Assembly: GCA_016234405.1 (NCBI GenBank)
Contig: JACRCC010000002.1
Coordinates: forward strand, 1-62,745
From: Deltaproteobacteria bacterium
Lineage (GTDB): Bacteria; Desulfobacterota; GWC2-55-46
Direction: 5' to 3'
Length of the DNA: 62,745 nucleotides
Under the pieces are notes generated by a model, which did not search any database, was not told the origin of the DNA, and saw only the letters and a program-made list of their open reading frames with translations. Position 1 is the first letter of the stretch; every line of letters begins with the position of its first letter. The position numbers and the translations under genes were made by a program. Below are positions 1-62,745 of the stretch, in pieces.

Positions 1-34
1 GTCGAGGCCCGAGTATGAAAGACTCCTTAGCCGG

Positions 35-451
35 GTGGCCGCCATACCCGAGGTCGGCAAGGAAAATATCCTCGTCGTAGAGCAAGACGAGGTGATGATA
101 GAGGCGTTCAACACCTTGCTGTGCGAGCATGGGATAATAGAAACGGCACGGAGCAGCGACGAGGCATTCGAAAAACTCAAAGACAAGTACTACGCGGTCA
201 TCGTTACGGACGTGGGCGTCGAGTCCGACGACGGGATAGAGTTCTACAAAAAGGCCGTGGAGCGTTTTCCGGGCATAAATAAAAGGTTTTTATTTCTGAC
301 CGAATACGACTCCGATTACATGACCTTCCTCGAAAACAACGGTCTCAGATACTTCGAAAAGCCGTCCTCCATAAAGGACATAAAGACCGCCGTGTCCGAG
401 ACCATCATGGCCTGCGCCGGCTATGACGCGGGGGGGGGGGGGGGGGGGTAG
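35..451 (+). CDS. CheY-like receiver (REC) domain protein. The frame is open back to nt 2, so it may be the C-terminal domain of a longer protein starting upstream of the window.
   Basis: The ILVVEQDE ... AVIVTDVGV ... FEKP layout is typical of REC domains. The first in-window start is GTG 35. There is no in-frame stop between nt 2 and 35. The C-terminus runs through a G19 tract, giving a GGGGGG tail before TAG 449-451. Confidence 0.6.
   Translation: MAAIPEVGKENILVVEQDEVMIEAFNTLLCEHGIIETARSSDEAFEKLKDKYYAVIVTDVGVESDDGIEFYKKAVERFPGINKRFLFLTEYDSDYMTFLENNGLRYFEKPSSIKDIKTAVSETIMACAGYDAGGGGGG
430..448. repeat. G19 homopolymer tract at the 3' end of the REC CDS
   Basis: Direct count of 19 consecutive G from 430 to 448, immediately followed by TAG. 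Confidence 0.9.
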
Positions 452-496
452 CTGCCCCGCCGCAGCCTCTCGGCCATGAGAACGTGAGGCCATGAA

Positions 497-569
497 GGTT
501 ATCGGTTATCCCTTATCGGTAAAACGGATAACCGTTTTGTCTTTACCGATAACCGTTTACCGATAACCG
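497..569. repeat. GGTTATCGG / CCGATAACC palindromic intergenic element, copy A
   Basis: The sequence ggttatcggttatcccttatcggtaaaacggataaccgttttgtctttaccgataaccgtttaccgataaccg is an approximate reverse complement of the element at 9570-9636. Confidence 0.8.
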
Positions 570-570
570 A

Positions 571-1302
571 ATGGAACATTTCAAAGACGTCATAAAACCA
601 AAAAACTGGCTTGAGTCCTTAAACTGCGCCATCGAGGGCGTGATATACGCATTCAAGACCCAGAGGCACGTGCGCTATCACTACGCGCTCGCCGCCTGCG
701 CGCTCCTTATAAGTTTATTTCTGAAACTGCCGATGGTGGAATTTGCGCTCTTCGCCTTGTCGGTCGTAATACTCCTTTTTGCGGAGATGATAAATACGGC
801 CATAGAAGAGGCGGTGAACCTCATCGAAGACAAACACCACGTATTGGCCAAAAACGCGAAGGACGTCTCGGCCGGGGCGGTCTTGATATCTTCCATAGGC
901 GTTGCGATAATGGGGTACATGATATTTTCAAAATATCTCCATGAACCGATGGGCATGGCCCTGCGCGAGGCGCGCCTTTTCACCGCGCATATCGCGGTGA
1001 TAGCCCTTCTCCTTGTCCTCATATCGGTCGTGGTCTTGAAGGCCACGCTCGGCAAGGGTCAACCGCTGCACGGGGGGATGCCGAGCGGGCACGCGGCCGT
1101 TGCGTTTTCGCTATTCACGTCCGTGAGTCTTCTTACCCTTGAGCCTATGGTGGTCATACTCTCTTTTATCATGGCCGTGATGGTAAGCCACTCGAGGCTC
1201 GTGGGCGGCATACACACGCGGTTGGAGATATTCGCGGGGTCCATTCTCGGCCTCGGCCTTACCCTTCTTATCTTCTGGCTTTTCTCCGTAATCGCAAGAT
1301 GA
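571..1302 (+). CDS. Fusion protein: DgkA-family lipid kinase (diacylglycerol/undecaprenol kinase) N-terminal domain plus PAP2 acid-phosphatase C-terminal domain
   Basis: The N-terminal half has DgkA-like motifs (EGVIYAFKTQRH, EMINTAIEEAVN, AKNAKDVSAGAV). The C-terminal half has PAP2 signature motifs (PSGH and SHSRLVGGIHT...E). The whole protein is multi-TM. Confidence 0.75.
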   Translation: MEHFKDVIKPKNWLESLNCAIEGVIYAFKTQRHVRYHYALAACALLISLFLKLPMVEFALFALSVVILLFAEMINTAIEEAVNLIEDKHHVLAKNAKDVSAGAVLISSIGVAIMGYMIFSKYLHEPMGMALREARLFTAHIAVIALLLVLISVVVLKATLGKGQPLHGGMPSGHAAVAFSLFTSVSLLTLEPMVVILSFIMAVMVSHSRLVGGIHTRLEIFAGSILGLGLTLLIFWLFSVIAR

Positions 1303-2849
1303 CGAAAAAAATCCTCGCACTATCGGCCTTGACGGGAGCCGTTCTCGTCTTCGCGTTCCCCCCTATCGGGCTTGGGTTCGTCGCGTACTTCGCCTTCGTG
1401 CCCCTGATGTTCGCGCTCCACGGGCAAACCCGGCTTCGCGGTCTTGCCCTCGGCTTTATTGCAGGGTTCGTATTTTTCGCCGGCACGGTCTACTGGGTCG
1501 TTCATTCGATGTATTACTACGGCGGGGTGCCGGTCTTCATAAGCATCCCGGTGATGTTTGCGCTTGCGGCGTATCTCGCTGTTTACTTCGCGCTCTTTGG
1601 GCTTTTCTTTCCGGTCTTTTCGGCCCGCGCCCCCGTCTTTCGCGTCGCGGCGGTCTCCGCCCTGTGGGTCTCGATCGAATACCTGAGGGGCAATCTATTC
1701 ACGGGTTTCCCGTGGGCGCTGCTCGGATATTCTCAGACTCCGTATCTGCCGGTCATCCAGATAGCCGATATAACGGGCGTATCGGGCCTGTCGTTCATCG
1801 TAATGGCAATCAATGCGGCGTTTTTTTTCTCCATCAAAAGTTTTGTGGATAAGGAAAAAACGAGGCCGGTCATTGAATTAGTTACAATCGCCGCGCTCTT
1901 TGCCGCAACGCTCATTTACGGTTTTGTGAGGATAGAGCAGGTTGATTCCGAGGCGGCAAAGCGGGGCGGTTTTAAGGCGGCTATCGCGCAAGGCTCAATA
2001 GACCAGTCCGTCAAATGGGACAGGTCCCTGCGCTCCAAGACAATCGAGATATATAAATCCTTGAGCATCGAGGCCGCGAAAAAAGGGGCGTCCTTCATGC
2101 TTTGGCCCGAGACCGCGGCGCCGTTTTTCCTCGGGGTCAACAAAGATGAGACGGACGCCGTTACGGACGCGGCCGTTCAATCGAAAGCCTATATATTGAC
2201 GGGCGCGCCCGCCTTCTCCTATAATGGCGACGTAGGCGGATATAAATATTTCAACAGCGCGTATCTCATAGACGGCAAGGGCGCAATAACCGGCAGATAC
2301 GATAAGTTCCACCTCGTGCCTTACGGCGAGTACGTGCCGCTCAAGAGGTTTTTTCCGTTCATCAAAAAACTCACCGTGGGCGTCGGGGCTTTTGCCGAGG
2401 GCAGGGGGCCTTACCCCATAGGCTTTACCGGCGGCGACATAGGCGTCCTTATATGTTACGAGGCCATATTCCCAGAGATTGCGCGTGAGACCGTAAAAAA
2501 CGGCGCAGCGTTTCTCGTCAACATCACCAACGACGCATGGTTCGGGACGACCTCTGCCCCGTATCAGCACTTCGAGATGTCGCGTATGCGCGCAGTCGAA
2601 AATAGGGTTTATATGATGCGCGCCGCCAACACCGGCATCAGCGCGTTCATCGCCCCTTCCGGCAGGGTCATCGCCATGACCGGACTTTTTGAAAGGACGT
2701 TCATAGCGGAAAAGGTTGGGATAAAAAACGCCGCACGGATGGGCTTTTACACGCGCTTTGGCGACGTCTTTGCTTACGGGTGTTTGTTGTTTATTGCCGT
2801 GTTTTTATTGACGCGCTTGAGAAGAGGAGGACTAATAAAAAATGTTTGA
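1299..2849 (+). CDS. lnt: Apolipoprotein N-acyltransferase
   Basis: 516 aa with a polytopic N-terminus plus a nitrilase-type CN-hydrolase domain (WPE, CYEAIFPE, NITNDAWFG). There is an ATGA overlap with the upstream gene. Confidence 0.9.
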   Translation: MTKKILALSALTGAVLVFAFPPIGLGFVAYFAFVPLMFALHGQTRLRGLALGFIAGFVFFAGTVYWVVHSMYYYGGVPVFISIPVMFALAAYLAVYFALFGLFFPVFSARAPVFRVAAVSALWVSIEYLRGNLFTGFPWALLGYSQTPYLPVIQIADITGVSGLSFIVMAINAAFFFSIKSFVDKEKTRPVIELVTIAALFAATLIYGFVRIEQVDSEAAKRGGFKAAIAQGSIDQSVKWDRSLRSKTIEIYKSLSIEAAKKGASFMLWPETAAPFFLGVNKDETDAVTDAAVQSKAYILTGAPAFSYNGDVGGYKYFNSAYLIDGKGAITGRYDKFHLVPYGEYVPLKRFFPFIKKLTVGVGAFAEGRGPYPIGFTGGDIGVLICYEAIFPEIARETVKNGAAFLVNITNDAWFGTTSAPYQHFEMSRMRAVENRVYMMRAANTGISAFIAPSGRVIAMTGLFERTFIAEKVGIKNAARMGFYTRFGDVFAYGCLLFIAVFLLTRLRRGGLIKNV

Positions 2850-3976
2850 AGAGATAAAGGAAAAGCTCAAAGGCGCAAAGGTCAAATATGACGAGCTGCG
2901 GAGTTTTCTTTGACCAGGACGCCAAGAAAAAAGAACTGCTTGAGATAGAGGCGCGCTTGTCCGACGCCGCGCTCTGGGCGGACCAAGCGGCCGCGCAAAA
3001 GCTCATGAAGCGAAAGGCCGCGCTCAACGCGGCCGTGCTTGAAGCCGAGCGCATAAGGGCGGCCATCGTTGACGCTGAGGCGCTCCTTGAGCTGGCCGAC
3101 GAGGCGCACGACGCCGTGACGGCCAAAGAGGCGGAGGAAAGGCTGAACTCCGCCGTCGAGTCCATTAACGCCGTTAGCATAAGGCGGATGCTCGGGGGCA
3201 CGGACGACAAGTTAAACGCCATAGTGTCCATCCACCCGGGGGCAGGCGGCACCGAGGCGCAAGACTGGGCGGACATGCTCCTGCGCATGTATCTGCGATG
3301 GGCCGAGAAAAAAGAATATGCGGTTACGGTCGTAGACATTCTTCCGGGCATGGATGCCGGGATCAAGAGCGTAACGTTCACGGTTGCGGGCGAATACGCC
3401 TACGGGTATTTGAAGGCCGAGGTGGGCGTGCACAGGCTCGTGAGGATATCCCCGTATGACGCCAATAAAAGGCGGCACACGTCGTTTGCGTCGGTCTTCG
3501 TCTATCCGGAGGTCGCGGACGACATAGAGATAGAGATAAACGAGGCGGACTTGAAGGTTGACACCTTTCGCTCAGGCGGCGCGGGCGGACAGAACGTAAA
3601 CAAGGTCGAGACCGCCATACGCATAACGCACGTGCCCACGGGCATCATCGTCCAGTGCCAGAACGAGAGGAGCCAGCATAAAAACAGGGCCTTGGCCATG
3701 AAGCTCTTGAAATCGCGCCTCTATGACCTGAAGCGGAAGGAGCAGGAGGAGAAGATGCAGGAGTACCACAAGGAAAAACGCGACATCGCATGGGGGTCGC
3801 AAATACGCTCGTACGTTTTGCAGCCCTATCGCCTTGTCAAAGACCACAGGACGGGCATAGAGAGCGGCAACGTGGACGCGGTGCTGGACGGGGCGATTGA
3901 CGCCTTCATAGAGGGGTTTTTGCTCAAACGGAGCGCTGCCCCGTTTTCTTTTGACAAACCTCGCTCGATTACTTAA
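2842..3976 (+). CDS. prfB: Peptide chain release factor 2, requiring a programmed +1 frameshift (frame 0 is 2842-2910, frame +1 is 2912-3976)
   Basis: ATG 2842 opens a short frame that ends at CTT TGA C (2908-2914). The +1 frame continues as D-Q-D-A-K... into a full RF2 with SPYD, the GGQ motif ([11 protein letters not shown]) and RSQHKNR. Confidence 0.9.
2908..2914 (+). other. RF2 autoregulatory +1 frameshift site CTT TGA C
   Basis: The classic slippery CUU followed by an in-frame UGA-C. A weak SD-like GGAG lies a few nt upstream at 2899-2902. Confidence 0.85.
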
Positions 3977-4032
3977 AATGAAAAATTACACCTTATCCCG
4001 GATATTCAGGTCTTTACAGGCGGACGTCAAAA

Positions 4033-5832
4033 GTGACCGACAAAAATAAGATACGCAATTTTTCGATAATCGCCCACATAGACCACGGCAAATCCACGCT
4101 CTCGGACAGGCTCCTTGAGTTCACCGGCGCGATTACCAAGCGAGAGATGATTGACCAGTTCCTCGATAAGATGGAGCTTGAAAGGGAGCGCGGCGTAACA
4201 ATCAAGGCCCAGACCGCGAGGCTCAACTATCGCGCCGCGGACGGCTTGGATTATGTTTTGAATCTCATTGACACGCCCGGGCACGTGGATTTCAGCTACG
4301 AGGTGAGCCGGTCGCTTTCGGCCTGCGAAGGCGCGGTGCTCATCGTGGACGCCTCTCAGGGCGTGGAGGCCCAGACCGTGGCGCATCTTTACACCGCAGT
4401 TGACGTGGGCCTTGAGATATTTCCGGTGTTGAATAAGATTGATTTGCCGGCCTCTGACCCGGAGAGAATCAAAAAGGAGATAGAAGAGGTCTTGGGCATT
4501 GATGCCTCGCGATCAGTCCTTACGAGCGCAAAAGAGGGCATCGGCATAAAAGACGTGCTCGAGGCCATCGTAACTCGGATACCCCCGCCCAAGGGGGATG
4601 CGTCCGCGCCGTTGAAGGCCCTCGTATTTGATTGTTGGTACGATAATTATCAGGGCGTGGTCGTGCAGATAAGGGTTTTCGACGGCTCCGTAAAGCAGGG
4701 CACAAAGATAAAGTTCTTCGCCACCGGCAAGGTCTTCGAGGTTGACAAGGTCGGGGTCTTCGCGCCGTTTCCCAAGGAGGCCGCGGAACTTGGCGTGGGA
4801 GAGGTCGGGTTCGTGGTGGCGGGCATCAAAGAGGTCAGGGACACTACCGTCGGAGACACCATCACTGACGCGGACAACCCCGCTGCAGAGCCTTTCCCGG
4901 GTTACAAGCCCGCCAAGTCAATGGTCTTTGCCGGCCTGTATCCCGTGGATTCCGCGCAGTACGAGAACTTGAAAGACGCGGTGGTGAAGTTGAGACTCAA
5001 CGACTCGGCCTTCACCTTCGAGCCGGAGACGTCTCTTGCGCTCGGTTTTGGTTTCAGGTGCGGGTTTTTGGGGCTTTTTCACATGGAGATAATTCAGGAG
5101 AGGCTTGAGAGGGAATACGGGCTGAATCTAATCACCACTGCGCCGACGGTCGTCTACAGGGTTACAAAGACCGACGGCGCGAGCATAAATATTGACAACC
5201 CGGCGGCCCTGCCGAGTCCGCAGTATATTGACTTCATAGAAGAGCCTTTTATCCTTGCCGCAATTCACATGCCTTCCGAGTATCTTGGCGCGGTCTTGGG
5301 GCTTTGCGAGGCCAAGAGGGGCATCCAGAGGGAGATAAAGTATCTGTCCACGCTGCGGATTAAGCTCATTTACGAAATCCCATTGAACGAAGTGGTCCTC
5401 GATTTTTACGATAAATTAAAGACGCTCAGTAAGGGTTACGCCTCGATGGATTACGAGTATCTGGATTTCAGAAAGTCGGATTTGATAAAGCTCGACATAC
5501 TCATCAACGGCGAGGGCGTGGACGCGCTCTCCGTCATCGTCCCGCGTGAGAGGGCATTTGGGCGCGGCAAAGAACTGGCCGAGAAGATGAAGGAGATAAT
5601 ACCGAGGCAGATGTTCGAGGTGGCCATACAGGCCGCCATAGGCAGCCGGGTCATAGCGCGTGAGACGGTCAAGGCCATGAGGAAAAACGTCACCGCGAAG
5701 TGCTACGGCGGGGACATCACGAGAAAGAGAAAGCTCATCGAGAAGCAGAAAGAAGGAAAAAAACGCATGAAGCAGGTCGGCAAAGTGGAACTCCCGCAGG
5801 AGGCGTTTCTTGCGGTGTTGAAGGTCGGATAA
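4033..5832 (+). CDS. lepA: Elongation factor 4 (translational GTPase LepA)
   Basis: [30 protein letters not shown] and NKIDL G-motifs. 599 aa. The characteristic LepA C-terminus is ...[26 protein letters not shown] start. Confidence 0.95.
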
Positions 5833-5856
5833 ATTCACAGCCGCGAAAATACTAAA

Positions 5857-6531
5857 ATGAACGGGTGGGTAATGGGGATTAAAGGCAAGAAGAAAAATAC
5901 CGCAAGGGAGATAGCCGAGGCAATCGTAATAGCCCTCGCGTTGGCGCTCATCATCCGCGCATTCGTCATTCAGGCGTTTAAGATACCATCCGGGTCAATG
6001 GAGGACACGCTCCTTATCGGAGATCAGATAATAATCAGCAAGTTTGCCTACGGGATTCAAGTCCCCAAGCCGGCCATGATAGAGGTCTTAGGCGTCAGGG
6101 TTCCGTTTTTCGAGACCAAACTCTACCGCGCGTGGGGCGCGCTGGAAAGGGGAGACGTAATCGTATTCAGATACCCCGGGGACAGGGACAAGGACTACAT
6201 AAAGCGCGTGGTCGGCCTGCCGGGAGAGAGGGTCGAGCTTAAAGACAGGGTCATATACATAAACGGCGCGAAGTGGGACGAAAAATACGGCGTGCACAAG
6301 GGGACTCAGTTTGGCGAGACCGCCGAGAAAAACATAAACTTCGGCCCGTATACGGTGCCGGATGGACAGGTCTTCGTCATGGGGGACAACAGGGAGCGGA
6401 GTTCGGATTCGCGCTACTGGGGAACGCTGCCGATATACGACATAAAAGGCAAGGCGTTCATCATATACTGGTCGTGGGATTCGGGGGCAAGCTGGCTGCG
6501 GTTGAGGAGGCTCGGCAACATAGTCCGCTGA
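5857..6531 (+). CDS. lepB: Signal peptidase I
   Basis: S26 motifs are present: PSGSMEDTL, YIKRVVGLPGE, GDNRERSSDSRYWG. It sits downstream of lepA, as in many bacteria. The start could be ATG 5857 or 5872. Confidence 0.9.
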   Translation: MNGWVMGIKGKKKNTAREIAEAIVIALALALIIRAFVIQAFKIPSGSMEDTLLIGDQIIISKFAYGIQVPKPAMIEVLGVRVPFFETKLYRAWGALERGDVIVFRYPGDRDKDYIKRVVGLPGERVELKDRVIYINGAKWDEKYGVHKGTQFGETAEKNINFGPYTVPDGQVFVMGDNRERSSDSRYWGTLPIYDIKGKAFIIYWSWDSGASWLRLRRLGNIVR

Positions 6532-6598
6532 ACGCCAAAAAATCGTTGCAGGTTTAACCCGTTGGTGTTATAAGGCGGCTGAGGAGTCTTTTTAAACC

Positions 6599-7603
6599 AT
6601 GACCAAAGACATACATGGTTGTATCAAGGACTTTCTCGTCTACCTTGACGTGGAACGCAACGCATCCCTCAACACGAGGCTCGGTTATGAGCGGGATTTG
6701 GGGCAATTCGTTTTGTTTTTAAAGTCCGGTTCAACGGCAGACCCGGAGGAGGTAAGGGAAGAAGACGTAACCGCGTTTATTTACAAGCTCCACGGCGTTG
6801 TCAAGAAAAGCTCCATCGCAAGGAAGCTCTCCTCGATAAGGTCGTTTTTTTCATTTCTTGTCAAAAAAGAGGCGCTTGCGAAAAACCCGGCCGGCCTCGT
6901 GCCCGCGCCTAAGGCGGATAAGTTCCTCCCGTCCGTCCTTACCGCGGAGGAGGCCGAAGCGCTCGTAACGGCCCCCGGCAAGCCCGGCAAGGGGGACAAA
7001 GGCGGGAAAAACCCTCCTGCCCCTGCGCGCTCCCCGATTAAACTTGTCCCCGCGTGTAGTAAGCGGGGGACGCCCGGAGACAAGCTTAAACCGGGGACGG
7101 TCTTGAGAGACTTGGCTGTCCTTGAGACGCTTTATTCCTCCGGCATAAGGGTCTCTGAGTTGATTGGTCTTGACATGAAAGACGTTGACCTTACTGAAGG
7201 CACGTTCAAGGCGCTTGGTAAGGGCGGAAAAGAACGCATCTGCTTTCTCGGCCGTTACGCGGCCGGCTCTCTCGGCGCTTATATGAAGAGCGAGAGGGCG
7301 GGGGCCGCAGGCCATGCCCCGCTCTTTACCGGCAGGGGTAAAGGGAGGATGACGCAAAGGACCGTGCAAAGGGTCGTCAAGAGGCATGTGGAAAAAAGCG
7401 GCATAAATAAAACCCCGACCCCGCACTCGCTGCGCCACTCCTTTGCAACGCATCTCCTCGACGCGGGCGTGGATTTGAGGGCCATTCAAGAGATGCTCGG
7501 CCACAGCAAACTCTCGACCACGCAGAGATACACCAAGGTCGGCATAGCCGCCATCATGGCCGCTTATGACAATGCCCATCCGAGGGCCAAATCAGGAAAG
7601 TAA
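6599..7603 (+). CDS. xerC: Tyrosine site-specific recombinase XerC/CodV type, with an unusual K/P/G-rich insertion of about 40 aa between the core-binding and catalytic domains
   Basis: The N-terminal SAM-like domain motif is YLDVERNASLNTRLGYERDL. Catalytic motifs are LYSSGIRVSEL, HSLRHSFATHLL and LGHSKLSTTQRYT. xerC-hslV-hslU synteny is known from the Bacillus codV-clpQ-clpY locus. Confidence 0.85.
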   Translation: MTKDIHGCIKDFLVYLDVERNASLNTRLGYERDLGQFVLFLKSGSTADPEEVREEDVTAFIYKLHGVVKKSSIARKLSSIRSFFSFLVKKEALAKNPAGLVPAPKADKFLPSVLTAEEAEALVTAPGKPGKGDKGGKNPPAPARSPIKLVPACSKRGTPGDKLKPGTVLRDLAVLETLYSSGIRVSELIGLDMKDVDLTEGTFKALGKGGKERICFLGRYAAGSLGAYMKSERAGAAGHAPLFTGRGKGRMTQRTVQRVVKRHVEKSGINKTPTPHSLRHSFATHLLDAGVDLRAIQEMLGHSKLSTTQRYTKVGIAAIMAAYDNAHPRAKSGK

Positions 7604-7614
7604 AAGGGTGATTT

Positions 7615-8172
7615 ATGGCAGACACGCGTGATTCGACATCAACCGGTTTTCACGGGACAACCGTCATATCCGTGCGCAGGAACGGCAAGGTCGCCATTGC
7701 CGGAGACGGTCAGGTAACGCTCGGGGCAACGGTCATGAAAAAAGGCGCGGTCAAGATTAGGAAGATGCGGGCCGGCTCCGTGCTCTCCGGGTTCGCGGGG
7801 TCAACGTCGGACGCCCTGACGCTTTTTGACAAATTCGAGTCGAAGTTGGAGGAGTATAGGGGCAACATCACGAGGGCAGCGGTGGAGCTTGGCAAAGACT
7901 GGAGGACGGATAAGATTCTCCGCAGGCTCGAAGCCCTCCTGATAGTGGCCGACAAGGAGCATACGTTCGTAATTTCCGGCAGCGGCGACGTTATCGAGCC
8001 TGAAGACGGTATCGCGTCCATCGGCTCGGGCGGGCCTTACGCGCTCGCCGCGGCAAAGATGCTCCTGAAGCACACGGACATGGACGCGCGCGCGATAGTC
8101 GAGGAGGCGATAAAGACCGCCTCCGAGATTTGTATATATACAAACGACAAGATAACAGCCGACGAACTTTAG
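7615..8172 (+). CDS. hslV: ATP-dependent protease subunit HslV
   Basis: [24 protein letters not shown] with an N-terminal Thr nucleophile context. 185 aa. Confidence 0.95.
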
Positions 8173-8183
8173 AGGAGTTTCGC

Positions 8184-9566
8184 ATGAAGAGCTTTACGCC
8201 GAGGGAGATAGTCTCGGAGCTTGACAAATACATCATCGGACAGGGGTCTGCCAAGAGGGCGGTAGCCATAGCGCTCCGTAACCGTTGGAGGCGCCAGCAG
8301 GTGAGCGCGGAGCTGCGCGACGAGATTTCCCCCAAAAACATCATCATGATAGGCCCGACGGGGGTGGGCAAGACCGAGATATCGAGGAGGCTCGCAAAGC
8401 TCGCGCAGGCGCCGTTCATAAAGGTGGAGGCGAGCAAATTCACCGAGGTAGGCTACGTCGGCAGGGACGTGGAGAGCATCATACGGGACTTGACCGAATT
8501 GTCCGTCAAGATGGTCAAGGACGAGGAAAAGGAAAGGGTTGTCTTGAAGGCAAAGGACGCGGCAGAGGAGAGGATGCTCGATTATCTGCTGCCCCCGGTC
8601 CATAGTGCGGGGGCGCCGTCCCCGCCGGAAAATCAGTCTCTCGCGGAAACCGATTATGAGAAGGGTCTGCGAGACCGCGACGCCCACAAGGCCACGCGCG
8701 AAAAGTTTAGGCTGCTTTTCAGGGAAGGAAAACTCAACGACAGGGCTGTCGAGATAGAGACCGTCGAACAGAAGATGCCGGTCATCGAGATACTGTCGAG
8801 TTCCGGCGCGGAAGAGATGGACATGAACCTCAAGGACATGTTCTCCAATATCTTTCCGAAAAAGACGCGCAGGAGAAAGTTGAAGGTGCCGGAAGCCCTG
8901 CAGATTATCATACAGGAGGAGACGCAAAAACTCATTGACATGGACAGGGTCGTAAAAGACGCGATTGAGAGGGTCGAGCAGGCGGGCATCGTTTTCATTG
9001 ACGAGATAGACAAGATAGCCGGTAGACAGGCCGGCAACACCCCTGACATCTCGAGGGAGGGCGTCCAGCGCGACCTCCTGCCGATAGTCGAGGGTTCGAT
9101 TGTAAACACGAAATACGGAATGGTCAAAACCGACCACATACTTTTTATCGCGTCCGGGGCATTTCACGTTGCAAAGCCTTCGGACCTTATCCCGGAATTT
9201 CAGGGCAGGTTTCCGATAAGGGTGGAGCTGACCACGCTCGGCGAGGACGATTTTATCCGCATACTCACTGAGCCGGAAAACGCGCTGTTGAAGCAGTATA
9301 CGGCCCTGCTTGCCACCGAAGGCGTCATCGTTACCTACACGGACGACGGCGTCAGGGAGATAGCCGTCACGGCCACGCTCGTCAACGACCGCATGGAGAA
9401 CATCGGCGCGCGCAGACTCCACACCGTGATGGAGAGGGTCTTTGACGAAATCTCCTTTGACGCCCCGGACATGGGCGGAAAAAAAGTCGTCATTGACAGG
9501 GCATACGTGAGCAAAAGATTGTCTGACATTGTGAAGGACGAGGACCTGTCGAAGTACATACTCTAA
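8184..9566 (+). CDS. hslU: ATP-dependent protease ATPase subunit HslU
   Basis: [31 protein letters not shown], a Walker A motif ([15 protein letters not shown]), and the C-terminal DLSKYIL. ATG 8184 is preferred (GAGG 8 nt upstream) over the ORF-track start 8130, which overlaps hslV. Confidence 0.93.
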
Positions 9567-9569
9567 TGA

Positions 9570-9636
9570 CGGTTATCGGTAAAGACAAAACAGTTGTTCG
9601 TTTTACCGTTAACCGATAACGGATACCCGATAACCG
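9570..9636. repeat. GGTTATCGG / CCGATAACC palindromic element, copy B (inverted relative to copy A)
   Basis: The sequence cggttatcggtaaagacaaaacagttgttcgttttaccgttaaccgataacggatacccgataaccg starts 4 nt after the hslU stop. A partial third copy lies at 54579-54592. Confidence 0.8.
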
Positions 9637-9653
9637 TCTTTTAAGGAGGCGGA

Positions 9654-10511
9654 GTGCGCAAAAACATCGAAAAGATAAAAACGCTTTTTGAATCCCTTCC
9701 TTACATAAGGAAGTTTTACAACAAGACCATCGTGGTCAAATTCGGCGGACACGCCATGGTGGACGAAGGGTTGAAGCGCTCATTCGCGCGCGACATGGTG
9801 CTGATGAAGTACGTCGGCATAAACCCGGTCATCGTCCACGGCGGCGGGCCGCAGATAGGCGGGCTGCTCTCAAGGCTCGGCAAGGAGTCGCGCTTTGTAA
9901 AGGGCATCCGCGTTACGGACGACGAGACCATGGACATAGTCGAGATGGTGCTTGTGGGCAAGATAAATAAAGACATCGTCGGTCTCATTAACCACTTTGG
10001 CGGCAGGGCAGTGGGCCTCGGCGGCAAGGCCGGCGGGCTTATAAAGGCCAAGCCCCTCAAGATGAAGGGCGCGGACATGGGTTTTGCCGGCGACGTTGAG
10101 GCGATTGACGCTTCCGTCATAAGCGCCCTTGAGGCCAATAACTTCATCCCGGTCATCGCGCCCGTGGGCGGCGGGGATGACGGCGAGAGCTACAACATAA
10201 ACGCGGATACGGCGGCCGGTAAGATCGCCGCCGCGCTCAAGGCCGAAAAGCTGATACTCCTCACGGACGTGCAGGGCGTCCTCGATAAGGGAAAAAAACT
10301 CATATCCACGCTGAGCCTCTCGGAGGCGCGTTCCCTTATAACGAAAAAGGTCGCGCTCGGAGGCATGATACCAAAACTCAACTGCTGCATCGAGGCGGTC
10401 GCGGGCGGCGTGAACATGGCGCATATAATAGACGGCAGGGTGGAGCACGCGGTCATATTGGAGGTCTTCACGGACTCAGGGGTCGGCACGGCGATAGGGA
10501 TTAAGAGGTGA
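9654..10511 (+). CDS. argB: Acetylglutamate kinase
   Basis: [33 protein letters not shown]. 285 aa. GTG start. Confidence 0.93.
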
Positions 10512-10571
10512 CAAATCAGAAATTGTATTAGGAGGTTTTTTCAAAAATAGTAGCATGCGGGAGGTGCTGGC

Positions 10572-11111
10572 ATGAGGAGGATCGCCAAATTAGTTTCATG
10601 TCTTGCCGTAATGCTTTTGCTTGCGCTTTGTTCTCTTTGCGAGGCAGGCACTAAAAAACATTACAATGAAGAGAACGGGTTTTCGATAGAGTACCCCGAC
10701 GATTGGGACGTATCTCAGAACAAAAGAAACGTGAGCAAGACTGTCATTGTCGGTATTGACTCCTCGAAGGCCACGGAAGACTCTTTTGCGGTGCTTGCGT
10801 TCGTTGATGTCCACGAAACGAAAGACGGCGTCATGCTTGAAGAATACTTCAATTCTTATTTGGACTTCATGCGAGCTTCTTACTTTGGCGTGAAGATACA
10901 TAAGCAAGGCGATTTTTCAAAAAAAGGTGTTAAGGCAAAGTGGGCGATTTACGACCTCTACGTCGGCGACAATGTCGTGCGCAATATAACCTATTTTATC
11001 GTCAATGGAAAAAAGGCTTATCATGCAACAGGGGGCAGTTCTTCAGAAGGTTTTTCAAAGCGTCTAAAAACTTTCGAGAGTATTTTGCAGACTTTCGAGT
11101 TTAATGAGTAG
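10572..11111 (+). CDS. Secreted hypothetical protein (signal peptide; PsbP/DcrB-like feel). The gene is visibly AT-richer than its neighbours.
   Basis: N-terminal signal peptide MRRIAKLVSCLAVMLLLALCSLCEAG. I recognise no catalytic motif. Its composition contrasts with the flanking arg genes. Confidence 0.5.
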   Translation: MRRIAKLVSCLAVMLLLALCSLCEAGTKKHYNEENGFSIEYPDDWDVSQNKRNVSKTVIVGIDSSKATEDSFAVLAFVDVHETKDGVMLEEYFNSYLDFMRASYFGVKIHKQGDFSKKGVKAKWAIYDLYVGDNVVRNITYFIVNGKKAYHATGGSSSEGFSKRLKTFESILQTFEFNE

Positions 11112-11161
11112 ATGACGCACCTGGGTGTCTAAGTTAAAAATTTGAAAGAGAGGATATTTAC

Positions 11162-12361
11162 TTGTCAAACCAGTTAATCATTGAAAACACCGCAAACCAC
11201 GTAATGAACACCTACGGCCGCTTCCCAATCGCGCTCGTCAAAGGCAAGGGCGTAAGGGTTTGGGACGCGGACGGAAACGAGTATCTCGATTTCGCCTCGG
11301 GACTTGCGGTCTGTAACCTCGGGCATTGCCACCCGGACGTGGTGGCCGCCTTGAAGGCGCAGGCCGAAACCCTCATCCACGTCTCCAACCTCTACCACAT
11401 CGAGCCGCAATCAAGGCTTGCGGAGATGCTGACTCAAAATTCCTTTGCGGGAAAGGTCTTTTTCTGCAACTCCGGGGCAGAGGCCAACGAGGCGGCGCTG
11501 AAGCTCGTGAGGAAATATTTCGCCGTAAGGAACTCTCCGCGGTATCAGGTCATAACAATGGAGAAGTCGTTTCACGGACGCACCTTCGGGGCGCTCGCCG
11601 CAACCGGGCAAAAGAAATTTCAAGAGGGTTTCGAGCCTCTGCTTGAAAAGTTCACCTACGTCCCGTTTGACGACATCCGTGCCGTAAAAAAAGCCGTCAA
11701 CGAAAAAACCGCGGCCGTAATGCTCGAACCCGTGCAGGGTGAGGGCGGGGTGAACGTGCCCTCCGAAAAATACATGAAGGACCTTCGCGCGTTCTGCACC
11801 GAGGCCGGGATACTTCTCGTCTTCGACGAAGTGCAATCCGGCATGGGGAGAACGGGAAAACTCTTTGCCTACGAGCACTACGGCGTCACGCCGGATATAA
11901 TGACCCTTGCCAAGGGGCTTGCCGGAGGCGTCGCAATAGGCGCGATGCTCGCTACGGACGAGGCTGCATCGGCCTTTACGCCGGGCACGCACGCCTCGAC
12001 ATTCGGAGGCAACCCTCTCGCAACAGCCGTCGGCATTGCGGCGTTAAAAGTTTTGCTTGAAAAGGGCGTGATTGAAAATTGTCGCAAGACGGGCGAATAT
12101 CTTGTGAAGCGTCTTAACGCGCTTAAACGAAAATTTCCGTTTATAAAGGATGTCCGCGGCAAGGGGCTTCTCATCGGCGCGGAATTGGCCGAAGGCATCA
12201 AGGGCGGCGACATAGTCAAGGAGTGCATGAGCAAGGGAGTTTTGATAAATTGCGTTCACGACAAGGTGCTGCGCTTTATCCCCGCGCTCATAGTTACGGA
12301 GAAGGAAGTGGACGAGATGCTGGGGGTGCTGGAGGGGGCGCTGGCGGGGGTGAAGGCATAG
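11162..12361 (+). CDS. argD: Acetylornithine aminotransferase
   Basis: Class-III aminotransferase motifs are present: GLAVCNLGHCHP, NSGAEANEAALK, DEVQSGMGRTGKLFA, and a PLP lysine context (TLAKGLAGG). TTG start. Confidence 0.9.
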   Translation: MSNQLIIENTANHVMNTYGRFPIALVKGKGVRVWDADGNEYLDFASGLAVCNLGHCHPDVVAALKAQAETLIHVSNLYHIEPQSRLAEMLTQNSFAGKVFFCNSGAEANEAALKLVRKYFAVRNSPRYQVITMEKSFHGRTFGALAATGQKKFQEGFEPLLEKFTYVPFDDIRAVKKAVNEKTAAVMLEPVQGEGGVNVPSEKYMKDLRAFCTEAGILLVFDEVQSGMGRTGKLFAYEHYGVTPDIMTLAKGLAGGVAIGAMLATDEAASAFTPGTHASTFGGNPLATAVGIAALKVLLEKGVIENCRKTGEYLVKRLNALKRKFPFIKDVRGKGLLIGAELAEGIKGGDIVKECMSKGVLINCVHDKVLRFIPALIVTEKEVDEMLGVLEGALAGVKA

Positions 12362-12387
12362 CCGGTTAACACGTTAAGGAGGTTTGT

Positions 12388-12612
12388 ATGTTGAATCAAT
12401 TTACGGCCGTATTTGAGGAAGAGGAAAAATGGTGGATCGCTTATATCGAGGAGATGCCGGGCGTGAACACGCAGGGCGCGACATTAGAGGAGGCGAGGGA
12501 AAATCTTAAAGAGGCGGCCGCGCTTGTTATCGAGTCTAACAGGGAAATTGCGGAACGCGGCATCGCCGGAAAAAATTGCGTTAAAGAAGAACTTGTTGTA
12601 GAAACCCGATGA
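12388..12612 (+). CDS. hicB: HicB-like antitoxin (short, UPF0150-type)
   Basis: 74 aa. ...WWIAYIEEMPGVNTQGATLEEARENLKEA... is typical of the HicB N-domain fold. There is a 4-nt ATGA overlap with the following hicA-like gene. Confidence 0.7.
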   Translation: MLNQFTAVFEEEEKWWIAYIEEMPGVNTQGATLEEARENLKEAAALVIESNREIAERGIAGKNCVKEELVVETR

Positions 12613-12794
12613 AACGCCGTGAACTGCTCAGACATTTAAAGCAACACGGATGCGAACTGTTTCGAGAGGGCGGCAAGCACTCGGTCTATTTTAACGTCGT
12701 TGGCAGGAAAACATCCAGTGTGCCGAGACATAACGAAATTGCAGATAAACTTGCAAGAAAGATTTGTAAAGACCTCGACATAAAAGAGCCTTGA
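12609..12794 (+). CDS. hicA: HicA-like mRNA interferase toxin
   Basis: 61 aa. MKRRELLRHLKQHGCELFREGGKHSVY... is the YcfA/HicA signature. Confidence 0.75.
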   Translation: MKRRELLRHLKQHGCELFREGGKHSVYFNVVGRKTSSVPRHNEIADKLARKICKDLDIKEP

Positions 12795-12820
12795 TTTTTT
12801 TGCGCGCACAAGGACACCAA

Positions 12821-13723
12821 ATGAACCTCTTAAAACTTTCAGACCTGACCAAGTCCGACATTGACGTTCTCCTCGCGTCAGCCGCGTCGTTGAAGGCGCG
12901 CCAAAAAAGGGGCATCCCGCACCAGCCCTTGAAGGGCAAGACCCTGGGCCTCATATTCGAGAAGTCCTCGACGCGCACGCGGGTCTCTTTCGAGGTGGCC
13001 ATGCAGCAGCTCGGCGGCACGGCCATCTTTATTAGCAATAAGGATTCCCAGATGGGCAGGGGCGAACCCATAAAAGACACTGCCCGCGTCATGTCGCGCT
13101 ACGTGGACGGGGTCGTCATTCGCACCTTCGGGCAGGATATAATCGAGGAGTTTGCGCGGTACTCCGCCGTCCCTGTGATAAACGGCCTCACGGACGGGCA
13201 CCACCCGTGTCAGGCGCTCGCCGACATAATGACGGTTGTCGAAAAAAAAGGCGGCTATCGGGGAATGAAGGTCTGTTGGATTGGCGACGGCAACAATATG
13301 GCCAATTCGTGGCTCGAGGCCGCGGGCATACTCGGGTTCGAGCTTAGGCTCGCGTGTCCGAAAAATTATCTGCCGGACTCCAAGATACTTAAAAACGCGA
13401 AGGCCGCTAATGAAAATATCCATCTCGTAAAGACGCCGCAGGAGGCCGCAAAAGACGCGGACGTATTGAATACCGACGTCTGGGCCTCGATGGGGCAGGA
13501 GAAAGAAGCAACGGCGCGGAAAAAGGCCTTTAAAGGTTTTACGATAAATGCTAAAATACTTGCCCTTGCGAACCCGGACGCGATAGTGCTGCACTGCCTT
13601 CCCGCACACAGGGGCGAAGAGATAACGGATGACGTCATCGAGGGGGCTAATTCAGCGGTCTGGGACGAGGCCGAGAATAGGCTCCACATCCAGAAGGCGA
13701 TACTTGAGCGTCTGCTTGCGTGA
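12821..13723 (+). CDS. argF: Ornithine carbamoyltransferase
   Basis: STRTRVSFEVA, HPCQALAD and HCLPAHRGEE motifs. ATG 12821 (MNLLKLSDL) is preferred to the TTG at 12791, which overlaps hicA. Confidence 0.93.
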   Translation: MNLLKLSDLTKSDIDVLLASAASLKARQKRGIPHQPLKGKTLGLIFEKSSTRTRVSFEVAMQQLGGTAIFISNKDSQMGRGEPIKDTARVMSRYVDGVVIRTFGQDIIEEFARYSAVPVINGLTDGHHPCQALADIMTVVEKKGGYRGMKVCWIGDGNNMANSWLEAAGILGFELRLACPKNYLPDSKILKNAKAANENIHLVKTPQEAAKDADVLNTDVWASMGQEKEATARKKAFKGFTINAKILALANPDAIVLHCLPAHRGEEITDDVIEGANSAVWDEAENRLHIQKAILERLLA

Positions 13724-13749
13724 TTTTTTCTCTTGAGGTGACAATTTAA

Positions 13750-14967
13750 ATGCCCAAAGACATAAAAAAGGTGGTCCTCGCCTATTCCGGCGGTCTCGAT
13801 ACGTCCGTTATAATCAAGTGGCTGATCGAAAGATACGGCTGCGAGGTCATAGCGTTTTCAGCGGACATCGGGCAGGGGTCGGAATTGACGGGCCTGAAGG
13901 AAAAGGCCATCAAGACCGGCGCAAAAAAAATATTTATCGAAGACCTGCGCGAGGAGTTCGCAAAGGATTTTGTCTTCCCCATGCTGCGCGCCTCCGCGGT
14001 CTACGAGGGGACGTATCTGCTCGGCACTTCCATAGCAAGGCCGCTGATTGCAAAGGCGCAGATGGAGATAGCGAAAAAGACCAATGCTGACGCGGTCTCC
14101 CACGGCGCAACCGGAAAGGGCAACGATCAGGTAAGGTTCGAGCTTACGTATTACTCCATAAATCCCCATATCAAGGTCATTGCCCCGTGGAGGGAGTGGG
14201 AGATGAAGGGCAGGGCGGACCTCGTGAGGTATGCCAAGCGTCACGGCATACCCGTGCCGGTAACCAAGGCAAAGCCCTATAGTTCGGACAGAAATCTTTT
14301 TCATATAAGTTTCGAGGGCGGCGTACTCGAAGACCCGTGGGCCGAGGCGCCTGAGGATATGTACGTGCTGACGACCGCGCCTGAAAAGGCGCCCGACAAA
14401 CCCATTTATGTTGAAATCGGTTTTGAGGGTGGAAATCCCGTAACCATAAACGGCAAGAAATTTTCTCCGGCCAATCTCATTGCGAGGTTAAACGACATCG
14501 GCGGTTTGCACGGCGTGGGTCGCGTTGACATGGTTGAGAGCCGCTGCGTGGGCATGAAGTCTCGCGGCGTATACGAGACCCCGGGCGGGACGATTCTTCA
14601 CGTTGCAAGGCGGGCCGTTGAGTCTCTTACAATGGACAGGGAGGTCCTGCACCTGCGCGATTCCCTCATCCCCCGCTACGCGGAGCTTGTCTATAACGGA
14701 TATTGGTATTCGCCGGAGAGGTCGTCCTTGCAAAAACTGATTGACGACGCGGCGTCCGGGGTTACGGGCTTGGCGCGGATTAAATTGTACAAGGGAAGCG
14801 CGGCGGTTGCCGGCAGAAAGGCAGAAAAATCGCTCTATCACCCGGATTTTGCGACATTCGAGGAAGACACGGTCTATGACCAGAAAGACGCCGAAGGGTT
14901 CATAAAGATAAACGCCCTGCGGCTCAAGATAAAGTCAATGGTCGAGAGGGCGTCAAAAAGGCGGTGA
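13750..14967 (+). CDS. argG: Argininosuccinate synthase
   Basis: [13 protein letters not shown] (N-type ATP-PPase), [14 protein letters not shown]. 405 aa. Confidence 0.95.
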
Positions 14968-14970
14968 TGA

Positions 14971-15017
14971 GGCCGTGTCCGTGTAAAAAACGATCCCTTT
15001 ACGGTCACGGTTCACGG
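14971..15017. repeat. CGTGA(A/C)C heptad-repeat hairpin element, copy A
   Basis: The sequence ggccgtgtccgtgtaaaaaacgatccctttacggtcacggttcacgg begins 4 nt after the argG stop. Its arms are complementary. Confidence 0.75.
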
Positions 15018-15038
15018 TAGTTACAAGGAGACATCCTC

Positions 15039-15812
15039 TTGAAGATTTGCAGATACTCATACGACGGCCCTGCCCGCATGGGCGTAGTGAAGGGCAACGT
15101 CGTTTACCGGATGGAAGAAGACCCGGCAACCGGCAGGTTTACCGGTGAGATAATGCGCGGCGAGGTGAAACTTTTGGATCAGGTAAAACTCCTCCCGCCG
15201 GTCACGCCCACGAAGATAGTTGCAATCGGGCTAAACTACAAGGCCCACGCCGCCGAGTTCGGCAAACCCCTCCCCGAAACGCCGATGCTCTTTTTGAAGC
15301 CCTCCACCGCGGTCATTGGACACAATGACGCCATCGTCTATCCCTCGCACATGTCCCACAGGGTTGATTACGAAGGCGAGTTGGCCGTAGTCGTCGGCCG
15401 AAAGGCCAAGGACGTGCCCGTTGACAAGGCGCAGGATTATATTCTGGGATATACTTGCATCAACGACGTTACGGCAAGAGACCTTCAGGGCAAAGACGTT
15501 CAGTTCACGAGGGCAAAGGGCTTTGACACCTTCGCGCCCATAGGCCCGTGGGTGGAGACGGACATTGACCCGCTTAACGTGAGGATTGAGACATGGCTCA
15601 ACGGGGAGAAAAAACAGGACACCTCCACAAAGGACATGATATTTAACGTCTATGAACTTTTCAGTTTCGTCTCTCAAGTCATGACGCTCGTGGCCGGGGA
15701 CGTGATCGCCACAGGCACGCCTTCGGGGATTGGCAAGATGGCGCCCGGAGACTCGGTAGAGGTTATTATCGAGGGCATTGGGACTCTAAAGAATATTGTC
15801 GCGGCGCGGTAG
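15039..15812 (+). CDS. Fumarylacetoacetate hydrolase (FAH) family protein
   Basis: The motifs GLNYKAHAAE, DYEGELAVVVGR, FTRAKGFDTFAPIGPW and GDVIATGTPSGIG are diagnostic for FAH-family hydrolases/isomerases. TTG start. Confidence 0.85.
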   Translation: MKICRYSYDGPARMGVVKGNVVYRMEEDPATGRFTGEIMRGEVKLLDQVKLLPPVTPTKIVAIGLNYKAHAAEFGKPLPETPMLFLKPSTAVIGHNDAIVYPSHMSHRVDYEGELAVVVGRKAKDVPVDKAQDYILGYTCINDVTARDLQGKDVQFTRAKGFDTFAPIGPWVETDIDPLNVRIETWLNGEKKQDTSTKDMIFNVYELFSFVSQVMTLVAGDVIATGTPSGIGKMAPGDSVEVIIEGIGTLKNIVAAR

Positions 15813-15816
15813 CAGT

Positions 15817-15871
15817 CCGTAGCTCAGGGCTTTAGCCCTGATACAATCAGGCCTGAAGGCCTGAGCTACGG
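15817..15871. repeat. GTAGCTCAG double-hairpin element, copy 1
   Basis: In ccGTAGCTCAGGGCTTTAGCCCTGatacaaTCAGGCCTGAAGGCCTGAGCTACgg, the outer stem GTAGCTCAG/CTGAGCTAC encloses two small hairpins. Confidence 0.85.
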
Positions 15872-15887
15872 TCTGAGCTGTGGCTTG

Positions 15888-15912
15888 CGTTCCCACGCGG
15901 AGCGTGGGAACG
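15888..15912. repeat. GTTCCCACGC hairpin element, copy 1
   Basis: cGTTCCCACGCggaGCGTGGGAACg is a perfect 10-bp stem. Related copies lie at 19470-19492 and 43363-43388. Confidence 0.85.
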
Positions 15913-15962
15913 ATGAAAAAAGCGGCCGTCCATTGATTGTGAAAAGAGGAGGCAAGGTTTCC

Positions 15963-17198
15963 ATGTCAGGGGATTTCATTCAAGGTCTTTTTGCCGACAG
16001 GATAGGCGGCAAGGGTTTCGGTAAAGAGACGCGGATCTATAAGTTCGAGAAGATAAAAAGGGCCAAGGCCGAGGCCCGGAAAAATTCGCCGAATATCGAG
16101 CTTCTCGACTTCGGCGTTGGTGAACCCGACGAGATGGCGCCTTCCGTCGTCGTCGAGGCGTTAAGGCACGAATGCGCCAAGCCTGAAAACAGGGGCTACG
16201 CCGATAACGGCATAATGGAATTGAAAGAGGCCGCGGCAAGATATTTGGAGAAGGTCTACGGCGTCAAGGGCATTGATCCTGCAACCGAGGTCTTGCACTC
16301 CATCGGCTCTAAGCCCTGCCTCGCCATGCTTCCCGACGCCTTCATCAATCCAGGCGATGCAGTCCTTATGACCGTGCCGGGTTATCCCATAATGGGCACG
16401 CACGCACAGTGGAACGGAGGGCGCGTCGTAAAACTTCCGCTCAAGGAAGAGAACTCGTTTCTGCCGGATTTCAAGGCCATAACGAAAGCAGACCTCAAGG
16501 CCGCCAAACTCCTTTATATAAACTATCCGAATAACCCGACGGGCGCGTCCGCGACAGAGGCATTTTTCAAGGACGTTGTGCGGTTCGCGCGCGAAAACGA
16601 AGTGCTCGTTGTCCACGACGCGGCTTATGCAGCCCTTGCCTACGACGGTATCCCGTTGAGCTTTCTTGCAACGGAAGGGGCAAAGGAAGTCGGCATCGAG
16701 ATACATTCGTTTTCAAAGGCCTTCAACATGACGGGCTGGAGGCTCGCGTTCGCGGCGGGCAACGCAAAGGCCGTGGCCGCCTTCGGCTTTGTCAAGGACA
16801 ACTGCGACTCCGGGCAGTTCATCGCCATACAAAAGGCCGGCGTCTACGCCCTCGACCATTCGGAGATAACCGACAAGATTTCCGCTAAGTATAAAAGAAG
16901 GCTCGGCATGATGGCCGAGGCGTTGAATGCGTGCGGCTTTTCGGCCCAAGCTCCGAAAGGCTCGTTCTATATCTACGTCAAGGCCCCGAGGCGCGCTAAG
17001 GGCGGGGTAAAATTCGCCGCGGCCGAGGCAGTCTCGGAATTTCTAATAAAAGAGGCATCCATTTCAACCGTGCCGTGGGACGACGCCGGGAGTTATCTGA
17101 GGTTTTCAGCCACGTTCATCGCAAAGGACAAGGACGACGAGTTCAGGGCCGTCGAAGAGATGAAAAAGAGGCTCAAGGCGCTCGAACTCGAATTCTGA
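15963..17198 (+). CDS. Class I/II PLP-dependent aminotransferase (LL-diaminopimelate/aspartate aminotransferase-like)
   Basis: The motifs GVGEPDE, YINYPNNPTG and HSFSKAFNMTGWRLAF (PLP-Lys) are present. ATG 15963 is preferred because a GAGGAGG SD lies upstream. The ORF-track N-terminus (15885-15962) is encoded by the repeat hairpin. Confidence 0.75.
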   Translation: MSGDFIQGLFADRIGGKGFGKETRIYKFEKIKRAKAEARKNSPNIELLDFGVGEPDEMAPSVVVEALRHECAKPENRGYADNGIMELKEAAARYLEKVYGVKGIDPATEVLHSIGSKPCLAMLPDAFINPGDAVLMTVPGYPIMGTHAQWNGGRVVKLPLKEENSFLPDFKAITKADLKAAKLLYINYPNNPTGASATEAFFKDVVRFARENEVLVVHDAAYAALAYDGIPLSFLATEGAKEVGIEIHSFSKAFNMTGWRLAFAAGNAKAVAAFGFVKDNCDSGQFIAIQKAGVYALDHSEITDKISAKYKRRLGMMAEALNACGFSAQAPKGSFYIYVKAPRRAKGGVKFAAAEAVSEFLIKEASISTVPWDDAGSYLRFSATFIAKDKDDEFRAVEEMKKRLKALELEF

Positions 17199-17204
17199 AG
17201 TTAA

Positions 17205-17313
17205 GGCCGTGTAACGGCCGTGACCGTGAACCGTGACCGTTAAAAATAACGTCGAAATGGAAATGAGCAAAACGGCAACAGGCCATCACGGTCAACGGTT
17301 ACGGTTCACGGCC
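17205..17313. repeat. CGTGA(A/C)C heptad-repeat element, copy B. The inverted arms (17205-17240 and 17281-17313) bracket the folK start codons.
   Basis: The left arm is ggccgtgtaacggccgtgaccgtgaaccgtgaccgt and the right arm is ggccatcacggtcaacggttacggttcacggcc. The 28-mer aacggccgtgaccgtgaaccgtgaccgt is identical to 30211-30238. Confidence 0.8.
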
Positions 17314-17784
17314 TTCATATCCATCGGCTCCAACACCGGAGACAAGTCCTTTAACTGCCGCAAGGCCATTGAACGCCTGTCCGAAAACCCGGCCATAGCC
17401 GTTGTCAAAAAAAGTTCTTTCTACGACACGCCGCCGTGGGGTTATAAAGACCAGCCCTCCTTCGTAAACGCGGCAATTGAAATTACGACAAGCCTCAGCC
17501 CCGGCGAACTCCTCGAAAATTTGAAGACAATCGAATCCGGCATGGGCAGGGTTGAGACCCTTCGTTGGGGCCCTCGCGTCGTTGACCTCGATTTAATCTT
17601 TTATAACGGCCTCATCATGGAGTCTGAGACGTTAACGCTCCCGCACCCATTGGCGCATGAGAGGGCGTTCGTGCTCGCGCCTCTATTGGAAATCGCGCCG
17701 GAGTTCGTTCATCCGGTCCTGAAAAAAACCGTATCGGAACTTCTTGCCGGGTTAAAAGACGTTGCCGGGTGCAGGAAGATATAA
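17257..17784 (+). CDS. folK: 2-amino-4-hydroxy-6-hydroxymethyldihydropteridine pyrophosphokinase (HPPK)
   Basis: AFISIGSNTGD, PPWGYKDQPSFVNA, RWGPRVVDLDLI, LPHPLAHERAFVLAPL. The start is ATG 17257 or 17263. The GTG at 17233 lies inside the repeat arm. Confidence 0.88.
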   Translation: MEMSKTATGHHGQRLRFTAFISIGSNTGDKSFNCRKAIERLSENPAIAVVKKSSFYDTPPWGYKDQPSFVNAAIEITTSLSPGELLENLKTIESGMGRVETLRWGPRVVDLDLIFYNGLIMESETLTLPHPLAHERAFVLAPLLEIAPEFVHPVLKKTVSELLAGLKDVAGCRKI

Positions 17785-17883
17785 ATGATATTGACGGCGC
17801 GCCGCTCTCCTGCTATCTTAAATCTGCGTTAACATAGGCTTTTTTCGACGGCATACACTTTATATTTTTAAAGGAGGGTTTAT

Positions 17884-18684
17884 ATGGATTGGGGGATGAA
17901 AAACCGGCTCTCGCGCATAATCAGGCCTGAGACCGGCAGGACGGTGATGCTCGCGGTTGACCACGGATACTTTCTCGGGCCCACGACCGGATTGCAGGAA
18001 CCGGGTAAAACTATTGCGCCGCTTATCCCTTACGCGGATTCCTTGATGCTCACGAGGGGAGTTTTGCGCTCGTGCGTAACGACCGCGACCGACATACCCA
18101 TAGTTCTGCGCGTCTCAGGCGGCACAAGCATCCTCGGAAACCTCGCCAACGAGGCCACGACCGTGTCCATGAAAGACGCGCTGCGCCTGAACGTATCGGG
18201 CGTTGCGCTCTCGATATTCGTAGGGTCGGACCTTGAGCGTCAGACGCTTTTGGCTATGGCCGACCTCATCAACGAAGGAGAAGATTGCGGCGTGCCGGTG
18301 CTCGCGGTAACGGCCGTCGGAAAAGACATGGCGCGGGATTCGCGGTATCTCGGCCTTGCGTGCAGGATAGCCGCGGAGCTCGGCGCTCACGTGGTCAAGA
18401 CCTACTACTGCGAGGACTTCGAGAAGGTCGTAAAGAACTGCCCGGTGCCCATAGTCATTGCCGGCGGAAAGAAGATACCGGAATTGGACGCCTTGAAACT
18501 CGCCTTTGACGCGGTCTCGAGGGGCGCGGTTGGCGTTGACATGGGAAGGAATATCTTCCAGTCCGAGCACCCGGTGGCCATGATACGCACGGTGAGGGAG
18601 ATAGTCCACAACAACATGCCGCTCGATAAGGCGGTTGACATGTATAAAACCCTGTCGAAGGAAAAGGAGACGGCCTTCGCGTAG
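17884..18684 (+). CDS. Class I aldolase of the DhnA/LsrF/ADH-synthase family
   Basis: DWGMKNRLSRIIRPETGRTVMLAVDHGYFLGPTTGL closely resembles the E. coli LsrF N-terminal region. A Schiff-base lysine context (HVVKTYY) and GRNIFQ are also present. Confidence 0.75.
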   Translation: MDWGMKNRLSRIIRPETGRTVMLAVDHGYFLGPTTGLQEPGKTIAPLIPYADSLMLTRGVLRSCVTTATDIPIVLRVSGGTSILGNLANEATTVSMKDALRLNVSGVALSIFVGSDLERQTLLAMADLINEGEDCGVPVLAVTAVGKDMARDSRYLGLACRIAAELGAHVVKTYYCEDFEKVVKNCPVPIVIAGGKKIPELDALKLAFDAVSRGAVGVDMGRNIFQSEHPVAMIRTVREIVHNNMPLDKAVDMYKTLSKEKETAFA

Positions 18685-18726
18685 GCGTGAAAGAAGTCAT
18701 GAGTCGGAAGATGGAAGTCGGAATTT

Positions 18727-19065
18727 ATGCGCCGTCGGGAGTTTCCGCCTGACGGCGCAACCTCAAAAGGGGTATATGTGTTTGTTATTGATGATATAAT
18801 ATGGCTTGAGACTGTAGTTGAAAAGCTAGCATGGAAACATAATGTGTTGACGTCAGAGGCTGAAGAGGTTTTGGTTGGGGATTGCCGGATATTTAAAAAG
18901 GAAAATGGCAAGGTTGAAGGCGAGCATTTATACAATGCGCTCGGCAAGACAACCGGCGGCAGGTATTTATCCGTTTTTTTTATCAGGAAATTAGATAATA
19001 AGGCGTTGATAGTTACCGCGAGAGATATGAACAGAAGGGAGAGAAATAGATATGAAACAAAGTAA
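18727..19065 (+). CDS. brnT: BrnT-like (DUF497) toxin
   Basis: Its size, a ...GGRYLSVFF...LIVTARDMNRRERNRY C-terminus typical of DUF497, and its overlap with a BrnA-like gene support the call. The exact start is uncertain. The locus is AT-rich. Confidence 0.55.
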   Translation: MRRREFPPDGATSKGVYVFVIDDIIWLETVVEKLAWKHNVLTSEAEEVLVGDCRIFKKENGKVEGEHLYNALGKTTGGRYLSVFFIRKLDNKALIVTARDMNRRERNRYETK

Positions 19066-19297
19066 AAAAATAAAAGATATGTCCATACATGAGGCGTCTG
19101 CTTTTTGGGATGAACATGATTTTTGCGAATTTGAGGACACGGCAGAGGTAAAAGAATTGCGGTTTTCCCTGAAAAAGAAAAAATACATAGGCGTTGACAT
19201 GGGATTATATTCCAAGATTAAAAACAAGGCTAAAAAGCTGCACAAGGACGAGGATATTTTAATCGCCGAATGGTTAAGCGAGAAGGTGAAGGTTTAA
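19052..19297 (+). CDS. brnA: BrnA/CopG-like antitoxin
   Basis: 81 aa. ...EASAFWDEHDFCEF... is the motif typical of antitoxins paired with DUF497 toxins. It overlaps brnT by 14 nt. Confidence 0.55.
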   Translation: MKQSKKIKDMSIHEASAFWDEHDFCEFEDTAEVKELRFSLKKKKYIGVDMGLYSKIKNKAKKLHKDEDILIAEWLSEKVKV

Positions 19298-19442
19298 AAA
19301 GAACCCAAGATCTCGCGCAGGGAACCCGCATAAACCCCTCCTCAAAAGCACGGCGATAACGGCGCGGACAAGGCCGCTGCCGGAAAGCGGATCTGGGCGG
19401 TTTTTTAAAAGGTTTTTTATTTGTGATTCTCACGCAATTATC

Positions 19443-19492
19443 GGGAAGCTGAGCTTCCCACGCAATCTTGTTCCCAAGTCGGAGCTTGGGAA
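19443..19492. repeat. Two adjacent hairpins related to the GTTCCCA family
   Basis: GGGAAGCtgAGCTTCCC at 19443-19459 and GTTCCCAAGtcggaGCTTGGGAAC at 19470-19492. Confidence 0.75.
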
Positions 19493-19528
19493 CGAGAGGA
19501 TTACGGTTCAAACAACGGAGGCGATTAT

Positions 19529-20551
19529 TTGAGGGCCGCATTTTACTACAACAACAAAGACGTCCGTTTGCAGGAAGTCCCTGTGCCTAAGATTAAGGAC
19601 GGCGAGGTGCTCGTCAAAATCGAGGCGAGCGGCATCTGCGGCAGCGACGTCATGGAGTGGTACAGGATTAAAAAGGCCCCGCTCGTATTGGGCCATGAGA
19701 TAGCCGGGACAATCGTCGAGACCGGGGCGGGCGTCAAGAAGTTCAAGACCGGAGACCGCGTAACCGTAGCGCACCACGTGCCCTGCAACACGTGCAGGTA
19801 TTGTCTCTCCGGTAATTTTTCGGTCTGCGACACGCTGCGGACTGCGAACTTCGACCCCGGCGGTTTTTGCGAGTTCGTGAGGGTGCCGGAGCTCAACGTT
19901 GACAGGGGCGTATTTACGCTTCCCGATGGCATGACCTTTGAGGAGGGGAGTTTTTCCGAGCCTCTTGGCTGCGTTGTGCGGGGGCTTCGCGCGTGCGGGA
20001 TGTCTCCGGGCAAGACCGTCCTCGTCATCGGCAGCGGCATGTCCGGGCTTTTGCAGATTCGCCTTGCAAAGGCCCTTGGCGCGGGCGCGATAATAGCAAC
20101 GGACGTAAACGATTTCAGGCTTACAGCCGCCAAAAAATCGGGCGCGGACATAACTATAAAAGCCGCAGAGGACGTTCCGGCCGTCATAAGGAAAAAATTG
20201 GGCAGGCTCGCGGACATTGTCGTTATCTGCGCTGCTCGGGACTCGGCCATAGGGCAAGGCTTGAAAAGCGTTGACCGGGCCGGGGTGGTGCAGTTCTTCG
20301 CGCCAAAGGGGCCGGGTGAAACTTATCCTTTGCCCATGTTCGACCTTTGGAGAGACAACATAACGCTCGTCAATTCTTATGCCTCACCGCCTGCGGATAC
20401 ACGGACGGCGCTTGACCTTATCGCGTCCAAGAGGGTTGTGGTGACTGATTTGATAACCCACAGGCTCGGCCTCGGTGAGGCGCAGTTAGGTTTTAAATTA
20501 GCCGCTGAGGCAGGGGACTCGCTTAAAATAATTATAGAGCCGCAAAGATGA
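19529..20551 (+). CDS. Zinc-dependent medium-chain alcohol/threonine/sorbitol dehydrogenase family protein
   Basis: The GHE catalytic Zn motif is GICGSDVMEW..LGHEIAG. A structural Zn Cys cluster (CNTCRYCLSGNFSVC) and a Rossmann GxGxxG motif (VIGSGMSG) are present. TTG start. Confidence 0.85.
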   Translation: MRAAFYYNNKDVRLQEVPVPKIKDGEVLVKIEASGICGSDVMEWYRIKKAPLVLGHEIAGTIVETGAGVKKFKTGDRVTVAHHVPCNTCRYCLSGNFSVCDTLRTANFDPGGFCEFVRVPELNVDRGVFTLPDGMTFEEGSFSEPLGCVVRGLRACGMSPGKTVLVIGSGMSGLLQIRLAKALGAGAIIATDVNDFRLTAAKKSGADITIKAAEDVPAVIRKKLGRLADIVVICAARDSAIGQGLKSVDRAGVVQFFAPKGPGETYPLPMFDLWRDNITLVNSYASPPADTRTALDLIASKRVVVTDLITHRLGLGEAQLGFKLAAEAGDSLKIIIEPQR

Positions 20552-20561
20552 TGGAGAAACC

Positions 20562-21422
20562 GTGAAACGAATCGGATTCGTGTTAAAGCCAGGCAATCCC
20601 GGGGCCCTCAAGTTGGCTGCGGAGCTTTCGGCGTGGATAGCCGAAAGAGGGGGCAAGGTCTACTCCGGCAAAGACGCGGAGCAGATACCCCTTTCTTCAG
20701 CCGTGCCGCAAGACAAACTGCCGGAGCATATTGACGTATTAGTTGTTCTCGGCGGCGACGGGACAATGCTGTCGGCGGCCAGGCTCCTTGACGGAAAAAA
20801 CATACCCATCCTCGGCGTGAATCTCGGGGGGCTTGGTTTTCTGACCGCAATCACGGTCAAAGAGGTAATCCCGCTCCTCGAGAGGATATTAAAGGATGAT
20901 TTCAAGACCGAAGAGAGGATGATGCTCTCGGTTGAGCTGCGGCGGGCGGATAAGACCGTCATAAGCAGTAATGTCTTAAACGACGTCATAGTGCGCGGCG
21001 GGGCTGCCCGTCTCGTGCGCCTTGAGGCGCGCATAAATAAGGAATATGTCAACACCTACAGAGCCGACGGCCTCATCGTGGCCACGCCAACCGGTTCCAC
21101 CGCGTATTCCCTGTCTGCCGCCGGGCCAATTCTCTATCCGACCATCCATTCCATAATCGTGGCGCCGATATGCCCCTTTAACCTCACGAACCGTCCTATG
21201 GTGATACCGGATTGGATGACCGTGGACGTTACCGTCTCGCCGGGACAGACCAACATCCAGCTTGTGCTTGACGGGCAGGCGGGCGTTGCCCTTGACAGCG
21301 GAGACGCGATTAAGATAAAAAGGGCGGACGCGAGCGTGTATCTCATAAAATACGAAGGCAAAAGCTACTTCGACATTTTACGGGAAAGGCTCATGTGGGA
21401 GTTGAAGGCGGATTCAAAATAG
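20562..21422 (+). CDS. nadK: NAD+ kinase
   Basis: [35 protein letters not shown]-type motif. 286 aa. GTG start. Confidence 0.92.
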   Translation: [286 protein letters not shown]

Positions 21423-21427
21423 GACAC

Positions 21428-21479
21428 CGTAGCTCAGGGCTTTAGCCCTGATAAAGTCAGGCCTGAAGGCCTGAGCTAC
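21428..21479. repeat. GTAGCTCAG double-hairpin element, copy 2
   Basis: cGTAGCTCAGGGCTTTAGCCCTGataaagTCAGGCCTGAAGGCCTGAGCTAC lies 6 nt after the nadK stop. Confidence 0.85.
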
Positions 21480-21487
21480 AAACCTCC

Positions 21488-23191
21488 ATGCTCATAGAAC
21501 TCAGCATAAAAGACTTCGCCATAATTGACTCCCTCGCCATCGGTTTTGGCCCGGGGCTTAACGTATTCACCGGAGAGACGGGCGCGGGCAAAAGCATCAT
21601 CATTGACGCCATAGCGCTCATCCTCGGAGACCGCGCCTCAAACGACCTTATAAGGACGAATAAGGAAGAGGCGCTCGTGGAGGCGCTTTTCAACGTCGCC
21701 GGAAATAAGGGCATCGAGGCCGTGCTTGGCGAGGCGGGCATATTGTTTTCTGACAACCTTGTCATAAAGAGGGTGGTTCAGAAGGCCGGCAGAAATAAGA
21801 TTTACATAAACGGGAGCCTTGCCACGCTCGTTACCCTCATGGAGGTCGGCAGGCGGCTCATTGACATCTACGGCCAGAGCGAACACCAGTCCCTCACGAG
21901 GCCCGAAGAGCACATCGAGATACTTGACTCTTTTGGCGGATTTCAAAAATTACGGGTTGAGATGTCAGATGCCTACAAACACTACGCGAATATCAAGAAA
22001 GAACTCGACGCCCTTGTCCAAAACCCCAAGACGTCCGCTGAGAGGATGACTCTCCTCAACCATCAGGTGAAGGAGATAAACGACGCCGCCTTGAGGCCGG
22101 GCCTCGACGCGGACTTGAAGCGCGAGTATGAAAGGCTCAGGAACGCCGAAAGGATAAAGGGCGCGGTGGTAAGCTCCGAGCGCGTATTATATTCCGACAA
22201 CGGCTCGGTCGTGGAGAGGGTCGGCTCCGTCGTAAAGAACTTAAAAGAGGTGTCTTCGCTTGACGACAAGCTCGCCAAGGCGGCCGCAACGCTCGAAACG
22301 AACCTTTTTCAGATGGAAGACGTCGCGCGGTTTTTGATGGATTATTCAAAGTCCATCGAGGCCGACCCTAATGAGCTTGAAAACCTCGGGGCGCGGCTCG
22401 ACCAGGTCGTTAGACTTATAAAAAAATGGGGACCTACAATTGAAGAGGTGCTTGCCAAAAAGACCGCCTTCGAGAAGGAAGTAGAGGGGTTTTCGCACGT
22501 GGAAGACAGGATAAAGGAGTTGGAGGGTGAGTGCGGCGCGGCAAAAGACAATGCCTCCGTTGTTGCCGCTAAATTGTCAGAGGCGCGCATACACGCCGCA
22601 ACCGAGTTGAAGGGCAAGTTGGAGGCCGAGTTGGCCACGCTCGGCATGAAGGGCACGGTCTTCGAGGCGCGGCTTGAGACCGACAAGAACGCCGACGGGG
22701 GGCCGCGGCCCGGAGAAAAGGGCGCGGACAGGGTGAATTTTTTCATTTCGCCCAACCCCGGCGAGGCCGTAAAACCGCTCTCCAAAATAGCCTCCGGCGG
22801 CGAGTTGTCGAGGATAATGCTCGCCATGAAGAGCGTTACGGCCCTGGGGCGGATACCGTCCCTCGTCTTCGACGAGATTGACACGGGCGTTTCGGGCGCA
22901 ATGGCGCAGGTGGTGGGGCTGAAACTCAACGCGGTATCACGCATCCATCAGGTGCTGTGCATTACGCATCTGCCGCAGATAGCCGCCTTTGCGGACAAAC
23001 ACTTCGCGGTCGCCAAGCGCCCCGGCGGGGACGGCAGGACCGTAACCGTAGTCAAGGAATTGAACCCGGCCGAAGCCGTGGACCAGATATCCGTCATGCT
23101 CGGCGGGGTAAAGGTGACGGACGTTACAAAGGAGCACGCTATGGAACTTATAGAGGCGTCAAGGGCAATGGCCGGGAAAAGAAAGAAGTAG
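21488..23191 (+). CDS. recN: DNA repair protein RecN
   Basis: N-terminal Walker A (FTGETGAGKSIIIDAI), a long coiled-coil middle, and C-terminal SGGELSRIMLA plus LVFDEIDTGVSG. The TAG stop lies inside a partial GTAGCTCAG element. Confidence 0.93.
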   Translation: MLIELSIKDFAIIDSLAIGFGPGLNVFTGETGAGKSIIIDAIALILGDRASNDLIRTNKEEALVEALFNVAGNKGIEAVLGEAGILFSDNLVIKRVVQKAGRNKIYINGSLATLVTLMEVGRRLIDIYGQSEHQSLTRPEEHIEILDSFGGFQKLRVEMSDAYKHYANIKKELDALVQNPKTSAERMTLLNHQVKEINDAALRPGLDADLKREYERLRNAERIKGAVVSSERVLYSDNGSVVERVGSVVKNLKEVSSLDDKLAKAAATLETNLFQMEDVARFLMDYSKSIEADPNELENLGARLDQVVRLIKKWGPTIEEVLAKKTAFEKEVEGFSHVEDRIKELEGECGAAKDNASVVAAKLSEARIHAATELKGKLEAELATLGMKGTVFEARLETDKNADGGPRPGEKGADRVNFFISPNPGEAVKPLSKIASGGELSRIMLAMKSVTALGRIPSLVFDEIDTGVSGAMAQVVGLKLNAVSRIHQVLCITHLPQIAAFADKHFAVAKRPGGDGRTVTVVKELNPAEAVDQISVMLGGVKVTDVTKEHAMELIEASRAMAGKRKK

Positions 23192-23250
23192 CTCAGGGCT
23201 TAGATGAGCAATTCCCCCTCCCCCTTTACGGGGGAGGGCAGGGTGGGGGC
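23188..23250. repeat. Partial GTAGCTCAG element followed by a CCCCTCCCC/GGGGAGGG hairpin
   Basis: The sequence is gtagctcagggcttag ... ccccctcccctttacgggggagggcagggtgggggcagccctg. Confidence 0.7.
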
Positions 23251-23274
23251 AGCCCTGATAAACGAGGACGATAA

Positions 23275-23775
23275 TTGGTAAGAAAAGCCGTCTTGAACGA
23301 CGTCCCTGACATATACGGTCTTGTCGAGTCTTACGCCAAAAAGGGCGTGATGCTCCACAGGTCAAGCTCCGAGATATACGACGGCATCAGGGATTTTTTC
23401 GTTTTCTTATCCCCCTCACCTCTATCCTCTCCCCCAAGGGGAGAGGAAGTTCGCCCCCAAGAGGAGTTGCTTTGCGGCGCGTGCGCCCTGCACATCTGCT
23501 CCGAGGATATGGGCGAGATACGTTCTTTGGCCGTGAAGGAAGGCTCCACGGGCAAGGGCATCGGCACGGCGCTCGTCAACGCCTGTCTTGACGAGGCCCG
23601 CGCCCTCGGCCTCAAGAAGGTCTTTGCCCTCACCTACAAGACGAATTTTTTCATAAAAAAGGGTTTTAAAGAAATCAGCAAAGACGTGCTCCCGCATAAG
23701 ATATGGGGGGAGTGCATAAGGTGCGTGAAATTTCCGAATTGCGACGAACACGCCGTTATAATCGAGATTAAATGA
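23275..23775 (+). CDS. GNAT N-acetyltransferase, short ArgA/NAGS-like, carrying a palindrome-encoded insertion of about 20 aa
   Basis: The GNAT motif A is IRSLAVKEGSTGKGIGTALV and the C-terminus is ...KIWGECIRCVKFPNCDEHAV. An insertion (LSPSPLSSPPRGEEVRPQEE) occurs where family members go directly from DFFV to the beta-strand. Confidence 0.75.
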   Translation: MVRKAVLNDVPDIYGLVESYAKKGVMLHRSSSEIYDGIRDFFVFLSPSPLSSPPRGEEVRPQEELLCGACALHICSEDMGEIRSLAVKEGSTGKGIGTALVNACLDEARALGLKKVFALTYKTNFFIKKGFKEISKDVLPHKIWGECIRCVKFPNCDEHAVIIEIK

Positions 23776-25166
23776 AAAGACATGTGTCCGTCCAGACGTC
23801 ACCCGCGCAGACGCCAATGGATTCGGATGGAATCGTGGAGCGTCTTGCCGCCCTTTTGAAGGACAGGACCGAAGGGTATGAGATATTTTTTTCCTCCGAG
23901 TCGGGCCTGAGCGTCGAGGCCAAGGACAGGGCTGTTGACTCCCTCAAGGTGAGGTCAAGCTTCGGCGTTGGGCTTCGCGCCGCAATCGGCGGCAGGCAGG
24001 GTTTTTCATTTACAAGCGCGTTGACGGATGACGCGCTCAACGGCCTCGTGGAGCGTTGCCTCGCCTCTGGACAAGAGGCCACGCCCGATGAATATGTCAG
24101 ATACGTAAATGCCGCGGCTGCGGCGACGGGGAGTGAAGCTATTCCAAAGGACATCTATGACTCTAATTTTTCCGCGATACCGGTTGAAGAGAAGATAAAA
24201 AAGGCGCTCCTCATCGAGGAGTCGGCCATGTCTTACGACGGCCGCGTCAAACGTATCCGCAAGGCCTCGTACGGCGAGACCCTTAAAAACACACGCGTTG
24301 TGAATTCAAACGGCGTTGACAGGCCTTATTGCGCCACCTTTTATACCGCCAGCGTAACTGCCGTGGCCGAGGACGCAGGGGATTCCCAGATGGGTTTCGA
24401 GGTCTCCACCTCGCATATCTTCGGGGGAATAGCCCCTGAGGAGGTCGGGGCATCGGCGGCGAGAAACGCCGTAAGGATGCTCGGGGCGCGCAAGTGGAAG
24501 ACGGTAAAATGCCCCGCGGTTTTTGAAAACTCAGTGGTGTGCGAGTTCATCGAGACCATTGCCGGGTCGTTCCTCGCGGATAACGTGCTTAAAGGCAAAT
24601 CCATGCTCCGGGATAAGCTCGGCAAAATCATTGCCTCAAACGCGGTCAGCATCTATGACGACGGAGTGATGAAGGGCGGATGGGCGACATCTGGATTCGA
24701 CGCCGAGGGTGCGCCGAGAAAGACCACGCCCCTCATCGAGGCCGGGGTCTGCTCAAACTACCTGTATGATTCTTACTGGGCGCGAAGGGCCGGGGCCGAG
24801 TCAACCGGAAATGCCGCGAGAGCGGGTTTTAAAGGCCTCCCGTCTGTCGGGGTCTCCAACATCTATCTAAAAAAAGGAGATAAGACGCTTGCAGGGCTTA
24901 TCTCGGCAGCAAGCAACGGGCTGTTCATCACGGAGTTGATGGGCGTGCACACGGTGAATACCGTAAACGGGGATTTCTCGCTCGGTGCGTCGGGCATCCT
25001 CATCGAGGGCGGAGAGTTGTCATACCCCGTCCGCGGCATGGCCGTCTCCGGGAATCTTTTAAAACTCTTTCGCAGCATCGTCGAGTGCGGCAGGGACCTG
25101 AGGTTTTACGGCTCAGTCGGCGCTCCGTCGGTCCTGGCCAACGAGGTGGAGATGAGCGGCGATTAG
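23772..25166 (+). CDS. TldD/PmbA-family metalloprotease
   Basis: The size (464 aa) fits. PmbA_TldD-type C-terminal features are present (GGFDAEG, FITELMGVHTVNTVNGDFSLGASG). There is an ATGA overlap with the GNAT gene. Confidence 0.8.
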   Translation: MKRHVSVQTSPAQTPMDSDGIVERLAALLKDRTEGYEIFFSSESGLSVEAKDRAVDSLKVRSSFGVGLRAAIGGRQGFSFTSALTDDALNGLVERCLASGQEATPDEYVRYVNAAAAATGSEAIPKDIYDSNFSAIPVEEKIKKALLIEESAMSYDGRVKRIRKASYGETLKNTRVVNSNGVDRPYCATFYTASVTAVAEDAGDSQMGFEVSTSHIFGGIAPEEVGASAARNAVRMLGARKWKTVKCPAVFENSVVCEFIETIAGSFLADNVLKGKSMLRDKLGKIIASNAVSIYDDGVMKGGWATSGFDAEGAPRKTTPLIEAGVCSNYLYDSYWARRAGAESTGNAARAGFKGLPSVGVSNIYLKKGDKTLAGLISAASNGLFITELMGVHTVNTVNGDFSLGASGILIEGGELSYPVRGMAVSGNLLKLFRSIVECGRDLRFYGSVGAPSVLANEVEMSGD

Positions 25167-25179
25167 CCCTTCTTCCTGC

Positions 25180-25293
25180 GATGCCCCCTTCCTCTTATCC
25201 CTCCCCCCTCGTGGGGGAGATGGGTAACTGATGTAAAGACGTGCGAAGGCATGTCTTTACGGGTGGGGGCGGGAGAAGGCTGGGATGAGGGGG
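25180..25293. repeat. Composite palindromic element (CCCTCCCC hairpin plus GTAAAGAC hairpin plus G-rich arm)
   Basis: The sequence is cccccttcctcttatccctcccccctcgtgggggagatgggtaactgatGTAAAGACgtgcgaaggcatGTCTTTACgggtgggggcgggagaaggctgggatgaggggg. The C-rich left arm and G-rich right arm are roughly complementary. Confidence 0.7.
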
Positions 25294-25296
25294 ATA

Positions 25297-25977
25297 ATGA
25301 CGGAAGAGAAGAAAGACACACTCAAAAAGGCGCAGGCGGTGCTCTCCAAAAACCCCATCTTCACCGGGCTTGAGGGATTTTACCTTGAGCACTTGATGGA
25401 AAAGGGTGAGGTGCGCGGATACGGGCGCGGCACGCAGTTGATCTCCGAGGGCGAGCAGGGCGACGAGGTCTTTTTCATCCTCTCCGGCAAGGCGAGAGTC
25501 ACGCTCTACGGCGAGGAGGGCAGGGAGATAGTCCTTGCCGTCCTGAGGGAAGGCGACATGTTCGGCGAGATGTCCATAGTGGACGAAAAGCCACGAAGCG
25601 CGTCCGTGGAGGCCATAGGCGCGTTGGAGTGCCTCGTCATTGGCAAGGAGGGCTTTCTCGAATATCTCTCCAGACACCACAGGGTTTATATCAGGATGTT
25701 CGCGTACATTACGGCGCGGCTGCGCGATGCCACGAGGAAGATTGGCGGGTTGGCGCTCCTCGACGTATGCGGCAGGATAGCCCACACGCTTATAGGCCTT
25801 GCCAAGCCCGGTCCAAAGGACAAGTCCGTAACGATTGAGAGGCCCACGCACGAGGAGATAGCCGCGATGATTGGGTCATCGCGTGAGGTGGTGAGCAGGG
25901 CCTTGAAGAAGATGAGCCAAGAGGGGTATATCAAGATAGAAAAGGACAAGATAGTGCTCTTTATCCACGCGGAGTGA
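25297..25977 (+). CDS. Crp/Fnr-family transcriptional regulator
   Basis: A cNMP-binding beta-roll (GDMFGEMSIVDEKPRSASVEA) and a C-terminal HTH (THEEIAAMIGSSREVVSRALKKM) are present. ATG 25297 is preferred because 25285 lies in the repeat. Confidence 0.88.
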   Translation: MTEEKKDTLKKAQAVLSKNPIFTGLEGFYLEHLMEKGEVRGYGRGTQLISEGEQGDEVFFILSGKARVTLYGEEGREIVLAVLREGDMFGEMSIVDEKPRSASVEAIGALECLVIGKEGFLEYLSRHHRVYIRMFAYITARLRDATRKIGGLALLDVCGRIAHTLIGLAKPGPKDKSVTIERPTHEEIAAMIGSSREVVSRALKKMSQEGYIKIEKDKIVLFIHAE

Positions 25978-26124
25978 CTTTCGTCACTGAAGCGTTTTTG
26001 GCGATGATATAGACTTGATGCGGAGTTAGCGGCGTGTCCGGCGGGGGATGGGGGCGGCTTTATGCCGGACAATAACGGCATTTCCGGTTATCGTTAAACC
26101 TGCGAAGGGGACGGCATTTCCCCC

Positions 26125-26153
26125 TTGACATTTTTAGGGCAACATGCTAAACA
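26125..26153 (+). promoter_or_regulatory. Putative sigma-70 promoter, CCCCTTGACA-N17-TAAACA(AT)
   Basis: TTGACA at 26125-26130, a 17-nt spacer, and TAAACA at 26148-26153. The same architecture is seen at 62509-62537. Confidence 0.4.
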
Positions 26154-26306
26154 ATTGCTACAATTAGTTCTTTAACCTCTACAAGTTCGGCTTGGGAACG
26201 GTAATGGGCGCGTATGTCGTGTCCCTGAACGGTTTTTTACAGGTTTAAAAGTTCGGTGTTTTTAGAGGGTGGTATACCCCATTGTTTGCTCAAAGGAGAC
26301 GTCATC

Positions 26307-27233
26307 TTGGACAACAAGTTTCTTACGTTTTTTATACTCAGCAACGACGCGGCCAATGCAAGGCAATTTAAGCTCAAGGTAAAGAGCCTCAAGATCGCGG
26401 GCGGGATAGGCGCGTTCTTCTTCTTGGTTCTGGCCTTTGTGGTTGTTGACTATTCGAGGATAAAGTACAACACCTCGGAACTATACAGCCTCAGAAAAGA
26501 GACCACGGCCCAGAAGGTAGAAATTCAGAACTTCGCCGGGAAGATTAGAGACCTTGAGACCCGTCTTGCGTCCCTCAATATTTTCGATAAGAAGATAAGG
26601 ATAATCGCGAACCTCGACGGTCCCAAGAACGCACCCGCGCAGGATCAGGCGATGGGACTTGGCGGCGTGGGTGGCGGGCTTTCTCCCGATGACCAGGGCT
26701 TTGCAACGCCTAAGGCGAAGGTCAACGACCTCATCGAGCGGATGAAGTCGGACATAAAGCAGCTCGAATCGCGCGCGAACCGTCAAGAGAGCAGTTTTAC
26801 GGAATTACAGGGCCAACTCGTAAACAAGGCGTCGTTTCTCGCCTCAACGCCGTCCATCTGGCCCGTGCGCGGATGGGTCACGTCCACCTTCGGCGACCGC
26901 ATCAATCCGTTTACGGGTTTCAACCAGCTCCATAACGGGATGGACATCGCAAACCGCATGGGCACGCCCATAGCGGCCACCGCCAACGGCATAGTCGTGC
27001 AGGCGGACAGGGACCCGGGGCTTGGCAAGGTAATAGGCATCTCTCACGGGTACGGGATAAAGACCGTTTACGGCCACTTATCCGAGATACACGTGCGCGT
27101 CGGGCAGAAGGTCAAGAGGGGAGATAAGATAGGCGCGATGGGCAGCACCGGAAACTCGACCGGCCCGCATCTCCATTATCAGCTCTCCGTAAACGGCGTT
27201 ACGGTTAATCCGGCCAAGTATCTTCTCAACTGA
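26307..27233 (+). CDS. M23-family metallopeptidase (EnvC/NlpD-like) with a TM anchor and coiled coil
   Basis: The LytM-domain motifs are HNGMDIA..GTPI, ISHGYGIKTVYGHL and GSTGNSTGPHLHY. TTG 26307 is preferred (AAGGAG 8 nt upstream). The ORF-track start is 26256. Confidence 0.85.
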   Translation: MDNKFLTFFILSNDAANARQFKLKVKSLKIAGGIGAFFFLVLAFVVVDYSRIKYNTSELYSLRKETTAQKVEIQNFAGKIRDLETRLASLNIFDKKIRIIANLDGPKNAPAQDQAMGLGGVGGGLSPDDQGFATPKAKVNDLIERMKSDIKQLESRANRQESSFTELQGQLVNKASFLASTPSIWPVRGWVTSTFGDRINPFTGFNQLHNGMDIANRMGTPIAATANGIVVQADRDPGLGKVIGISHGYGIKTVYGHLSEIHVRVGQKVKRGDKIGAMGSTGNSTGPHLHYQLSVNGVTVNPAKYLLN

Positions 27234-27281
27234 CGACCCGCCGAAAATAAACGGATTAAAACCTACAACCGATAAGACAGA

Positions 27282-27375
27282 CGCCCTGTGCCCAGCGGCA
27301 CTTTTCTGAACGAAGCGGGTCAATAACCGACGCGCCCTCGTAATGAAAAGCGGCGCTGGGCGCGGGGCGTTTTTG
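27282..27375 (+). terminator. Long hairpin of the CCCAGCGCC family followed by a T-run. It is probably the terminator of the M23 peptidase gene.
   Basis: The arms cgccctgtgcccagcggcacttttc (27282-27306) and gaaaagcggcgctgggcgcggggcg (27345-27369) are followed by tttttg. It is related to 49687-49771. Confidence 0.6.
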
Positions 27376-27485
27376 TTAAAACCCCGTCTGCCGCGTCCTG
27401 CGCTGGAATTGCCGTCAGGGTTATGTTAGGATGAATATCCGCTTGGCCTTCTTTGCAGGCGAAGGGATTAATAGACCGGAGAAAA

Positions 27486-30212
27486 ATGTTAAACAATCTA
27501 CTGAGAAAAGTATTCGGCAGCAAAAACGACAGGGAGATAAAGCGGATCCAGCCCGTGCTAACGCTCATCAACTCGTTAGAGCCTAAGATGCGCGCATTGA
27601 AGGATGCGGAGTTCCCCGGCCTCACTGCCCGTTTTAAGGAGTCTCTCGCCGCGGGTCAAACGCTCGAAGACATACTGCCTGAGGCGTTCGCGGCCGTGAG
27701 GGAGGCGGCTTGGCGCAGTATCGGCATGCGCCCATTCGACGTTCAGCTCATGGGCGGCATATCCCTCAACGAAGGTAAGATTTCCGAGATGAAGACCGGC
27801 GAGGGCAAGACCCTCGTGGCCACGCTCCCCCTGTATCTTAACGCCCTTACGGGCAAGGGCGCGCACCTCGTAACCGTGAACGACTATCTTGCGGCGAGGG
27901 ATTCGCGCTGGATGGGCCCTCTCTACAGTATGCTAGGTTTGAGCGTAGGGGTGATACAGCACGACGAGAGTTTTATTTATGACCCTGAGTATTCCGGCGA
28001 AGACGACGGACACCCGCATCTGAGGCCGGTTTCACGCAAAGAGGCGTATCTTGCGGACATCACCTACGGGACCAATAACGAATTCGGCTTCGATTACCTG
28101 AGAGACAATATGAAGTTCTCTTTGGAGGAATACGTCCAGCGCGAACTTAATTTCGCCATCGTTGACGAGGTGGACTCCATACTCATTGACGAGGCGAGAA
28201 CGCCGCTTATCATATCCGGCGCCACCGAAGACTCCACCGACAAGTATTACGCCATAAACGGGATAATGCCGTCGCTTAAAAAGGACGCCCACTTCACGGT
28301 GGACGAGAAGGCCAAGCAGGTGCTCTTGAACGACGCGGGCGTGGAAAAGGTCGAGGGGCTTTTAAAGGTCGCCAACCTCTATGACCCCGGCAATATCGAG
28401 ACCCTTCATCACGTAAATCAGGCGCTCTACGCCCACGTTTTGAAACATAGGGACGTTGATTACGTCGTGAAGGACGGGCAGGTCGTCATAGTTGACGAGT
28501 TTACGGGACGACTCATGTCGGGCAGGCGTTGGAGCGACGGGCTGCATCAGGCCGTCGAGGCCAAAGAGGGGGTAAAGATTGAAAACGAAAACCAGACCCT
28601 TGCGACCATCACCTTCCAGAATTACTTCAGGATGTACGAAAAACTCTCCGGCATGACGGGCACCGCCGATACCGAGGCCGCCGAGTTCAACGACATATAT
28701 AAACTCGAAGTAGTGGTGATGCCGACCAATAAGGAATTGCACCGCTACGACACGCCCGACCTCGTCTATAAGACTAAAAAAGAGAAGTTCAGGGCAGTGG
28801 TGCGGGAGATAAAGGAGTGGAATGAAAAAGGCAGGCCCGTGCTCGTGGGCACCATCTCGATTGACGATTCCGAAAAACTCTCCGGCATACTCAAGCAGCA
28901 GGGGGTCAAGCACCACGTCTTGAACGCAAAGCACCATGAGCGCGAGGCCGAGATAGTCGCGCAGGCAGGGAGGTTCGGCTCAGTTACCATATCCACGAAC
29001 ATGGCCGGCAGGGGCACGGACATCCTGCTTGGCGGAAATCCGGAGTTCCTTGCGGCCGGGGCCGCCGGCATAGACGACACCACCGAGGAATTCCGCGTTG
29101 CCGTCGAGCGGCTGCGCGTCGAGTGCGACGAGGAAAAGGCCCGCGTTATCGCGCTGGGCGGGCTTCACATCATCGGCACGGAGAGGCACGAATCGAGGCG
29201 TATTGACAACCAGTTGAGGGGAAGGGCTGGCCGTCAGGGAGACCCCGGGTCTTCGCGCTTCTATCTCTCTCTCGAAGACGATCTCATGAGGATATTCGGG
29301 AGCGACAGGATATCGTATCTCATGGAAAAGATAGGCATGGAAGAGGATGTCCCCATCGAGCACTCTCTCGTCACACGGGCCATAGAGAACGCGCAGAAAA
29401 AGGTCGAGGCGCACAACTTCGACATAAGAAAGCATCTCCTCGAATATGACGACGTGATGAATCAGCAAAGGGAGGTCGTCTACGGCTACAGACGCCAGAT
29501 ACTCGGTCAAGCGGGTCTGCGCGACATGGTCAACGCATTCAGTATCGAGGCCGTTGAGTCCACGGTGGACACGCATATCGAGGAAAAGAGCGGCCCAAGC
29601 GAATGGGACTATAAGACGATTTCAGAGTCGGTGCGAAGGGGTTTAGGGGTAGACATAGGCGACACCCTTCCGCATGGGATCAACAAAAAAGAGGCGCTCG
29701 CCGGGCACATCTCCGCCGTTGTTTGGGAGGCGTATAACCAAAAGGTCGCCTTGGTCTCCGACAAGGCATTTTCTGAATTCGAGAAGGTGATTATGCTCCA
29801 CGCCATTGACACGCTATGGAAGGACCATCTGCTGACGATGGATCACCTCAAGGGCGGGATAGGGCTGCGCGGATACGGGCAAAAAAATCCGCTTCAGGAG
29901 TATAAGAAGGAAGGTTTCGAGATGTTCGTTGACATGATAGCCCGCTTCAAGTCCGAGGTTATTGAGAGGCTCTTCCTCGTGCAGATAAACAGGGAAGAAG
30001 CCCCGCCGCCTCCGCCCATTCTCAAACCCGCGAAGGTGATAGAGGGCAGGGGCTCGGTTGAGGCAGGAGAAGAAACGGAAGGAGAAAAGCAACGGCAACA
30101 GCCGGTTGTGCGACACGGCGGCAAGATAGGCAGAAACGACCCTTGTCCGTGCGGCAGCGGCAAGAAATACAAAAAATGCTGCGCCGCGGGTAAAGACGAA
30201 CATGCCGCTTAA
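27486..30212 (+). CDS. secA: Preprotein translocase ATPase SecA
   Basis: The N-terminus is [53 protein letters not shown] and [10 protein letters not shown] are present. The C-terminal Zn finger is [13 protein letters not shown]. Confidence 0.96.
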
Positions 30213-30244
30213 CGGCCGTGACCGTGAACCGTGACCGTGATGCG
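30210..30244. repeat. CGTGA(A/C)C heptad-repeat element, copy C
   Basis: taacggccgtgaccgtgaaccgtgaccgtgatgcg overlaps the secA TAA stop. Its 28 nt are identical to copy B. Confidence 0.8.
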
Positions 30245-31481
30245 TCGAAAAGGCAAAATACCAATGCCCGTAATCTCCAAAAAAAAGATAAAAATAGGCA
30301 GGCTCAAGCCGGTGCCGGGTTTTACGGCCTGCGGCATGTCCTGCGGGATAAAGAAGAACGGTAAAAAAGACCTTGCCCTCATCGTAAGCGATGCCCCTGC
30401 GGCGGTCGCGGGCGTATTTACGACTAATAAGGTCAAGGCCGCGCCGGTCATGCTCTCGATTGCCCGCGTAAAAAAAGGGTGGACGCGGGGCGTCGTCATA
30501 AACAGCGGCAACGCCAACGCCTGCACCGGAAGGCGCGGGGATAAGGACGCGATGGCCATGACCGCTGCTGTCGAAAAGGCGCTCGGTCTCAAGACCGGAG
30601 AGATGCTTGCAGCTTCAACGGGCGTTATCGGGGTTCCGTTGCCCGTTAAAAAGATCGAGGCTGCGTCGGATGCGCTCGCAAGCCGGTTGCGCAATAACGG
30701 ATTGGCCGAGGTCTCCGAGGCCATACTGACCACCGATGCGTTTCCCAAGACCGCCTTTCTCTCGGTCAATATCCACGGCGTAAAGATAAGCATCGCGGGT
30801 ATCGCCAAGGGCGCGGGCATGATATGCCCTGACATGGCCACGCTCCTCGCGTTTTTCATGACCGACGCGGCCATAAAGCCGGCCGCATTGAGACGCGCAT
30901 TGAAAGAGGCGGTTGACGTGTCGTTTAACGGGATTTCCGTTGACAACGACATGTCCACTAACGACACGGCCCTTGCCTTTGCAAGCGGCGCGTCCAATCC
31001 CAAAGAGATAAAGGCGGGCACGCCTGATTTTCGCAGGTTCACGTCGCTTTTGACCGAGGTCGCGCAGAGACTCGCCCGCATGATAGTTATGGACGGTGAG
31101 GGGGCAACGCGGTTCATTACCTTGGAAGTATGCGGGGCCGCATCCCGGAAAGACGCCGCGTCCGCCGCAAAGACCGTCGCGTCGTCCATGCTCGTAAAGA
31201 CCGCCTTTTTCGGCGGCGACCCGAACTGGGGCAGGATACTCGCGGCCCTCGGAAGGGCGGGCATAAAGATGAAAGAAGACAGGGTTGATGTTTTCTTCAA
31301 TGGCGTGCAAGTGGTTAAGCGCGGCCTCGATACCGGGAAAGAAAAGAAGGCGGCCCGTGCCGTAAATCCCGCCGAGGTCTTGGTAAGGATAGGGCTTAAC
31401 ATGGGTGATTTTTCCACAGTCCATTGGACGTCCGACCTGTCGTATGAATACGTTAAGATAAACTCGGCTTACAGGACGTAG
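30240..31481 (+). CDS. argJ: Bifunctional ornithine acetyltransferase / N-acetylglutamate synthase
   Basis: GFTACGMSCGIKKNGKKDLALI, an autoprocessing site context (PDMATLLAFFMTDA), and a C-terminal ...YVKINSAYRT. The start is ambiguous (GTG 30231, ATG 30240 or ATG 30264) because the 5' end abuts the repeat. Confidence 0.9.
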   Translation: MRRKGKIPMPVISKKKIKIGRLKPVPGFTACGMSCGIKKNGKKDLALIVSDAPAAVAGVFTTNKVKAAPVMLSIARVKKGWTRGVVINSGNANACTGRRGDKDAMAMTAAVEKALGLKTGEMLAASTGVIGVPLPVKKIEAASDALASRLRNNGLAEVSEAILTTDAFPKTAFLSVNIHGVKISIAGIAKGAGMICPDMATLLAFFMTDAAIKPAALRRALKEAVDVSFNGISVDNDMSTNDTALAFASGASNPKEIKAGTPDFRRFTSLLTEVAQRLARMIVMDGEGATRFITLEVCGAASRKDAASAAKTVASSMLVKTAFFGGDPNWGRILAALGRAGIKMKEDRVDVFFNGVQVVKRGLDTGKEKKAARAVNPAEVLVRIGLNMGDFSTVHWTSDLSYEYVKINSAYRT

Positions 31482-31498
31482 TTTATTGGAGGTTTTCC

Positions 31499-31921
31499 AT
31501 GGAGCTATCCGCTAAAGAGTCCGGCAGGTGGTTGAGGCAGGCCGAATACGACCTCAAGACCGCCGAGTGGAACCAGCAGGGCGGGTTTTTCGCGCCCGCG
31601 TGCTTCTGGGCGCAGCAGGCCGCGGCAAAGGCCTTGCGCGCCTTTCTTTTCATGCGCGGCGAAGACGCGCATGAGACGCGCTCCGTGGCCGACCTCCTTG
31701 ACAGGGCGATTACCTACGAAGAGGCCTTCAGGGAATTTGCCGGCACGGGCACGTCCCTCGACATCTACTACAAGACCGCGCGATTCCCCGACGCCTTGCC
31801 CGGCGGCATACCGGCCGAGGTGATCACCTCAAAGGATTCGCGGGACGCCGTCAAGCAAGCCTCCGACATAGTTGCCCTTGCGGAGAAAAAACGGAAGGTG
31901 TATCTGCCGGAGAACTTTTAA
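31499..31921 (+). CDS. HEPN domain protein (orphan; no adjacent nucleotidyltransferase partner)
   Basis: 140 aa. The opening WLRQAEYDLKTAEW......FFAPACFWAQQAAAKALRAFL... is the typical start of HEPN (PF05168-like) helices. THSLxxLL-like region: HETRSVADLLDRA. Confidence 0.7.
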   Translation: MELSAKESGRWLRQAEYDLKTAEWNQQGGFFAPACFWAQQAAAKALRAFLFMRGEDAHETRSVADLLDRAITYEEAFREFAGTGTSLDIYYKTARFPDALPGGIPAEVITSKDSRDAVKQASDIVALAEKKRKVYLPENF

Positions 31922-31923
31922 AT

Positions 31924-32002
31924 AACGGCCGTGAAGCGTGAATCGTGAGACGTGAAGCGTGAAGCGTGCGACGTGATACGACTCACGATTCACGTCTCAC
32001 GG
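31924..32002. repeat. CGTGA(A/G) heptad-repeat element, copy D, with inverted arms
   Basis: The sequence is aacggccgtgaagcgtgaatcgtgagacgtgaagcgtgaagcgtgcgacgtgatacgactcacgattcacgtctcacgg. cgtgagacgtgaa pairs with ttcacgtctcacg. It starts 3 nt after the HEPN stop. Confidence 0.8.
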
Positions 32003-32012
32003 TCTCTATTCT

Positions 32013-32798
32013 ATGATGTCGGAAAAACTTACCCTGATAATCCCCTTTATCTTCGGCTCCGCAATCGGGAGTTTCCTGAACGTCTGCATATACCGCATAC
32101 CGGCGGGCATATCCGTAGTAACGCCGCCTTCGAGTTGTCCGTCGTGCGGCGCAGAAATAGCCTTTTACGACAACATCCCGGTGTTGGGATATATCCTGCT
32201 GAGGGGCAGGTGCAGGAAATGCGGCGCCCGCATATCAGCGAGGTATCCGCTTGTCGAGGCCGCAACAGGGGCGTTTTGCGCGGCGCTCTTCTATATCTTC
32301 GGTTTCAGCGTCGAGTTCTTCGCATACTTCGCCTTCGTGTCCGCCCTTATGGTCGTAACGTTTATTGATCTAAAACTCCAGATAATCCCGGACGTGATAA
32401 GCATCCCCGGCATAGGGGTTGGACTTATAGCGTCGTATTTCATGTCATCCGTCGGGCTTGTAAACTCGGCGGCCGGTTTTCTCCTCGGCGCGGGCTTTCT
32501 TTTCATTATAGCAATGGGATACCATTTTTTAACCGGAAAGGAGGGCATGGGTGGAGGGGATATAAAACTCTTGGGCATGATAGGGGCCTTTCTCGGATGG
32601 AGGGGCGCGGTGGTCACGCTCATCATCGGCGCGTTCGCCGGGGCCGTTGTCGGCGGCGTCTTGATGCTTAGATACGGCAAAGACGGCAAATACGCCATCC
32701 CGTTCGGCCCGTTCCTCGCGGCCGGGGCAATAGTCCATCTTTTCTTCGGCCCGCCAATCGTCTCGTGGTATATTGAAATGATTGCGGGTGGAGGTTAG
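32013..32798 (+). CDS. pilD: Prepilin peptidase / N-methyltransferase (A24 family)
   Basis: GSFLNVCIYRIP, the zinc-binding motif CPSCGAEI...CRKCGARI, and both aspartate motifs (IPDV..., GGGDIKLLGMIGAFLGW). Confidence 0.92.
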   Translation: MMSEKLTLIIPFIFGSAIGSFLNVCIYRIPAGISVVTPPSSCPSCGAEIAFYDNIPVLGYILLRGRCRKCGARISARYPLVEAATGAFCAALFYIFGFSVEFFAYFAFVSALMVVTFIDLKLQIIPDVISIPGIGVGLIASYFMSSVGLVNSAAGFLLGAGFLFIIAMGYHFLTGKEGMGGGDIKLLGMIGAFLGWRGAVVTLIIGAFAGAVVGGVLMLRYGKDGKYAIPFGPFLAAGAIVHLFFGPPIVSWYIEMIAGGG

Positions 32799-32808
32799 CC
32801 GCTTTTAG

Positions 32809-34362
32809 ATGAAAAAATCGGCGCTCGGCATACGAACTCAGCTTATAATTGGCACCGTGCTTCTGACCTCGGCAGGCATCGGCCTTGTGGGGTTGATGAG
32901 CATAAAGGCCGTCGAGATGTCTGCCGTCTACGCCAAGATGGACTCGGCTGAGAGACTCGTGAAGGTCTTAAACGCGGCTGCGCGGTCGCAATACGCGACC
33001 CACGGCGACAAGGAGTCCACGAGGGCCGCGGGCGCGCTCCTTAAAGAGGCGGGGATAAACGATTTTGAGTTCACGGACGGCAAGGGCGTTGTGTTCCAAA
33101 AAGAAGGGACGCTGCCGGAACACCTCGGCGCGGCCTTGCCGTTTGCAGGCGAGATAATAGTAAAGAGGGTCGGCGGAGGGATATTGTCGGGCCCCGGCGA
33201 AGCGCTCCACGTGATTGCGTTTTTCAACCCCGGCTCCGGCAGCGGGAGACTCAGGTTCGCCGTGAGCCTCAAGGGCGTCGCGGAAGAGATGTCGGGCATC
33301 AGGAATTTTCTGCTCGCCTACGTCTTGCTTGATTCGCTCATAATAATAATAACGGGGCTTTATTTTTTCTCGCGTCTTGTTGTCGGCCCAATAAAAAGGC
33401 TTGAAGTCGCCGCGACCCGGATAGCGTCCGGCAATTTTGGAGAGCGGGCGGAAGTTGGCGACGAAAACGAAATAGGCAGCCTCGCAAATTCTTTCAACAT
33501 AATGGCCGAGAGGCTCGAATCCAAGATAAATGCCCTTGAGCGTTTGAATGCGGAGCTTATCGCGGCTCAGGCGGAGTTATTGAAAACGTCCACGCTCGCC
33601 GCGGTCGGCAACCTCGCCGCCGGCATTGCGCACGAGGTGGGCAATCCCCTCGGCGCGGTGCGCGGCTACGTTGACATACTCGCAAAGGGCGGCCTTGAAA
33701 AGGACGAAGAGGCCGCGGTTATTAAAAGGGCATCTGCCGAGATTACGAGGATTGACGCGATAGTGAGGGAATTTCTCGAGGTCGCCAGACCCTCGAAGCC
33801 GACTGGCGAAACAGTCGAGGTCAACCGTCTTATCGAGGAGATTATTTCAACCGTTGCCGTTCAAAATGCCTTTGACGGCGTAAAGATAATATTTGAGCCG
33901 GACGGATATGTCCCGCCGGTTATAGGCGACGAAGGTAAGCTCAGGCAGGTCTTCATGAACATCCTTTTGAACGCCGCCCACTCGCTCTCATGCGCGGGGG
34001 TGAAGACCATAACGGTCAAAACATATTTTGACGGGCACGCGGAGACCGCTGAACGCGCTAAAAGTCTGCGCAGGCGCAAAGACGATCAAATGTTCGCCGC
34101 CTCAACATTGGAGAAACGCTGCGTGTTCGTCGAATTCAGCGATAACGGCCGCGGCATAGCGCAAGACGATTTGCCGAGGATATTCGACCCCTTTTTCACC
34201 ACGAAAGAGGTAGGCAAGGGCACGGGGCTCGGTCTTTTCGTGTCCCGCGCCATTATAAAGGCTTATGGCGGGGAGATTACGGTTGAGTCCAATGAAGGCG
34301 AAGGGGCGATATTTACCGTAGCTCTGCCTGCGCGCGCCGGTGATAAAGGGGATGGGGCATAA
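32809..34362 (+). CDS. Sensor histidine kinase (two TM segments with a periplasmic loop, HAMP, HisKA, HATPase_c), the partner of the downstream sigma-54 activator
   Basis: The H-box is LAAGIAHEVGNPL, the N-box is NILLNAAHS, and the G-boxes are DNGRGI and GTGLGLFVSR. A HAMP-like segment follows TM2. This is not the classical 6-TM PilS topology. Confidence 0.85.
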   Translation: MKKSALGIRTQLIIGTVLLTSAGIGLVGLMSIKAVEMSAVYAKMDSAERLVKVLNAAARSQYATHGDKESTRAAGALLKEAGINDFEFTDGKGVVFQKEGTLPEHLGAALPFAGEIIVKRVGGGILSGPGEALHVIAFFNPGSGSGRLRFAVSLKGVAEEMSGIRNFLLAYVLLDSLIIIITGLYFFSRLVVGPIKRLEVAATRIASGNFGERAEVGDENEIGSLANSFNIMAERLESKINALERLNAELIAAQAELLKTSTLAAVGNLAAGIAHEVGNPLGAVRGYVDILAKGGLEKDEEAAVIKRASAEITRIDAIVREFLEVARPSKPTGETVEVNRLIEEIISTVAVQNAFDGVKIIFEPDGYVPPVIGDEGKLRQVFMNILLNAAHSLSCAGVKTITVKTYFDGHAETAERAKSLRRRKDDQMFAASTLEKRCVFVEFSDNGRGIAQDDLPRIFDPFFTTKEVGKGTGLGLFVSRAIIKAYGGEITVESNEGEGAIFTVALPARAGDKGDGA

Positions 34363-34365
34363 CGG

Positions 34366-35727
34366 ATGAGACTTCTCGTAATTGACGACGAAGAGGCGAT
34401 GAGGCACATGCTCTCCATAATCCTCAAGAAAGAGGGTTATGAGGTTCACGTTTCCCCGGATGCGCTCCATGCGCTCTCGGCGATAGAGGCGGCAGGGGGC
34501 GGGGACTTTGATTTTATCCTCTGCGACATAAAGATGCCCCGCATGGACGGGCTCGAATTTTTGAAGGCCCTTAAAGACAGGGGTCTTCAATATACGGTTA
34601 TAATGATGAGCGCCTACGGCACGCTGGACACGGCCATAGATTGCATGAAGCTCGGGGCTTATGATTACATCTCCAAGCCCTTCAAGACGGACGAGATAAT
34701 CCTTACGCTTAAAAAGGCCGAGGAGAGAGAAAGGCTCAAGAGGGAAAATAAAAGGCTAAAAGAAGAGACCTGTGCCGAGTATGACATAAGGCGCATCGTC
34801 ACAAAAGATAAGGCGATGCTCGAAGTCTTGAAGCTCGTTAATAAGGTCTCCGGTTACGACACGCCCGTCCTCATAATCGGAGAGAGCGGCACCGGCAAGG
34901 AGCTTATAGCGAGGGCCATCCACGATTCGGGCGACAGGAAAAACGGGCCTTTTGTCGCCGTGAACTGCGGGGCGATTCCCGCGGCTCTCCTCGAGAGCGA
35001 ACTCTTCGGCCACGTAAAGGGCGCGTTTACCGACGCGCACAGGAATAAGGCCGGGCTTTTTCAGGAGGCCGACGGCGGGACGATATTCCTCGACGAGGTC
35101 GGGGAACTCCCGCTTCCGCTTCAGGTCAAATTCCTGCGCGTCCTTCAGGAAGGGGAGGTTAGAAAGGTCGGCGACACGAAGTCCGTAAAAATAGCCACGA
35201 GGGTCGTGGCGGCCACTGTGAAGGATCTGCGCGAGGAGATAAAAAAAGGCGCGTTCAGAGAAGACCTTTTTTACAGGCTCGACGTGGTCGAGGTGAACCT
35301 GCCGCCGCTCAGGGACAGGGGTGATGACATACCCGGACTTGCCGCGCACTTCATTGAAAAGTATTCAAAGAAATTCGGCAAACCCGTAAAGACCCTGCCG
35401 GAAGATGTATTGAAGACGCTAAAGGGATATTCGTGGCCGGGCAACGTCAGAGAACTTGAAAACGCCATAGAGCGCGCTATAATACTCGAGGAGACCGGCG
35501 TCATAAGAAAGGAGTCCCTTCCCATGGCGATGAAAGAGACGGGGGGCGTTTGCGCAATCCTTCCTTCGTCGTCAGACCTCTCGATAAAGAGGGCTTCCGA
35601 GGCCATTGAAAAGGCGCTCATTTCAAAGGCGCTTGCAAAGACCGGAAATAACAAAACCAAGGCCGCCGAACTCCTCGACATCAGCTTTCGCGCGCTTTTG
35701 TATAAGATAAAAGATTACGGACTGTGA
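34366..35727 (+). CDS. Sigma-54-dependent response regulator (REC plus AAA+ plus Fis-type HTH), PilR-like by context
   Basis: REC motifs are LLVIDDE and CDIKMP. Walker A is GESGTGKE. The GAFTGA variant is GAFTDA. ELFGH, WPGNVRELEN and the C-terminal NKTKAAELLDISFRALLYKIK are also present. Confidence 0.9.
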   Translation: MRLLVIDDEEAMRHMLSIILKKEGYEVHVSPDALHALSAIEAAGGGDFDFILCDIKMPRMDGLEFLKALKDRGLQYTVIMMSAYGTLDTAIDCMKLGAYDYISKPFKTDEIILTLKKAEERERLKRENKRLKEETCAEYDIRRIVTKDKAMLEVLKLVNKVSGYDTPVLIIGESGTGKELIARAIHDSGDRKNGPFVAVNCGAIPAALLESELFGHVKGAFTDAHRNKAGLFQEADGGTIFLDEVGELPLPLQVKFLRVLQEGEVRKVGDTKSVKIATRVVAATVKDLREEIKKGAFREDLFYRLDVVEVNLPPLRDRGDDIPGLAAHFIEKYSKKFGKPVKTLPEDVLKTLKGYSWPGNVRELENAIERAIILEETGVIRKESLPMAMKETGGVCAILPSSSDLSIKRASEAIEKALISKALAKTGNNKTKAAELLDISFRALLYKIKDYGL

Positions 35728-35729
35728 AA

Positions 35730-35786
35730 GTGTAGCTCAGGCCTTCAGGCCTGAGATTATCAGGGCTAAAGCCCTGAGCTACGCAC
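35730..35786. repeat. GTAGCTCAG double-hairpin element, copy 3 (inverted orientation), flanked by a perfect 28-nt direct repeat
   Basis: The element is gtGTAGCTCAGGCCTTCAGGCCTGAgattatCAGGGCTAAAGCCCTGAGCTACgcac. The flanks 35702-35729 and 35787-35814 are identical (ataagataaaagattacggactgtgaaa). Confidence 0.9.
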
Positions 35787-35877
35787 ATAAGATAAAAGAT
35801 TACGGACTGTGAAAAAAGTATTGAGTTTTAATTTGATGCCTAAACAAAAAAGATATGTAAATCAAGCTATTGCATTA

Positions 35878-35893
35878 GGGCACGGCAGTTGCA
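35878..35893 (+). promoter_or_regulatory. Sigma-54 (-24/-12) promoter
   Basis: GGGCAC-GGCAG-TTGCA matches TGGCAC-N5-TTGCW with correct spacing. It lies immediately upstream of the first pilin-like gene and downstream of a sigma-54 activator gene. Confidence 0.7.
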
Positions 35894-35907
35894 TATATTA
35901 TGACATA

Positions 35908-36438
35908 ATGAAAAACACCATGAATAAACCGGCTGCAAACTCAAAGGGATTTTCGCTCGTCGAGTTGTTGATAGTCGCAGCGCTTATCGGCATCATGACC
36001 GCCATAGGCGTCCCGGCGATGATCGGGCAGATGGCGCACATCAGGTTTACGAGGGACGCGAGGGATTTATCCGTTGCTTTTAGGGCCGCCCGCATGAACG
36101 CGATAGCCAAGAACGTGCGCTACGGCATTAATATTACACAGGGCGCGCCTGACGCTTACCAAGTGCAAACCTGCACCGATTCTCCGGCTCCCGCGCCTTC
36201 CGTCGCTTGCGCCGCTTGGGGCAACGCAGGGGGGCTTATTACGTTTTCAAGCAATAGCGATATCACTTCCCCGGCGGCCAGCATCAGGGTTGAGTTCCTT
36301 CCGACCGGCACCGCGGCCGTAACGGGGATAATGCCGCCGGCAACCAATATTGACATTAGGCTCGCTAACCCTTCGTCCGACACCGATCAGTTGACGATAA
36401 ACGTAAGAGCCGCAACCGGTAAGATTGCCGTAACATAG
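35908..36438 (+). CDS. GspH/FimT/FimU-family pseudopilin (minor pilin)
   Basis: The prepilin motif is ...NSKG|FSLVELLIVAALIGIMTAIGVP, with Glu at position 5. DARDLSVAFRAARMNAIAKN resembles the GspH/FimT core. ATG 35908 or 35920 is the likely start. The ORF-track start 35809 lies in the duplicated pilR tail. Confidence 0.7.
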   Translation: MKNTMNKPAANSKGFSLVELLIVAALIGIMTAIGVPAMIGQMAHIRFTRDARDLSVAFRAARMNAIAKNVRYGINITQGAPDAYQVQTCTDSPAPAPSVACAAWGNAGGLITFSSNSDITSPAASIRVEFLPTGTAAVTGIMPPATNIDIRLANPSSDTDQLTINVRAATGKIAVT

Positions 36439-36448
36439 AGGGCTAAAA

Positions 36449-37003
36449 ATGTTTACGGAAAAAGAAATTTTTAAAAGAGACGCGGCGCGGGCAGACTGTA
36501 AATGCAACGCGCCGGCAATGGGCGCCCTCGGTTTTTCCCTCGTCGAGGTGCTTATAGCCTTGACCATACTATCCATCGGGATTCTCGGCATAATGGGTCT
36601 CATCGGTACCAGCATCAATTCCGGCGCTTTCGCGCAGAACGCGTCGCAGGCCTCCAACGTCGCGCAGGACAGGATAGAGGCCCTGCAGAGCGTGGCCTTC
36701 GCGTCCGTGCATCTCTCGGACGCCGTGACCGCGCGCACGGATCTCCGAAGGACGTGCGGCGCGGCCACCGGCCCGGCGAATAGACCGGTCTACAGCTGCG
36801 TCCCCACGAACTCGATAACCGTTGGAACCGTTAACCCCAAGACCTACACATGGACTTACACCGTAACGTTTATAGACCTTGACGGCAGCACCGTGGCGGA
36901 CGAGTCCGACCGCCTTAAAAAGCTCGACGTTACGGTAACATACTGGAATTCTTTGTCACGAAGCAATAAGACTCTTACTCTGTCGTCGATGATAACCAAC
37001 TGA
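36449..37003 (+). CDS. pilV: PilV-like minor pilin
   Basis: ...G|FSLVEVLIALTILSIGILGIMGL is the characteristic PilV N-terminus. 184 aa. The start is ATG 36449 or 36518. Confidence 0.7.
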   Translation: MFTEKEIFKRDAARADCKCNAPAMGALGFSLVEVLIALTILSIGILGIMGLIGTSINSGAFAQNASQASNVAQDRIEALQSVAFASVHLSDAVTARTDLRRTCGAATGPANRPVYSCVPTNSITVGTVNPKTYTWTYTVTFIDLDGSTVADESDRLKKLDVTVTYWNSLSRSNKTLTLSSMITN

Positions 37004-37060
37004 ACTGCGAATATACGAATTGCCGATGTTTTTTAACTCTAAGGCATGTGAGGTAATAAT

Positions 37061-40000
37061 ATGAAGACGACGGTTGCGGGCACATTCGCTTCACTCGGTG
37101 TAAACTCTGCGAAGGCGGGAGCGCCCCTTAAGCAATCTTATCTTTCGAGGGGGAGCGGTTTCACGCTTATAGAGTTGTTGATAGCCATATTCATCTCTGC
37201 AATCGTGGCCAGCGCGATATATTCGGTCTACATCACCTTCTACAAGCAGACCGCTGCGCAGGACCTCATTGTCGAGGCCCAGCAAAACGCCCGCGTGGGC
37301 ATAAACCTGATGGAAAGGGAGCTTATAAACGCCGGTTATAACGCGGGTACGACCAACGTCATAACCGTAGCTACATCCACTTCCGTTCAATTCCTCTACT
37401 CGGAGCCTAACGATCCCGGCGCATCGAGGATCAAGGTCACCTACAATTACGACTCCGTCAATAAGACCCTTTTGCGTACGGAAGATGACACCACGCTCGG
37501 CACCTTAGGCGCCGCGAACATAGTCATCCCAGACGTAACCGGCGTTGAGTTTGCGTATTATGACGCAAACGGGCTTACTACCGCCGTGCTTAACGATATC
37601 AGGTATGTTAACATAAAGCTCACCACCGAGACGAAAGACATCCCGCCGGGGGCCGCGGCCAAGAAGCAATTTGCATTAGAGACCCATCTGCGGCTGCGCA
37701 GCTTAGGCACCGGCGCGGCGGCGTCGTCCACCTCGGATACTACCGCGCCCGCGGCCCCAACCGGGCTACAGGTAAGGGAGGTGGCCAACCCGTCCGGTCT
37801 GGGCGGCGGCAGCTGCGGAAAACTCAAGGTCAAATTCACCGGTTCGCCTGACGGCGACGTCATCGGCCATAAGATATATTACGGCACGACCTCCGGCTCG
37901 TATGACGGGGTGATCAACGTCTCGACAACCGCGTTGACCGGCGCTGATTACAGCTGCACCAATACCGCCAACGTCTACGAGTGCACCCTTGCCCCTTCAA
38001 ATCCCGCTCTCTCCCCGACGGTGTCGTACGACAGTTCTACGTCCGTGCATGCCCCTTCAACGGCCGTAATTTATTACTTTGCGGTAAAGGCCTATGACTA
38101 CAACATGAACTATAGCCCCTACTCCACTGAGGCTTACGGAGATACATCTACGGCCACCATAGCGGCGAGCAACACAACGTTCGATGCAGGTTTAAACGAT
38201 TCCACCGTGAATCCGGGTAAACCCGGCGCCGTAACCGGCCTTACCGGAGCAGACGGGACCGCCGACGGCACGACCAACCTTTCATGGACGGCCTATCCTA
38301 CGGCCTCTAATCCCGGCGTCACGCAGTTGGCCATTTATAGGAGCACGTCTGCCTTCACGTATCCGATAAGCTCGTCTTTAGAGATAGCCGCCATAACCTC
38401 ACCCGGGTCAACTACCACGTATGCCGTTTCAGGTCTGACGGGATGCCAGCAGTACTATTACGCGATTGCGGCCGTCAACTGCGACCCGACGCTCATAACG
38501 GTTGACTCCGGCGACACGGCAAGCGAACAGTATGCGGCGGCCAACTACGGCGTGGCTTACGGCGACGGGACAGGCTTGGGCGTTGATTCCCCGGCCGGGG
38601 CCGATACATATCCTCCCGATATCACGCCGCCCACGGCGCCTACGCTCCTCACGAGAAACGGCGAGATAATCGTCGGCTATAAGCGCGTGTATATGGGCGT
38701 AACAAATCCAACGGAGACGGATTTTACCCATACGCTCGTCTATTACAACACGACCGGCCCATCCCCTTCGGTGGATACCACGCTCGGCAGCCCGACTTAC
38801 GGGCAGATTTCCGGCGGCTTAGCCGTGCCAGACACCAACGTCTCGGTTCCGGGTAAGTTGACCGGGGCAGGCAGGTATATCACCTATGTCCATGACAACG
38901 AGCAGAACGCAGGGAACACCTTCTATGAAAGCATAAGCGCGATGCACGCCCCGGCGCTCACCAGCACGCAATATTTCTACACGGCGGTGTCTTACGACAG
39001 GTGCGGCAACCCGGCCGTTGCCACCGGCAATACGCCTGCCCTCGCGTCTCTTTGCGGAGACGGTCTCCCGGGAGACCCTGAGTACGGCCCGCCGTCCTCT
39101 ATCCCGCCCATCAACCCGTTGGTGAAGGGGTGCTACTCAAACGACTACAGCTATAATGTTACCTTCAACTCAAAAACCGTCAACGCGAATAAAGTGCCCA
39201 TGACGATTACGTGGGATGACAATCCCTTGCTCAGCGCCATTCCCGACGCCGCCATGTACAGAGTCTACAGGTCCCCGTCTGCGCCTTTTGATACAACGGT
39301 TTTCCCTAATACCCTTGATACAACCTTGTGCAGCGCTTCACCGGCTTCCACATGCTTTCTCGGTTTCGTCCCGGTGGGAACCACCAACTCGATCATTGAC
39401 AACAACAGCCTTACGGACTCAGGGACGACTAAATACTCTTACGGGATAGTCGCGACCGACTGCACCTATGAAGAGCAGTGGATACCCAACGCAGCGGCTG
39501 CGTATAAGTTTAATACGTCGGGATGGTTGACCGATGACGGCGTGGATGGCATCGGCGTTACCCCCGGCATGATTGACAGGGACGAAAAGTTGAACGTTAC
39601 CGACGACACCCACAGGGAGGTCTTGACCGGCGTTGACATGGACAATTCCATTGGCACCGGCACCGGAGCTTCCACGCCGTCCACGGCCTACAAGCACAAT
39701 ACCGTAACGTTGTTTTTGGAGAATACGGCAAACGGACCGCAAACCCTCGATGGCGCCACGGCGAGCTATTTTTACTGGGGCAATTCGTCGGCAAGGCTCA
39801 CCAACGTCGCCGTCGGCGGCGGCATGAGCACAATCGCCGTGACGAGCATCGCGGTGCCTATGTCGTCAAACTTCGTCAATTCCGGCACATTCACGAGGAG
39901 GGCATCAACGACCCTCGGGAACATCCAGCTGCCGGCGAATACGCGAAACATCCCCATGGTCTTGACGTTCACGGACAAGAACGGCAATCCGATTGACATG

Positions 40001-41740
40001 AGGAACGACCTAATTTCCATAAGACTCATAATCATCAACAACTCGACCAACACAACTTCCACCAATCCCATCTGCTACGCTTATGCGACCGTGTCGAAGA
40101 TTGCCACAGGAACGACGATACCCCTTGGCCCGTCCGTTAACGGCGTTACGCAGAATAATCCGTCTACCCCGACATTCGTATACGCCGTTCCTGGCTCGTC
40201 CGGCTCAAACAACACCGTGCCGACCAGCGGAGGCACGGCCTACGGCCCAGTGGTAGCCCTCGGCGGAACGTCTACGGTTATTACGGCCAACATCACCTCC
40301 AACACGCTTTACGAGCCGACGAGGGGCAGCGTGTCAATGTCTTCTGCCGCCTTGTATTACATAGACACCGCGCTTACCGTGGGCACGGCGCCAACAAGCG
40401 GCTATACCGCGGTTACGATGACCAACACCACAGGCAACACGTGGACGGGCGCCATACCTTCTTTAACCGACCGCAGGTTCTGGTTCTATGTAATTGCCGT
40501 TGATTCGGACGGTAACTACGACAGGGCGCCTGAGATTAACGAGGGCGCGTATACCTACGACCAGAGACCGGTCGGCATTTGCGACTTAACGCCGGTTGCC
40601 CCCGCGTCCTTTGGGCAGTTGGCCGCCGCCACGGCCACGACGGTTTCCGTCAAGTGGCCTAAGGTTACCGCTTACACGAGCGGGGCGGTCATTGACAAGA
40701 CCGCCGACCCCATCTTTTACAGGGTTTTTAGGCGCAGCACCCTCACGGGTTCCTTCACGAAGCTCTTTGACGTGCCTGACATCGCCGTCAACTCATGGAC
40801 CTCCGTAGCCGCCGGAAGTTTAGTAACGCCGGCCACGGCCTCGGTCTACTCGTGCAACGGCACTGCCGTCTTTAACGCCACGACCGGACTTGCCGCAGAC
40901 GAGTGCGGATGGAAGGATACCGTCGCCAGCACCTCCGGCACAAATGACTTTACGTACTACGTGCAGGCCAAGAATTCGTGCGGCGCCGACACCAACTTAG
41001 GGGCGAGGACCAACTACTGGAGGGAATGTGTCGGCTCGACTACTGCCGCGATAAGCGTCTCTCCCACGTCCATAAGCACCAACGGTTCCTATACCGTAAC
41101 CGTCAACGACTGCGGTAAGTTCGGCGGAGCCGCAGACACTGTTACGGCTAAAAGTGTCTCCAACCTTGGGTCTACGAACTTCTACACGAACATGTCGGAA
41201 GACTCCAATAACACGGGTCTCTTTACCGCGAGCATATTGGCTCAAAATATCGGGGCCGCGAATACGACCGGGGTCTATGCGGTTCCCACTAATATCGCCA
41301 ACGCCACCGTGACCGTATCCTGCCCGTCTACGGCAGGGACCGGTCCGACGACATATCCCTGCTCGGGCGGCGCGTCCACGACGGTAACCGTGAAGGCGCG
41401 GGTGTGCGATTTTTCGCCGAGCACTATCACCACGCTTACGGCCACGAAGAAGACCTCCAAATGCGACGGCTCAAACAACTCCTCAAAGGGCATCCAATTG
41501 GCATGGTCAACGCCCTCGGATACCGACCCTCCGACCTACAATATATGGGCAAGAACCGGCGATACGGGGACATGGGCTGACATTTCAGGCTCGCTGGCCG
41601 CCGGCACTACGAAGTACTGTGACGCGAGACCGGCGTCTAACCCCGGCGTGTATTATTACTACAAGATCGTCGCAGCCGACACATGTCCGCTCAGCAGCAC
41701 TTCGGCCATTACACCGGGGGCGCCCGGTATAAAATACTGA
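37061..41740 (+). CDS. Giant modular minor pilin: an N-terminal PilW-like prepilin domain (about 210 aa) fused to about 1,350 aa of T/S/N/G-rich FN3-like repeat modules
   Basis: The class III signal is ...SRGSG|FTLIELLIAIFISAIVASAIYSV. The PilW-like core runs from QQNARVGINLMERELINAGY to LRLRSLG. At least 6 modules follow with an FN3-like pattern (P-x-AP at entry, YR/YY core, YYFAVKAYD / YYYAIAAVN / YFYTAVSYD / YSYGIVATD / YYVQAKNSCG / YYYKIVAAD at exit). It is a single uninterrupted ORF. Confidence 0.75.
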   Translation: MKTTVAGTFASLGVNSAKAGAPLKQSYLSRGSGFTLIELLIAIFISAIVASAIYSVYITFYKQTAAQDLIVEAQQNARVGINLMERELINAGYNAGTTNVITVATSTSVQFLYSEPNDPGASRIKVTYNYDSVNKTLLRTEDDTTLGTLGAANIVIPDVTGVEFAYYDANGLTTAVLNDIRYVNIKLTTETKDIPPGAAAKKQFALETHLRLRSLGTGAAASSTSDTTAPAAPTGLQVREVANPSGLGGGSCGKLKVKFTGSPDGDVIGHKIYYGTTSGSYDGVINVSTTALTGADYSCTNTANVYECTLAPSNPALSPTVSYDSSTSVHAPSTAVIYYFAVKAYDYNMNYSPYSTEAYGDTSTATIAASNTTFDAGLNDSTVNPGKPGAVTGLTGADGTADGTTNLSWTAYPTASNPGVTQLAIYRSTSAFTYPISSSLEIAAITSPGSTTTYAVSGLTGCQQYYYAIAAVNCDPTLITVDSGDTASEQYAAANYGVAYGDGTGLGVDSPAGADTYPPDITPPTAPTLLTRNGEIIVGYKRVYMGVTNPTETDFTHTLVYYNTTGPSPSVDTTLGSPTYGQISGGLAVPDTNVSVPGKLTGAGRYITYVHDNEQNAGNTFYESISAMHAPALTSTQYFYTAVSYDRCGNPAVATGNTPALASLCGDGLPGDPEYGPPSSIPPINPLVKGCYSNDYSYNVTFNSKTVNANKVPMTITWDDNPLLSAIPDAAMYRVYRSPSAPFDTTVFPNTLDTTLCSASPASTCFLGFVPVGTTNSIIDNNSLTDSGTTKYSYGIVATDCTYEEQWIPNAAAAYKFNTSGWLTDDGVDGIGVTPGMIDRDEKLNVTDDTHREVLTGVDMDNSIGTGTGASTPSTAYKHNTVTLFLENTANGPQTLDGATASYFYWGNSSARLTNVAVGGGMSTIAVTSIAVPMSSNFVNSGTFTRRASTTLGNIQLPANTRNIPMVLTFTDKNGNPIDMRNDLISIRLIIINNSTNTTSTNPICYAYATVSKIATGTTIPLGPSVNGVTQNNPSTPTFVYAVPGSSGSNNTVPTSGGTAYGPVVALGGTSTVITANITSNTLYEPTRGSVSMSSAALYYIDTALTVGTAPTSGYTAVTMTNTTGNTWTGAIPSLTDRRFWFYVIAVDSDGNYDRAPEINEGAYTYDQRPVGICDLTPVAPASFGQLAAATATTVSVKWPKVTAYTSGAVIDKTADPIFYRVFRRSTLTGSFTKLFDVPDIAVNSWTSVAAGSLVTPATASVYSCNGTAVFNATTGLAADECGWKDTVASTSGTNDFTYYVQAKNSCGADTNLGARTNYWRECVGSTTAAISVSPTSISTNGSYTVTVNDCGKFGGAADTVTAKSVSNLGSTNFYTNMSEDSNNTGLFTASILAQNIGAANTTGVYAVPTNIANATVTVSCPSTAGTGPTTYPCSGGASTTVTVKARVCDFSPSTITTLTATKKTSKCDGSNNSSKGIQLAWSTPSDTDPPTYNIWARTGDTGTWADISGSLAAGTTKYCDARPASNPGVYYYYKIVAADTCPLSSTSAITPGAPGIKY

Positions 41741-41804
41741 TAAGGCGGGGGCGGACAACCCCCCGTCAGAATGTCCCCGCGGTAACGGGGCGGACAAAAG
41801 GAAG

Positions 41805-43265
41805 GTGAACGTCATGAACGCAAAAAGTCTCAATGTCATCCTGAGCGGAGCGAAGGATATGCTTCTGGTTGTCATTCTGAGCGCATCGCAACGCTTCAGC
41901 GTAAACTCCGCGAAGAATCTGATTTTCGCTCAGAATAAACTCCGCAGTGAAAAGGGCTTTATCCTCATTCTCGCGCTCGTCTCGATGGTGGCCATGAGCA
42001 TCATCGGCATAAGCCTCATAACTAACATGACGACCGACGTTCAGCTTGCGGGCAACGAACGTCAGGGTAAGGTCGCCTTCGAGTATGCCGACGCGGGTAT
42101 AAACGAGGGCATGGCCCGTCTAAGGCTCAGCGTCGCCAACGCGAGATACGTCGGAGAGCCGGCCAACACGCCGCTCTATAGGACGAGCGCCGTAGTTTTG
42201 ACCAATCCCACCTTTAACAGTACGGGTACATTTAATAACACCGGAGACGCCGTTCAACACTACTCCGTAACGACGTCGTATCTCATCGAGGGGATGCCGT
42301 ACTGCGACAGTAACTCCCTATCCGTGCCTAATATCGCCAGCAATACGCCCGTTAATGCCACAACGGGCGCGCCGGACCCTCAAAATTGCAACAGCGAGGT
42401 GGTGATGTTCGGCAAGGACTTCAACTTCCCTTCGACGCTCACCTCGTTATCAATAGGGACGAACCCCATATACAGGATAGTCTCGGTCGGCACATACGGC
42501 ACCACTACGAGGACGATAGAGGCATACGTCGGCAGGAGCACCCTTAACCTTGACCCCGGCGCAGCCGCCAATCTCAACGGGTGCGCGACGTTGAGCGGTT
42601 CAAAGGCCGAACTTGAAGCCGAAGGCGGCGCCAGTGTTCCGGGACTCCAATACCTCGGCGCATGCGCGGGCGGCGGAAATATGGTAAACGCGACGAACTG
42701 CCCCACGGTTGACACCGGCAACGGAAAGGTTGAAGGCGGTTGTGTCGCTAAAACAAGCTCGACCAACCTTAATACGTATCTTGGTAAAAGCCTTACGGAT
42801 GTAAAGACCCTTGCCACGCTGACTCTTGACTGCAATTCGGTTGCGACTTGCGCTAACGTGATAAGCGGCCCCGCCAACACGACCGCGATATGGGGCGATT
42901 GCGCTGGGGGGACATCTTCCGCGCTCAGATATGTAACCAGCACGAACCCCGTTAATCTTTCGAGCGGCGACTTGCCTTCCGGGTGCGGCAGGGGAGTGCT
43001 TGTAGTTGACGGCGGGAGTTTAACCATAGGTCCGAACGTAGAGTGGCAAGGGCTTATCTACGTCGTGAGCGGCGACGTTACCATGAACGGCGGCGGCGGC
43101 AATTCAGAGGTCAAAGGCGGTATTATGGCTGGCGGCAACTTGAGCCTTAACGGCGGCGGCGGCCCGGAGGCCGAGATTGAGTACGACGCCCAGATATTGT
43201 TGGACGTCGCCAAACAGATTAACAACGGAAGTTTTTCCACCTTGGTGCTCTGGAGGAGGTTGTAA
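41805..43265 (+). CDS. pilX: PilX-like minor pilin / pilus assembly protein (PilX_N domain), unusually long
   Basis: EKGFILILALVSMVAMSIIGISLITNMTTDVQLAGNERQGKVAFEYADAGINEG matches the PilX N-terminal domain pattern. The C-terminus is GG-rich. The first roughly 45 codons are encoded by repeat elements, so the true start is uncertain (ATG 41805, 41814 or 41859). Confidence 0.65.
   Translation: MNVMNAKSLNVILSGAKDMLLVVILSASQRFSVNSAKNLIFAQNKLRSEKGFILILALVSMVAMSIIGISLITNMTTDVQLAGNERQGKVAFEYADAGINEGMARLRLSVANARYVGEPANTPLYRTSAVVLTNPTFNSTGTFNNTGDAVQHYSVTTSYLIEGMPYCDSNSLSVPNIASNTPVNATTGAPDPQNCNSEVVMFGKDFNFPSTLTSLSIGTNPIYRIVSVGTYGTTTRTIEAYVGRSTLNLDPGAAANLNGCATLSGSKAELEAEGGASVPGLQYLGACAGGGNMVNATNCPTVDTGNGKVEGGCVAKTSSTNLNTYLGKSLTDVKTLATLTLDCNSVATCANVISGPANTTAIWGDCAGGTSSALRYVTSTNPVNLSSGDLPSGCGRGVLVVDGGSLTIGPNVEWQGLIYVVSGDVTMNGGGGNSEVKGGIMAGGNLSLNGGGGPEAEIEYDAQILLDVAKQINNGSFSTLVLWRRL
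41835..41936. repeat. GTCATYCTGAGCG...GCGAAG(G/A)AT repeat cluster (VILSEAKNL-type elements)
   Basis: The cluster contains gtcatcctgagcggagcgaaggatatgc (41835-41862), gtcattctgagcgcatcgcaacgc... (from 41871) and an inverted partner cgctcagaat (41927-41936). Related copies lie at 43514-43541 (inverted), 43789-43813 and 62711-62738. Confidence 0.75.
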
Positions 43266-43360
43266 AACGGCCGCAACCGTGAATCGTGACCGTTGACCGT
43301 GAAAAGACCGTGACCGCGTGAAATAAAGGTTTTTCACGCATCACGGTCTTTTTTTGTTTT
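43266..43360 (+). terminator. CGTGA heptad-repeat element, copy E, forming a strong Rho-independent terminator
   Basis: The element begins aacggccgcaaccgtgaatcgtgaccgttgaccgt. The stem aaagaccgtgaccgcgtgaaa / tttcacgcatcacggtcttt (one bulge) is followed by tttttttgtttt. It begins right after the pilX TAA stop. Confidence 0.8.
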
Positions 43361-43362
43361 AT

Positions 43363-43388
43363 CGTTCCCACGCCCCGGCGTGGGAACG
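43363..43388. repeat. GTTCCCACGC hairpin element, copy 3
   Basis: cGTTCCCACGCcccgGCGTGGGAACg. Confidence 0.85.
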
Positions 43389-43463
43389 CATCTGTCATTG
43401 TTCTTATCAATGTCCCTCATTTATATGAAATTAACATAAATTATATTATTATAAAAAAAACTA

Positions 43464-43492
43464 TTGACAAATATTTATTTATGATGTAGAGT
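43464..43492 (+). promoter_or_regulatory. Putative sigma-70 promoter in the AT-rich islet
   Basis: TTGACA (43464-43469), a 17-nt spacer, and TAGAGT (43487-43492), embedded in a very AT-rich stretch at 43391-43500. Confidence 0.5.
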
Positions 43493-43588
43493 CCGTGATA
43501 TCTTAAGCAAGAAGCAGATCCTTCGCTTCGTTCAGGGTGACAGTTTTAGGCCGATACCGGCGTAACCTGAGACCAAGGTGGATGTGAA

Positions 43589-43795
43589 ATGAAGAAAAAT
43601 AACAACTATCTGAAAAAATACAGAGAGAATATGCTCCTCAGTAAAGCGGAGCTTGCAAGGAAGGCCGGGATATCGGCCCTGACCATAGACCGGATAGAGC
43701 ACGGGTATCCGTGCAGGGTGGACACCAAGAGAAAGATTATTCAGGCCCTCGGTCTGAAACTCGCGGAAAAGAACAAGGTCTTTATCAACTGCTGA
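43589..43795 (+). CDS. XRE-family helix-turn-helix transcriptional regulator (68 aa)
   Basis: LSKAELARKAGISALTIDRIEHG is a canonical Cro/C1 HTH. The gene is AT-rich. Its TGA stop lies inside a GCTGAGCGAAGCGAAG repeat. Confidence 0.75.
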   Translation: MKKNNNYLKKYRENMLLSKAELARKAGISALTIDRIEHGYPCRVDTKRKIIQALGLKLAEKNKVFINC

Positions 43796-43838
43796 GCGAA
43801 GCGAAGCATCTGCTTTTCGTTGTTTTGTCGTTGCGAAG

Positions 43839-43937
43839 TAGGTTGGGTCAAGCGCAGCGGACCCAACACATTAGGTTGGGTCAAGCGCAGCGGACCCAAC
43901 ACATAATGTTTGATGGGTGCGCTTTGCTTCACCCATC
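43839..43937. repeat. Tandem hairpin repeats: a 33-nt unit x2 (perfect) plus a third diverged hairpin
   Basis: taGGTTGGGTCaagcgcagcgGACCCAACacat occurs at 43839-43871 and identically at 43872-43904. GATGGGTGcgctttgcttCACCCATC follows at 43911-43936. Confidence 0.9.
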
Positions 43938-43990
43938 CTACATAGTGAGATAGGCTGAGATTATCCGGGATTGAGCGGGCAGGGGAGATT

Positions 43991-45055
43991 ATGGCATTTT
44001 CGCTTTTCAAGATAAAAGAGACCGTAGCCTTTGACATAGGCTCCAATTCCATCAAGCTCGTGCAGATGGGCCAGAGCAAGAAGGGCTGGGAGCTCCAGAA
44101 GTTCGGGTTTGCGGAGTTGCCCCCGGAGGCCATCGTTGACGGCTCGATAATAGACTCGATGACCGTCATCAATACGCTCAAAGACCTCATCAAGGAGAAC
44201 GGGATAAAGCTCAAAAACACCGTCTCGTCCCTTACCGGCCACTCCGTCATCATAAAAAAGGTCGCCTTCCCGTCCATGACCGAGGATGAATTGGCCGAAT
44301 CCATACAGTGGGAGGCCGAGCAGTATATCCCCTTCCCGATAGCCGACGTGAACATTGATTTTCAGATACTCGGCGCAGACACCGAGGGCAGGGGGCAGAT
44401 GGACGTCATGCTCGTGGCCGTCAAGAAAGACGTGATAAACGACTACACCAACGTCTTGAAAGAAGCGGGCCTCACGCCCGTGGTGGTGGACGTGGACTCC
44501 TTCGCCATAGAGAGCATGATGGAGATAAACTACCCGGTTACCCCGGGAGAGAATATCGCCATAATAAACATCGGGGCGAGCATCACGTCCATAAGCGTCA
44601 TCATGGGCGGCATGACGGTTTTTACGCGGTCAATCCCCATGGGCGGAAACCAGTTCACCGAGGAGATCCAAAGGCAGCTGAACATCAGCTTCAAGGATGC
44701 CGAAGACTTAAAGCTTGGGAGAAAAGACGCGGGCGCGGACGCCGAGGCATTGAAGGCCGCGATAACGAGCATCGCCACGAACATCTCCTTCGAGGCCAAG
44801 AGGTCGCTTGATTTCTTTCTCGGCGGAAGTCAGAACGCTTATGTAGGCAAGATATATTTGAGCGGCGGAGGGAGTAAATCCGCCGGTCTTTTGGCGATAA
44901 TGCAGGAAAAGACCGCCGTGCCCGTGGAAATCGTGGATTCCTTCAAAAGCATTGCCGTAAACCCAAAACGCTTTGACGCGGAAAAGATGAAGACGCTGTC
45001 CCCGCTTTTCGGAGTGGCGGTCGGGCTTGCCACGAGGAGGCTCGGCGACAGATGA
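43991..45055 (+). CDS. pilM: Type IV pilus assembly protein PilM (actin-like ATPase fold)
   Basis: 354 aa. ...VAFDIGSNSIKLVQM..., the arrangement upstream of pilNOPQ, and an ATGA overlap with pilN. Confidence 0.9.
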   Translation: MAFSLFKIKETVAFDIGSNSIKLVQMGQSKKGWELQKFGFAELPPEAIVDGSIIDSMTVINTLKDLIKENGIKLKNTVSSLTGHSVIIKKVAFPSMTEDELAESIQWEAEQYIPFPIADVNIDFQILGADTEGRGQMDVMLVAVKKDVINDYTNVLKEAGLTPVVVDVDSFAIESMMEINYPVTPGENIAIINIGASITSISVIMGGMTVFTRSIPMGGNQFTEEIQRQLNISFKDAEDLKLGRKDAGADAEALKAAITSIATNISFEAKRSLDFFLGGSQNAYVGKIYLSGGGSKSAGLLAIMQEKTAVPVEIVDSFKSIAVNPKRFDAEKMKTLSPLFGVAVGLATRRLGDR

Positions 45056-45651
45056 TAAGGATAAACCTCCTGCCCGCAAGGGCCGAGAAGAAAAAAGAGA
45101 GCACAAGACTGCAGTTGATGATAGCCGGCGGTGTCACAGTCATCGTGCTTCTTGTATCTTTTGCCGTATATTTATACGAAATGAGCGAGGCGTCCTCGCA
45201 ATCTTCCAAGATAACTTCCGCGAAGGCCGAGCTTGAAGTCCTCAAGGGTAAGATAGGCGAGCTCTCGAAGATAGAGCAGCAGAAAAAGGTGGTCGAGGAA
45301 AAACTCAACATCATCAAGAGCCTCGAGGCCGCCAAGACAGGGCCTGTAGACCTCTTTAAGTTGATAGGCGACGCCATGCCTGAGAGGGCGTGGCTCAAGT
45401 CGTTGAAGGATGACGGCAAGACGGTATCCCTCACCGGTTTCGCGGTTAATCAGGAGGTCATGTCGGACCTCATGAAAAACCTCCAGAGGCACAAGGGTTT
45501 TTCCTCCGTGGACCTCATTATTGCTCAGGTGATCTCTGAAGGTGAGACCAGGAGTGAAGTCGTGAGTTTTGATCTCAAACTCAACAGGGTTGCCGCCGGA
45601 GAAAAGTCCAAGGACAAGGGGGGATTACCCCCATCGAAGGAGAAGAAGTAG
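45052..45651 (+). CDS. pilN: Type IV pilus assembly protein PilN
   Basis: MIRINLLP... N-terminus, a single TM, a coiled coil, and its position. Confidence 0.88.
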   Translation: MIRINLLPARAEKKKESTRLQLMIAGGVTVIVLLVSFAVYLYEMSEASSQSSKITSAKAELEVLKGKIGELSKIEQQKKVVEEKLNIIKSLEAAKTGPVDLFKLIGDAMPERAWLKSLKDDGKTVSLTGFAVNQEVMSDLMKNLQRHKGFSSVDLIIAQVISEGETRSEVVSFDLKLNRVAAGEKSKDKGGLPPSKEKK

Positions 45652-46281
45652 ATGGCTTTCGCCTTGCCCAAACAACTCAACCTCGACGTGATACTCAAGC
45701 TGCCGGTTAAGCAGCGCGTTGGCGTACTCGCCGCGATAAACGCCGTTATATTGGGGCTGATATTCTACTTCCTTACGCTGCCGCAGGTAACGGAAATCTC
45801 GACGCTCAAGGAAGAAATCGCCAAACTCGACGTTCAGCTCGAAAACGACAGGCGGATAGCCGCCAACATTCCCAAGTACATTCAGGACAAAGAGGACATG
45901 GAGAGAAAGTTGACGGAAGCCCTTACGCAGCTTCCCAACGAAAAGGAATTGCCCGAACTCATTGACAGCATCAGTATCTCGAGCGAAAGATCCGGACTCA
46001 AGATACTTATCTTCAAGCCCGGCGCGGACGTGATGAGGGGTTTTTACGCCGAAGTGCCGGTAAATATGTCCGTGCAGGGCAGGTTCGAGAGTCTGCATGA
46101 TTTCAGCGTGAAGGTCGGGGCGCTCAAGAGGATAGTAAATATCGCCAATTTGGATGTTATGTCGGAAGGGCACAAAAACAAGGTGCCGGGCATCAGGGCG
46201 AATTTTGTAGCCACGACTTTCAGGTTCATTCCAACGCCGAATGCGCCGCCCGCCCCAACGGGCGCGGGGGAGAAGAAGTAA
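45652..46281 (+). CDS. pilO: Type IV pilus assembly protein PilO
   Basis: A TM segment plus coiled coil plus a ferredoxin-like C-domain, ...LPNEKELPELIDSIS..., and its position between pilN and pilP. Confidence 0.85.
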   Translation: MAFALPKQLNLDVILKLPVKQRVGVLAAINAVILGLIFYFLTLPQVTEISTLKEEIAKLDVQLENDRRIAANIPKYIQDKEDMERKLTEALTQLPNEKELPELIDSISISSERSGLKILIFKPGADVMRGFYAEVPVNMSVQGRFESLHDFSVKVGALKRIVNIANLDVMSEGHKNKVPGIRANFVATTFRFIPTPNAPPAPTGAGEKK

Positions 46282-46805
46282 TGCCCAGCGGGTTATTTAA
46301 AAAAATATTGTTCCCAGCCGCGGTAGTCTTGTTGTTGACCTCCTGCGGGCAAGAGAGCGCGCCGCCTCCCCCGCCGGTTAGGAAGGCCGCCGTAAAGCCG
46401 GTGGAAGCCGCGCCGGGAGTTGATAAGACAGCCGGCGTTCAACCGACTGCGGCTGCGGTTAAATTGCGTAATCCCTTTTTGAGCTATATTATAGTAAGGC
46501 GTGAGACTGAGGGGGTGGATATAAAGGCGGTAAAGGGGCCTCTCCAGTGCTGTGATATTTCGGTATTCAGGATTCAGGCCGTTAAGACCGGCGGGGCTAA
46601 ACCAAAGGCCGTGGTCCTCGCCCCTGACGGTAAGAGATACATGGTAGGTATCGGCGATGCCATCGGCATGATGGACGGGAAGATAATCAAGATTGACGAA
46701 AACGGGATGATGGTCAAGGAGTTTACGAAGGACCCCGATGGAAAGGTTATTTTAACCAATGACGTTGCGATAAAGCTGCATCCGGATGTGTCGAAGCCAA
46801 AGTAA
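46281..46805 (+). CDS. pilP: Type IV pilus assembly lipoprotein PilP
   Basis: The lipobox is LLLTSCG. A Pro/Ala-rich linker and a C-terminal beta-domain (DGKRYMVGIGDAIGMMDGKIIKIDENGMMV) are present. Its position supports the call. Confidence 0.8.
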   Translation: MPSGLFKKILFPAAVVLLLTSCGQESAPPPPPVRKAAVKPVEAAPGVDKTAGVQPTAAAVKLRNPFLSYIIVRRETEGVDIKAVKGPLQCCDISVFRIQAVKTGGAKPKAVVLAPDGKRYMVGIGDAIGMMDGKIIKIDENGMMVKEFTKDPDGKVILTNDVAIKLHPDVSKPK

Positions 46806-46871
46806 TAATGCCGGTTGCAGACGGGCGTTTTTGCGTTTACCGGTTTTTTCAAGGAGAACATGGAGGTCGTC

Positions 46872-49667
46872 ATGAACATAAAAAGGTTTTTAGGAAGCGG
46901 ACTCGCGGGCGCGGCATTGGCATGTCTCGTAATCATGTCGGGGTGCGCCGGGGTTGATCAGGAGGGAGGTAAGGACTCAGTCCTTCCGGCTGAAGGGGAA
47001 CTCAAAGGCGCCGAAGCCCAAAAGAAATCAGAGGCGGCTAAGGTCGGTATAGACAATATCGAGGCATCCGGCGACAAGGTGCTTATCTCCGCCGACGGGC
47101 CGTTGAAGTACACGGTTTTCATGCTTACCGACCCTTTAAGGGTAATCGTTGACATGCCCGGGGTGAGCACGGACAAGGTCGCCGCTCACACCGCCGTAAA
47201 CAACGATCTTGTTTCAGACGTAACCACGTCAAGTTCCGAAGACGGAAATAACATCGGCAGGGTCGTGATAGGCCTTAAGGAAGGCGTGGACTACGAGGTC
47301 AAGTCGGGCGGAAACAGCATTCTCGTGAACCTCAAAAGGGTCGCGACCGCCGAGGCGCCGGCAACAGCCGAGGCTGGGATGATTGCCGCTCCAGCGCCGG
47401 TTCCCGAGCCTGTGATAGTGGCAGGCGCTGGCGTAAAGCCCGTTGATGCCCCGGTTAAGGACCTGAAACCCGCGACAAAGGTGATTAAAGTCGAGTCCGC
47501 ATCCGAGGGTGAAAATACCGTAGTGCGTTTGGTCGCGGACGGCGCAATCGGTAACTACAATTCCTTTGAACTCGACAAACCTGCAAGGATAATCGTTGAC
47601 GTGTGGGGCGTCAAAGACGCGGTAGGCAAGGCAATGGTTAAGGTCGCCGGGGGGCGCGTAAAGTCGGTGCGGATAGGAAGCCACCCGGACAAGGTTAGAT
47701 TCGTCATTGACGGGACTAACGCAAAGATGGCAGCGCACTCGATTAATAAGATTGAAGACGCGATAGTCTTAACCATCGGCGAAGGGGTCATGCAGGCCGC
47801 TCCCAAGGCCGCAGAGGCTGCGCCCGTTGTAACGCCTGAGCCTGTCGTTGTTGCCGAGTCAGCGCCCCCGTCTGCGCCCGTTGCCGATGCTCCGGCGGAA
47901 GATGCGAGTGCAAATACCGTGGAGCGCGTGGATTTTAAGAAGGTCAACGGTTCGGGCAGGGTCGTCATCGTAACCTCTCAAAAAGCGAAGTACACCGCTA
48001 TCGGCTCAGAGGACGGCAAGTCCGTAATCATTGACATAAAAAACGCAATCATACCGGACAGCCTCAAGCGGACGCTCGACGCCTCGAAGCTCAAGACCCC
48101 GGTGCTTACGATAAGTTCGTATCAGGAGTCCCTAAAACCCGTTAAAGACGTAAGGGTGCTCGTAAAACTTTACGACAAGACCAAATATGACATCAAAGAG
48201 GAGAACGGCGCGTTGAACGTTGACTTCACCCTCGTGGAGGGGTTAGCGCCCGCTAAGACGCAGGACGAATTGGCAAAGGCGGCCTCCTCCATCGAGGGCA
48301 CCTCGGGCGATGCGGCCGCGATAGGCGAGACCAAGAAGGTCTATACCGGCAGGCGCATCAACCTCGACATGGTGGACGTCAACATAACGGACATCTTCAG
48401 GATGCTCGCCGAAGAGAGCGACTTGAACATCATAGCCGCCGACGACGTCAAGGGAACGATATCCCTTCGCCTCAAGGACGTGCCGTGGGATCAGGCCTTC
48501 GACATTATACTCAAGGCAAAGGATCTGGGCGTCGCGCGCGAGGGAAACGTCATAAGGGTGGCCCTTGCCAGTAAGATTCGTCAAGAAAAGGAAAGCGCCC
48601 TTGCCTCGAAGAAGGCGCAGGAAAAACTTGAAAATCTTGAGATAAAGTTCATCCCCATAAACTACGCCGTGGCCGTTGAAATAGAACCTCAGATAAAGTC
48701 TTCTCTCACGGAGCGCGGCACGGTTACGAGCGAGAAGAGGACCAATACCATTATCGTCAGGGACATAAAGAAGGGCATCGAGCAGGCTGAAATGGTCGTA
48801 AAAAAACTCGACACCCAAATACCGCAGGTTCTAATAGAGGCCCGAATAGTGGAGGCCAGCAGCAGCTTTGCGCGCGACCTCGGCATCCAGTGGGGTATTG
48901 ATTACTTCGTTGACGGCAGGAACGTGAATACGAGCATGTTCGGAAGCGCGGAAGGGTCTACACAGACGGCTACAAACCCCAATCAGCAGTTCGGGACGGC
49001 CAGCGGCACTAACACGGCATACCCCGGAAACGCAAAGACGAGCATGAACCTGCAAGGCGGCGCGACACAATACGCGGTAAATACGCCGGCTACCGGCACC
49101 GCAGGCACGCTCGGGGCGCTCGGCTTCATCGTGGGCAAGGGCGGCTCCAACCCGCTTATTTTGGATTTGAGGCTTTCGGCCGGCGAGTCGCAGGGTCTGG
49201 TAAAGACCATCTCAAGGCCGCGTATCACCACTATGGATAATAAAGAGGCCAAAATAGAGCAGGGCGAATCAATACCGTTTGAAACGACTTCGTCTTCCGG
49301 CACTTCAACTACGTTTATTGACGCCAATTTAAGCCTTTTGGTCACCCCGCATATCACGCCGGACGGAAGCGTTCTTATGAAGATAAAGGCGAACAGAAAT
49401 TCCATCGGAACGTTCAGAACCTCGGCAGGTCAGCCGAGCATCAACAAAAAAGAGTCCTCAACCGAGGTGCTCGTTAAAGACGGCGAGACTACCGTCATCG
49501 GCGGCATCGTGGTTTCGGATAAATCCGAGACAGAGGCCGGAATTCCGTACCTCAAGGATATACCTCTCCTTGGTTGGTTATTTAGGAGAAAATCGGTGTC
49601 GGATACGCAGACGGAACTCCTAATATTCATCACGCCTACCATAATGAAGGAAAAGGCGGTCGGTTAA
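46872..49667 (+). CDS. pilQ: Type IV pilus secretin PilQ with three AMIN domains
   Basis: The three AMIN-like modules are ...LRVIVDMPGV, ...ARIIVDVWGV and ...SVIIDIKNAI. N0/N1 domains follow, then the secretin core with the C-terminal GIPYLKDIPLLGWLFRRKS...ELLIFITPTI. ATG 46872 is preferred (GGAGG 5 nt upstream) and gives the signal peptide MNIKRFLGSGLAGAALACLVIMSGC. The ORF-track start is TTG 46815. Confidence 0.92.
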   Translation: MNIKRFLGSGLAGAALACLVIMSGCAGVDQEGGKDSVLPAEGELKGAEAQKKSEAAKVGIDNIEASGDKVLISADGPLKYTVFMLTDPLRVIVDMPGVSTDKVAAHTAVNNDLVSDVTTSSSEDGNNIGRVVIGLKEGVDYEVKSGGNSILVNLKRVATAEAPATAEAGMIAAPAPVPEPVIVAGAGVKPVDAPVKDLKPATKVIKVESASEGENTVVRLVADGAIGNYNSFELDKPARIIVDVWGVKDAVGKAMVKVAGGRVKSVRIGSHPDKVRFVIDGTNAKMAAHSINKIEDAIVLTIGEGVMQAAPKAAEAAPVVTPEPVVVAESAPPSAPVADAPAEDASANTVERVDFKKVNGSGRVVIVTSQKAKYTAIGSEDGKSVIIDIKNAIIPDSLKRTLDASKLKTPVLTISSYQESLKPVKDVRVLVKLYDKTKYDIKEENGALNVDFTLVEGLAPAKTQDELAKAASSIEGTSGDAAAIGETKKVYTGRRINLDMVDVNITDIFRMLAEESDLNIIAADDVKGTISLRLKDVPWDQAFDIILKAKDLGVAREGNVIRVALASKIRQEKESALASKKAQEKLENLEIKFIPINYAVAVEIEPQIKSSLTERGTVTSEKRTNTIIVRDIKKGIEQAEMVVKKLDTQIPQVLIEARIVEASSSFARDLGIQWGIDYFVDGRNVNTSMFGSAEGSTQTATNPNQQFGTASGTNTAYPGNAKTSMNLQGGATQYAVNTPATGTAGTLGALGFIVGKGGSNPLILDLRLSAGESQGLVKTISRPRITTMDNKEAKIEQGESIPFETTSSSGTSTTFIDANLSLLVTPHITPDGSVLMKIKANRNSIGTFRTSAGQPSINKKESSTEVLVKDGETTVIGGIVVSDKSETEAGIPYLKDIPLLGWLFRRKSVSDTQTELLIFITPTIMKEKAVG

Positions 49668-49686
49668 TCAGGAAAGGCGAGAATTG

Positions 49687-49771
49687 AAAAACGCACCCAG
49701 CGCCACTTTCCGCCACCGGCCTTATTAACTGCACGGTGTAGGCGGCGAAAAGCGGCGCTGGGTGCGTCTTT
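49687..49771. terminator. Long (about 30-bp stem) hairpin of the CCCAGCGCC family between pilQ and aroC
   Basis: The arm aaaaacgcacccagcgccactttccgccacc (49687-49717) is complementary to gtaggcggcgaaaagcggcgctgggtgcgtcttt (49738-49771). A/T runs lie on both sides, so it could act as a bidirectional terminator. Confidence 0.65.
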
Positions 49772-49789
49772 ATTTGAGAGGGCAAGAAC

Positions 49790-50998
49790 ATGATAAGATA
49801 CCTCACATCAGGCGAATCTCACGGCAAACAAATTACCGTGATAATCGAGGGCATGCCAGCCGGGCTCGATGTCAACCGTGCCTGCATTGACCATGATTTG
49901 GCAAGGCGGCAAGGCGGCTATGGCCGCGGCGCACGGATGCGAATAGAATCCGACAAGGCCGAGATAACCTCCGGTGTCCGTTGGGGCAAATCCCTCGGTT
50001 CTCCGATTTGTCTTGTTGTGAAAAACCGCGACTGGGAGAATTGGCTGGAGGTCATGGCCGCGGGCGTGCCTCACGCGGTCGAGAACGGGAAAGAGGTAAC
50101 ACGACCGAGGCCCGGACACGCGGACTTGGCCGGCGGCTTGAAGTACGGTCAGCGTGATTTGAGGAATATTCTCGAGAGGTCGAGCGCGCGCGAGACCGCG
50201 GGCCGTGTGGCGGCCGGGGCCGTTGCCAAGCGACTCTTGGCCGAGTTCGGCGTAACCGTGATGAGCTGGGTCTTGGAGATAGGCGGCGTCAGTGCCCGGG
50301 AGACCAACGCAAGCGCCGAGGCGCTTTTCAAAAAGGCGGAGGCGTCATTGGTAAGGTGTCCCGACGCAAAAGCCGAGAAGAAGATGAAAAAAAAGATTGA
50401 CGACGCCAAGAAAAAGGGCGACAGCGTAGGCGGCGTCTTTAAGGTTGCGGCAACCGGGGTTCCGCCCGGTCTTGGCAGCCACGTACACTGGGACAGGAAG
50501 CTCGACGGTCGTCTTGCCGGGGCACTGATGAGCGTACAGGCCATCAAAGGGGTTGAGGTCGGCGCGGGTTTCGCGGTCGGGTCTTTGCCGGGTTCAAAGG
50601 CGCACGACGAGATTTTTTATGATAGCGCCGCGCAGGCGAGGCGAGATGAAAAAGGCGTCTACTGGCCGCAGTCGCCGCGTTTTTACCGCAAGACCAATAA
50701 CGCGGGCGGCATCGAAGGCGGCATGTCCAACGGAGAGCCGGTTGTCCTCAATGCCGTCATGAAGCCCATCCCCACGCTTTATAAACCCCTCCGCTCGGTT
50801 GATATTATTACCAAGGAGCCTTTCAAGGCATCGGTAGAGAGGTCCGACGTTTGCGCCGTACCGGCGGCCGCGGTGGTGGCCGAGGCGGTAGTCGCCTTCG
50901 AGCTTGCGACGGCATTCCTCGAAAAATTCGGCGGCGATTCCATGTCCGAGATAGAGAGGAACTACAGAGGGTATCTCAGGCAGATAGCCGGGTTTTAG
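49790..50998 (+). CDS. aroC: Chorismate synthase
   Basis: The N-terminus is [28 protein letters not shown] and [13 protein letters not shown] are present. 402 aa. Confidence 0.95.
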
Positions 50999-51014
50999 CC
51001 GGCATTACGATAAA

Positions 51015-51578
51015 ATGACGGGTAATAAGAGCGCAAGAAACGTCGTCCTCACGGGTTTCATGGGCGCGGGAAAAACCGTAGTCGGGAAGCGTCTTGCGGC
51101 AACGCTTGGCAGGAAGTTCCTCGACCTCGATGAGACGATCGTAAAAGAAACAGGCGTAGAGATAAAGGATATATTCAGAACAAAAGGCGAGGCGTATTTT
51201 AGGGAGCTTGAAGCAGGCGCAATCGTGAAATTGACAAAGGGAGAATACGGCATCGGCATAGTCGCGGCAACGGGCGGCGGGGCCGTCATCAGGCCGTCAA
51301 ATAGAAAGGCATTAAGGGCATGGGGCGCGGTAATCTGCCTTAGGGCCTCCGTTGATGAAATCATAAAAAGGGCGGGGAGCGGCGACGAAAGGCCTTTGCT
51401 TGACATCGCCGCTCAGGGAAAAAAGAGAGAGAAGGGGTTTTTGCCCCCCTTGATAGAAAGGCTTTTGAAGGAAAGGGATATGGCGTATAAGGATTGCGAC
51501 TTTGCGTTGGACACCACCGAGATGAGCGTCAAGGATGCGGTTGAAAAGATAAAGTCATTTCTTGGCAATTCAGTGTAA
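51015..51578 (+). CDS. aroK: Shikimate kinase
   Basis: A Walker A motif (GFMGAGKTVVGKRLA), DLDE..., FRELE. 187 aa. Confidence 0.9.
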   Translation: MTGNKSARNVVLTGFMGAGKTVVGKRLAATLGRKFLDLDETIVKETGVEIKDIFRTKGEAYFRELEAGAIVKLTKGEYGIGIVAATGGGAVIRPSNRKALRAWGAVICLRASVDEIIKRAGSGDERPLLDIAAQGKKREKGFLPPLIERLLKERDMAYKDCDFALDTTEMSVKDAVEKIKSFLGNSV

Positions 51579-51638
51579 CTCCTTGAATAATCAGATTTTT
51601 ATTGTTACGGTGTTTTCGCTCGCCGCTTTAATTTAGAA

Positions 51639-52736
51639 ATGCCCAAGACCCGCAAAATAAGAGTCAATCTCCGTGGAGCGCCGCGTTCTTATGATATAGT
51701 CATTAAAGACAATATCATCAAGGAACTCGGCCCTCGTTTGTCCGGCCTCGGTTTCAGAGGCAGTGTCGCCCTCATAACAAATCCCAAGGTCAAGCGACTG
51801 TATGCCGGGGTTATTATAAAAAGCCTTGCCTCAGCGGGTTTTAAGACCATAGTAATAACTGTGCCTGACGGCGAGAGATATAAAACCCTCGATGAAGCGG
51901 CCAAGATCTTCGACGCGCTCGTTAAAAACAGGTTTGAGCGGGGCAGCCCAATCGTCGCGCTCGGCGGGGGCGTTATAGGCGACATATCCGGTTTTGCGGC
52001 CTCCGCGTATTTGCGGGGCGTGCCGTATATCCAAGTCCCTACGACCCTTCTTGCGCAGGTGGACAGCTCCGTGGGCGGAAAGACGGGCGTAAACCACCCA
52101 AGAGGCAAGAACCTCATAGGCGCCTTTTATCAGCCGGCCGCAGTTTACATTGACCCCTTGACCTTAAAGACCCTGCCGGAAAGGGAATTTAAGGCCGGAC
52201 TCAGCGAGGTGATCAAATACGGCGTCATAAAAGACAGGGCGTTTTTCGGTTTTCTCGAGAGAAATGCCGCGGTAATATCGAAAAGAGGACCCGCTATATG
52301 CGCGGCAATAGAAAAATCGTGCGCTCTCAAGGCGTGGGTGGTCTCAAGGGATGAGCGTGAATCGGGTTTACGCGCTATACTTAACTTTGGGCATACGTTC
52401 GGCCACGCCACCGAGGCCGCATCAGGCTACGGTACGTTCCTTCACGGCGAGGCAATCTCCATTGGCATGGTAATGGCTATGAACCTCTCGGTAAGTCTCG
52501 GACTCTGTCCCGCGAAAGACGCCCAAAGGGTTGCCGCGCTTATCTCGGCCATGGGGCTTTTGTTGGATGCCCCTAAAATATCCCATGCAAAACTCATTGA
52601 TGCCATGCGGCTCGACAAGAAGGTCTCAGGCGGCAAGATGCGTTTCGTTCTGCCTCGCGCCATCGGCAGGGTTATCGTAAAAGACGTAACCGTTCCTCAA
52701 ATCAGGCGTTTTCTTGGGTCTTTAGACCGCGCGTGA
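51639..52736 (+). CDS. aroB: 3-dehydroquinate synthase
   Basis: ALGGGVIGDISGFAASAYLRGVPYIQVPTTLLAQVDSSVGGKTGVNHP and NFGHTFGHA. The pilMNOPQ-aroK-aroB linkage is conserved in many Gram-negative bacteria. Confidence 0.95.
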   Translation: MPKTRKIRVNLRGAPRSYDIVIKDNIIKELGPRLSGLGFRGSVALITNPKVKRLYAGVIIKSLASAGFKTIVITVPDGERYKTLDEAAKIFDALVKNRFERGSPIVALGGGVIGDISGFAASAYLRGVPYIQVPTTLLAQVDSSVGGKTGVNHPRGKNLIGAFYQPAAVYIDPLTLKTLPEREFKAGLSEVIKYGVIKDRAFFGFLERNAAVISKRGPAICAAIEKSCALKAWVVSRDERESGLRAILNFGHTFGHATEAASGYGTFLHGEAISIGMVMAMNLSVSLGLCPAKDAQRVAALISAMGLLLDAPKISHAKLIDAMRLDKKVSGGKMRFVLPRAIGRVIVKDVTVPQIRRFLGSLDRA

Positions 52737-52883
52737 CGTGAAATGTCCGCCGGGGGATTAAAAACGCCCCCCTTTTTTTTAAGGGGGGGGCAGGGTTGGA
52801 TTAAGTTTCCCCTTGACTTGAGGTCGTTTCTTTAATACTTTTAATGGTATAAAGGCTCAATTAAACGGTTTAAAAGACCTCCC

Positions 52884-53105
52884 ATGACCGAGGTAAAGGC
52901 AGGAGACGATCTTTTTTTTACGGCCACTATGGCTGAGGTTCTTGAAAAGCAGGGTTATTTCGAGGACGCGCTGACGATATATAAGATACTCCTTGACAGC
53001 GGCCCGGCAGACAAGAAGGATGAGGTTCTTAGGGTTAAGGTAGATGCCCTCAAGGGTCTGGCCGAGCGGGGTAAAAAACGCGCAAGCATGCCCCCGCACG
53101 CCTGA
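52884..53105 (+). CDS. Small hypothetical protein with one TPR-like helix pair
   Basis: 73 aa. The ...TATMAEVLEKQGYFEDALTIYKILLDSGP... motif is present. It lies directly upstream of the roadblock gene. Coding status is supported only by context and ORF length. Confidence 0.45.
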   Translation: MTEVKAGDDLFFTATMAEVLEKQGYFEDALTIYKILLDSGPADKKDEVLRVKVDALKGLAERGKKRASMPPHA

Positions 53106-53143
53106 AAAAATAAAGACGGTTACGGATATTTAGGAGGGGGATT

Positions 53144-53509
53144 ATGTCGTTCCTGTCCATCTTAAAAGAGCTTGTAGAGGGCGCCGATAAGGCCGTGGCA
53201 TGCGCCCTGATGGGCGTTGACGGGCTTGCCATCGAGAAATACGTTAATGCGGGCGCGCAGTATGACGTAGAGACGGTTGGCATCGAGTACGGCAAGGTCC
53301 TCGACGAGATAAAAAACGCCGCGGCTTTATTGAGCCTCGGCGCCGTTGAAGAGGTGCTTGTCAACACCATGGGCACGGATATTATATTGAGGATAATAAG
53401 CCCGGAATATTTCATCGCCTTTGCCGTGGGTCCGGGCGGCAACGTGGGCAAGGCGCGCTATCTCCTCCGCAAGGCCGTGCACAAGGCAAGAAAGGAACTC
53501 CTTGCGTAG
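53144..53509 (+). CDS. Roadblock/LC7 (MglB-like) domain protein
   Basis: 121 aa. ...AVACALMGVDGLAIEKY... and ...EEVLVNTMGTDIILRII...YFIAFAVGPGGNVGKARYLLRKA are typical of Robl_LC7. GGAGGGGG SD upstream. Confidence 0.75.
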   Translation: MSFLSILKELVEGADKAVACALMGVDGLAIEKYVNAGAQYDVETVGIEYGKVLDEIKNAAALLSLGAVEEVLVNTMGTDIILRIISPEYFIAFAVGPGGNVGKARYLLRKAVHKARKELLA

Positions 53510-54575
53510 CAGGCTTGGGGACGTCAGAGCCAACGCCTCAAAACGCGGCGTTGACGCCTTTCTTGTAACGGACATCAAAAACATCCGCTATCTCTCCGGG
53601 TTTACCGGTTCAAGCGCGTGTATCATCGTCGCGGAAAACGCCGGTATCTTTCTGACCGATTCGAGATACACCGAGGTTGCCCGCGAAGAGGCGCGGGGTT
53701 TTACGGTTAAGGAATATTCAAAGGCGCTCAATCTTAACGCGGCGGTCGCGGCGGAGGTCAAATCAAGAGGCATTACCACCCTCGGCTTTGAGGCAAATCA
53801 CCTTCCGTATGAAACCTTTGCAAAGCTAAAAAAGACCCTCGGTCACGTGAGGTTGAAACCCCTGACCGGCATGGTGTCGGATATAAGGGCACGGAAAGAC
53901 GCGGAGGAGATAACCCTCATAAGAAAATCCGCCGGCCTCCTCGACCGGGGTTTCGAGGCCGCCTGCGCGATGCTGCGCAGCGGCGCAATTGAAAAAGAGG
54001 TTGCGTGGGGCGTAGAGTCCTTTTTGCGGAGAACAGGGGCCGATGCCTTTGCCTTTGAACCCATAATCGCCTCAGGCCCAAGGGGGGCGCTGCCTCACGG
54101 CAAGGCGTCGGACAAGAAGATAAAAAAGGGCGAGCTTGTGGTCGTGGACATGGGCGTCCTCCTTAACGGTTACAATTCCGATGAGACGCGGACATACTGC
54201 ATCGGGCGGGCCGGTCTGAAGCAAAAAAAGATTTTTGATGCGGTCCTCACGGCGCAGATGCGCGCCATCGAAAAGATAAGACCGGGCGCAGCCGCAAAAG
54301 ACGTTGATTTGGCCGCGCGCGGCTGCATAGAAAAGGCCGGCTTCGGAAAACACTTCGGCCACGGCACGGGCCACGGCGTTGGGCTTGACGTGCATGAGGC
54401 GCCTATAATAGGCCCTTACAGCAAAGATATACTCGAAGACGGCATGGTTGTTACAATCGAGCCGGGCGTCTATATACACGGTTTTGGCGGCGTGAGAATC
54501 GAGGACATGGTTCATGTGGTAAGAGGCGGGGCTGAGATAATTACGAAGACGCCAAGAGGTCTTATTTGCCTTTGA
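53502..54575 (+). CDS. pepP: Xaa-Pro aminopeptidase (M24B family)
   Basis: The creatinase-like N-domain motif is VDAFLVTDIKNIRYLSGF. M24 metal ligands are DMGVLLNGYNSDETRT, HGTGHGVGLDVHE, EPGVY and RIED. TTG 53502 is proposed as the start. The ORF-track start 53421 would overlap the roadblock gene by 89 nt. Confidence 0.85.
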   Translation: MRSRLGDVRANASKRGVDAFLVTDIKNIRYLSGFTGSSACIIVAENAGIFLTDSRYTEVAREEARGFTVKEYSKALNLNAAVAAEVKSRGITTLGFEANHLPYETFAKLKKTLGHVRLKPLTGMVSDIRARKDAEEITLIRKSAGLLDRGFEAACAMLRSGAIEKEVAWGVESFLRRTGADAFAFEPIIASGPRGALPHGKASDKKIKKGELVVVDMGVLLNGYNSDETRTYCIGRAGLKQKKIFDAVLTAQMRAIEKIRPGAAAKDVDLAARGCIEKAGFGKHFGHGTGHGVGLDVHEAPIIGPYSKDILEDGMVVTIEPGVYIHGFGGVRIEDMVHVVRGGAEIITKTPRGLICL

Positions 54576-54604
54576 CTTAGGTTATCGGTTTTCAGTTGTC
54601 ATAG

Positions 54605-55990
54605 ATGGCGGGAGGTTTTATGAGATTTTTAGGATACATATTAATTGATACATGCCTCGGCGTCCGTGTCCGCCGTCGTTTCCTGTGGATGGCCTTGTGC
54701 GCCATTGCGGTCTTTTCGTTTATGGCGCAAGGGCAAGCCGCGGCCGAGTTCAAAAAAACCAAAATTGCGGTGCTTGATTTTGCCCTGCAGGGCGAGGAAC
54801 AAGAGACAAAGGACATGGGCAAGATCGTTGCCGAGTGGCTCATCACCGGCCTTGTGCAGGCGGGGAGGTTCGACGTTATCGAAAGAAGCCTCCTTGAAAA
54901 GATTTTGAAGGAACAGGAACTCCCCATGTACGGCATCGTTGACTCAAAGGGCGCGGCAAAGACCGGACAGATAGTCGGCGCAAAGGTCGTCATCACCGGT
55001 TCGGTCATGAAGCTCCGGCAATTCATTGAGGTCAGCGCAAGGATCATCAACGTCGAGGACGGCTCGATAATAGCGGCCGAAAAGGTGAAGAGCGACAGCG
55101 CAATAAGGCTCGAAGACCTCGTTTCTCAGATGGTCGGGAAGATAATACAGGACTTTCCGTTAGAGGGTTACATCGTGGCTCGCGGAGACGGCAATTCCGT
55201 TACCGTTGACATCGGGAAGCGGGCCGGCGCAAAGGTGGGGAAGCGGTTCATGGTATATAAAGAGGGCAAGGTCATAAAGCACCCTAAAACCGGAGAGGTG
55301 CTCGACGTGGAAAGGGTGGAGATAGGAGAGTTGGAACTCAGGGAGGTTAAGGAGAAGACCTCAACCGGCGTAGTCTTGAGCGAGATTCCGCCGTATAAGA
55401 TTACCTACGGACAAATGGTAAGGAGCACGGCCGAGGGTTTTGCCGGGGAGGAGTCCCATTACCAAAGCGGCGGAGAAACGGCGGCCGTATCTATGAGCGA
55501 TTTCAAGGTGGGCACGGAGTATTATCTCCGCGCCGCGCTTCGCGCCTTCAAGAATAAGATTACATGGGAAAACGCCCAAAACGGCGCGCTCATACCCGCG
55601 GGCGAAAAGATAACGCTCGTGGAGAAGCGAAGAAACGCCGTCAGGTTTACGAATAAGGGTACGGAGTACATCTTCGTGTATCACGGCGGAAAGACGCCTA
55701 ACGACTATATGCTCTCGAAATTCTTCGCTAAAGAAGACCCCTCTGCGGTAATAGCCTCCTATTCTAACGACGTCAAGACGTTCATCGCCAACGGGAAGGC
55801 GGCAACCGGAATGACAAAGGCGCAGGTGCTCTACGCGATGGGCGTGCCTTTGGAAGCAGACAAGAAAAAGACGTTCAACATGACGATTGACGGCATCTTG
55901 AAGTCGAACCTGTGGAAATATAAGTTGGGGTTTATGGACAATCTCTATATAAAATTCTTGGACGACAAGGTCTCGGTCATTAAAGATTAG
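54605..55990 (+). CDS. Secreted multidomain hypothetical protein: a CsgG/LpoB-like N-domain, a beta-barrel middle, and a BamE/SmpA_OmlA-like C-domain
   Basis: A signal peptide is present (...WMALCAIAVFSFMAQGQAAA). The N-domain is KIAVLDF...IVAEWLITGLVQAGRFDVIERSLLEKILKEQ...VITGSV. The C-terminus is GMTKAQVLYAMGVPL...W.Y. The start is uncertain. Confidence 0.5.
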   Translation: MAGGFMRFLGYILIDTCLGVRVRRRFLWMALCAIAVFSFMAQGQAAAEFKKTKIAVLDFALQGEEQETKDMGKIVAEWLITGLVQAGRFDVIERSLLEKILKEQELPMYGIVDSKGAAKTGQIVGAKVVITGSVMKLRQFIEVSARIINVEDGSIIAAEKVKSDSAIRLEDLVSQMVGKIIQDFPLEGYIVARGDGNSVTVDIGKRAGAKVGKRFMVYKEGKVIKHPKTGEVLDVERVEIGELELREVKEKTSTGVVLSEIPPYKITYGQMVRSTAEGFAGEESHYQSGGETAAVSMSDFKVGTEYYLRAALRAFKNKITWENAQNGALIPAGEKITLVEKRRNAVRFTNKGTEYIFVYHGGKTPNDYMLSKFFAKEDPSAVIASYSNDVKTFIANGKAATGMTKAQVLYAMGVPLEADKKKTFNMTIDGILKSNLWKYKLGFMDNLYIKFLDDKVSVIKD

Positions 55991-56054
55991 ATGGCCGAGT
56001 TTTTTACGGTTTGACGGCGACTGCGAAATACGACTGGAGAAAGAGGAACAATAG

Positions 56055-56498
56055 ATGGAAATCAAAGAACTGAAAGCGCTTTATAAGTTTCTCGTCGAAA
56101 CCGACATAGTCGAGCTTGAGATTGAAGGGGAGAAAGGCAAGGTAAGGATCAAGCGCGCAGTCGCCCGCGCCTTGGAGTCATTGCCCGCGGCCGCGCACCG
56201 GCAGTCCCCTGTGACGGAAGCGAAAATAGAAGGCCCTGAGGCGAAGAAAGACGACATCAGGATAATGACGTCTCCGATGGTCGGGACGTTTTACAGGTCT
56301 TCGGCCCCTGACGCGCAGGCGTTCGTCGAGGTCGGCTCGATAATAAAGAGCGGGCAGGCGCTTTGCATAATCGAGGCCATGAAGCTCATGAACGAGGTGG
56401 AGAGCGAGTTTTCAGGCAAGATAGTCTCGATACTCGTCGAAAACGGCCAGCCCGTGGAGTACGGTGAGCCGCTCTTCCATATCGAGGCGTCCAAGTAA
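56055..56498 (+). CDS. accB: Biotin carboxyl carrier protein of acetyl-CoA carboxylase
   Basis: The biotinylation motif is [14 protein letters not shown] Pro/Ala linker is present. 147 aa. Confidence 0.93.
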
Positions 56499-56523
56499 GG
56501 TTGGGGAGTAGTGTGCGGGAAAT

Positions 56524-56577
56524 CGTAGCTCAGGGCTTTAGCCCTGAAGTGTTCCAGACCTGTTGCTCTGAGCTACG
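56524..56577. repeat. GTAGCTCAG element, copy 4 (second inner hairpin degenerate), nested in a larger palindrome at 56505-56610
   Basis: The element is cGTAGCTCAGGGCTTTAGCCCTGaagtgttccagacctgttgctCTGAGCTACg. The outer arms are ggggagtagtgtgcgggaaat and tttcgcatcccactcccc. Confidence 0.8.
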
Positions 56578-56631
56578 ACCTTTCGCATCCCACTCCCCAT
56601 TTTTCCGTTAAGGGGAGTAAAGTTAGAGACC

Positions 56632-57966
56632 ATGTTCAATAAGATACTCATAGCAAACAGGGGCGAGATAGCCGTAAGGATAATACGCGCCTGCAAGGAG
56701 ATGGGGATACGCACGTTGGCGGTTTATTCCGAGGCCGACAGGGATGCCCTTCACACGCGGTTGGCGGACGGCGCCATCTGTATAGGGCCGCCCAAGAGCG
56801 CGGACAGCTATCTGAACATCCAATCCATCATAAGCGCCATGGAGGTCGCCGACGCGGAGGCCGTGCATCCGGGATACGGTTTTCTGGCGGAAAACGCCTC
56901 CTTTGCCGAGGCGTGCGAGAAGTGCGGGATAAAGTTCATAGGCCCCGCCTCCTCGGTCATGAGGCTCATGGGCAACAAGGTCGGCGCCAAGAAAAAGGCC
57001 GAAGAACTCAACGTGTCGGTGCTCCCGTGGAGCAACAGGGCGCTCGTTGACGAGAAGGAGGCCATAGAGGTATCGAAAAAGATCGGTTTTCCCGTGCTTA
57101 TTAAGGCCGCAAGCGGCGGAGGCGGCAGGGGCATGAAGCTCGTGCACACGCAGGCGTCGCTGGGCAGCGCCTTCAACATGGCTAAGAGCGAGGCAATCGC
57201 GGCCTTCGGAGACGGAGAGGTCTTTATCGAGCGCTACTGCGAGTTGCCCCGCCACATAGAGATACAAATCGCAGCCGACGAGCACGGCAACGTCATACAT
57301 CTCGGCGAGCGTGAATGTTCGATTCAGAGGAGGCACCAGAAGATACTCGAAGAATCTCCGTCTCCGGCGCTCGACCCCAAATTGCGTCAGAAGATGGGGG
57401 AGACGGCGGTTAAACTCGCAAAGGGCATCGGTTACACGAACGTGGGCACGATGGAGTTTCTGCTCGACAAGGACAAACGCTTTTACTTCATGGAGATGAA
57501 CGCGCGGGTGCAGGTTGAGCACCCCGTGACCGAGTTCGTCACGGGCGTTGACTTGGTGAAGGAGCAGATAAAGATAGCGATGGGCGAGAGGACGGCCTTG
57601 AAGCAGAAAAACGTAGTCATGAAAGGGCACAGCATCGAGTGCAGGATAAACGCCGAAGACCCCAAGACCTTCATGCCGTCTCCCGGAAAGATAACGGGCC
57701 TTACAATGCCGGGCGGCCCTGGCGTAAGGGTTGACAGCGCCATTTACTGCGGCAGCCATGTGCCGCCGTATTACGATAATCTTATCGCAAAGGTGATAGT
57801 CCACGCCGAGGGGCGCATGGACGCGATAGCCCGCATGAGCAGGGCGCTTGAAGAGTTTCAAATCGTCGGCATCAAGACCAACATCCCGCTCCACTTAAAG
57901 ATACTCAAAGACCACGACTTCATCGCGGGCAAGACCGATATTGATTTTCTCTCCAGATTTACGTAA
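56632..57966 (+). CDS. accC: Biotin carboxylase subunit of acetyl-CoA carboxylase
   Basis: The N-terminus is [29 protein letters not shown]-grasp motifs, [14 protein letters not shown]. 444 aa. Confidence 0.96.
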
Positions 57967-58094
57967 AATAACCTGAACAAGTTTTGAGTTTTTCCGCAAA
58001 TTCCTACCGGGGAGCAGGAAGCGGGAGGCGGATAGCGGTAATCCCTTTTACTTCTAACGGCATGGTTTTTTACGGTAATTATTAAGGCGGTCAG

Positions 58095-58910
58095 ATGTCT
58101 GAGAACTGGAGATTGATACTGGATCCGTTGCTTGACGGCCGCGAGAACATGGCCGTTGACGAAGCGGTGTTGACCTCATCGGATGGGTCGCGGGAATTTA
58201 CCCCCACGCTCAGGCTCTACGGCTGGAGCGGCCCCACCCTCTCGATAGGGTATCATCAGGACGCGGCGGGGTTCTCGGACTGCGGTCTTCCGGTCGTGCG
58301 CAGGGTTACGGGCGGCAGGGCGGTCTTGCACGATTCCGAGATAACTTATTCAATAGTGGCGCCGACTGCGCACCCGCTTTTTTCAGGAGGCATAACAACG
58401 GCGTATTTCGAGATAAGCCGTTGTATCTTATCCGCGCTAAGAGACGCGGGTATCAACGCTTCGATGTCGGGGCGGGCAGCGAAGACACGGCCCTCCGATG
58501 GCGCCGGGCAGGCCTGTTTTTCCGCGCCGTCAAGGCATGAACTGCTCGTCAACGGACAAAAGATAGCAGGCAGCGCGCAGAGGAGGTTTAAAAGCGCCTT
58601 CCTGCAGCACGGCTCGATACTCTTTTCAATCGCCGAAGAACTCAACGGACGCATCTTCGGACGCGGCCTTCAGGGCGCCATGACGTGCATAAGCGCGCAC
58701 AGCGCGGTAACGGCGGCGGAGATGCGGGGGCTTCTCGTAAAGGGTTTTTCCGCGGGCCTCGAAGCAAAGTTTCAGACCGTCAAACTCAGCGGGGCCGAAG
58801 AGTATATCAAGGACGGGCTTATGGAATCGAGATATTCAACTCCGGAGTGGACATCCGGGGCAATTGACCGCACGAGGCGCATTAGGGGCTTGGACGCTTA
58901 TGGGCGCTAA
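58095..58910 (+). CDS. Lipoate-protein ligase / octanoyltransferase family protein (BPL/LPL catalytic domain, LipM/LplA-like)
   Basis: ENMAVDEAVL, LRLYGWSGPTLSIGYHQ, VVRRVTGGRAVLHDSEITYS, KIAGSAQRR. Confidence 0.8.
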   Translation: MSENWRLILDPLLDGRENMAVDEAVLTSSDGSREFTPTLRLYGWSGPTLSIGYHQDAAGFSDCGLPVVRRVTGGRAVLHDSEITYSIVAPTAHPLFSGGITTAYFEISRCILSALRDAGINASMSGRAAKTRPSDGAGQACFSAPSRHELLVNGQKIAGSAQRRFKSAFLQHGSILFSIAEELNGRIFGRGLQGAMTCISAHSAVTAAEMRGLLVKGFSAGLEAKFQTVKLSGAEEYIKDGLMESRYSTPEWTSGAIDRTRRIRGLDAYGR

Positions 58911-60957
58911 GGAAACCGCGATAGAGAAGGCGCAGGCCTTCGCAGCGAAGGGCAATTTCGACAAGGCCGCAGCGGAGTACAAAAAGGCCGTCACACTTGA
59001 CCCCAAGGACGTCTCTGTGCGTTTGAAACTCGGGGACCTCCACGTGAAGACCGGCAATAAGACCGAGGCCGTGAACGAGTACAAGGAGGTCGCCAAGGTC
59101 CACTCTCAGAAGGGGTTCTACCTCAAGGCCATCGCGGTCTATAAACAAATACTCAAGATCGAAGAGGCCAACTTCGACGTTCACTACAAATTGGCCGAGC
59201 TTTACGCCCGCCAGAAACTCACCTCTGACGCCATCAGCGAATACAGCATCCTCGTCAACAGCTTCGAGAAAAAGGGCAAGACCGGCGAGGTGGTGCAGCT
59301 CTTGAAAGAGATGCTTGACATTGACCCTGAGAACACCACCGTCCGTCTTAAACTCGCGCAGCACTACCAAAAATTGAATTTTGAAAAGGACGCCCTTAAC
59401 GAGTACGGAATTATCTTCGAAAAATACGTCGTTCAAAATAAGCTCGACAAGGCCGAGAAACTCTATCATGGCCTTCACGACGCAAACCCCCAAAACGCGC
59501 AGATCTTGAAGGGTTTGGCCGTCATAAACATCAAGCGCGGCGACGGGGGCAAGTTCCTTAAATATGCCAAACCGCTCTTCCACATATATAAAGAGACCGG
59601 GGACGCGGAAAACGCCAAGGCAATGGCCGAGGCGATAGTTGACGCCGATAAGAAGGACATGGAGTGTCTGACATACCTCGGCCGCGACACCGGCAGCGGC
59701 GTTTGGCTGGGCGCAAAACCAACGGAAAAGCCGGCGGAAAAGCCGGCAGAAAAGCCGCCGATAAAGACGGAAGCGCCATCTTCGGATGGCGAGCCTCTTA
59801 TCTCATTCCCCGATGAACCGGTCAAGACTCAGGCGGCTCCTAAACCTAAAGAAGAAGACGAGCCGCTTATCTCGTGGCCAGAGGAGGGCATCGAGATAGG
59901 GGTGAAGCCGGAAGCGCCGCCTTTGATAGAATTCCCCTCTTCGGTTGAAGCGAAAAAAGAGGAGCCGGTTGAGGAGGAGTTACCACCTCCGGTTGAAGCG
60001 AAAAAAGAGGAACCGGTTGAGGAGGAGGTGGAATTACCCTTAGACGGGGCACTGCCGGCTTCAAGCGACGAGGACGAGTTCGAGGTTGAGATACCTTCGG
60101 GGGATGAGGAAACAGAGCTTGAGGGCGAGGTCATAGAGATAGAAACCCCCACAGGCGAGATGTCCCAGACGGATATAGACGAGCTTATGGTCGCCGGTCA
60201 TCTAACCGAGGCCGCCGAAGAGGTTACTGCCGCTTCCGAGGTTGAGATGGGGGGTGGGGTCAATCATGATGAACATCCGCACGGGGGCGCTCAGACGTCT
60301 GCCGTGTCGCACGAAGATCTTTTTAAATCCATAACCGAACTGACGGAGCACGTCGAGCCCGATGAAGAGATCTCAGACGTGCTGCTTGTGGATACGGAGG
60401 AGATAATAGAAGAGCCCGTGCCCGTGACGGCGAAGAAGGCTTGGAGGGAGAAAAAAGAGGACTACGTCGACCTCTCCGCGGAACTTGGCTTGGATGCGTC
60501 TTCCATGCGGGAAGAGGAAGAGGAAGAAGCAGAGGCGGGAAAGGAGGACTTTGAAACGCACTTCAACCTCGGCATCGCGTACATGGAAATGGAGATGCAC
60601 GGCGAGGCCGCAAAGGAATTCAAGATAGCGCTTAAAGACCCGAAACTCGAATTTGAGTGTTATACGCGGCTCGGACTCTGCGCGATGTCTGAGAAAAACT
60701 ACGATGAGGCGATTGCCTGCTATGTGAAGGGGTTAAAAATCCCCAACAGAAACGACGACGAGAGAAAGGGCATGATGTACGAGCTGGCCATCGTCTACGA
60801 GGCGTCCCATAAAAAAGAAGAGGCATTCAAGCTCTTTGGCGCGATAAATTCGATAGACCCCGATTACAGGGAGGCGTCGCTCAAGGTCAAACTCTATTCC
60901 GAAGATGCCGTCAAGATACCAAAGGACGACGGACTTATAGAGGTGGAATTGCTGTGA
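58900..60957 (+). CDS. TPR-repeat protein with a long acidic repeat-containing linker
   Basis: N-terminal TPRs are present (AEYKKAVTLDPKD..., YKQILKIEEANFDVHYKLAELY...). The central acidic region has EKPAEKPAEKP, three (E/P)PLIx(F/W)P motifs and a VEAKKEEPVEEE duplication. C-terminal TPRs are also present. ATG 58900 is preferred over the upstream ORF-track start (58864). Confidence 0.7.
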   Translation: MGAKETAIEKAQAFAAKGNFDKAAAEYKKAVTLDPKDVSVRLKLGDLHVKTGNKTEAVNEYKEVAKVHSQKGFYLKAIAVYKQILKIEEANFDVHYKLAELYARQKLTSDAISEYSILVNSFEKKGKTGEVVQLLKEMLDIDPENTTVRLKLAQHYQKLNFEKDALNEYGIIFEKYVVQNKLDKAEKLYHGLHDANPQNAQILKGLAVINIKRGDGGKFLKYAKPLFHIYKETGDAENAKAMAEAIVDADKKDMECLTYLGRDTGSGVWLGAKPTEKPAEKPAEKPPIKTEAPSSDGEPLISFPDEPVKTQAAPKPKEEDEPLISWPEEGIEIGVKPEAPPLIEFPSSVEAKKEEPVEEELPPPVEAKKEEPVEEEVELPLDGALPASSDEDEFEVEIPSGDEETELEGEVIEIETPTGEMSQTDIDELMVAGHLTEAAEEVTAASEVEMGGGVNHDEHPHGGAQTSAVSHEDLFKSITELTEHVEPDEEISDVLLVDTEEIIEEPVPVTAKKAWREKKEDYVDLSAELGLDASSMREEEEEEAEAGKEDFETHFNLGIAYMEMEMHGEAAKEFKIALKDPKLEFECYTRLGLCAMSEKNYDEAIACYVKGLKIPNRNDDERKGMMYELAIVYEASHKKEEAFKLFGAINSIDPDYREASLKVKLYSEDAVKIPKDDGLIEVELL

Positions 60958-60986
60958 AGCCCGGAAAAAAAGCCGGTGTTATAACA

Positions 60987-61036
60987 AGGAGCCGGAGAAA
61001 AGGGGAATTATCCTCTACTCCGGCTCCTTTCGTTTC
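60987..61036 (+). terminator. Hairpin plus T-rich tail downstream of the TPR gene
   Basis: aGGAGCCGGAG (60987-60997) pairs with CTCCGGCTCCt (61018-61028), followed by ttcgtttc. The 20-nt loop is large for an intrinsic terminator. Confidence 0.4.
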
Positions 61037-61091
61037 AAGGAGGGCAACCCCCTCGTCGAGCGCCCCCTTCAAGCGGCCGTTGCGTTCCAGC

Positions 61092-62480
61092 GTGTTTTCC
61101 CGGCGCAATGTCTTCAAGGCTCTCTATCTACTGTCAAAAGAAAAAGGCGTCAAGGTCTATCTTGTAGGCGGGGCGCTCCGTAACCTATATCTTTCAAGAC
61201 CGTTTGAGCCTGATATTGACTTCGTGCTCGACGACGGGATTGACGACTTTCCGGATGCGGCGGCAGCGCGGCTCGGCGGCAAGTCCTTTATCCTCGACAA
61301 GGAGACCAAGGCCGCGAGGGTCATCGTCAAAAAAGGGGGAATTACCCCCTTCGCCCCTAAGACCTATACGCTTGATTTTTCCCCGATGGATGGGGGAGAT
61401 ATAATCCACGACCTCGAAAAAAGAGATTTTACGGTCAATGCGACCGCCGTGGAACTCTCTTCAATATTCGAAGGCGCGGAACTGAAGGTGATTGACCCGT
61501 GCGAAGGCATTGCCGACGCCGAAAAAAAGGTTTTAGCCGCAACAAATAAACGGGTATTTAAAGAAGACCCGTTGAGATGCCTGAGGGCGATAAGGCTTTC
61601 CTTGCAGTGCGGGCTTGCAATAAGCCCCGCTGCGTTTGTTTTGTTGAAGGTTAGCGCGCACCTCCTTAAAAACACCTCTGTCGAACGCATACGCGACGAA
61701 CTCCTGCGTATTTTTTCGTGCGCCGGCGCCGCGCAAGGTTTGAAGACCATTTTTAAAACCGGCATCAACGACACGGCACTGCCTGAGACGCGCGGCTGGG
61801 CGGGAATAGGATTGAAGGGCTATGACCTTTTAACACATTCGTTAAAGACCCTTGAAGAGGCCGAGTCGTTTCTCGCGGATTTCCGCGTGGAGTTTCCAAG
61901 ACACTCAAAGAGACTTGCGCGGCATTTCTCGTCGTCAATCGGTGGCGTTAAAAGGGGTGTTTTTCTCAAGGTGTGCGCCTTTTTTCATGACATGAACGGG
62001 GCTGATACTGCCATGTCTTTGGCAAAGAGGCTTCGTATGAGCAGAAAGCTCGCCGCAGGGTTTTCGTCGGTCGTAAAGAATCACCACAGGTTTTTTGCGT
62101 ATGCCCAATTAAAGGAAAAAAACGCAAGGGCGAAGGCGCATTTTTTCAGGGCGGCTGGAGGGAGCCTCGGCGTTGACGTTGTTTTTATTGCCTTAGCCCA
62201 CGCAATGGCCACGCGCAAACGTGGGTACCCTGAGGTAAAAAAAGCCGCCGGAGAACTTCTCGAATATTATTACGGCGTCTTTACGCGAAAAAGACAGGGG
62301 CCGATTCTTACGGGTGCGCAAGTGATGAGGATATTCGGGGTTTCGGAAGGCCCGCTCGTCGGAGAGATGCTTGAGGGTATATCCGGGGCAGTGGATGCCG
62401 GGGCCGTCACAAACAAAAAAGAGGCCGTTGAATACATCCAAAGCAGATTTTTTCCAAACGGCCAGGGGCACGGGGATTAA
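61092..62480 (+). CDS. CCA-adding enzyme / poly(A) polymerase family nucleotidyltransferase with a C-terminal HD-like region
   Basis: VYLVGGALRNLYL....DIDFV is the PolyA_pol head motif. RDFTVNA and DPLRCLRAIR are present. GTG 61092 is proposed as the start. The ORF-track start 60954 adds 46 low-complexity residues spanning the hairpin at 60987-61028. Confidence 0.8.
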   Translation: MFSRRNVFKALYLLSKEKGVKVYLVGGALRNLYLSRPFEPDIDFVLDDGIDDFPDAAAARLGGKSFILDKETKAARVIVKKGGITPFAPKTYTLDFSPMDGGDIIHDLEKRDFTVNATAVELSSIFEGAELKVIDPCEGIADAEKKVLAATNKRVFKEDPLRCLRAIRLSLQCGLAISPAAFVLLKVSAHLLKNTSVERIRDELLRIFSCAGAAQGLKTIFKTGINDTALPETRGWAGIGLKGYDLLTHSLKTLEEAESFLADFRVEFPRHSKRLARHFSSSIGGVKRGVFLKVCAFFHDMNGADTAMSLAKRLRMSRKLAAGFSSVVKNHHRFFAYAQLKEKNARAKAHFFRAAGGSLGVDVVFIALAHAMATRKRGYPEVKKAAGELLEYYYGVFTRKRQGPILTGAQVMRIFGVSEGPLVGEMLEGISGAVDAGAVTNKKEAVEYIQSRFFPNGQGHGD

Positions 62481-62508
62481 ACAGGTTTTATTTGTTTTGT
62501 TTTTCCCC

Positions 62509-62537
62509 TTGACACTCCCCGCCCAATCTGGTAACAA
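62509..62537 (+). promoter_or_regulatory. Putative sigma-70 promoter, CCCCTTGACA-N17-TAACAA(T)
   Basis: TTGACA at 62509-62514, a 17-nt spacer, and TAACAA at 62532-62537. It has the same architecture and C-rich upstream context as 26125-26153. Confidence 0.4.
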
Positions 62538-62745
62538 TCATCTAACGTCGCATTGCCGTATTCCCCGCCCTCGCCGTTTTCCTCGATGATCTGGTTTTGT
62601 TTTTCAGCGCGGGGTTTCAGCTTGAACCTTCATCCCGGAGGCTTCGATGACCGGTCTTCCCGCATCAGCAGCGCAGACCCCAAGACGTCTTTGCGAGTCT
62701 TTCGTTTCCGTCATCACTGAGCGAAGCGAACGGGTTCAAAGTAAC

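Follow-up and report, generated by a model that had tools for sequence, protein, structure and literature searches.

We identify, in a 62.7-kb stretch of DNA (the window), a gene for a type IVa minor pilin that sequence homology marks as a true member of the PilW family (GspJ/PilJ-type). Its C-terminal chain of ~1,340 residues is modelled as about ten disulphide-containing FN3/Ig-like β-sandwiches. The giant PilW was never found together with a nearby PilY1-like gene in the loci that we fetched. We propose, with a probability of roughly 60%, that it carries a tip-displayed adhesin stalk within the PilW subunit and takes over the adhesin role of PilY1.

An intact gene with a complete pilin module

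The protein of 1,559 residues is encoded by an unbroken open reading frame (37061..41740, forward strand, as are all features below) running from ATG 37061 to the stop codon at 41738-41740, with a GAGGT Shine-Dalgarno sequence 7-8 nt 5' of the start, confirming the giant uninterrupted frame described in the first-pass annotation. That annotation also raised the concern of misassembly. A long T/S/G-rich frame in an apparently metagenomic assembly might be suspected of arising by collapse, by chimerism or by a sequencing frameshift that joined two or more genes, given that modular proteins are prone to repeat collapse and that one relative, P0087, has many near-identical tandem FN3 units. Against this, the window gene lacks significant internal repeats at either the protein or the DNA level, its GC content is uniform, and an identical protein (P0001) lies on a separate Logan contig. 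Moreover, ~30 full-length, collinear orthologues of 1,418-1,515 aa (35-57% identity), conserved along their whole length and drawn from independent samples, occupy the same syntenic operon slot. Because these orthologues share the slot in independent assemblies, repeat-driven or chimeric assembly is excluded, and we regard an artefact of any kind as exceedingly improbable.

The N-terminus carries a class III prepilin signal, SRGSG/FTLIELLIAIF, with Gly-1, Phe+1 and Glu+5. It matches Pfam N_methyl (30.1 bits against a cutoff of 21.2) as well as TIGR02532. The leader (37061..37159) comprises 33 residues, ends in Gly33 with predicted cleavage before Phe34, and is poorly conserved in length and sequence across the giant-PilW family. 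The pilin module that follows (aa 34-215; 37160..37705) is confidently modelled by AlphaFold2 (AF2; pLDDT ~80-90) as an α1 helix (residues 36-89) and an eight-strand β region. It aligns with proteins validated by the Pfam PilW model (PF16074) at 31-33% identity over 191-226 aa (E 2e-24 and 2e-21). These ordinary PilW proteins of 227-252 aa pass the Pfam model and align with the module end to end, and its profile is likewise matched end to end by ordinary pilins of 190-245 aa. The complete PilW-type module of about 180 residues read from the sequence at first pass is thus upheld. The window protein itself passes N_methyl but neither the PilW nor the fn3 model of Pfam, the latter giving no score at E≤1, and its weak best matches are to GspJ and to PRK10557, which we take to be PpdB of E. 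coli.

A conserved β-sandwich extension of variable length

Residues 221-1559 are rich in T, A, S and G and poor in K, R and E (T 15.2%, K 2.5%, R 2.2%, E 1.6%). All 24 cysteines of the protein lie here, many of them invariant across the family, so that the long, charge-poor, cysteine-containing extension noted earlier is borne out. Structure prediction returned ten β-sandwich domains (B1-B10) in addition to the pilin fold. The best Foldseek matches of the extension are tandem FN3 arrays, contactins, cytokine receptors and complement MG domains (E 3e-10 to 5e-10), and neither AF2 nor Foldseek gave any propeller or enzyme fold in this all-β region. At least six FN3-like modules had been proposed from aromatic-rich motifs; these six motifs correspond to domains B1, B2, B3, B4, B8 and B10. 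Pfam fn3, which the window protein does not match, scores above cutoff in only 7 of 31 orthologues, at positions equivalent to B1, B8 and B10.

Domains B1-B4 (aa 225-362, 385-480, 521-662 and 675-810; 37733..39490) are FN3-like as judged from the models, from a Foldseek match to fibronectin FN3 arrays (E 5e-10) and from the fn3 hits in orthologues at the B1-equivalent position; model confidence is lower for B3 and B4. The central module B5-B7 (aa 826-1172; 39536..40576) is predicted to form three β-sandwiches, with pLDDT mostly 80-93, and contains the invariant motifs RD...H, DMR and W..D..GN.DR.P. Judged from conservation and BLAST, it is the hallmark of the family, recognisable also in a relative of 1,100 aa (P0077); no sequence relative of it was found in the PDB. 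The distal domains B8-B10 (aa 1175-1304, 1320-1430 and 1439-1559, with the stop codon; 40583..41740) are FN3/Ig-like by AF2, Foldseek and orthologue fn3 matches. Of the ten domains B8 varies most, the C-terminus resembles an ordinary FN3 G strand, and relatives carry additional FN3 modules past the B10 region. Because the extension is conserved as much as the pilin module, with invariant Cys, Trp and Tyr residues, we conclude that it is a folded, selected structure.

The size of the protein was described at first pass as an extreme case. This is accurate relative to characterised pilins, the largest highlighted being 860 aa (Raynaud et al. 2021, PMC8179133), and does not apply within metagenomes, where such a size is common and basal in a large family. 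In a length survey, 42 of the 150 best cluster representatives reached or exceeded 1,000 aa. Syntenic versions of 2,871, 3,653 and 4,445 aa are enlarged by extra C-terminal FN3 modules, their first ~1,500 aa aligning collinearly with the giant PilW. The proximal core B1-B7 is kept across the family and the number of domains beyond it varies. All members come from uncultured MAGs or metagenomes, from uncultured groundwater bacteria, and the architecture, common as it is in metagenomes, belongs to a family that is yet uncharacterised.

Operon context, PilY1 and the proposed tip stalk

The gene sits within a type IVa pilus locus. Upstream are a prepilin peptidase, PilD (A24_N_bact and Peptidase_A24; 32013..32798), in the same position in relatives and expected to cleave the giant prepilin, and, directly before the minor-pilin operon and in conserved synteny, a PilS/PilR-like pair (32809..35727) made up of a HAMP-HisKA-HATPase_c sensor kinase (32809-34362) and a sigma-54 response regulator (34366-35727). 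A candidate sigma-54 -24/-12 promoter, GGGCAC-N5-TTGCA (35878..35892), lies just upstream of the first minor-pilin gene; it is the sole match in the window at up to one mismatch and, because 3.3 such matches are expected by chance, is plausible by position only. The operon opens with a GspH/FimU-like H subunit (35908..36438; Pfam N_methyl and GspH), whose best NCBIfam match, GspH (E 1e-10), is below cutoff and whose true start, from the sequence, is likely ATG 35908 or 35920 and not GTG 35809. A PilV/GspI-like I subunit follows (36449..37003), matching N_methyl, TIGR02523 PilV (49.7 bits against a cutoff of 52.2) and then GspI.

Downstream of the giant gene is an enlarged PilX/GspK-like minor pilin (41805..43265; Pfam PilX_N, weak NCBIfam GspK match), 426-486 aa in this lineage, with the N-terminal motif SEKG/FILILAL and no Glu5. 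Translation probably begins 3' of 41805, as a REP-like element overlaps the 5' end of the frame. It is conserved over its full length among giant loci, with only N-terminal similarity to small PilX proteins. In all relatives examined, pilX and pilM are separated by the gene for a 68-residue HTH_3 protein (43589..43795). Next come pilM-pilN-pilO-pilP-pilQ, the last a secretin with AMIN domains, which encode the pilus machine expected to build the tip complex and carry it out of the cell (43991..49667; Pfam). All relatives examined keep the giant-PilW slot, the 2,871-, 3,653- and 4,445-aa versions among them; the neighbours score best as GspH, PilV/GspI and PilX_N/GspK, alongside pilD and pilMNOPQ.

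This context bears on whether the protein is a pilus subunit at all. The prepilin N-terminus could serve only as a PilD-processed anchor or export signal, the β-chain staying in the envelope or on the surface as an envelope-spanning or pseudopilus-displayed protein. Large PilW appendages can jam the type IVa pilus machine (PMC7541494), and sources annotate the relatives inconsistently as PulG, PilE, PilW or hypothetical. We consider this rather improbable: the module goes beyond a mere signal and has a complete pilin fold with homology to PilW; Glu5, typical of assembling pilins, is kept; and in every relative the gene is flanked by those of the I- and K-type subunits, the operon standing immediately before pilMNOPQ.

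We searched for PilY1 by tblastn with Pfam-validated PilY1 across the window and, in relatives, through flanks of as much as 10 kb per side. The only matches were at four loci with small PilW and small PilX; in each of these four fetched operons a PilY1-like gene follows. None was found in the window or at the ~28 giant-PilW loci, where PilX is enlarged. PilY1 could still be encoded at another place in the genome. A large PilX is reported to accompany PilY1-less systems (Ellison et al. 2026, PMC13533445). One PilY1-less locus (L008) has a large PilX and an ordinary 215-aa PilW; a tip that lacks PilY1 can therefore do without the giant extension.

Because no PilY1 gene was found near the operon, the pilus probably presents its adhesin within a pilin. 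In the mechanism that we infer, PilD would remove the leader and the hydrophobic α1 helix would anchor the giant PilW in the inner membrane; its pilin module would join the GspH-like, PilV-like and enlarged PilX-like subunits in a priming/tip complex; and, as PilMNOPQ extends the pilus, the complex would exit through the secretin and the β-sandwich chain project from the tip as an adhesive stalk, assuming the adhesin role played by PilY1 elsewhere. From typical FN3 dimensions the stalk would measure ~35 nm fully extended, and several-fold more in the 2.9-4.4-kaa relatives. The enlarged PilX may supply in cis the β-strand normally donated to PilX by PilY1. Periplasmic housing and passage through PilQ would involve an appendage of 1,340-4,200 aa; in M. 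xanthus, PilW3 with a bulky sfGFP enters the machine yet blocks its function (PMC7541494). The adhesin-like tip fibre suggested at first pass is still an interpretation, to which PilY1 absence near giant operons adds new comparative evidence.

Since no recognisable ligand-binding domain (lectin, vWA or similar) was found in the giant PilW, the case for adhesion is one of analogy. That observation also fits a role in priming, plugging or gating, whereby the B1-B7 core would replace the structural jobs of PilY1 (keeping the priming complex stable, sitting in or opening the secretin, or halting retraction) and the distal FN3 array would be secondary. The core is indeed kept while the distal number varies; M. 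xanthus PilY1 and large globular minor-pilin domains have been proposed to make up the stem and plug and to stop retraction (PMC7541494), and the PilY1 propeller has been suggested to speed tip-complex assembly or gate the secretin (PMC13533445). However, 10-40 tandem β-sandwiches are unnecessary for a plug, distal expansion to 4,445 aa resembles adjustment of the length of an exposed stalk, and a 215-aa PilW suffices for the L008-type system, which has no nearby PilY1. We therefore consider this role, which is compatible with adhesion, unlikely as the main one, and favour the adhesive tip stalk.

Relation to known pilins and adhesins

Ordinary PilW proteins (PF16074; Desulfobulbaceae, Syntrophobacter) are homologous to the module over its whole length and share the GspH/PilX_N operon, and PpdB/GspJ are related by the weak best matches given above; unlike the giant, ordinary PilW proteins stop at ~215-250 aa and occur with a small PilX and a downstream PilY1-like gene. 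The modular pilins PilB (pilin and vWA) and PilC (pilin and lectin) of S. sanguinis resemble the giant in having a class III-signal pilin, a short linker and added domains that are not pilus-specific and that, by prediction or experiment, are exposed at the tip and contribute a function. Among such domains FN3 has already been catalogued, with 12 N_methyl-FN3 proteins (IPR012902-IPR003961) in an InterPro survey (Raynaud et al. 2021, PMC8179133). As modular pilins are thus known, we regard the giant PilW as a new, uncharacterised variant at extreme scale: characterised examples have one added module, with 860 aa the survey's extreme, whereas the giant has ten domains in 1,559 aa and relatives reach 4,445 aa. 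Unlike the S. sanguinis proteins it represents the J-type member of a full H-I-J-K set, within a diderm type IVa system that has a secretin, and its conserved central module is family-specific, in contrast to modular pilins characterised to date.

The PilY1/PilC tip adhesins and MshQ of the MSHA system are, like the giant, large (1,000-1,900 aa), modular and tied to an H-I-J-K operon, and are believed to mediate adhesion from a position at the tip. PilY1, however, is not a pilin; it has a C-terminal β-propeller (PF05567) and donates its last β-strand to PilX/PilK (PMC13533445), whereas the giant lacks a propeller, relies on its own pilin module for anchoring and ends in a strand like an ordinary FN3 G strand. 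In CofB/TcpB (T4b), ComZ of Thermus, CpaL/TadG (Tad) and GspK, pilin-like tip subunits have likewise gained additional β-rich domains, which provide binding or tip functions. These are K-type or T4b/Tad-specific proteins some 325-600 aa long in which the insertion often lies within the pilin fold, whereas the giant is a J-type subunit extended C-terminally by >1,300 aa beside a separately enlarged K-type neighbour. Long stalks of tandem β-sandwich or Ig-like domains whose repeat number varies between relatives are found in SiiE, LapA/RTX-type and Bap-like adhesins, and the variable-length arrays shared with the giant are consistent with a length-tunable stalk. Those adhesins are exported by type I secretion and anchored in the outer membrane, whereas the giant PilW, with its prepilin signal and pilin fold, would ride a retractile pilus.

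Gene integrity and domain anatomy of the giant PilW

The first-pass annotation had placed an uninterrupted 1,559-aa ORF at 37061-41740 (forward strand), and the gene is exactly as described, opening with an ATG at 37061 immediately 3' of a GAGGT ribosome-binding site and ending at a stop codon at 41738-41740. The annotated prepilin signal with Glu5 also held. Residues 32-54 form the cleavage/methylation motif (SRGSG/FTLIELLIAIF), which exceeds the cutoffs of both Pfam N_methyl PF07963 (30.1 bits versus 21.2) and TIGR02532 (25.3 bits versus 16.3), and predicted cleavage at G33/F34 fits a class III signal with Phe+1, Glu+5 and a hydrophobic stretch of ~20 residues. Beyond the motif the protein has the T/A/S/G-rich, K/R/E-poor composition noted from the sequence, and this remainder contains all 24 of its cysteines. 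A haem-binding or nanowire-type role was considered; the CxxCH motif is absent. Horizontal acquisition was likewise considered, and GC content is even across the locus.

The rival explanation that the gene is an assembly artefact is essentially excluded. An identical protein is present on an independent Logan contig, and ~30 collinear full-length orthologues occur in other assemblies (1,418-1,515 aa, 35-57% identity); together with the lack of internal repeats, this excludes misassembly or gene fusion for practical purposes. Comparison of the ten predicted β-sandwich domains of the extension (B1-B10, numbered from the N-terminus) with one another by BLASTP gave nothing significant, and a DNA repeat search inside the gene returned short chance matches only. 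We rejected an origin by repeat collapse; the modules diverged long ago.

AlphaFold2 models, built in two halves (aa 1-820 and 811-1559) using the family alignment, predict a pilin fold at the N-terminus: a long α1 helix (36-89) packed on an antiparallel β-sheet of eight strands (101-211), at a pLDDT of ~80-91. This module ends at ~aa 215 and is followed by a low-confidence linker (216-224) and, from ~225, the first FN3-like domain. The N-terminal half contains four β-sandwiches, B1 and B2 modelled well and B3 and B4 with lower confidence, and the C-terminal half is all-β, with six sandwiches (mean pLDDT 74.6, pTM 0.55). Foldseek searches of the PDB matched the first half, pilin module included, predominantly to FN3 domains, with tandem arrays such as fibronectin Fn7-10 and Fn7B89 at E ~5e-10, and the second half to contactin, cytokine-receptor FN3/Ig chains (gp130, leptin receptor) and complement MG domains at E ~3e-10. 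These PDB matches included neither a propeller nor a lectin, vWA or enzyme fold. The models thus support the claimed array of FN3-like domains as a tandem series of ten predicted seven-strand β-sandwiches, of which B5, B6 and B9 would be better described as generic Ig-like sandwiches. Profile searches of the window protein were divided, N_methyl being recovered and both fn3 (PF00041) and PilW (PF16074) giving no match at E<=1. Of 31 orthologues, 7 carry an fn3 match above the cutoff (best E 6.7e-9), in places that correspond to B1, B8 and B10, and 11 are matched by the fn3-like Ig_RIMBP2 model at E<=0.01.

Conservation is roughly even along the family alignment, with invariant Cys, Trp and Tyr residues throughout, so the extension is constrained as much as the pilin module. 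Variability is highest in B4 and B8, and a central module, B5-B7 (aa 826-1172, ~350 aa), carries strongly conserved motifs. PDB sequence searches found no relative of the central-module profile, only a chance match to the whole protein, and only generic pilin N-termini, with no GspJ or PilW structure, for the pilin-module profile. A rival reading gives the conserved core a structural priming or plug role, and no ligand-binding domain is recognisable in the giant PilW; the FN3-type array, and its lengthening in relatives, are what we read as an adhesive stalk.

A PilW-type subunit in a complete minor-pilin operon

Assignment of the pilin module to PilW, as the first-pass annotation proposed, is accepted on transitive homology and operon context; the direct test with the PF16074 family model failed. 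Whole-protein searches of Pfam and NCBIfam returned the N_methyl motif and sub-threshold pseudopilin matches dominated by the N-terminus. The pilin module scored below cutoff with GspJ TIGR01711 (19.1 bits, cutoff 64.85) and with PRK10557, which we take to be E. coli PpdB (24.3 bits, cutoff 120). Searched against 1.84 billion cluster representatives, a pilin-module profile matched ordinary 190-245-aa pilins end to end as well as giants. Two proteins from species-representative genomes pass PF16074 (cutoff 26): a 252-aa protein of a Desulfobulbaceae MAG (L033, 9917-10675; 32.8 bits) and a 227-aa protein of a Syntrophobacter MAG (L035, 10007-10690; 27.9 bits). Both align with aa 28-216 of the window protein, hence over the full module, at 31-33% identity (E 2e-24 and 2e-21).

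The giant gene lies on an ordinary chromosome in the order secA, argJ, a HEPN gene, pilD, a sensor kinase, a σ54 response regulator, a GspH-like gene, a PilV/GspI-like gene, the giant, an enlarged PilX_N gene, a small HTH gene, pilMNOPQ and aroCKB. The cognate prepilin peptidase (pilD, 32013-32798) and assembly machinery (pilMNOPQ, 43991-49667) are therefore encoded alongside it; pilB/T/C and a major pilin are absent from the window. An H-I-J-K order of the minor pilins is supported by best NCBIfam matches, all sub-threshold: GspH for the first gene, PilV for the second (49.7 bits, cutoff 52.2), PRK10557 and GspJ for the pilin module of the third, and PilX_N/GspK for the fourth. The structure is identical at the giant locus of every relative with a fetched contig; the PilW gene of L033 and L035 takes second place in the operon, not third. 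In a further rival reading the prepilin N-terminus would serve as an anchor and no more, and the giant would stay in the envelope or on the cell surface; the predicted pilin fold and the place of the gene within a conserved pilus operon speak against it.

A candidate σ54-type -24/-12 element (GGGCACGGCAGTTGC, followed by A) at 35878-35892 sits ~16 nt 5' of the likely GspH-like start (ATG 35908), directly after the σ54 activator gene and before the first pilin gene. One such element was found in the window against 3.3 expected, so that it is not significant by count and is plausible by position alone; this position suggests that PilR/σ54 controls the minor-pilin operon. A 68-aa HTH_3 (Xre-type) protein (43589-43795) is encoded between pilX and pilM in all the relatives that were examined and might be a regulator dedicated to the pilus genes. 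The 140-aa HEPN-domain gene (31499-31921) also keeps its position, between argJ and pilD, in all relatives examined.

Several repeats surround these genes. Two perfect copies of a 28-nt direct repeat (ATAAGATAAAAGATTACGGACTGTGAAA) lie at 35702-35729, covering the end of the σ54 regulator gene with its stop codon, and at 35787-35814; a hairpin with 23-nt arms (35732-35782) lies between the copies, and by its sequence the whole (35702-35814) looks like a small MITE/REP-like insertion with target duplication. Around the pilX-like and HTH genes lie three REP-like copies of ~24-33 nt (GTCATCCTGAGCGGAGCGAAGGAT...), in inverted orientations, at 41834-41866, 43510-43542 and 43792-43815. Because the first lies within the 5' part of the pilX ORF as listed, the real pilX start probably lies 3' of GTG 41805, for example at ATG 41859. 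A perfect 33-nt tandem duplication (TAGGTTGGGTCAAGCGCAGCGGACCCAACACAT x2) is present at 43839-43904, between the HTH gene and pilM.

Family size and the distribution of PilY1 and PilX

Lengths among the 150 best cluster representatives matched by the pilin-module profile (clustered at 50% identity) are bimodal, with 87 at 150-260 aa and 42 at >=1,000 aa, 31 of the latter at 1,300-1,700 aa. The suggestion that the window protein is an extreme case therefore stands in part: it exceeds the 860 residues of the case singled out as most extreme by Raynaud et al. (PMC8179133), but its size is common in its own family. Relatives of 2,871, 3,653 and 4,445 aa occupy the same operon slot, and the whole 1,559-aa architecture is collinear with their first ~1,450-1,590 aa. 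Their extra FN3-like modules are C-terminal and in one case comprise many near-identical tandem copies, the units of the 3,653-aa protein (P0087; L006, 6857-17818) starting CDALPxAPTGVVYNYTD; the true repeat number is uncertain in this protein because near-identical units were assembled from short reads. The 4,445-aa relative (P0075; L005, 8001-21338) is the longest pilin-module protein found in this analysis. Together, the length survey and the syntenic larger relatives indicate that the window protein is no singleton and that its form is basal and typical within a sizeable, uncharacterised family. The giant is carried by ~24 species-level MAGs, all labelled Deltaproteobacteria or Thermodesulfobacteriota and many from groundwater; the sources name it generically or at variance with one another (prepilin-type domain protein, PulG, PilE, PilW, hypothetical).

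We compared the window with the fetched loci of relatives, which include up to 10 kb of flank per side; a PilY1 gene elsewhere in these genomes is possible. Within that scope, tblastn with the L033 PilY1 and Pfam listings found no PilY1-like gene in the window or ~28 giant-bearing loci. Four loci with a PilW of ordinary size (L033-L036; two Desulfobulbaceae, Desulfocapsa and Syntrophobacter) have a PilY1-like gene nearby. The L033 gene product scores above the PF05567 cutoff and also contains a VWA domain, and the L034-L036 products are related to its propeller by tblastn. The L035 protein, encoded after pilX (11875-17616; 1,913 aa), has no Pfam match at E<=0.01; its C-terminal part is 22% identical to the L033 propeller (tblastn, E 4e-13) and the protein is 45% identical to one in the Desulfobulbaceae locus L036, which makes it a divergent PilY1 missed by Pfam. 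The giant PilW has no Pfam match to the PF05567 β-propeller, its all-β-sandwich model contains no propeller, and tblastn showed no similarity between it and the L033 PilY1. We also considered whether the C-terminus of the giant could act as a PilY1-like plug peptide; the tail has the look of a standard FN3 G strand and has diverged in the window protein.

PilX follows the same division. It is 426-486 aa long and conserved over its full length in the window and the ~28 giant-bearing loci (426-448 aa in orthologues of the window pilX), and the enlarged PilX_N protein (41805-43265 in the window) has a Gly-rich repetitive C-terminal region (GGGGNSEVKGG...NGGGG). The enlarged form, 415-486 aa in the window, L001, L003, L006-L008 and other loci, compares with small PilX proteins of 185 aa (L033) and 211 aa (L035), the two of that kind that were scanned with Pfam. 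L008 combines an ordinary 215-aa PilW with a 415-aa PilX, and no PilY1-like gene was found near its minor-pilin operon, so that, with either form of PilW, a large PilX is accompanied by the absence of a PilY1-like gene nearby. Two L008 proteins of 778 and 340 aa (8414-11779, ~1 kb 3' of pilX) have no Pfam match on record and might represent an unrecognised tip-associated factor.

In the model of Ellison et al. 2026 (PMC13533445), the last β-strand of PilY1 completes the PilX/PilK sheet in trans, and in PilY1-less systems enlarged K subunits give this strand in cis. The pattern in our fetched loci fits that model. Judging from this handful of loci, and from L008 in particular, PilW extension may have followed PilY1 loss and PilX enlargement, as a later step that would restore a large tip-exposed module.

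Proposed tip display and relation to known pilus systems

We propose that the giant PilW is a tip-displayed adhesive stalk on the PilW of a PilMNOPQ type IVa pilus, the best-supported reading, to which we assign a probability of roughly 0.6. PilD would process the protein, and its pilin module would join the three neighbouring pilins in the priming/tip complex of the PilMNOPQ machine. As the pilus extends and the complex exits the secretin, the β-sandwich chain would stand out from the tip and act as a mechanically robust, adhesive stalk, its length tuned between lineages through added FN3 modules. Adhesion and tip display, like every function stated here for the giant PilW, are what we infer. 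The tip-stalk proposal would require that a 1,340-4,200-aa appendage be stored in the periplasm and threaded through the ~6-7 nm channel of the PilQ secretin; in M. xanthus, PilW3 with a bulky sfGFP tag was incorporated but its function was blocked (PMC7541494).

A bolder and distinctly tentative extension is that a whole uncultured Thermodesulfobacteriota lineage has rebuilt its type IVa tip, with PilY1 lost, PilX enlarged to complete its own fold in cis, and PilW converted into an adhesin with a length-tunable chain of 10 to ~40 β-sandwiches. If so, the T4aP machine and secretin would be able to prime on a core tip pilin with a covalently attached cargo of up to ~4,200 residues, and to export this cargo and retract against it, and the adhesin and licensing roles of PilY1 would be divided between two minor pilins.

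How the large non-pilin adhesin PilY1/PilC is held at the type IVa tip, and why it is needed for assembly, is a current question in PMC13533445 and bioRxiv 10.64898/2026.09.18.752573. The giant PilW family offers a natural counter-example to PilY1-held tips, with no PilY1 nearby, an enlarged PilX and a 1,300-4,200-aa stalk on a core minor pilin. Display as proposed could split the adhesin and licensing functions of PilY1 between two pilins. It would also set a much higher bound on T4aP and secretin cargo, in contrast to the reported block of function by sfGFP on M. xanthus PilW3, and would give a first molecular entry point to surface or partner attachment in an abundant groundwater lineage that is still uncultured.

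Our literature searches found no paper describing this family. Raynaud et al. (PMC8179133) catalogued >1,200 modular pilins in 264 architectures, among which N_methyl-FN3 accounted for 12 proteins of unknown function. Since most giant PilW domains escape Pfam thresholds, surveys based on domain signatures underestimate the size range of modular pilins. The predicted architecture of the giant PilW, a pilin module, a linker and added domains, is that of a modular pilin sensu Raynaud et al. 2021. It differs from the PilY1/PilC tip adhesins in lacking their defining C-terminal PF05567 propeller. Precedents for the adhesive stalk are the S. sanguinis modular pilins PilB and PilC, which replace J/K-type subunits and are adhesins (PMC8179133, PMC10191384). 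Modular pilins are an established class, which the architecture of the giant PilW takes to a new scale. Also new are the carrier, a diderm with a full H-I-J-K set using its core J subunit for the purpose, and the combination of an enlarged PilX with a conserved core of ten domains whose central module is specific to the family, with no PilY1-like gene near the fetched giant loci.
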